Positions 1 through 28,228 of a stretch of DNA of 28,228 nt are shown piece after piece. Source of the DNA: Anaerolineae bacterium (GTDB taxonomy: Bacteria; Chloroflexota; Anaerolineae; S140-20); NCBI GenBank assembly GCA_027021705.1, contig JALUTT010000124.1, positions 1 through 28,228 on the forward strand. Direction: 5' to 3'. Each line of letters begins with the position of its first letter. Position 1 is the stretch's first letter. A program made the translations under genes and the position numbers. A model generated the notes under the pieces. That model made no database searches, was not told the DNA's origin, and saw nothing but the letters and a program-made list of their open reading frames with translations.

Positions 1-35
1 CTACTCCAGTGTAGCAGAATCATCTTGATGAGGCG

Positions 36-126
36 CTAGTGGGTCGTCAACCCTGAATTTGTGGGTGTGAGCGCCTCCCTATAAGGCTGTTTCGCGCCCA
101 CAAAATATCGGTTGACAAACCACTAG
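36..126 (+). promoter_or_regulatory. Long imperfect hairpin directly upstream of the flp RBS
   Basis: CTAGTGGGTCGTCAACC (36-52) pairs with GGTTGACAAACCACTAG (110-126) at 15/17; inner stem TTTGTGGGTGTGA (58-70) / TCGCGCCCACAAA (92-104) uses G-U pairs on the + strand; apical GCCT/AGGC. Confidence 0.65.
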
Positions 127-143
127 AAGGGAGGACAGACGAG

Positions 144-302
144 ATGTTGTACGACGACAGCGGTCAAGGTTTCTTGGAATACATCATCCTGGTAACGCTG
201 GCCGTGGCTGCTTCGGTCGCGTTCGTGGCCCTGTATCGGGCCATCCGAAACCGCGCTCAGGAGAGCGCCAACGCCGTTGAGTCTATGGACCTGAGTTACT
301 AG
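144..302 (+). CDS. flp: Flp family type IVb major pilin, 52 aa (not in ORF track)
   Basis: MLYDDSG|QGFLEYIILVTLAVAASVAFVALYRAIRNRAQESANAVESMDLSY; class III cleavage Gly, E at +5 followed by Y (Flp motif), hydrophobic helix; RBS AAGGGAGG upstream. Confidence 0.9.
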   Translation: MLYDDSGQGFLEYIILVTLAVAASVAFVALYRAIRNRAQESANAVESMDLSY

Positions 303-310
303 GCATATGG

Positions 311-340
311 GGGGAGGGGGGATTCTCTTCCCTCCTCCCC
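311..340 (+). terminator. Hairpin after flp (partial terminator or mRNA-stabilising stem)
   Basis: GGGGAGGGGGGA / TCCCTCCTCCCC stem with one G-U; no U-tract. Confidence 0.5.
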
Positions 341-358
341 GTACTACCGAGGGGCGGT

Positions 359-760
359 GTGAAGATGGACGAACGAGGACAGGCGTACCTGGAGTTTCTG
401 GCAATTTTCCCCATCTTACTCTTGCTGGCGCTCTTCGTCGCCGTAACGTTTTGGGCCTGGTGGAACGAGGGGGTAGCCTCGGTAGCCGTTCACCGGGGAA
501 CGGCCTGGGCGGCCCGGGCCGACGGCTCGTTGGAGCGAGGCTATCAGGCGGTCCGGGAGATGCTGGAAGCCGGCCTCGGCCGGTCGGTCGTGGCCTACGA
601 CGGCACGTACACCATCGTCAACCTGCCGCCGATGCGAATCACGGCCGGCTATCTCTCCCGTTCGATGAACACCCCGTTGGGAGCCGTCTTCTCCATCCGG
701 GCCAGGGCGTTCCACCGCAAGGAGCAGTTCTACGGTGGTCCGCCGGGTTACTTCCACTAG
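359..760 (+). CDS. TadE-like minor pilin
   Basis: DERG|QAYLEFLAIFPILLLL prepilin motif, then hydrophobic helix. Confidence 0.85.
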   Translation: MKMDERGQAYLEFLAIFPILLLLALFVAVTFWAWWNEGVASVAVHRGTAWAARADGSLERGYQAVREMLEAGLGRSVVAYDGTYTIVNLPPMRITAGYLSRSMNTPLGAVFSIRARAFHRKEQFYGGPPGYFH

Positions 761-770
761 GAGGCAGAGG

Positions 771-1319
771 ATGAGGACGGCCGTTCTCGTTACCGTCGTC
801 GTCTTGTCGGTCGTGACGGTCGTGGGGCTGCAAACGGAGGCTTCCCCGCCATCGCCGTCTATGGTCCCCGAGGCCACGCCTACCCTCTCGCCGGAGGCGT
901 ACCTGCCGTTGGTGATGAGGCTTTATCCCGTCACCCCCACGCCCACGCCCGTGCCCACCTCCACGCCCACCCCCTCTCCCGATTGGTGTGAGCCCAACGA
1001 TGCTCCGGCCGAGGCGTGTGAGATAGGCGTGGGGGTGTACCAGGCCCTCGTGGCCTCCGATACCGACCAGGACTGGTATCGCTTCACCACCACGGTGACG
1101 CGGACGGTGGACATCTTCCTGGACGGCCCCGACGGAGACGATTACGACCTGTATCTGTACGGGGACCCCGCCGGCGACCCGGTGGCTTACTCCGTCACAC
1201 CGGGGACCCCCGACGAATCTCTCTCGGCCTTGCTGGGGAGGGGAGAGTGGTACGTCTTGGTTTTTCCCATCCGTTCGACCGGCGTCCGGCCGTACACGCT
1301 GGTCGTGACGATGAAGTAG
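771..1319 (+). CDS. Secreted Pro/Thr-linker protein with PPC-like (pre-peptidase C-terminal-like) domain
   Basis: ATG 771 after GGAGG; signal/anchor helix; YLPLVMR motif; PT linker; CEPND...DQDWYRF...DYDLYLY pattern typical of PPC domains. Confidence 0.7.
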   Translation: MRTAVLVTVVVLSVVTVVGLQTEASPPSPSMVPEATPTLSPEAYLPLVMRLYPVTPTPTPVPTSTPTPSPDWCEPNDAPAEACEIGVGVYQALVASDTDQDWYRFTTTVTRTVDIFLDGPDGDDYDLYLYGDPAGDPVAYSVTPGTPDESLSALLGRGEWYVLVFPIRSTGVRPYTLVVTMK

Positions 1320-1329
1320 GAGGAGATCG

Positions 1330-1761
1330 GTGAGTGTGAGACGGGACGACAAGGGGCAAGGGTACGTAGAAGTGCTGGTTATCATCCCCATCGTGCTCCT
1401 CATCGTTGGAGTCCTGGGATTCTTCGGTCGTTTCTGGTACGCCCATCTGGCGGCCGAGGAGGCGGCGTTTAGCTGCACCCGCACGGCCATCGAAGCCCTG
1501 GACCGGGGTCAGGGAGTATGGCAGGGAGGGATTGCGGCTCGGAACGCCCTGGCGGGCTTCTGGCTGACCGATCCCTCCCGGGCCAGGGTCACGATCCTGC
1601 CGTTGGATGATTGGGAGCGGGGGGGATGGGTGATGTGTGAGGTGGCGTATGCCGTGGACCTGCGCCGTGTTCCCTTCGCCCGCTGGCTGCATCCTAATCC
1701 CGTCTTTCCCATTCGGGCGAGCTACTGGGGTAGGTTGCAAGAGTACAAGAGCGAGTGGTGA
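1330..1761 (+). CDS. TadE-like minor pilin
   Basis: DDKG|QGYVEVLVIIPIVLLIV motif; AAEEAA helix; RBS AGGAGGAG. Confidence 0.85.
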   Translation: MSVRRDDKGQGYVEVLVIIPIVLLIVGVLGFFGRFWYAHLAAEEAAFSCTRTAIEALDRGQGVWQGGIAARNALAGFWLTDPSRARVTILPLDDWERGGWVMCEVAYAVDLRRVPFARWLHPNPVFPIRASYWGRLQEYKSEW

Positions 1762-1763
1762 CG

Positions 1764-2195
1764 ATGAAGAAGGACGAACGAGGGCAAGCTTACGTTCTAC
1801 TCCTGGTGGCACTACCGCTTTTGCTCTTGCTGGTGGCCGTGATCGTGGACGGGGGCCGGGCGTTTTACGAGTACCTGAAGGCGAAGAACACCGCGTCGCT
1901 CGCGGCCCAGGCAGGGGCGCAGTCGGTAGACATCAACTACTTTCGGCGGACCAACCGGGTCATCTTGAACATAGACGGCGCGATCCTCCTGGAGCGTCAG
2001 ACGTTTCTGATGAACGCGGGGCGCATTGCGGGGGAGGTGAGCGCCCAATACGCTCCCACGACGGCCGAGGGGCGGATTTGCGTTCGGACGGAGATACCGA
2101 CCCTCTTTGGAAGCGTCCTGGGATGGGCGCGGGTGAGGCCGGGGGCTTGCAGCCGGGCGCGTCCTGCCTACGGCATCGAGTACGAAGGACAGTGA
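1764..2195 (+). CDS. TadG/Tad-domain pseudopilin
   Basis: DERG|QAYVLLLVALPLLLLLVAVIVDGGRA...ASLAAQAGA, the Tad N-terminal domain pattern. Confidence 0.85.
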   Translation: MKKDERGQAYVLLLVALPLLLLLVAVIVDGGRAFYEYLKAKNTASLAAQAGAQSVDINYFRRTNRVILNIDGAILLERQTFLMNAGRIAGEVSAQYAPTTAEGRICVRTEIPTLFGSVLGWARVRPGACSRARPAYGIEYEGQ

Positions 2196-2199
2196 GGAG

Positions 2200-3000
2200 A
2201 TGGCTATGAAACCGTCACGGTACTTCATCCGGTACGACGAGCGGCGACGGCGTGTGAATCTAACGCCGGTGGGGTGGATGGCGCTGGTGATCTTCGTGGC
2301 CCTCGCAGGAGCCGTCCTGTGGCGTTTGGTCCTGAACCCTCCCGCGCCCCGGGCGGTCGCGGTGACCGAGGCCGCCGTGGTGTTTCGTCCGACGTCCCCT
2401 CCCCCGACGCCCATCGTCCACGAGGGTTGTCCTTCGGACCCGGCGCAATGGCGGGCGGTGTCGTACAAGCTGCCCACGGGGAAGGAGTTGTACAAGCTGG
2501 ACCCGCCGTGTGCGATGGGGTTGGTAGAAGAGGCGTTTCGGCAGTTGCAGGACTACGCTGCCGAGCGGGCCGACCGTTGGACCAAAGAGGACGAGGCCCA
2601 CTACTTCTACTACGGGGCTTACACGTCACCCCTGACGGGGAAACGGTATCCGGCGGCCGACCTGGACGAGACGTGGGGGCTGACGAGGTATCACTGCAAG
2701 CGGCTTGAGCGGCAGGAGCGGGAGCGGGCGGTCTACTACACGACCGATCCTGACGATCCTCGGCGGGTGGTGCTCTACGTGATCTATCCGCCTGCTGTGG
2801 TGACAAGCTACGATTGTGAGACGGGGGAGGAAGGGGAGAGGACTGCGACCGAGGGGTACATAGGGGTGTATGTTTCTTTGATCTACGGTGACGGGGGCTG
2901 GAAAGTAGGATTGTGGACGGAAGAGTATGTTGAGTTGCCTCCTAATGTGGACCCGGATGCGACCATCCTGACCCTTCTACAACTTCAGGGGCGGAGGTGA
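2200..3000 (+). CDS. Single-pass membrane protein, unknown function
   Basis: One TM helix, Pro-rich linker, extracellular domain with Cys pairs; RBS GAGGAG; tightly packed in operon. Confidence 0.75.
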   Translation: MAMKPSRYFIRYDERRRRVNLTPVGWMALVIFVALAGAVLWRLVLNPPAPRAVAVTEAAVVFRPTSPPPTPIVHEGCPSDPAQWRAVSYKLPTGKELYKLDPPCAMGLVEEAFRQLQDYAAERADRWTKEDEAHYFYYGAYTSPLTGKRYPAADLDETWGLTRYHCKRLERQERERAVYYTTDPDDPRRVVLYVIYPPAVVTSYDCETGEEGERTATEGYIGVYVSLIYGDGGWKVGLWTEEYVELPPNVDPDATILTLLQLQGRR

Positions 3001-3004
3001 ACCG

Positions 3005-4372
3005 ATGCGTGGTAGAGTGGTGGTGATGGTGGTCATCGGCTTTATCGGGATACTGTTGGGTGTTGTGCTGACATCTCCGGTGTCGCAAGCAGCTCAACCG
3101 GCCCAAAATACCTGCAACTGTGGCAGAACGTGTGACATCGTAGTAGACCCGGCGACGGGGAAGGTAACCGAAATCTGCACCTGCAACGTTTGCGCCACGC
3201 CGGTGCCGGGAGCGACGGCCCAACCTCAGCCCACGGCTCCTCCCCCCGATTTCGGCACACCGCCGGCCTGTGAGGACTGTCCTGCCACACCGGCACCGCC
3301 GGGGACGGTTCAACCGCTGCCTACCGGAACGCCCGAGGCGACCCCCCAGGCCACGGCCACACCTCCCCCGGAGCTCACCTGTGACGGCCCCTTCTGTTAT
3401 GCCGATGCCTGTACCCGGGATGAATGCCCTCTGGGGCAGTGGCGATTGGCCCGTTTCTACTACAAATTCGGCCCCTACGACTTCTGCGGCGTCTCCTATT
3501 TGGGAGCGTGCAACGAAGAGCCTTGCAAGATTCCCGACACCCCCGAGCCGGAAGAGGACAAGGCGGGACAGTGCGTCATCGGTTCGTCCGGCCTCATTCA
3601 GGACGGCGTAACCTGCACGGGGGAGTACACCGTCTCCGTCTCCCTCCAACTTCCGGCCTGGCACGCCTCCCGAGACCCGTATCCCCGCAGCATGGTCCGC
3701 GTGCCGACCACCTTCCGCTTCGAGCACGCCCCCTCGGCCGAGGCGTGGTCTGCCCCCATCAACGTGGGAGACGCGAGTGCTTGCGACGCCGAGCACGACG
3801 GGGTGATCAGGGGATGGCAGATCGGGCTGCGCACCGAACCGGCCTTTGCCTCCCCCCACTGGGAAGCCGAAGATTGCGGCTCCTTCGACGGGCCGATAGG
3901 GACCTGCACGTGGAAGCGCTCTTCGTGGGGAAAGCCCGAGCTGGGGGTGGGCCTCGAAGGAGAGCCCTTGCCTGCCTACGCCGTCACCGCCTGGGTTCCG
4001 TACAACTGGTACTCCCGCGCCCGGTGGGAAAGCTGCGAGAAATCGCCCACCTGGGGGGAGTGTACCTGCTCCGGGGTTGACCCGAAGAACTCCCCCGGTT
4101 GGCAAAGCTGCGGTACCCCTCCGCCCGGCATCTGCACCGGCGTGTACAACGACCCCCCAACGGAGTGGTGGGGGAAGTGGCGGACGGAGGAGTACAAGTG
4201 GGTATCCCACGACACCGGCTGGCAGTTTATTGACCTGACGCGCTTCGGACTCTCCACCTCGTGGATGCCGAACCCCCGTGTTCAACAATTGCCGACCGCG
4301 TTGGAGCCCAATCCCCCGGTAGGAGCCCTGTACGTTCCGGTCATTGAGGTTCAATCCATCATCGAGAAGTAA
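3005..4372 (+). CDS. Secreted cysteine-rich protein, candidate pilus-associated adhesin
   Basis: Signal peptide ending SQA; about 25 Cys; Pro/Thr linkers; Trp-rich C-terminal domain ending VPVIEVQSII. Confidence 0.75.
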   Translation: MRGRVVVMVVIGFIGILLGVVLTSPVSQAAQPAQNTCNCGRTCDIVVDPATGKVTEICTCNVCATPVPGATAQPQPTAPPPDFGTPPACEDCPATPAPPGTVQPLPTGTPEATPQATATPPPELTCDGPFCYADACTRDECPLGQWRLARFYYKFGPYDFCGVSYLGACNEEPCKIPDTPEPEEDKAGQCVIGSSGLIQDGVTCTGEYTVSVSLQLPAWHASRDPYPRSMVRVPTTFRFEHAPSAEAWSAPINVGDASACDAEHDGVIRGWQIGLRTEPAFASPHWEAEDCGSFDGPIGTCTWKRSSWGKPELGVGLEGEPLPAYAVTAWVPYNWYSRARWESCEKSPTWGECTCSGVDPKNSPGWQSCGTPPPGICTGVYNDPPTEWWGKWRTEEYKWVSHDTGWQFIDLTRFGLSTSWMPNPRVQQLPTALEPNPPVGALYVPVIEVQSIIEK

Positions 4373-4395
4373 CCCGATCGCCGGAAGGAGGAAAT

Positions 4396-4638
4396 ATGCC
4401 GGTACGCAGCACGCTTACCATAGACGAAGGGCTGCACGCCCTGGTTAAGATGGTCGCGGCCGCCCGGCGTCAACCGGTCAACACCCTGATCACCGGCTTT
4501 CTGGTCCAGGGCGTCACCGACCTGTTGAGGGAGGACCCTCAGCTCGCCTCCCTCATCCGAACCCTCGTCGAGCGCGACGGCGTGGACCCCGCCGTGCAAC
4601 GACGTATCGTGCACCTGCTGGAGGGAGCCGATGGATAA
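4396..4638 (+). CDS. Ribbon-helix-helix-like small DNA-binding protein
   Basis: RSTLTIDEGLHALVKMVAAARRQPVNTLI: beta strand plus two helices; RBS AAGGAGG. Confidence 0.6.
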   Translation: MPVRSTLTIDEGLHALVKMVAAARRQPVNTLITGFLVQGVTDLLREDPQLASLIRTLVERDGVDPAVQRRIVHLLEGADG

Positions 4639-4822
4639 CGCCAAGAAGAGAGATCGCAAGTTCATCCACGTACCCCGTCACGTCGCGTCTCTGGTCCGGG
4701 TCGTTGCCCGGGCCACCGGGCAATCCGTTGGAAAGACGGTAGACCATCTGACGACCCGCGCCCTGCGCAAAGACTTGGGAGGTACCTATGGGTTTGGACA
4801 CGATCACCGAGACCTCCGCTGA
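4631..4822 (+). CDS. Ribbon-helix-helix-like small protein
   Basis: KFIHVPRHVASLVRVVARATGQSVGKTVDHL pattern; overlaps previous stop. Confidence 0.55.
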   Translation: MDNAKKRDRKFIHVPRHVASLVRVVARATGQSVGKTVDHLTTRALRKDLGGTYGFGHDHRDLR

Positions 4823-5030
4823 GATCGTCCGATGGGGAACCTTCTTCACGGCCGTCTTCCTGGCCCTGGGAGTGGCGGCGGGGTGGTTGGAGACCGAGTT
4901 GGGGATAGGGCTGGGCATCCCTTCCCTTTCCGTTGCCCCCCGCCTGCGCCTGCCCATCCTGACCCTTTGCTTCCTGGTGGCCGTCTTCGCCGTCCCCATC
5001 TCCAACGCCGTCGTAGAGGCCCTGTTCTGA
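4788..5030 (+). CDS. Small two-TM protein, VirB2/TrbC pilin-like, paralog of 5319-5711
   Basis: Two hydrophobic helices around GxGxP; visible similarity to 5319 protein; RBS GGAGGT. Confidence 0.6.
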   Translation: MGLDTITETSAEIVRWGTFFTAVFLALGVAAGWLETELGIGLGIPSLSVAPRLRLPILTLCFLVAVFAVPISNAVVEALF

Positions 5031-5036
5031 TGCGGT

Positions 5037-5294
5037 GTGGACGTGATGCGGACCCTCTTCGTCGCCGTCGCCGTCGCGCTCTACGTCGTCCAGGTGACCC
5101 AACGGGGCATCACACCGGTGCGCCTGGGCATCAACACCGTAGTGGTCACCGGTGGCATCGCCCTGGCCCTTTCCGTCGGTTCTCCCAACCTCATCGGTGA
5201 GGAAGGGGCCGTCATCCTGTACTCGGGCCTCTTGGGGCTTCTGGTTTTCCTGACCGTTCTCGTCAACGTCGTTGTGGATTGGATCGAACCATAA
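5037..5294 (+). CDS. Small three-TM membrane protein
   Basis: Three hydrophobic segments, GC3-rich codons, in operon. Confidence 0.65.
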   Translation: MDVMRTLFVAVAVALYVVQVTQRGITPVRLGINTVVVTGGIALALSVGSPNLIGEEGAVILYSGLLGLLVFLTVLVNVVVDWIEP

Positions 5295-5318
5295 GTGGTG
5301 GAAGTAGGAGGAGGAGCA

Positions 5319-5711
5319 ATGTACGGCAACAACGTCGCTCGGTATGGGTATCGTCTCTTCGTCGCCCTGCTCTTACTGCTCTACCTGGTGCAGGCCGTCT
5401 CTCCGGTCCTGGCCGAGGGGGGTGGTGGCATTGCAGGGGGAATCGCCGCCCTGGTGAAGAAGGTCATTGACGCAATGATCATCGCCGGCGGTATCGCCCT
5501 GGCCTTTTTCATCGCGTTCACCAACCTGAGTGCAATGGTGGCCCGAGGGGTTGGAATGCCCTACGTTGAGGCCAACGCTACCCTGAAGATCATCTCCCTG
5601 GTGGTCCTGTTCGGGTTCTTGGTCTTCTCCATCGCCATCACCAATGCCATCATTGACGGCATTATGGCCTACCACTCCAACGAACCCATCAAGGTGCCGA
5701 GTGTTGGGTGA
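5319..5711 (+). CDS. VirB2/TrbC-like conjugative pilin
   Basis: ATG 5319 after AGGAGGAGGAG; signal peptide ending VLA; two TM helices; directly upstream of VirB6-like gene. Confidence 0.6.
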   Translation: MYGNNVARYGYRLFVALLLLLYLVQAVSPVLAEGGGGIAGGIAALVKKVIDAMIIAGGIALAFFIAFTNLSAMVARGVGMPYVEANATLKIISLVVLFGFLVFSIAITNAIIDGIMAYHSNEPIKVPSVG

Positions 5712-5721
5712 GGAGACGGAC

Positions 5722-8004
5722 GTGGGCAGAGGACGGTTTTCGCCGTGGGCGCAAACCGTGGCGGCGACCTGGGCCTTGGCCGTCTTCCTTCTCCTCCTCA
5801 TTGCGCCGACGACGGTCCAGGCCCGGGGTACGCCTCCCGAACCGACGCCGGTGGTGCCCCCCACCGAAGAGCCGGCGGTGCCTCCCGTCGGAGGGCCGGT
5901 GGCGGAGGATGACGCCCTCCCCATCAAACCGCCGAAAATAAGCCTGCCGAACCCGGCGCAGATCATCAAGCACATCCTGCTCTTTCCGGTGAAGGAGATG
6001 CAGGAGGCCACGGAACAGTTGTTGGTCAACATCCTGAACGCCAACGCCGAGGCCCTGCGCAAGCCCTTCGCCGAGATGTTCCACGCCTTTCTGCTGAGGA
6101 CGTTCCCCATTATGGGGAAGGATTCCGTCTTCGAGGGTACCTGGGGGCTGACGATGCGGATAGCAGCGGCCCTCTGGCCGGCCACCTTGGCCCTGATGAT
6201 GGCCGCCGCCGCCCGGAACGAGGTGACCGGTGCCTTGGGGATCGGCGGCTGGAAGGACTACCTGCTGACGTGGTTCGGCGGTGTCGTCTTCAGCGCCCTA
6301 TCGCTGCACGCCATCAACCTGTTCCACCGTCTGGTCACCGCGATGTCGCTGTACGTGATCACGGCCCCGGTGGGTGGGATCGGCGGGGTAGACGTCGAGT
6401 TCATCGTCAACACCTTCCTGCTCATCAGCCCTTTTACTCAGTTGGAGAAGTACGGCCCTCCGCCGGCGATCATCCTGATGGTCGCCCTCCAGTTGATCCT
6501 GGGCTTTGTAGCCCTGCTGTCGCTGGGGCTGCAATACTTCGCCAGGATGGCGCTTCTGTACGTCCTGATCGCCCTGGCCCCCGTGGTCATCGTGCTGGGG
6601 GTGCTCCCCCCGCTGCGGTGGCTCTACCGCCTCTGGCTGAAGGGGCTGGTGATGGTCGAGCTTCTGCTTCCGATGAGCCTGCTCCTACTGAAGCTCCTCA
6701 TCGTCCTGGACGTGGTGATCGTGAAGAGCTGGGGCGGGGTGGGGCCTTGGATGGAGATGATCGTCGGTATCGGCGTCGTCAGCCTGCTCATCTCGATGAA
6801 CGGGGCCGTTGTCAAGGGCGTCTTCGGCGCGGCCGCCGTGGTCCTGGATAACGTCGCCCGGTCGGCCGTGGGGGTTGCGGCGATGGCGACCGGGATGGTC
6901 GGGGCGCTGGCTTCGGTGTCCGGCGGGATCGGCGGAGGAGGGGGCGTCGGCACCGCTACCCCGGGGTTGGGGGCAGGAGGAGCCGTCGGCACCGCCCTCC
7001 CGGGAGCGGGAGTAGGAGGGAGTTCCGGTGCCGCCGGTGGAAGCGGCGGCACGGCGGGTGGCGGTGCAGCTTCCTCTTCCGGTGGCGGCGGCGAAACCAC
7101 GCCCGCCGGAGGGCAGGAAGCGGGAGCCGCATCGGCGGCCGTTCCCTCCGGCGGCGGAGGCACGACGGCCCAAGCCCACGGCGGCGGGGGCAAAACCGTG
7201 TCAACGCGGGTGACCGAAGCGGTCCGGGCCGGAAGCAGGAAGGCCGCCGGAGCGATGACGCAGGCCGCCCGGGCGGCGGGGAACATAGAGCAGGCCTGGC
7301 GGTCGCTCCCCCCCTCCGAGAGGATGCGGGTGGTAGGAGCAGGGCTGCAAGCGGCCGGGCGCACGGCCCGCCCCGGCGGCCTCGCGCGGGGGCTCTTGAC
7401 CGGAGCGGGCAACGCCCTGACGGTCGGCGGTCGTCCCGGGCGCACCCCTCGTCTGTCGCCCGGCGAGGCCCAGGCTCTGGGGCGGGCCGTCGGTGATCTC
7501 CGGCGGACCTACGGCCCGCTTGCCAAGACCGCCGGAGTCAATCTGGACGATGCCGTCAACCGTGCCCTGGGGCCGGCGTTGAAGCGGGCCGAGGGCGGGG
7601 AGGGCTTACAGGACCAGGCCGTGGCCGCCGGGTTCGGCGGCAGTGCCTCCCCTGTGGAAGACTACGCCCGCTGGCTGGCAGAGCAAGAACTGGCCCGGCT
7701 GGGCGTTATTGACGGCCCCTCCGTGCAGCCGCGGCCTCAAGACGGGCTCCGGGGCGGAGAACGAGAACGGCCGACCGACGCCTCCGTCGGCTCTGCCGGG
7801 GGAGGGGAAGAGCGGCGACAATCCTTCCCCTTGACCGTAGCGGGGTGGGGCTGGCAACTGGCCCGGGTCCACGGAGGCGACGCGAACGAGTACGCCGGAC
7901 GGCTGATGGCCGTCCGGGAGGAGGCAGGGCACGAGGCCGCCGAGCGGCTCTTCCGGGCGGCCCTGTCGGACTTGAACGCTCTGTACCGAGAGGGGGAAAG
8001 CTGA
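5722..8004 (+). CDS. VirB6/TrbL-like polytopic T4SS membrane protein with Gly/Ala-rich tail
   Basis: GTG 5722 after GAGGAG; many TM helices with RMALLYVLIALAPVVIVLGVLP...WL signature; low-complexity G/A tail as in TrbL. Confidence 0.8.
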   Translation: MGRGRFSPWAQTVAATWALAVFLLLLIAPTTVQARGTPPEPTPVVPPTEEPAVPPVGGPVAEDDALPIKPPKISLPNPAQIIKHILLFPVKEMQEATEQLLVNILNANAEALRKPFAEMFHAFLLRTFPIMGKDSVFEGTWGLTMRIAAALWPATLALMMAAAARNEVTGALGIGGWKDYLLTWFGGVVFSALSLHAINLFHRLVTAMSLYVITAPVGGIGGVDVEFIVNTFLLISPFTQLEKYGPPPAIILMVALQLILGFVALLSLGLQYFARMALLYVLIALAPVVIVLGVLPPLRWLYRLWLKGLVMVELLLPMSLLLLKLLIVLDVVIVKSWGGVGPWMEMIVGIGVVSLLISMNGAVVKGVFGAAAVVLDNVARSAVGVAAMATGMVGALASVSGGIGGGGGVGTATPGLGAGGAVGTALPGAGVGGSSGAAGGSGGTAGGGAASSSGGGGETTPAGGQEAGAASAAVPSGGGGTTAQAHGGGGKTVSTRVTEAVRAGSRKAAGAMTQAARAAGNIEQAWRSLPPSERMRVVGAGLQAAGRTARPGGLARGLLTGAGNALTVGGRPGRTPRLSPGEAQALGRAVGDLRRTYGPLAKTAGVNLDDAVNRALGPALKRAEGGEGLQDQAVAAGFGGSASPVEDYARWLAEQELARLGVIDGPSVQPRPQDGLRGGERERPTDASVGSAGGGEERRQSFPLTVAGWGWQLARVHGGDANEYAGRLMAVREEAGHEAAERLFRAALSDLNALYREGES

Positions 8005-8489
8005 TGTCTTACAAAACCCGGGTCCCTCGACGCATCAAGTTTCAGCCTACCGTTCTGGGGAACCTGACGCTGCGTCAGGCTGCGTGGGCGGGGTTGGGGA
8101 TCGCCGTCGGCGGCCTGATCGCCCTGGGCGTTCCCTTCCCTAACCTCCCCCTGTGGGTGCGCGTCCTCCTGGCCGCCCCTCCGACCCTCTTCTTCCTGAC
8201 CATCGCCTTCGGGCGATCACGGGGGCTGACGCTGGACGCGATGTTGGTGGTGGTCGCCCGGTGGTACCTCTCCCCCCGACGGCGGGTGTGGAAGCGGGGG
8301 GACTTCGACGCCTTCCTGATCGAGCGGGGCGGAGACCCGGAGGCACCGGCGATGGAGGTGGACACGGGAGCGGCCCTCACCTTTGCCCTGATCCTGGCCA
8401 ACCTGCTGATCCTGATCATCCTGGTGGCAACCGCCTGGTATATGTGGCGGGACGGCATTCAGGACATTCACCTCCCGCCCCTCGAATGA
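8004..8489 (+). CDS. prgI: PrgI family (VirB3-like) protein
   Basis: TGATG overlap; VP...LGNLTLRQ motif, two TMs, GLTLD...W..SPRRRVW. Confidence 0.8.
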   Translation: MSYKTRVPRRIKFQPTVLGNLTLRQAAWAGLGIAVGGLIALGVPFPNLPLWVRVLLAAPPTLFFLTIAFGRSRGLTLDAMLVVVARWYLSPRRRVWKRGDFDAFLIERGGDPEAPAMEVDTGAALTFALILANLLILIILVATAWYMWRDGIQDIHLPPLE

Positions 8490-8511
8490 CGCGAATGACG
8501 GTGGAGTAGCG

Positions 8512-9180
8512 ATGCTCATCCCCGGACGGAACGGCAGGAGGTCCCCGGCCTCCACCCAGGAACACGTACCCGTGGCGATGATGCGGGACGGCCTCATCAT
8601 CTCCCGGCCCATTGCCCCGTCCCGAGGGGTTCCGTACCGGATCGTTGCCCGCGTCCTGCGGGTCGGGGTTCAGGAGATCACGCGGATGTCCGAGGACGAC
8701 CGGGCCGATTTTCTGAGGCGGTACGCTGCCGTAGTTTCCCGGTGGCGCTTTCCGTACCAGATCATCGTGACCCGGGAGCGGCAGGATTTGGACGCCTTCT
8801 ACCGACGGCTACGCCGTCGGGCGCGGGAGGCCCGGCGGCGGGAGCGGGAGATCATCGAGGGGCTGAGCGGATGGATGCGTCGGGTGACGGAGCAGGTGAA
8901 TCCGCAGGTTCCCGTCTACTTCATCGTCGTCCCTCACCCGACGACGGCTCTGGAGGGCGAGGGGTACGAGAAGGCGGTCAAGGAGGTAGAGGATCGGGCC
9001 AGGCTGATCGTCAACACCCTGGCTCCGCTGGGGGTGCCGGTCGCCCCGGCGACCGAGGACGAGGTGATACGGATGCTCTACGAGATGTATCACCCACGGC
9101 TGCCCAATCTGAACACCTCGCCCCGCTCCCAAGTCCTCTCACTGATGGCCCGATCGAGGTCGGAGGTGGAACAACGATGA
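8512..9180 (+). CDS. Conserved T4SS protein found between PrgI and VirB4
   Basis: VLRV...MSEDDRADFLRRY...FPYQIIV.R..DL..FY pattern and position. Confidence 0.65.
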   Translation: MLIPGRNGRRSPASTQEHVPVAMMRDGLIISRPIAPSRGVPYRIVARVLRVGVQEITRMSEDDRADFLRRYAAVVSRWRFPYQIIVTRERQDLDAFYRRLRRRAREARRREREIIEGLSGWMRRVTEQVNPQVPVYFIVVPHPTTALEGEGYEKAVKEVEDRARLIVNTLAPLGVPVAPATEDEVIRMLYEMYHPRLPNLNTSPRSQVLSLMARSRSEVEQR

Positions 9181-9410
9181 GCTTCTGGAAAAGGCTGATG
9201 GGAGGCGGCTCCGACGTTGGCCCCGTCCCCCTCCCCCGGGAATGGGCGACGGGAGCCCGGACCTTCGTGGACCGCATCGCCCCGTCCGACCTGGACGCCA
9301 CGGCGCCCGACGTGCTGACGATGCACCAGGAAGGAGCTTACATCCGGCTCTGGTGGATCGAGGACCTGCCGATGGAGATGGTCTTCGAGGGGATAGACCC
9401 CATCCTTGCT
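9177..9410 (+). pseudogene. VirB4-like ATPase N-terminal stub (about 78 aa), truncated
   Basis: ATGA overlap, RBS GGAGG; DRIAPSDL...YIRLWWIEDLP resembles monoderm VirB4 N-termini; similarity ends near 9400-9415 and no Walker motifs follow. Confidence 0.65.
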
Positions 9411-9915
9411 GGCAGGAGGAGCGGCCCGGACCGCCGTCGCCTTCAACCTGCCCGGCTTGGTCATCCTGGCCCTCGCCTTGAAGGACCTCCGCCCCGGCTC
9501 CCGCGCCTTGGAGAACGGGATCCACGGCCTGCTGATCCTGGCCTCGTTGGGGGTCGCTACCCTGACGGGGAGTGAGGCCCCTTTGCTCGTCTCCCTCCTC
9601 TGGCTCCTGGCCTACCGGATGTGGAGGCGTCATTGGATGGGGGGCGGGGACGCCAAGCTCTTAATGGCCCTGGTCGGCCTCTACCCATACCCCTCGACGG
9701 TGGTGGGGATGGCCCTGGGATGGCTGGTCGTGGGGTTGGTCTGGACGGCCCGGCTCTACCGGCGGGCCTTCCTCCCCGCCCTCTTCCACGCGATGGCGGT
9801 GGCCGCCGCACCTCCCCGCATTACCCGGGAGGATTTAGAGCGGCGCGGGGTGCCGATGGCCGGAGGAATTGCCGTCGGATTCGCCGTTTACCTGGCGTCT
9901 CGCCTTCTTCTCTGA
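9406..9915 (+). pseudogene. A24 prepilin peptidase (CpaA/TadV-like), probably 5' truncated
   Basis: MGGGDAKLLMAL catalytic Asp motif and C-terminal GVPMAGGIAVG; no clear start, RBS or canonical first-Asp motif. Confidence 0.7.
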
Positions 9916-9948
9916 TGACCCCGAAAAACGCCGGTAGGGGATTAGGAG

Positions 9949-10227
9949 GTGAAACCGGTTACACCGACAGACCAAGCACGGATCGAGCGGATCCTGACGT
10001 TGCTGGACGGGCTCCGGGAACCCTATCGTTCCAACGCCGCCGCCTGGCTGCGCCGGGCTCTTCGCCTGGACGGACGTCCCCTGAAATCCGCGCTCCGGGA
10101 TCACCTGGGGGCCAAGGGGGAGTGGGAACGACGGCAGGTCCTGGACGCCCTCGAAGCACTGGCAACACGGGCGTGTGAAGTGTTCGGGACGGACGGTGAG
10201 GTATGTTCGGACGTAGACGTGCGGTAA
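9949..10227 (+). CDS. Hypothetical helical protein
   Basis: 92-aa ORF with GC3-biased codons between Tad genes; overlaps next start. Confidence 0.6.
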   Translation: MKPVTPTDQARIERILTLLDGLREPYRSNAAAWLRRALRLDGRPLKSALRDHLGAKGEWERRQVLDALEALATRACEVFGTDGEVCSDVDVR

Positions 10228-11012
10228 CCGTCGTCGTGGCGACAAAACGGGCGGTCGAAGTGGTACGCCACCTCGAATCTCCGTCGGTCCGGGTCCGGGA
10301 AGCGCTCACCACGGAAGGGGTGCTCGGCGCCCTCGGCGAGGCGTGCCTGGTCATCCTGGACGACGACCTGGCGGAGACCGATGCGGTCACCCGACGGGGG
10401 CTGTTGGATGCCCTGGAGAAGGCCGGGGTGCCCGCGATCTCCCCCGGCGACTTCCTGCGAGACCCGGCGGCCCACCTGGCCCGCTTGGAACGGCGGGCGC
10501 GGCGGGGCTTCGCCCCCCTCACCCCGCTGCGGGTCGCTTTCGTCTCCCTGTCGGGAGGAACGGGGTGCACCACCCTGGCCTGGGAACTGGCCCGTTACGC
10601 GGCGGAGGACCGGCGGGCCACCGTCGCCCTGGTGGAACTGACGTGGGGGCGGGGGGCGCTGACGGCCCGGTTGGGTCTGAACGGCGATGCCCCCGACCTC
10701 TACCAGGTGGCCTCGGGGTTGGGCGAACCGGCCCTCCACACCGGCGTTTCCGTCGTCCCCGTCGGCGGGCACGCCGTCCGGTTGCTCCTGGGCAACCCCG
10801 ACCGGGTAAGGGAGACGCTGGAAGCCCTGGCCCGGCGGCACCTCCTGCTGGTGGTGGACGCCCACGCCGGACACCCCCTCTGGCCTCCTGCCCGGGAGAC
10901 GGTAGACCGAATCCTGGTCGTCACCGATCCTCGATCCGACGCCGTGGAGAACGCCCGCCGCCGGAATCCTTTGACCCCCACGGGCTGGACCGCGTGCCCT
11001 GGGAGGGGGTGA
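10203..11012 (+). CDS. CpaE/TadZ-like pilus assembly protein (degenerate MinD/ParA fold), C-terminus likely disrupted
   Basis: Receiver-like N-terminus; VAFVSLSGGTGCTTLA deviant Walker A; LLVVDA; DRILVVTDP; similarity fades after about 10960. Confidence 0.7.
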   Translation: MFGRRRAVTVVVATKRAVEVVRHLESPSVRVREALTTEGVLGALGEACLVILDDDLAETDAVTRRGLLDALEKAGVPAISPGDFLRDPAAHLARLERRARRGFAPLTPLRVAFVSLSGGTGCTTLAWELARYAAEDRRATVALVELTWGRGALTARLGLNGDAPDLYQVASGLGEPALHTGVSVVPVGGHAVRLLLGNPDRVRETLEALARRHLLLVVDAHAGHPLWPPARETVDRILVVTDPRSDAVENARRRNPLTPTGWTACPGRG

Positions 11013-11082
11013 GGGTGGTCGCGGCCGGGATCGTCTGGACGTCCGCATCGCTTCGGATTGGCTCCGTCCGGCCGACAACCCC

Positions 11083-11802
11083 GTGAGCTACGGCGCGGAC
11101 CGCGACCGACGTCCGGGAGAGCCGGAACCCCGCGTCCTAGGTTACTACGGCTACTACGGGACTCCCCATTGTGGGGAGAATCCCCCTGTGTCCGTGCTGG
11201 GGTTCCTGAGCACGGCCAACCACCTTATATCCGTGTCCTGCTGGGAGAATTGGTACGATTTCGACCATAATGACCTGGTCGTGTCGGTTGATTACGTACC
11301 CGGTTCTGTAGCTACCCCGACGCCCACGCCGACGCCGACCGGCACCCCAACGCCCACGTTCACTCCGACGCCGACACCCACGCCGACGAGCACCCCGACG
11401 CCTACACCTACGCCCACACCAACGCCGACGCCCACACCAACCCCTTGGCCTCCAATCCTCTACGTCCGCCATCCGCGCCTGGTCTGGTTTGGGCCGGACC
11501 TGTCACCGCCGCTCCCCGCCCAGGAGCTATACGGATATGCGATGCCGGGAGCGAGGGTGGAGATCCGGGTGTCGTCCCCCTACGATGCCGACGGCATCGG
11601 GTGTGGGACGAGTCGAACATACGAGGTTGTGGCCGACACGACCGGATATTTCCGCTTGGGACTGTTCCGGGCGGGAGATCGCCGTTTCGGTACCACCTGT
11701 CGCGGAACCTGGGGGGCGGTAGCGACGGACACATTCACCGGACTGCCGGGTAATCCGGTCTCCTGGAGGGTGGCCTGGTTCCCCGTGCACCTACAGCGCT
11801 AG
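11083..11802 (+). pseudogene. C-terminal part of a surface protein: DxDxND motif, PT linker, Ig-like domain
   Basis: Frame open from 10975 without good start or signal peptide; WENWYDFDHNDLVVSV; long PT repeat; GYAMPGARVEI...VVADTTGYF. Confidence 0.6.
11314..11445 (+). repeat. Coding Pro-Thr hexamer repeat
   Basis: Imperfect (ACN CCN)n tract encoding TPTPTP. Confidence 0.9.
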
Positions 11803-11813
11803 AGGCGGATGAG

Positions 11814-13208
11814 ATGAACGACGTGGTGCGCATGTTAGCCGAACACCCGTTCATCCCAACGGAACAGATAGCACGCTTGCTGGGGGTGGGAGAGCGCCAC
11901 GTGCGCCGACTCCTGGCTCCTCTAATACGCCGGGGAGTGGTTGCCACGGTCGCCCCCCGTCTGCCCGGTCGCCCCCTGCGTCTCTACTATCCGCGCACCC
12001 CCTCCGATGCAAAAGCGATCGCCCTGCATCCCGACGCCGCCGGGCGCTACCTCTACCGGGCCGGCCTGCTTTACGCCCTCCGAGATTTCTTGGCCGATCT
12101 ACCTTTTGAGTGGGAAGAGATGTATCCTGCCCCCGGGAGGCGAGGGCTGCTCTTCCACGCCCTGGTTCGGGCCAAAACCCCCGTCGTGGTGGAGTGGGAT
12201 ACCGGCCTTCTGCCCCGACCGCTCTTCCGCCACCGCATCCGCCGATTGGTGCAAAGCGCTCCGGCCCTGCTGGTCTTTACCTCCCCTCCTTGGACGGACG
12301 AGACGATGCGGCTCCTTTCTCGTGGTCGCATTCCGACCGCCGTCGCGCCGATCCCGTCTCCCGGTCGCAAGGAGGGCGAGGAGGCGGTGACGGTGTACGC
12401 GATCCCCGGGGGGCGAAAGGATCTCCTGACGTGGCTCCACGAGCTCCCCCATAACGAGGATTACCCTCGACGACGACTCTTCTTCGAGGGAGGATGGAAT
12501 GCCGATGCCCAACGGTTCGTGGCCCTCTCCCCTCGGCAGAAGGAAATCCTGTCTCTGGTTGTGGCCCTTCCCTTCATCTCCCCCGTCCAGGCTGCCGACC
12601 TAACGGGGATGCGGCCGCTGCGGGCTGCCCGCGTCCTACGGACGCTGGGGCGCGAGGGATGGCTGACGGAGGAGCAAGGGCGATACCTCCCTACACGGGC
12701 GGCGCTGGCTCTGATGGCCAAGATGGCCGGAAGCTCCCTGCACGGGTACGCCAAGGCCCGTCGCTATCGCTTGCACAACGGACACGTGGACGTGCCGGTG
12801 CTGAGGGCCACGATGGCTCATACCCTGGAAGGGCGATTCCTGGCGGCCGGACTGGCCCGCGCCCTCGGACCGGGATGGACCTGGTACGACGAGCGGGAGG
12901 CCGTGATCACCTTCCACTACCACGGTTCTTGGCGTCTCTCTCCCGACGCCAGGGTTGCCGGGGAGCGGATGGACCTCTTTCTGGAGGTGGATCGCCGGGG
13001 GCCGTCGGAGAGGGTGCGGCGAAAGCTGATACGCTACGGCTTCTACCGCAAGGCCGGAGGGAGGCCGTTCGTGTTCCTGGTTGTGGCCGAGACCCCCCAC
13101 CGGGTTCGGCGGTGGCTGGACGAGGCCACGCGCACGGTGCCGGGACTGCTGCCACCGCCGTTTTCCTCGGCGTTCCCACCGCCGCCGGCCCCCAGCAAGG
13201 GCCTATGA
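11814..13208 (+). CDS. Replication-relaxation family (MOBC-like) relaxase-like protein with two tandem wHTH + PD-(D/E)xK units; true end probably lost near 13148
   Basis: Unit 1: HPFIPTEQIARLL...VVVEWDTG; unit 2: LPFISPVQAADL...AHTL...LSPDA...LFLEVDR...RKLIRY. Confidence 0.75.
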   Translation: MNDVVRMLAEHPFIPTEQIARLLGVGERHVRRLLAPLIRRGVVATVAPRLPGRPLRLYYPRTPSDAKAIALHPDAAGRYLYRAGLLYALRDFLADLPFEWEEMYPAPGRRGLLFHALVRAKTPVVVEWDTGLLPRPLFRHRIRRLVQSAPALLVFTSPPWTDETMRLLSRGRIPTAVAPIPSPGRKEGEEAVTVYAIPGGRKDLLTWLHELPHNEDYPRRRLFFEGGWNADAQRFVALSPRQKEILSLVVALPFISPVQAADLTGMRPLRAARVLRTLGREGWLTEEQGRYLPTRAALALMAKMAGSSLHGYAKARRYRLHNGHVDVPVLRATMAHTLEGRFLAAGLARALGPGWTWYDEREAVITFHYHGSWRLSPDARVAGERMDLFLEVDRRGPSERVRRKLIRYGFYRKAGGRPFVFLVVAETPHRVRRWLDEATRTVPGLLPPPFSSAFPPPPAPSKGL

Positions 13209-13819
13209 TCTACGAGGTCCTGATGGAAACGGCCTCGCCCGATGAGGTGGTCCGCCGAATCACCCTCCCCTCCACCAAACACACGCCGGAGGGGGCTCTG
13301 GGCGTCCTCCCCGCTCACCTCAACCTGGCGGTTGCCGAGGTAGAATTGGTGGCCCTCTTCGAGCGGGAGCGCCGACTGGCCCGAGCGTTAGCCGCCCTTG
13401 AGTCCGACTACGACTTGATCATCGTTGACTGTCCGCCCAGCCTCAGTCTCCTAACCGTTAACGCCCTGATGGCGGCTACCGACGTCGTCGTCCCGGTGGA
13501 CCCCGGGCTTTTCCCCCTCGTTGGGCTGGGCATCCTCCGCCGGACCGTTGAGATGGTTCGGCGGAGCAATCGGAATCTGCGCCTGACGGGCATCCTGCCC
13601 ACCTTCGCGGACAGGACGGCCCTATTTCGAGACTCCCACGTCCAACTGAAGGCAGAGTTCGGCGACCTCGTGCTTCCCCCCATCCCCCGCAGGGTGGCGC
13701 TGGGGGAGGCCAACGCAGCCGGGCGGGATGTTTTCGCCTATGCTCCCTCCAGCGCCGGAGCACGGGCATATCGTCAGGTGGCCGATGCTTTGCTTCAGGC
13801 CCTATCGGAGCGGCAATGA
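13151..13819 (+). pseudogene. parA: ParA/Soj ATPase lacking the N-terminal Walker A region
   Basis: ATAVFLG...IYEVL...VLPAHLNLA...YDLIIVDCPPSLSLLTVNALMAA...IPRRVALGEA; no KGGVGKT upstream in frame. Confidence 0.85.
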
Positions 13820-14025
13820 AGATCGTCCGGTTGGAGGAACCGCTACCCTGTGGAGTCTATGGATGCAACCGTCCGGCCCGGGTGGTCGTTGCCGACCCGG
13901 ACCCAACGCAACCGGGTCGGTGGACAATGATGCCCGTTTGCCGTGATTGTGCCGTGTCAACGGCGGGTCTGTACGGGCTAAGCTCGGACGGACAACAGGA
14001 GAGGCAGAAGGGGGAGGAAAGATGA
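13816..14025 (+). CDS. Small putative zinc-binding protein
   Basis: CGVYGC...CRDC; ATGA overlaps on both sides. Confidence 0.65.
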   Translation: MKIVRLEEPLPCGVYGCNRPARVVVADPDPTQPGRWTMMPVCRDCAVSTAGLYGLSSDGQQERQKGEER

Positions 14026-14678
14026 ACAGGTCTGCCGCAACGGGATGGACGGTGACGATCTTGGTAATTCTGGCCCTTTTCCTGGGAAGCCGGATCCACT
14101 GGCGCCCCGGGGCCATCGTTGAACGACAGGCCGAGCGGATGGCCATCGAAAACGCGGCGCTCCAGGAGCGATTGGAGCGGGAAATGCCCTGGCGGGTGCG
14201 ATTCCGCGTCGGCCTGATGATGGCCGGGGTGGGCCTTGCCGCCGTTGCCGTCGTGGTAGCGGCCGGGGTGGGGGCCGGCCTGGTCTACTACACCTGGCAA
14301 AAGGCTTGGCAGAGTGCCAACACCGTCCGGCCGGATCGGCGTGGGATGTATCCCCTGCTCCAGGGCAAGGACGGCGGCACGTGGATCATCCATAACCCCA
14401 ATACCAACCTGGCCCCCACGACCGTCTACACATCGGACGAACAGGGGCGGGTGGTCGTCACCCACATCCTCTCCGGCTCCGAGCCGGCGCAACTGGCGAC
14501 CACCGCCCGGGCGCAGGCGGTCCAGGCGCTGACCGCAGCGGACCGCCGCGAGGGCAGCCTGCCCGCCTGGCTGCCCCGGCTCACCGGCAGGATCATCCCC
14601 GCGCCGGACCGCGTTCTGGACCTGGAGGTGGGTCGAGCATCCGGCGAGAAAGCCGAGGGGGTAAGCGACGGAGGATAG
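14022..14678 (+). CDS. Membrane protein, partner of downstream FtsK-like ATPase
   Basis: ATG 14022 after GGGGAGG; two hydrophobic segments; 1 nt from next gene. Confidence 0.7.
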   Translation: MNRSAATGWTVTILVILALFLGSRIHWRPGAIVERQAERMAIENAALQERLEREMPWRVRFRVGLMMAGVGLAAVAVVVAAGVGAGLVYYTWQKAWQSANTVRPDRRGMYPLLQGKDGGTWIIHNPNTNLAPTTVYTSDEQGRVVVTHILSGSEPAQLATTARAQAVQALTAADRREGSLPAWLPRLTGRIIPAPDRVLDLEVGRASGEKAEGVSDGG

Positions 14679-14679
14679 G

Positions 14680-15954
14680 ATGAAGGACGCCCGCGCCTTC
14701 TACGCCCGCACTGCTACGGCCATTGCCGATTACCTGGCCCAGGAACTCAGCATCCGGCCGGGGGCTCACTATTTCCTCCGCAACGCCGTCAACGGCCCTC
14801 GCGTCATTACCCTCTACCTGACCGTCAATCCCCGGTTCGCCTCGAAGATCACCTCCCTGGCCGAGCCCCTCTCGATGGCGGCCGGCCTGGATCGGGATGC
14901 CCACATCCGGGTGTCCAGGGCGAGCGGGGGGGCGCTGGCCCTGGAGATCCCCAAGCCCAGGGCGCTCTGGTATGACATCCCCGCCGCCGCTCTGCCGATG
15001 CGCCGGGGGTTGCGGGCCACCGTGGGGCTCGACACCGAGCACCGGCCCACTTTGCTCGATTACACGGACCCCCTCACCCCCCACACCCTCATCGCGGGGG
15101 CCACCGGCTGTGGGAAGACCAACGCCGAGCGCCTCATCGTCTACAACCTGGCGCTCGCCAATGCGCCCGAAGAGGTAGGATTCCTGCTCATTGACACCCG
15201 CAAGAGGGGGGCAGGATGGAGGCCCTTCAAGGCCCTCCCCCACCTACTCTACCCTATCATCACCGATGATAGGATGGCTCTGCGGGCGCTGGCCTGGGCC
15301 GTGACGGAGGTGGGGCGGCGGGCGGAAGGGGGCTCCTCGACGAAGCCCCAGATCTTCGTGGGGCTCGACGAAGCCCAGACGCTGCTGGAGCGGGAGGAAT
15401 TCGTCCGGTTGATCGGCAATCTGGCGGCCACGGGGAGGGAATTCGGCATCCATCTCATCGTCGCCACCCAGAACCCGACGGCGCGCCAGTTGGGGAGCGC
15501 CGACATCAAACGCAATTTCTCGGCCCGGCTGGTGGGGCGGGTGGACAGCCCCGATGCCAGCCGGGTGGCGGCCGGCGTAGGTGGGGCAGGGGCGGAGCGT
15601 CTGGCCGGCCCGGGCGACTTCCTCCTGGTCCGCCCCGGCGGAATCCTGCGCCTGGCCGTCGCCCTGCTGACGGAGAAGGACCTGGGCCGATTGCCCAGTA
15701 CGAATACGAAGGTGGAGCCCAAGCTCAACCTGGAGGCGTACCGGGACGTAGACCGGGTGCTGGATGCCGTCGCCGGGGTGCGGAGGCAGGCCGACCCGGC
15801 CCCGGACCCGGCCCCGCTGGCCTATGCCCTGGCCTATCCCAAGGCGAGTCAGCGGCAGATGTACGAGCGATTCCGAATCGGATTCCCTCGGATTCGGCAG
15901 ATTCAGGATTCGGCTCTACGGCGGCCAAGACGACGACCTCATTGCGTGGTTTGA
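14680..15954 (+). CDS. FtsK/SpoIIIE-domain ATPase (candidate coupling protein or DNA translocase); C-terminus probably fused at about 15905
   Basis: PHTLIAGATGCGKT Walker A, GLDEAQ Walker B, GREFGIHLIVATQNP, GAERLAGPGDFL. Confidence 0.9.
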   Translation: MKDARAFYARTATAIADYLAQELSIRPGAHYFLRNAVNGPRVITLYLTVNPRFASKITSLAEPLSMAAGLDRDAHIRVSRASGGALALEIPKPRALWYDIPAAALPMRRGLRATVGLDTEHRPTLLDYTDPLTPHTLIAGATGCGKTNAERLIVYNLALANAPEEVGFLLIDTRKRGAGWRPFKALPHLLYPIITDDRMALRALAWAVTEVGRRAEGGSSTKPQIFVGLDEAQTLLEREEFVRLIGNLAATGREFGIHLIVATQNPTARQLGSADIKRNFSARLVGRVDSPDASRVAAGVGGAGAERLAGPGDFLLVRPGGILRLAVALLTEKDLGRLPSTNTKVEPKLNLEAYRDVDRVLDAVAGVRRQADPAPDPAPLAYALAYPKASQRQMYERFRIGFPRIRQIQDSALRRPRRRPHCVV

Positions 15955-16240
15955 GACCCTGAATGACCTGCACTTCGGGGGGAAATCCCACGCCGTCAAG
16001 ACGGCACTGCGACGCGGGCTGGGCCTGGCCGAAGGGGGAAACGGGAACGGCAACGGTAACGGAGGAAAGCCCGACCTGGACCTGGCCGAGATTCGGGCGG
16101 TGGTGGAGGCTGCCGTAGCTACGGCTGTGGCCTCTCTCGGCGGAGAGATCCAGGGGGGAGCGTCCGGTAGCGCAGGTCAACGGGAGGAAGAAGAAATCGA
16201 GGCAGCCCTGGACCGGCTAGGGGCTGCGGTGATGATGTGA
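15902..16240 (+). pseudogene. Small RHH/ParR-like DNA-binding protein lacking a start
   Basis: FRIRLYGGQDDDLIAWFETL...KSHAVKTALRRG...EIRAVVEAAV; begins inside the FtsK 3' end with no RBS or start. Confidence 0.5.
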
Positions 16241-16264
16241 CGTGGATGCCTCAACCCGATACAT
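16217..16264 (-). pseudogene. RelE/ParE toxin remnant (MYRVEAS...)
   Basis: ATG overlapping the antitoxin 3' end reads MYRVEASTSHHHRSP*; MYRVE is a typical RelE start; runs head-on into the + strand gene ending at 16240. Confidence 0.5.
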
Positions 16265-16442
16265 CGGCCCGGTCCTCGGCCTCCAATTCGGCGACGATCT
16301 CGTCAAAGGGGCGGCCCTCGCCGGCCCGGTACTCGGCCTCGGCCTCGCGCATCGCGAGCAGGTCCTCCAGGTCCTCTACCCGGTCCAAGAGGGCACGGTA
16401 GACGTGGTAGGGGAGCAGGACGACGCGAACACCCTCGGACAT
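16251..16442 (-). CDS. Type II antitoxin-like protein, 63 aa, orphan
   Basis: VVLLPYHVYRALLDRVEDLEDLLAMREA...GEGRPFDEIVAEL, similar to the C-terminal half of 20681-20953; RBS GGGAGAGAGG. Confidence 0.75.
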   Translation of the reverse strand: MSEGVRVVLLPYHVYRALLDRVEDLEDLLAMREAEAEYRAGEGRPFDEIVAELEAEDRADVSG

Positions 16443-16479
16443 TGGACCTCTCTCCCGGTTCGTGCGGTAGGTTGAAGGA

Positions 16480-16490
16480 ATTATAACACA
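16480..16490 (-). promoter_or_regulatory. Extended -10 promoter for the orphan antitoxin
   Basis: Minus strand TGTGT-TATAAT about 40 nt upstream of the ATG. Confidence 0.65.
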
Positions 16491-16511
16491 GTTGGAAGGG
16501 AAGGGCGAACG

Positions 16512-16641
16512 ATGACTAACGACCGCCGGCCCTCGTTCAAAAGCTACATCCCTCAAGACGGCCCGCAAGGCCGTGAAGACCAAGGCGAAGAAGAGGGCAA
16601 CCCGTCGCCGGATCATCATCACCATCGCCAGGTGGCCGTAA
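16512..16641 (+). pseudogene. Frameshifted or fragmentary small basic protein
   Basis: ATG 16512 gives MTNDRRPSFK; the GC3-rich frame ATSLKTARKAVKTKAKKRATRRRIIITIARWP* is shifted by +1 at AAAA 16539-16542. Confidence 0.35.
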
Positions 16642-16665
16642 GAAGGCATTTCGGAGGTGAAGGGA

Positions 16666-17730
16666 ATGGCAGGCAAGCGGTTTAAGGGTGCATTAGACGT
16701 GTTGGGGGTGGTGGACCCTTACGGCACAGACACAGAGATCGGTCGCCCGGAAACCTTGATTACGCCCGAGCTTGAAGCGTGCTCTCCCGATCCCGATCAG
16801 CCCCGACAGGTCTTCCCTCCCGATTTACGGGGCCGGCTGATGGGCGGGGCCTCCCCGGCGGAGGTGCTGGACGCAGCGTGGGAGCGATGCTTGGGAGAGG
16901 ATCTGTACGCGGCGATGAGGTCCCGCGAATTATCCCCTGCCGAGGCCCTGGAAAGGCGGAGGGAAGCAGGGATTCTCGACCTGGCGCTGCAACTGACGCT
17001 TGAGGGGCTGGTGGAGCTGGCCGATTCCATCGTCCGGCACGGCCTGCGCCAGCCGATCAACGTGTACGACCTAGGCGGTGGAACGTATCGCATTGCCGAG
17101 GGGGAACGGCGCTGGTGGGCTCACGTCCATCTGTTCCACGTGTTGGGGAGGATGGAATTCGGGGTAATCCCGGCACGGGTGCATCCACTGCCGGAGGAAG
17201 GGAGCCTGGAAGTGCTGGCCCGCCAGCACGCCGAAAATGCCCACCGGCGGGACCTCTCTGCCGTCGCCCGCGCCCGCGCTATTGCAAGAGTGATGCAGGT
17301 AACATCAGAGGAATTTTCGGGAACCCGGGGTTCCCCGAAAATCGGGGCGACCTCGGACACAGGTGATTTTTCGGGAACCCAGGGTTCCCCAAAAAAGCGG
17401 GGTCGGCCCAAGGCTAGGGTGTCCGAGCACGATCTGCACGATCTGACCGGCCGGCGGCTGGCGGAACTGACCGGCAAGGGGATGAGCGGGAGGATGGTGC
17501 GGAACTACCTGGCCCTGCTCACACTCCCCCCGGAAGCCCAGGCGATGGCGGACGCGGCGGGGCTATCCGAGAAAGCCCTCCGACCCATCGTCGCCCTGGG
17601 CAATCCGGCGGAGCAAATCCGTCTGGTCCGTGCCCTTGCCGCCGGCGAGATGACGCCGGCGCAGGTGGCGGCGGAGGTGAAGCGCCTGGCCCGCAAGGCG
17701 GATGGCGGCGGGGGAGATTCCGACCCGTGA
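16666..17730 (+). CDS. parB: ParB/RepB/Spo0J family CTPase and DNA-binding protein
   Basis: RBS GGAGGTG; PDQPR, ELADSI..HGLRQPI, GERRW CTPase motif, ENAHRRDLS, HTH-like GRMVRNYLALLTLP. Confidence 0.85.
   Translation: MAGKRFKGALDVLGVVDPYGTDTEIGRPETLITPELEACSPDPDQPRQVFPPDLRGRLMGGASPAEVLDAAWERCLGEDLYAAMRSRELSPAEALERRREAGILDLALQLTLEGLVELADSIVRHGLRQPINVYDLGGGTYRIAEGERRWWAHVHLFHVLGRMEFGVIPARVHPLPEEGSLEVLARQHAENAHRRDLSAVARARAIARVMQVTSEEFSGTRGSPKIGATSDTGDFSGTQGSPKKRGRPKARVSEHDLHDLTGRRLAELTGKGMSGRMVRNYLALLTLPPEAQAMADAAGLSEKALRPIVALGNPAEQIRLVRALAAGEMTPAQVAAEVKRLARKADGGGGDSDP
17314..17395. repeat. Two copies of palindrome GGGAACCC-N-GGGTTCCC inside parB, candidate parS or operator
   Basis: Perfect 8-1-8 inverted repeats at 17319-17335 and 17373-17389, 54 bp apart, each flanked by TTTTC and AAAA. 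Confidence 0.7.
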
Positions 17731-17790
17731 GGATTGCCGGGCACATCGGACGCCGGCCCGTCCGACCCGCGAGGATTGCCGGGCATATCG
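17719..17790 (+). repeat. 30-bp direct repeat x2 (28/30) spanning the parB stop
   Basis: TCCGACCCGTGAGGATTGCCGGGCACATCG (17719-17748) and TCCGACCCGCGAGGATTGCCGGGCATATCG (17761-17790). Confidence 0.85.
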
Positions 17791-18123
17791 AGGTGCCGGG
17801 TCGGTTTCGGCTTTGCCGTGGCCCAAATCAAGCTATGTCAGGGCAGGTCTCCGGCCGGACTCGGCCTGGAGAGGGTTCCCCGCCGGTCCACCCCCTCCGG
17901 ACGGGCGGTAAAGGCGGGCCTTCGTGCCCCTCCCATCGGTACCGGAAGGACCCCGGGAGCCCGACGGCCCGGCTCGCCGGCGGGTAATCCGAGTCTCCGG
18001 GTGCCCCCCCTCGACGAACAGGGGCGGTCGGTCCGGTGACCGGCTTGGAGAGGGCGGCCGGGTCGGGCCGGGAGGGGGCGATGTGGCTCGCAGGAAAGGC
18101 GTATCACGCGCCGAGGGGTTGAG

Positions 18124-18903
18124 ATGGCAAGGGCGAGTTTCAATCCCCAATCGGGCGGGAGGCCGGTAGCGGTGACGGCCGGTGAATGCCCCCATTGCGG
18201 GGGGCTAGGGTATATCCGACGGGATGTGCCGGTGGGCCATCCCGACTTCGGGAAGCTCTTCCCCTGCCGCTGCCGGCTCCCCGAGATCGAAGCAATCCGC
18301 TTCTCCCGCCTTCTGGCCCTATCGGGCCTGGGGCCTGATCTGCAGGAGAAGCGGTTCGACAACTTCCGGGTGATTACGAAGCCTGCGGCAGGGGGCGGCA
18401 GGCCGGTCTCCAACCGGGCGGCCTTTGAGGCGGCTCGGTATTTCGCCGAGGAGCCGGAAGGGTGGTTGGTCCTGGCCGGGGGAAACGGCTGCGGCAAGAC
18501 CCACTTGGCGGCGGCCATTGCCAACCGGCAGCTTGCCTTGGGCAACCCCGTGCTCTTCGTCACCGTCCCCGACCTGCTCGACCATCTTCGGGCCACCTTT
18601 GCGCCCGATGCTCCCGTCCGCTTCGACGACCTGTTCGAGCGGGTGAAGGAGGTGCCTCTGCTAATCTTGGATGACTTGGGGGCTCAACAGAACACGGACT
18701 GGGCCTGGGAGAAGCTCTACCAGGTCCTGGTCTTCCGGCGCCATTGGCATCTGCCCCTGGTGGTGACGACGAACCTCGACGTGACGGTGTTTCCCGACCG
18801 GCGGATCGGTTCTCGGCTGAGCGAGCGAGGATGGGTGCGCCGGGTGCTGATCACCACGGGGGATTGGCGCACGAAACCCCGGCAGAAAGGAGTGCGACGG
18901 TGA
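18124..18903 (+). CDS. DnaC/IstB-like AAA+ ATPase (helicase-loader-like) with N-terminal Zn finger
   Basis: CPHCGGLGY...GHPDFGKLFPCRC; GGNGCGKTHLAAAI Walker A; LILDDLG Walker B; VTTN; RIGSRL. Confidence 0.9.
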   Translation: MARASFNPQSGGRPVAVTAGECPHCGGLGYIRRDVPVGHPDFGKLFPCRCRLPEIEAIRFSRLLALSGLGPDLQEKRFDNFRVITKPAAGGGRPVSNRAAFEAARYFAEEPEGWLVLAGGNGCGKTHLAAAIANRQLALGNPVLFVTVPDLLDHLRATFAPDAPVRFDDLFERVKEVPLLILDDLGAQQNTDWAWEKLYQVLVFRRHWHLPLVVTTNLDVTVFPDRRIGSRLSERGWVRRVLITTGDWRTKPRQKGVRR

Positions 18904-18935
18904 GGATTGTATTTTGCGTCTTTTACAAAAACCCC

Positions 18936-18964
18936 TTGACTTTCCCCCCGTTTCCGGGTATCCT
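18936..18964 (+). promoter_or_regulatory. Sigma70-type promoter
   Basis: TTGACT-17 nt-TATCCT with AT-rich tract upstream. Confidence 0.65.
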
Positions 18965-18991
18965 GTGATCGAGTGTGAGGACAAACGTTTC

Positions 18992-19082
18992 CGGTCGCAG
19001 ATCCCGCACCGGTTGATCGCCCGGAACCATACTCTCCGCCCCCCACCTTTCGGTCGCAGATCCCGCACCGGTTGATCGCCCG
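18992..19082 (+). repeat. Identical 32-bp direct repeat x2
   Basis: CGGTCGCAGATCCCGCACCGGTTGATCGCCCG at 18992-19023 and 19051-19082, 27-bp spacer. Confidence 0.95.
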
Positions 19083-19089
19083 ATAAGGA

Positions 19090-19210
19090 GTTCGTGGGGG
19101 AAAGGGGGATTGTTGTGCCTAAGACGGGGGCTTCAGGCCCCCGTTTGTCGTTGGGGCAGGATGGGCATCGCTCGCCCACCTGCCCCTTCTTTCGTTTCTC
19201 CCCCACGAAC
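19090..19210 (+). promoter_or_regulatory. Structured leader with terminator-like hairpin
   Basis: GTTCGTGGGGG (19090-19100) / CCCCCACGAAC (19200-19210) encloses hairpins 19122-19146 and 19153-19186, the latter followed by TTCTTTCGTTT. Confidence 0.6.
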
Positions 19211-19227
19211 CGAACAGGAGGTGAAGG

Positions 19228-19449
19228 ATGAAGCAGAAGGGGATGAGCAGAAGGATGTCCGAGATGGGGATCATCGCGATAGTTCTCATCTTACTTCTGG
19301 CCCTGACGGTGAGGCCGGGGGCCGATCTCCCCCAGGCGGGAATCGTGGACCGGCCCGGGGATAGGCCGGTTTCCTGTGTCCCCGTCTTCTGCCAAGTGGC
19401 CCGCCAGGCCGAGTATCTGGCGTGGGAAATCGAGCAGCTTGAACCTTGA
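19228..19449 (+). CDS. Small secreted or membrane protein
   Basis: RBS AGGAGGTG; one hydrophobic helix; CxxxxC. Confidence 0.6.
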   Translation: MKQKGMSRRMSEMGIIAIVLILLLALTVRPGADLPQAGIVDRPGDRPVSCVPVFCQVARQAEYLAWEIEQLEP

Positions 19450-19464
19450 GATAGGAGGTGTGCC

Positions 19465-19893
19465 GTGTTCCAAAAAGTCATCATCGTCGGAAACCTGGGG
19501 CGCGACCCGGAGATGCGTTACACCCCCGACGGGCGATCGGTGACGACCTTCACCGTCGCCACCAACGAAACTTGGACCGATAACGACGGTCAACGGCAGA
19601 AGCGCACGACCTGGTGGCGGGTTACGGCTTGGGGCCGAACGGCCGAAGCCTGCAACGAGTACCTGAGCAAAGGACGAACGGTCCTTGTCGAAGGTCGCCT
19701 GAACCCGGACCCGGAGACGGGCGGACCACGGGTCTGGACCGGCCGGGATGGGGAACCCAGGGCCTCTTACGAGTTGACGGCGTTGGTGGTGAAGTTCCTC
19801 GGCGGACGGGGTGGCGAGACGGTGGAGCTCGGTGCCGAGGACGAGGAGTCCGACGAAGCAGACGGTCCGTGGGGCGACGACATTCCCTTCTGA
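19465..19893 (+). CDS. ssb: Single-stranded DNA-binding protein
   Basis: KVIIVGNLGRDPEMRYTPDG...YLSKG..VLVEGRL; acidic tail DDIPF. Confidence 0.97.
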   Translation: MFQKVIIVGNLGRDPEMRYTPDGRSVTTFTVATNETWTDNDGQRQKRTTWWRVTAWGRTAEACNEYLSKGRTVLVEGRLNPDPETGGPRVWTGRDGEPRASYELTALVVKFLGGRGGETVELGAEDEESDEADGPWGDDIPF

Positions 19894-19931
19894 GGGATAG
19901 ACCTGGTATAAAGATCGCATAAGAGCGGCAT

Positions 19932-19966
19932 AAGCCCGACCGGCAACGAGGTCGCCGGTCGGGCTT
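19932..19966 (+). terminator. Hairpin after ssb
   Basis: AAGCCCGACCGGC / GCCGGTCGGGCTT 13-bp stem; weak U-tract. Confidence 0.55.
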
Positions 19967-20022
19967 CGTCGTCACCAAGCGGAACAACGGAAGCAACAAA
20001 ACGAAGGGAGAGGAGTGGGGAA

Positions 20023-20236
20023 ATGGCAAGAAAGTACGTGAGGAAGTAAGGGAAGCCGGGCGTTCTACCTGCCCGGCATTGGTTACTTGGATCGAACACA
20101 AGAGCGGCTGGTCAGGAGAACGGCTCGGGGTCTGGTCGGCCTGGTAGAGGCCGGCCTGGTTACGGAAGAAGAGGCCCGGGAGCGGATTCTGGAAATCCTC
20201 CGGTCTCACCGGGCCTTCTTTGCCTCGGCGGCGTAG
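20023..20236 (+). pseudogene. Small protein gene split by a +1 frameshift near 20044
   Basis: RBS GAGGAG, MARKYVRK* stops at once; shifted frame reads SKGSRAFYLPGIGYLDRTQERLVRRTARGLVGLVEAGLVTEEEARERILEILRSHRAFFASAA*. Confidence 0.5.
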
Positions 20237-20265
20237 CCGCCGGCAGGCTCCCCGGTAACTGCAAC

Positions 20266-20295
20266 AAAAAAGCCCCGGGCGGTGTCCAGGGCTTT
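20266..20295. terminator. Possibly bidirectional terminator
   Basis: AAAGCCC...GGGCTTT stem with A-tract on the left and TTT on the right. Confidence 0.5.
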
Positions 20296-20349
20296 CCCCC
20301 TGTGCTTGGAATTACACCGGATTCTGTGAAACCGTCAAGGAGGGTTCCA

Positions 20350-20565
20350 ATGGCACTCTTCGGATTCTGCCCGAAATGCGATATGGGAGAGGGACTCAAC
20401 CCTGCCAGAGGGAAAAGACAACGATGGAGAGAAGCCGTCTCCGTGCTGACGGCCCCTCCCTTAAACGGCCCCGCCGACCTGTCCATTCCCAAGATCGTGA
20501 TGGGGGAGGAGTGCAAGCACACCATCTCCCTCCGGGCTTGGAGGGAGTACAATCGGGTTCAATAG
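20350..20565 (+). CDS. Small putative zinc-binding protein, 71 aa
   Basis: RBS AAGGAGG; CPKC near N-terminus and CKH near C-terminus. Confidence 0.55.
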   Translation: MALFGFCPKCDMGEGLNPARGKRQRWREAVSVLTAPPLNGPADLSIPKIVMGEECKHTISLRAWREYNRVQ

Positions 20566-20602
20566 TTTCCCGCGTTTGGCAGGTCTAACCGGGAAACAGC
20601 TC

Positions 20603-20631
20603 TTGACAAGCCCGACAATCCGGTGTATAAT
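20603..20631 (+). promoter_or_regulatory. Perfect consensus sigma70 promoter of the TA operon
   Basis: TTGACA-17 nt-TATAAT. Confidence 0.9.
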
Positions 20632-20680
20632 AGCGACGGTAGCGGTTCCGAGGATTCTAGATAGTCCAAGGAGGCTAAGG

Positions 20681-20953
20681 ATGGAGACCGGTCTGAAGAC
20701 GATAGACGCCACGATGGCCCGGGCAAAGTTGGGAGACATTCTGGCCCGGGCGCGATACGGCCGACAGCGCTTCCTCGTCGAACAGCGAGGACAACCTGCC
20801 GCCGTGATCATAGGGTACGAGGACTTCCAGGAGCTGATGGCTCTTTTGGAAGACCTGGAAGACGTCCGGGATATGTTGCAGTCCGAGGGAGAGCCGACCC
20901 GCCCGCTGAGCGAGTACCTGGACGAGCGGAAGGAACGCTATGCCAACGTATGA
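20681..20953 (+). CDS. Phd/YefM family antitoxin
   Basis: IDATMARAKLGDIL...FLVEQRGQPAAVII..EDF; RBS AAGGAGG. Confidence 0.9.
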   Translation: METGLKTIDATMARAKLGDILARARYGRQRFLVEQRGQPAAVIIGYEDFQELMALLEDLEDVRDMLQSEGEPTRPLSEYLDERKERYANV

Positions 20954-21218
20954 GGTTCTGTTGCGGCGGAGGGCGGAGAAGCAACTGGATCAGGTCCCGT
21001 ATGCGGACCATCTCCGCATCGTGGAGGCCCTGTTGGCCCTGCAAGACGATCCCCGCCCGGCGGGCTGTCGCAAGCTTTTCGACGACATCTACCGCATTCG
21101 CGTCGGGGCCTACCGCGTCATCTACAAGGTGGATGACAAGGAGAAGCAGGTCGTGGTGGGCAAGATCGCCCGCCGGCGGGAGGACACGTACAAGAGGATC
21201 GGAGGGTTGTTTCAGTAG
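20940..21218 (+). CDS. relE: RelE/ParE family toxin
   Basis: YEVLL...AEKQL...DPRPAGCRKL...YRIRVGAYRVIY...RREDTY; overlaps antitoxin. Confidence 0.93.
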   Translation: MPTYEVLLRRRAEKQLDQVPYADHLRIVEALLALQDDPRPAGCRKLFDDIYRIRVGAYRVIYKVDDKEKQVVVGKIARRREDTYKRIGGLFQ

Positions 21219-21223
21219 GGGAT

Positions 21224-21312
21224 AAAAACACCGCGTCGGTGTGGCGGCACCGACGCGGCCTTGCCCACCGGTTGACGGGGTTCTCTGGAGGGAGTGCCGT
21301 ACCCCGGCAGGC
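21224..21312 (-). ncRNA. Predicted ~90-nt antisense RNA
   Basis: Minus-strand promoter at 21347-21319 and intrinsic terminator (11-bp stem 21231-21258 then UGUUUUU). Confidence 0.55.
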
Positions 21313-21318
21313 ACTATA

Positions 21319-21347
21319 ATTCTACCTCATCCTGCCCCCGGCGTCAA
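21319..21347 (-). promoter_or_regulatory. Minus-strand sigma70 promoter
   Basis: TTGACG-17 nt-TAGAAT. Confidence 0.7.
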
Positions 21348-21367
21348 GGAGACGCCCTTTCCCCGTC

Positions 21368-21406
21368 AACCGGCACGGGCTCCGGCCCCGTGCCGGTTTC
21401 CCTTTT
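21368..21406 (+). terminator. Leader intrinsic terminator (attenuator) upstream of 21442
   Basis: AACCGGCACGGG / CCCGTGCCGGTT 12-bp stem followed by TCCCTTTT. Confidence 0.7.
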
Positions 21407-21441
21407 ATCCCCTTTTCCCACATCCCCGGAGGAGGTGTCGT

Positions 21442-21672
21442 ATGCACAACGAACAGTATCGGCGGTATCTGGAACTCTGTAAGAATCGTCCCGATCTCGT
21501 CTCGATGTTGGGTCGTTTTGCGTCGGCGTACCACACCGTGCCCCAGGTACGGTCTGCCGTGCGACACCACGGCCTTTCCGAATACGAGGACGAGATCGTC
21601 GCCGCAGTGCGCTATCTGTGGTCCCTCTATTTAGGCCCGTATCCTATGACCAAGACCAAGGAGGTGGCGTGA
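21442..21672 (+). CDS. Hypothetical protein, 76 aa
   Basis: RBS GGAGGAGGTG; TGATG coupling with next gene. Confidence 0.7.
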   Translation: MHNEQYRRYLELCKNRPDLVSMLGRFASAYHTVPQVRSAVRHHGLSEYEDEIVAAVRYLWSLYLGPYPMTKTKEVA

Positions 21673-22079
21673 TGCCCTGCAATGCCGTGGCAAGGGCCGT
21701 TGGCTACGTTCCGGTAGAACTGGCCCGGGAGCTGGAAGCCCTGGGAGCGGAGGCGGTGGGGAAGGCCCTGTTGACCTTTCTCCGCCGGAACTTCGCCGAC
21801 CTGGGCGAACCCCGGATGCAGCTTTCCGGGGGCCAAATCAGAATTGTCCAAGGTAACTACCTGGTGCTGGTCATTGACGGACGGATTGTCGTCAATGCCC
21901 CCTACGGTGACCCCAAGGTCGTGGGGCAAATCAAGGACGCGGTGACCGATTTCATCACCGGCCTGGCCGGCCTGGCCCTCCAGAAACGAGTGGTCCGGGC
22001 CATCCGCCGGGCCGGTTATCGTGTCTCCAAGGAGCAACGAGCCCCCAACGGCGCCCTTGTGCTCCAGGTGGAACTGTGA
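21672..22079 (+). CDS. DUF1257/Ycf35-like protein
   Basis: C-terminal AIRRAGYRVSKEQRAPNGALVLQVEL resembles the DUF1257 tail; next to DUF2997-like and AAA genes. Confidence 0.5.
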   Translation: MPCNAVARAVGYVPVELARELEALGAEAVGKALLTFLRRNFADLGEPRMQLSGGQIRIVQGNYLVLVIDGRIVVNAPYGDPKVVGQIKDAVTDFITGLAGLALQKRVVRAIRRAGYRVSKEQRAPNGALVLQVEL

Positions 22080-22090
22080 GGAGGTGAACG

Positions 22091-22303
22091 GTGAAGGCGA
22101 GGATCGTCATCACAACCGACGGGCAGGTCTCCGTCTTCGTGGACGAGGGAACGATGGAGACCGGCCGGGAGGCCATCGAGCGTCTCTTCGCCGCCTTGGC
22201 CGCCCAGGGCGTGTCGGTGCGGTGGGACGGAAAGGTCGAGCAACACCGACACGACCGGGAGGCGGTAGGGCACGTGCACGTACACCGGGAGTTGAAGCAA
22301 TGA
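22091..22303 (+). CDS. DUF2997-like small protein with His-rich tail
   Basis: RIVITTDGQVSVFVDEG...IERLFAAL pattern; RBS GAGGAGGTG. Confidence 0.5.
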   Translation: MKARIVITTDGQVSVFVDEGTMETGREAIERLFAALAAQGVSVRWDGKVEQHRHDREAVGHVHVHRELKQ

Positions 22304-24012
22304 ACGGAAACGGCTTTCCCACACCGGCGTGGGCGACGGAAGTCCAGGAGAAGTATAGGGCGGGGATCGCCCACGCCTTCATCCTTCACTTCAACGTCCA
22401 CGACTACGCCGTCCCCGGGGTTCCTCTCACCACCTACCTGGCCCGGATGCTGGCCGGTCGCCGGGTGGTGGCCGTCTACTCCCGCGACCGGGGAATCACC
22501 TTCCCCCTTGACGGGATGCGGGAGCGTTTCCTGGAACTGATGGGCCTGGGAAACGAGGAACAATCGAGTGACCCGGCCCTGTCTGCCCTTCAGGCTCTCG
22601 GGATGGCTTCCGGGAACGAAGCCGGGGAGCTCCCCCGTGCCCCCGGCGAGGCCATCCCCCTGCTCGGTCGCTTTCTGCGGATGGGAGCCCCCGAGGAACG
22701 GGTCGCGGCGGTGATCATCGAGGCCACCGAGACGGTCGTCCCCGACGCCGACGTGGCGATGATGCCCCCGGCAGACCGAGACGTGCTGGTGGCCGTCTCC
22801 CGCTGGGGGCGAGACCCGCAGATCGCAACCGCCGGCAACCCCGTGTTCCTCATTACCCCCAACCTGTCGGCCTTGAATCCTGCGGTCCGCGCCGCCTCCT
22901 CCAAGTGGGAGGCGGTTAAGGTTCCCCTCCCCGATCCCGAACAGCGTCTCGCCTTCATCGAGTGGTACGTCGCTCAAAGGCCGGATGCCTTCGAGTGGGC
23001 CGACGATATGGATCCCCAGGCCCTGGCCAACGTCACCGCCGGCCTCTCCCTGATCCACATCGAGGACATCCTCCTCCGGGCCGAGGCGGAGGGGGGCCTG
23101 CGGCCGGAGATGGTCCGGGAGCGGAAGGAGTCCATCATCCGGTCGGAGTACGGCGACGTGCTGGAGGTAATGGAGCCCCGCTTCGGATTCGACGACATCG
23201 GCGGCCTCCGGCACGTCAAGGACTTCTTCGAGCGGTCGGTGATTCGGCCTATGCGCGAAGGCCGCCCGGGGCGGGTGCCGATGGGCGTGCTGATGACCGG
23301 CCCCGCCGGTACCGGCAAGTCCATTATGGCCGAGGCGGTGGCGAAAGAGGCCGGTGTCAACGCCGTCCGCCTCCGCATCGGAGGCCAGATCGCCAGTAAA
23401 TGGCAGGGCGAGGGCGAGCGCAACCTGGAAAAGGCCCTCGCCGCCATCGAGGGCCTGGCCCCTACCATCGTCTTCATTGACGAGGTGGACCAGGCCGTCA
23501 CCCGGGGGGAGGGCACCGGCGGCTCCCAGCAGGACAGCCGCATCTTCCAGCGGCTTCTGGAGTTTATGTCCGATACCTCTCATCGGGGGAAAATCGTCTT
23601 CCTGGCCGCCACCAATCGGCCCGACCTGATGGACGCCGCCCTCCGGCGTCCGGGCCGGTTCGACAAGAAGGTCCCCTTCCTGATCCCTGACGACGAGGAG
23701 CGGCGAGCCATCTTCGCCGTGATGTGCCGGCGATACGGCTTGCCTGCAAGGGATATACCGGCGGAGGCCGTCCAGGCCACCGATGGCTGGACGGGGGCGG
23801 AGATCGAGGCCGCCGTCGTCAAGGCCGTCGAGTTGGTCGAGGACGAGGACCTGGGGCCGGCCGAGGCGCTGGTCCAGGCCGTGAGGCGCATCCGGCCGTC
23901 CACGGCCGACATCGAGTTTATGACCCTCCTGGCCGTGGAAGTGAGACGGCGAAGCGTGGAGCGGGTTTCCCCGCTCCACGCTCGTTATATCCCTCGTGTA
24001 AAAGGTGTATAA
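22300..24012 (+). CDS. AAA+ ATPase (Ycf46/CDC48-like, inactive N-terminal and active C-terminal AAA module); last ~23 aa probably non-native
   Basis: FILHFNVHD N-terminus; GPAGTGKS Walker A, VFIDEVD Walker B, ATNRPDLMDAALRRPGRFD SRH. Confidence 0.9.
   Translation: MNGNGFPTPAWATEVQEKYRAGIAHAFILHFNVHDYAVPGVPLTTYLARMLAGRRVVAVYSRDRGITFPLDGMRERFLELMGLGNEEQSSDPALSALQALGMASGNEAGELPRAPGEAIPLLGRFLRMGAPEERVAAVIIEATETVVPDADVAMMPPADRDVLVAVSRWGRDPQIATAGNPVFLITPNLSALNPAVRAASSKWEAVKVPLPDPEQRLAFIEWYVAQRPDAFEWADDMDPQALANVTAGLSLIHIEDILLRAEAEGGLRPEMVRERKESIIRSEYGDVLEVMEPRFGFDDIGGLRHVKDFFERSVIRPMREGRPGRVPMGVLMTGPAGTGKSIMAEAVAKEAGVNAVRLRIGGQIASKWQGEGERNLEKALAAIEGLAPTIVFIDEVDQAVTRGEGTGGSQQDSRIFQRLLEFMSDTSHRGKIVFLAATNRPDLMDAALRRPGRFDKKVPFLIPDDEERRAIFAVMCRRYGLPARDIPAEAVQATDGWTGAEIEAAVVKAVELVEDEDLGPAEALVQAVRRIRPSTADIEFMTLLAVEVRRRSVERVSPLHARYIPRVKGV
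23953..23982 (+). terminator. Perfect 13-bp hairpin inside the apparent AAA 3' end
   Basis: AGCGTGGAGCGGG-TTTC-CCCGCTCCACGCT. Confidence 0.55.
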
Positions 24013-24041
24013 GAGACGAAGGAAAAGAAGGGAGGATACCG

Positions 24042-24967
24042 ATGAAGGTCACTTGCTTGCGCGAGGAGCTTTACAAGACCCTGGGCGTACTGCGTGGAGT
24101 CCAAGTGGGGCCGATGGTTTCCCACACGCTCATCACCGCCGACGAAAACGGCCTGACCCTCGCCGTGGCAGGTCTGGAACTGTACGCCCGGCGGCAGATC
24201 GAGGCAAAGGTGGAGGAGTCCGAGGGCGAAGTGGCCGTGCCCACCAAGTACCTCTACGAGATCGTAAAGTCTGCCCCCGGAGACGTGATCACCCTTGAGG
24301 CGGAGGCAGAAGATCTCTTGAACATCCGTTCCACGGGGTATCGGGCCACCCTTCGCGGGTTTCCCGACGTGTATCCGAATCCACGGATGCCCGTTACCGA
24401 GGACGCCGAATCCGTCGGCGTGAACGCGGAGGCCTTCCGAGCGATGCTGAACCGAGTGATCTTCGCGGTCTCGGACCGGCACTTGGTTCTCGGGAACGTA
24501 TTCGTTCAGTTCGAGGGGAACACGGTGGCCCTGGCGGCCTCGGACGGCGTCAGGCTGGCCTATTGCTCCGCCAACGGTGATCCCTCCCCCTCGGCCCGCG
24601 CCATCCTGGTTCCCCTGTCCGCGATGAAGCTGCTGAAATCCGTCCTCGCCCTGGACGGGGCGGAGTCGCTTGCCATCGTCTACGCCACGCGGCAGACCTC
24701 GACGTCGGGGGTTCAAGGAATGTCCGAGACCGAGTACGTCCGCTTTGTGACGGGACAGACCACGGTGGTCGCAAACCTGTACTCGGCGGAGTATCCCGAC
24801 TTCCGTAAGGTTATCCCCGACCCCCAAAAATCGAGGCGCTCTCTGCCATCGGCTCCCCCGATGTGGTTGTGGAGCTGTTCCCCCCTCGACAGCCGATGGT
24901 CATACGGCCTGCCGACGACGACGGTCTTAACTACGTCTACGTGGTGATGCCGATGGTTGCTTCCTGA
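24042..24967 (+). pseudogene. dnaN: DNA polymerase III beta sliding clamp with internal out-of-frame deletion in domain III
   Basis: GEVAVP..YL.EIVK, ASDGVRLA, YPDFRKVIP; at about 24830 jumps frame to IEALSAIG...YVYVVMPM, the clamp C-terminus. Confidence 0.85.
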
Positions 24968-24998
24968 TCGGCGGTTTTCCCCCCCCTCTCCCTCCCTT

Positions 24999-25104
24999 CG
25001 GGGCGGACGGCAAGGAGCCAATGCCGTCCGCCCCGTTCGTTTCGTTCGATGTGCCTCTTGGGGAAGCGGAGCAGGGGGCCGCCGGTGCTGCCCCCTGCTC
25101 CGCT
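24999..25104 (+). terminator. Two long perfect hairpins between dnaN and uvrD
   Basis: 14-bp stem 24999-25035 followed by TTCGTTTCGTT; 15-bp stem 25065-25104 just before the RBS. Confidence 0.6.
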
Positions 25105-25131
25105 CTTGAGTAACGCAAGGAGGTAAGGACG

Positions 25132-26955
25132 GTGAACAACGATGGGTGGGACTGGCTGGACGAATTGGGTCTCACAGATGAACAGAAAGAGGCCGTCCGC
25201 CATCCGGGGCCTGTGGCCCTCGTGGCCCCTCCCGGCAGCGGCAAGACCGCCGTCCTGACGGCCCGACTTGAGGCCCTGGTCAGGCGGGGGGAGGGCCACG
25301 CCACGCTGGCCCTGACCTTCACCCGGTCGGCAGCCCGGGAGATGCGGGAGCGGATCGCCGACCGGGTCTCCGAGGAGGACGTGAAGGCCGTAACCATAGG
25401 GACTTTCCACTCGGTCGCCTACGGCATCGTCCGAGCCCACTATCGGGACCTGGGCCTGGACGAGGAGCCCGGGGTGGCCGATGAGGAGTTTGCCCGCTAC
25501 CTGGCCCACCGGGCCTGGAAGCAGGCCGGTGAGCCGGGGGTCTTCGACCTCGTATGGGACGCCATCCGGGAGGCCAAAGGGGCCGGGCGGTGTCCCGAGG
25601 AGGAACCGGCATCCCAGGTGTACGAGCTCTACCGGGAGGAACTGCGGCGCTTCGGGATGGTGGACTTCGACGACTTGATCTTCCTGGCCCTCGAAGTCCT
25701 GATGGACACCGACACCCCGTTCGCCCACCTGTTCCAACACGTGCTGGTGGACGAGTTCCAGGACACAAACGAGGCTCAGTTGCTCCTCCTGGAGCGCCTG
25801 GCGAACGGGGAGGACGTCTTCGCCGTCGGGGATCCTCTCCAGAGCATCTACGGCTGGAGGGGGGCCATCGGCGACGTGGCCGTTTTCATCGATATATTCG
25901 GGGGGGAGGTCCTCCATCTGACGGAGGACTTCCGCAATCCGTCGGTCATCACCACCTTGGCCCGGCGTGTGGCCGCCGAGGTCTCGTCTCCTCCCACGCT
26001 GATTCCTCGGTGGACCGGCGGGGCGATCTCGATCCACCGCCACGACGACGACGGCGAGGAGGCCCGGTGGGTCGCCGAACGGGTTGCCGCCCTGCTCCGG
26101 CGGGGAATCCCCCCCAGGAGCATCGCCGTCCTGGCCCGCACCCACCGGGTGGTGGCGCGGGTGGAGATGACCTTGCGCCGGCGGGAGATTCCCGTCCGAC
26201 CGTTGGGGGAATCTCTCCTGCGCCGGTGGGAGGCACGGCACATTCTGGCGTACCTCTCCGCCCTCCTGACCGAGGACGAGGAGACACTGGAAAGGATCGT
26301 CAACGTGCCCCCTCGGCTCTCTCCGGCGTCCCTCGAGCGTCTGCGCCGGCGGGGGTTCTCCCTCTCCGCCTTGGCAGAGGAGTTGGAGAGGGGTAAACTA
26401 CGGGAGGAGGAGCAGGCTGCCCTGGCCGCCTTTCTGGAGGCATTCCGCGATCTGCGGGAGCGGGCGGCCGAGGTCCCGCTTCCCGACCTGATCCGCTTCA
26501 TTCCCCGCCGCATCGGGTACTACCGATGGCGGGGGGAACGGGGAGACGACGTGAAGGCGGTGAGACGGACGATCAATCTGCTCGCCGCCGTCGCCGGAGA
26601 CGACGCCGGGAAGCTGATCGAGATGGCTATGCAGGACCCGGATCGGGAAGGGGTGACCGTCGGCACGGTCCACGCGGCTAAAGGGCTGGAATGGCCGACG
26701 GTCTTCGTGGTCGGCCTGGAGGAGGGTGTCTTCCCCCACCATCGTAGCCTGTCGTCCTCTTTGGCGGAGGAGTATCGCCTCTTCTACACGGCGGTTACCC
26801 GGTCCTCCGACTCTCTGCTACTCTCTTGTGCGACCTATCGGGGGGAGGGCTCCCAAAAGCGGCAGGACCCGTCTCGCTTCTTAGCCTTGGCAAAAGAGGT
26901 TCTTCAAGATGGAGAGACACGAGATCGAGGACGTGAAGGCGAGGAATCCGGTTGA
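25132..26955 (+). CDS. UvrD/PcrA-like SF1 helicase
   Basis: LTDEQ, APPGSGKT, LTFT..AA.EM..R, VLVDEFQDTN, VGDPLQSIYGWRGA, TVHAAKGLEW, RLFYTAVTR. Confidence 0.95.
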   Translation: MNNDGWDWLDELGLTDEQKEAVRHPGPVALVAPPGSGKTAVLTARLEALVRRGEGHATLALTFTRSAAREMRERIADRVSEEDVKAVTIGTFHSVAYGIVRAHYRDLGLDEEPGVADEEFARYLAHRAWKQAGEPGVFDLVWDAIREAKGAGRCPEEEPASQVYELYREELRRFGMVDFDDLIFLALEVLMDTDTPFAHLFQHVLVDEFQDTNEAQLLLLERLANGEDVFAVGDPLQSIYGWRGAIGDVAVFIDIFGGEVLHLTEDFRNPSVITTLARRVAAEVSSPPTLIPRWTGGAISIHRHDDDGEEARWVAERVAALLRRGIPPRSIAVLARTHRVVARVEMTLRRREIPVRPLGESLLRRWEARHILAYLSALLTEDEETLERIVNVPPRLSPASLERLRRRGFSLSALAEELERGKLREEEQAALAAFLEAFRDLRERAAEVPLPDLIRFIPRRIGYYRWRGERGDDVKAVRRTINLLAAVAGDDAGKLIEMAMQDPDREGVTVGTVHAAKGLEWPTVFVVGLEEGVFPHHRSLSSSLAEEYRLFYTAVTRSSDSLLLSCATYRGEGSQKRQDPSRFLALAKEVLQDGETRDRGREGEESG

Positions 26956-27940
26956 GGAAGTCGTCGCCCGTTACGTGGAGCTTCGACGGCAAGGGCGACG
27001 GTACAGAGCACTGTGCCCCTTCCACAACGACACCGACCCCTCCTTGGTCGTCTTCCCCGACGAGGGGCGGTGGTGGTGCTTCGGATGCAATACCGGAGGG
27101 GATGTTATAGACTTCGTGATGAGGGCGGAAGGGGTCTCGTTCCGAGAGGCCCTGCGCATTCTGGGACACGCCCGCCCTCTGCCGGAGGGGAAAGGCCGGC
27201 CTCGCCGCCTTCCCTCCCGTTCCGCACCCCCTCCGACCTCCACGGCGCTCAACGATGCACGGCGAGGGCTGCTATCGGCGGCTGCGGAGGTGTACCGTGC
27301 CGCTTTGCACCGATCCCCCCACGCCCTCGACTACCTGGCAGAGCGAGGGATCTCCCCGGACGTGGCCGGGGAGTTCAAGGTGGGGTACGGCGTGGCCCTG
27401 GCGAAATACCTGCGCTTCCGGGGCTGGGACCCTCGTCTCGCCCGGGAGTTAGGGCTGCTGGATGAGCGGGGCCGCGAGTGGTTCCGAGGGCGGATTGTCA
27501 TCCCCGAGTATCGGGATGGACGGGCCGTCTACCTGGCCGGTCGGCAGATCCCCCGGGTGGCCTCCTTCGGCCCCAAGTACCTCTTCCTCCGCAACATCCC
27601 CAAGCCTCTGTACGGCTTGGAAAGGATCCAAAACTCTCCCGACGTTTTCGTTGTGGAGGGGCTGATAGACTACTTGATCCTGTGGGGATGGGGGTATCCG
27701 ACGGTTGCCCTCCTGGGCAACCGAATCCCCCGCCGCCACGCGGAAGCGCTGAGGGGGAGACGGGTCTACCTGGTTCCCGACCGGGATGATGGAGGGCGGG
27801 AGCTGTGGCGGGAGGCCCGACGGCTGTTCCCGGAGATGAGAACGGTGGTGATGCCCGAAGGGATCAAGGACGTGGGGGAGTTGGTGCTGGTGCCCCGTGC
27901 CCATCAGGCTTTCGGGCGGTTGGTGGACAAGGCCGTGTAA
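26909..27940 (+). CDS. dnaG: DnaG-type primase (CHC2 Zn finger + TOPRIM), no C-terminal helicase-binding domain
   Basis: CPFH.D..PS...WWCFGC; FRGRIVIP; PKYL; VVEGLID; PDRD. Confidence 0.93.
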   Translation: MERHEIEDVKARNPVEEVVARYVELRRQGRRYRALCPFHNDTDPSLVVFPDEGRWWCFGCNTGGDVIDFVMRAEGVSFREALRILGHARPLPEGKGRPRRLPSRSAPPPTSTALNDARRGLLSAAAEVYRAALHRSPHALDYLAERGISPDVAGEFKVGYGVALAKYLRFRGWDPRLARELGLLDERGREWFRGRIVIPEYRDGRAVYLAGRQIPRVASFGPKYLFLRNIPKPLYGLERIQNSPDVFVVEGLIDYLILWGWGYPTVALLGNRIPRRHAEALRGRRVYLVPDRDDGGRELWREARRLFPEMRTVVMPEGIKDVGELVLVPRAHQAFGRLVDKAV

Positions 27941-27945
27941 CGAGG

Positions 27946-27977
27946 GCCTGCCTCTCATCTCCGGGTGAGAGGTGGGC
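27946..27977 (+). terminator. Hairpin after primase
   Basis: GCCTGCCTCTCATC-TCCG-GGTGAGAGGTGGGC then TGTT. Confidence 0.55.
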
Positions 27978-28228
27978 TGTTGAGTATACACACATCTTGA
28001 CACTCTCCTCACGCGGCCACGTTGGCAGTGGGGGGGGTCCAGATAGCCAAAGCGGTGGACCTGAGGGCTGTGGAAGGCGTGATCTCTATGGGCGGGTCGC
28101 GATAGGAGTTTCCCCAACGGGGATCACTCGCCATCGGCTCGATCCCGAGAATGCCGGCCAGTCCCCGGATGGTTATGTGCCGTCCGGCGTAGCGCTCAAC
28201 CGGGGGGCGCCAACCCAGGGCCGAGTGC

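Follow-up and report, generated by a model that had tools for sequence, protein, structure and literature searches.

We favor, with moderate confidence, the reading that the intergenic region at positions 21219–21441 is an intercistronic countertranscript-driven transcriptional attenuator, carried on what appears to be a plasmid- or ICE-like element in an uncultured Chloroflexota bacterium. A putative small RNA on the minus strand would cover one arm of a 13-bp helix whose other arm overlaps an intrinsic terminator, and this terminator stands just ahead of an operon that includes genes of replication-fork type. The window, by which we mean the whole 28,228-nucleotide stretch of DNA that was analyzed, is the entire contig C124 of a 183-contig genome of 5.19 Mb. 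Coordinates of the features discussed below are collected in Table 1.

Partition and loader genes lie upstream of the region and replication-fork genes lie downstream of it, and this mobile-element context counts in favor of an attenuator. Of the ORFs scanned, only the FtsK-like protein matched a PHROG annotated as structural, and this was a weak secondary match to a terminase family. The genes nearest the leader on its upstream side encode a type II toxin–antitoxin pair (PhdYefM–ParE). They are adjacent, overlap by 14 nt, and have Pfam matches that are both above the cutoff. A gap of about 220 bases (21219–21441) then separates the ParE toxin gene from the first downstream reading frame, ORF1. 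This gap is single-copy, as a search of its own genome returned only its own locus and short chance matches. A miniature transposable element (MITE) or dispersed repeat is ruled out by that single copy.

Table 1. Features of the window, with positions counted from its first letter
Feature	Position	Strand	Basis or remarks
Replic_Relax/HTH protein	11814-13208		Pfam and PHROGs
ParA-like ATPase	12494-13819		Pfam and PHROGs
FtsK/SpoIIIE protein	14680-15954		Pfam and PHROGs
ParB	16657-17730		Pfam and PHROGs
DnaC/IstB-like loader	18124-18903		Pfam and PHROGs
Promoter-like site TTGACA-17-TATAAT, before toxin–antitoxin pair	20603..20631	+	Consensus scan, 12/12
PhdYefM-type antitoxin gene	20681..20953	+	Pfam PF02604, E 2.2e-12, 47 bits, above cutoff
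ParE-type toxin gene	20940..21218	+	Pfam PF05016, E 5.7e-08, 33.7 bits, above cutoff
Outer inverted-repeat arm, 10 nt	21219..21228	+	Pairs with 21403-21412 in the predicted full-length leader fold
Minus-strand intrinsic terminator	21220..21259	-	12-pair stem 21259..21230, then GTTTTTATCC
Predicted countertranscript, about 91 nt, two hairpins	21222..21312	-	Ends placed from promoter and terminator
Upstream arm (pre-emptor, antiterminator 5′ arm), 13 nt	21268..21280	+	Inside the stretch covered by the predicted countertranscript
Promoter-like site TTGACG-17-TAGAAT	21319..21347	-	Consensus scan, 10/12
Downstream arm of 13-bp antiterminator helix	21361..21373	+	Exact complement of 21268-21280
+ strand intrinsic terminator	21368..21408	+	Stem 21368-21398, then interrupted T run TCCCTTTTAT
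Outer inverted-repeat arm, 10 nt	21403..21412	+	Overlaps terminator T run
ORF1, 76 aa	21442-21672	+	ATG 21442; ribosome-binding site GGAGGAGG at 21428-21435
ORF2, 135 aa	21672..22079	+	DUF1257-like, lead only
ORF3, 70 aa	22091..22303	+	Weak DUF2997 match, below cutoff
AAA ATPase, 570 aa	22300..24012	+	From ATG 22300; the longer frame start at 22021 gives an implausible N-terminus
DNA polymerase III beta (sliding clamp)-like gene	23724..24947	+	Pfam; phrog_947
UvrD/REP-type helicase gene	25132..26955	+	Pfam
DnaG-type primase gene	26909..27940	+	Pfam; CHC2 zinc finger and Toprim

Three features of the gap had been described in an earlier note made from the sequence, and we found all of them. The + strand terminator before the ORF1 ribosome-binding site has a 12-pair stem with 9 G-C pairs and a 7-nt loop, and the hairpin alone folds at −25.8 kcal/mol. 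Its end is 19 nt from the ribosome-binding site. The T run that follows the stem, TCCCTTTTAT, is interrupted, which counts against the attenuator reading. The exact 13-nt complement between 21268–21280 and 21361–21373 shares 6 nt (21368–21373) with the 5′ arm of the terminator. On the minus strand, a promoter-like site and an intrinsic terminator are both present, and between them they would define the RNA of about 90 nt that had been proposed to lie over the antiterminator arm. When the hairpin at 21230–21259 is read on the + strand, it has no T run. Countertranscript-driven attenuation involves an antisense promoter and terminator, a leader terminator, and a pre-emptor covered by the antisense RNA, and the gap contains sequence signals for each of these. 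Two other features were not in the original list. An outer 10-nt inverted repeat joins 21219–21228 to 21403–21412, and a + strand TATAAT at 21315–21320 overlaps the −10 hexamer of the minus-strand promoter.

The three features first described are unlikely to have arisen by chance. An inverted repeat of at least 13 nt with a gap of at least 20 was seen in 5 of 5000 dinucleotide shuffles of 21219–21441. Promoter matches of at least 10/12 occur twice in the window (at 20603 and 21347), compared with a shuffle mean of 0.28 and at least two matches in 10 of 300 shuffles; across the genome there are 625 of them in 5,190,633 bases, or one per 8305 bases. Promoter-like sites matching at 9/12 elsewhere in the window are limited to one in 1–19500 and one in 23000–28228. 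The only two 12-pair terminators of the window are the two in the gap, and terminator-like sites elsewhere in it have at most 7 pairs. The 5.19-Mb genome holds 215 terminator-like sites with perfect stems, 7 of which have an upstream complement of at least 12 nt overlapping the 5′ arm. Five of these seven are copies in tandem hairpin arrays (in C44, in C77, and three in C178), so that the gap site and C171:77918–77945 are the only non-array cases. The 13-mer itself matched 4 times elsewhere in the window at up to 2 mismatches, compared with 3.4 expected, and no direct repeats or iterons were found in the gap. The only sequence common to the two arms of the region is the 13-mer and the 10-nt tail, which argues for selected complementarity and against duplication. 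We rejected an inverted duplication as the origin of the arrangement because the halves are not homologous beyond those two segments.

Folding predictions were consistent with one part of the claim that antisense RNA gates the leader. The full leader has a minimum free energy (MFE) of −108.5 kcal/mol (z −4.9), and this structure includes the 13-bp long-range helix and lacks the terminator. When the terminator was forced, the fold reached −106.7 kcal/mol, only 1.8 kcal/mol above the antiterminator fold; since the two overlap by only 6 nt, 7 pairs of the long-range helix persist next to it. Prefix folding from 21219 produced the 13-bp helix by 21372, ahead of the 3′ arm of the terminator. We then mimicked bound antisense RNA by holding 21222–21312 unpaired. 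The lower 6 pairs of the terminator had a probability of about 0.38–0.40 in the free leader and 0.96 with that stretch held, so the predicted effect of covering it stood. The expectation that the free leader would clearly avoid the terminator did not, given the near balance of the two folds. When the modeled transcript began at 21100, 20900 or 20640 and ended at 21400, the MFE structure of the free leader already had all 12 terminator pairs, which counts against the model. In these models the free-leader switch is thermodynamically balanced, weak and dependent on context, and the order of folding, which lies beyond equilibrium predictions of this kind, would have to set its direction. The minus-strand RNA (21312..21222) is predicted to form two hairpins with an MFE of −50.8 kcal/mol (z −4.3), and 0 of 200 shuffles were as stable.

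The mechanism that we propose begins with a transcript from the toxin–antitoxin promoter at 20603, which would pass through the Phd/ParE genes. Since the hairpin at 21230–21259 has no U run on the + strand, transcription would continue into the leader. In agreement with an earlier suggestion, the + strand transcript entering the leader probably comes from the promoter at 20603; no other sigma-70-like + strand promoter was found upstream, and the consensus scan gave no other + strand promoter-like site in 19500–23000. The 19 nt between the terminator and the ribosome-binding site leave no room for a promoter, so any ORF1 transcript must cross the terminator. It is the combination of a terminator crossed by all ORF1 transcripts, a sole upstream promoter and a toxin-gene hairpin without a T run that leads us to an attenuator. 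In a free nascent leader, 21268–21280 would pair with 21361–21373 once the latter had been made, and the resulting helix would hold the lower 6 pairs of the terminator and permit read-through into ORF1–ORF2–ORF3–AAA–clamp–UvrD–DnaG. The RNA of about 91 nt, started from 21347..21319 and ended at 21259..21220, would be fully complementary to 21222–21312. Bound to the nascent leader, it would cover the upstream arm, the 12-pair terminator would form, and transcription would stop near 21400–21408. Convergent transcription may add interference. If the level of the antisense RNA follows the copy number of the element, the outcome would be negative feedback on an operon of replication type. The analysis shows the sequence signals, how rare they are and a shift in the predicted fold; the existence of either RNA, the termination event and the biological role are inferred.

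Natural variants of the locus were found in contigs of four DNA runs (X1–X4, of which X1 may be the source sample), which we compared over 20550–22100; none of the 6 runs listed was an RNA run. X2 has 19 differences over 20616–22100 and none between 21208 and 21631, and X4 has none across 21302–21536. Over 20550–21840 (1291 nt), X3 differs by 21 substitutions and 2 indels, with 12 of the substitutions and both indels falling within 21242–21302. Four of its changes convert the 6-nt loop at 21242–21247 to the exact reverse complement, equivalent to an inversion of the perfect hairpin. The remaining changes in 21242–21302 replace 21283–21302, the apical part of the 5′ hairpin of the minus-strand RNA. 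The variants therefore differ in both predicted small-RNA loops and in the leader segments complementary to them. The 13-mers, both hexamers of the minus-strand promoter and the right terminator are unchanged in X3, and all signals are kept in the contigs of three other runs. In a fold of the variant with the listed differences, the minus-strand RNA of X3 keeps its two-hairpin shape (−56.1 vs. −50.8 kcal/mol), and the corresponding + strand piece is less stable (−16.2 vs. −22.8 kcal/mol). The loop changes look as altered antisense recognition would. They come from a single contig and two events of mutation, however, and any perfect hairpin can have its loop flipped mechanically, so we take them as no more than suggestive.

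The operon downstream of the leader turned out to differ from its earlier description as an uncharacterised DUF1257/DUF2997/AAA operon. ORF1 is nearly an orphan, with 2 clusters among 5.8 billion proteins: one consists of identical sequences on 3 contigs (the longest being 61,552 bases) and the other, P0002, has 88% identity. A longer ORF1 starting from GTG 21241, in frame across the gap, was rejected because a strong ribosome-binding site precedes 21442, and it is further disfavored by the relative P0002, which is likewise 76 aa. The DUF1257 and DUF2997 labels fail Pfam thresholds. ORF3 matched DUF2997 with an E-value of 0.17 and 12.3 bits, compared with a cutoff of 24.1, and Pfam at E up to 10 gave no DUF1257 or DUF2997 match for ORF1 or ORF2. 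In the ESM Atlas, ORF2 has neighboring clusters with 28–57% DUF1257 members, which is a lead only. The published mentions of DUF1257 and DUF2997 that we found concern cyanobacterial gene clusters only. Past the AAA gene, the operon runs on into clamp, UvrD and DnaG-type genes. The Pfam match of the sliding clamp-like gene starts at residue 111 of the frame, so its true start is later. Pfam recognized no Rep initiator family in ORF1–ORF3, and the genes that follow are of AAA ATPase, clamp, UvrD and DnaG types. The lack of a recognizable Rep initiator after the leader counts against the attenuator reading, as does the finding that the nearest operon relatives are without ORF1 and the leader.

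Apart from the variants, searches turned up no homologous leader. Rfam had 0 matches at gathering score across the whole window. At E up to 10 it returned only ar7 (24.3 bits vs. 60) and BjrC68 (14.8 vs. 39), which we rejected, both being under the gathering score. A blastn search with 21200–22079 against 400 other Chloroflexota genomes found only chance matches of 22–46 nt, in 10 genomes; one of these short matches, in G368, covers 27 nt of the terminator hairpin. No leader match was found by blastn against plasmids, and a 19-nt pattern search of viral contigs had 0 matches. ORF2 had 0 matches in 60 relatives and 0 in viral contigs. The sole ORF1 match in metagenome contigs (L020) was set aside, as it is a chance hit within a long reading frame that is unrelated.

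Most relatives of the AAA gene come from Chloroflexota MAGs. The nearest operon relative, L010, has 75% identity in the AAA protein and 51% in ORF2, and it has neither ORF1 nor such a leader. No equivalent attenuator was seen in scans of four other AAA relatives (L013, L014, L016 and L019). L013 has a hairpin before its ORF2 homologue and an antisense promoter-like site, at chance density. A more distant AAA relative on a Paenibacillus megaplasmid (33% identity) has an annotated context that is uninformative. Downstream of 11 ParE relatives, a tally that includes the unpublished genome G282, perfect hairpins of at least 9 pairs occur in 2 (two in L036 and one in L044). We rejected the small RNA as part of the toxin–antitoxin module; L036, the only one read, is unrelated in sequence, and no other claim depends on the tally.

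The same parts could be read in other ways. The + strand terminator might be the leaky end of the toxin–antitoxin operon, with the minus-strand RNA acting independently (in trans, through RNase III cutting the sense–antisense duplex, or by promoter collision alone) and the 13-nt pairing having no antitermination role. We consider this rather unlikely. The toxin-gene hairpin is not a + strand terminator, so 21368–21408 is the first terminator met by the toxin–antitoxin transcript. The two folds are also near-equal in energy, with some contexts predicting the terminator without antisense RNA, and RNase III-dependent antisense control is known beside attenuation in pCF10 (PMC3181467). A leaky operon end does not account for the rare 13-nt complement under the antisense RNA (5/5000 shuffles; 2 non-array cases in 215 sites), and the ORF1 operon lacks room for its own promoter, so that read-through must be provided somehow.

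Two divergent small transcription units would be another way to explain the symmetry of the gap, as a small-RNA pair in which the + strand TATAAT at 21315–21320 starts an RNA of about 80 nt that is ended by the right terminator and mirrors the minus-strand RNA. This −10 hexamer is perfect and overlaps its minus-strand counterpart, both arms read outward as 13-mer, hairpin and the same 10-nt tail, and an RNA from 21327 to 21410 is predicted to fold as a small hairpin plus the full terminator. However, its −35 matches the consensus at 1 of 6 positions at best, the site was not called by the promoter scan, the bases replaced in X3 include the −35 region, and the ORF1 operon could be transcribed only through the terminator; we judge the idea very unlikely. 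We give even less weight to a DNA-level site, either an operator bound by a protein or a piece of a replication origin, in which the RNA-like signals are incidental. The position between partition/loader and replication-fork genes would suit such a site, as would two inverted repeats, of 10 nt and 13 nt, nested about the part richest in A+T, but the gap has no direct repeats or iterons and the 13-mer is at chance level elsewhere in the window (4 vs. 3.4 expected). A DNA site would need neither the correctly oriented T runs on both hairpins nor a promoter at the right distance. A chance arrangement without function is the least probable reading of all. Conservation does not extend beyond near-identical variants, and hairpins form easily in G+C-rich sequence, but the joint rarity of the parts, the leader fold z-score of −4.9 and the retention of every signal in the contigs of three other runs all argue against chance.

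The countertranscript-driven attenuator that we favor had been likened to those of plasmids pT181 and pIP501, and its layout does appear to have the parts described for them in PMC5703833. In pT181 from Staphylococcus aureus, as described there, an 87-nt RNAI acts on the repC leader, which has a pre-emptor and in which stem-loop IV immediately precedes the start codon; once the antisense RNA binds, the 5′ arm of the terminator is released from the pre-emptor and the terminator forms. By this description, the two share a small RNA against an untranslated leader (87 nt in pT181, with about 91 nt predicted for the present RNA), as well as a pre-emptor and a terminator before the start codon. There is no sequence or Rfam family relation between them, and membership by homology fails because there is no Rfam match. 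The pT181 leader is the 5′ end of an mRNA for a Rep_trans initiator, whereas the leader here lies between a toxin–antitoxin pair and an operon, and what it would gate is a set of small ORFs together with genes for an AAA ATPase, a clamp, a helicase and a primase. The host of pT181 belongs to the Bacillota and ours to the Chloroflexota, and the present system is known from sequence alone. For pIP501 and pAMbeta1, the same paper (PMC5703833) describes an RNAIII-induced terminator in a long repR leader, together with the CopR repressor and convergent transcription. The layout predicted here, with an antisense-induced terminator, is similar, and an autoregulating toxin–antitoxin pair could act as the repressor here, where there is no Cop-type HTH gene and no RepR homologue.

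Outside of replication initiators, the Anti-Q/prgQ system of pCF10 from Enterococcus faecalis (IRS1 terminator) uses attenuation to gate a long non-rep operon on a mobile element, and titration of the small RNA leads to read-through (PMC3181467). This resembles the countertranscript-driven control proposed here for a long non-rep operon. Anti-Q differs in being processed from the 5′ end of a longer opposing operon, whereas the small RNA predicted here has its own terminator, and pCF10 involves pheromone sensing, whereas no signaling genes were seen here. The controlled gene is a replicon initiator in pT181 and pIP501 but not in pCF10, and no such initiator was recognized at the present locus. 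In Shigella flexneri, as summarized in PMC2879508, the cis-antisense RnaG is made from a strong convergent promoter and induces an intrinsic terminator in the icsA leader, with added transcriptional interference; RnaG and a predicted repABC ctRNA extend the mechanism to Gram-negatives. Both resemble the arrangement predicted here, in which a convergent cis-antisense RNA would bring about termination in the sense leader. RnaG/icsA differs in its target gene and in where the leader lies, and RnaG is the longer RNA, its antisense region spanning 120 nt. Given the shared layout, we find it plausible that this locus is a new member of countertranscript-driven attenuation of the pT181/pIP501/pCF10 type.

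Type II toxin–antitoxin systems repress their own promoter, and repression of 20603 by Phd/ParE is assumed here from that general knowledge. In a fuller model, an autorepressed toxin–antitoxin promoter would be combined with a countertranscript-gated attenuator on the whole replication-fork operon, and the swapped contact loops of the variants would represent a switch of antisense specificity, hence of incompatibility, in a natural population. We hold this larger model to be possible, with a good deal of doubt. For a burst on entering a new host, which the earlier note had proposed, PMC5717011 offers a parallel in the repressor layer of R1 and pMV158.

At present, the attenuator stands as a clean prediction at the level of sequence, and the kind of control is ordinary. 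It involves no new principle, and its setting is a new phylum and an unusual operon. Countertranscript-driven attenuation is known mainly from Bacillota plasmids and a few Proteobacteria. If the attenuator is real, it would extend this kind of control to Chloroflexota, a phylum for which we know of almost no plasmid genetics. It would also mean that attenuation controls a multi-gene replication-fork operon transcribed from a toxin–antitoxin promoter. The loop-swapped variant would then serve as a natural experiment on the divergence of antisense specificity, and the locus as a whole would offer a handle on the control of copy number and establishment in mobile elements.

The contig from DNA run X3, which carries a natural variant of the leader, has the exact reverse complement in place of the 6-nt loop (21242-21247) of the perfect hairpin at 21231-21258. 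This change is a hairpin inversion. The adjoining 20-nt patch at 21283-21302 was also replaced. Outside these two segments, the X3 sequence is roughly 99% identical to the part of the window that it covers.

ORF1 (76 aa, 21442-21672), the first gene after the leader, has no family in searches of Pfam and PHROG. Among about 5.8 billion proteins, just two clusters match it, one identical and the other with 88% identity. Further into the operon, a GTG at 22021 opens a 663-aa AAA reading frame with an implausible N-terminus rich in arginine and glycine. The real start of the AAA gene is most likely the ATG at 22300, which is overlapped by a separate 70-aa ORF (ORF3, 22091-22303). A similar small ORF occupies the position of ORF3 in the operon relative L010.

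The operon has a distant relative in L013. There, within 3164-3338, the ORF2 homolog is separated from the gene upstream of it by a stretch with a 12-pair hairpin. An antisense promoter-like site (10/12) falls within the 5′ end of this ORF2, in DNA that is A+T-richer and where such sites occur at chance density.

In the genome search, window positions 21351-21376, which comprise the downstream arm of the 13-mer pair and adjacent bases, had a 26-nt match with 92% identity (E = 0.002) at C77:57000-57025 of the same genome (about 1500-1526 of locus L002). The match sits at the very start of a coding sequence, in its first codons, and the encoded product resembles the N-terminus of DNA polymerase I. 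Its likeness to the arm could reflect chance or mimicry.

The genome-wide survey of terminator-like hairpins yielded, besides the window leader, a sole site outside tandem arrays with a long upstream complement to the hairpin's 5′ arm, at C171:77720-78005. There, a plus-strand terminator-like hairpin (77918-77945) has a 16-nt complement to its 5′ arm, located ~85 nt upstream of the hairpin and directly past a stop codon, and a promoter-like TTGACC-17-TACAAT comes next. From its sequence, this site may be a second attenuator-like arrangement. Elsewhere in the same genome, G+C-rich hairpin repeats that carry T runs are arranged in tandem, as listed below; these are repeat families.

Tandem hairpin arrays in the genome that contains the window
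Contig	Coordinates	Period
C178	150-355	about 92 nt
C44	9117-9138	
C77	115739-115770	
C14	15483-15829	

Downstream of the closest ParE relative (L036, on G084:C67), a palindromic motif occurs three times within positions 1860-2012, together with a 17-pair terminator. Because this terminator is similar in its core to the hairpin on C171, the motif may be a palindrome shared among Chloroflexota.
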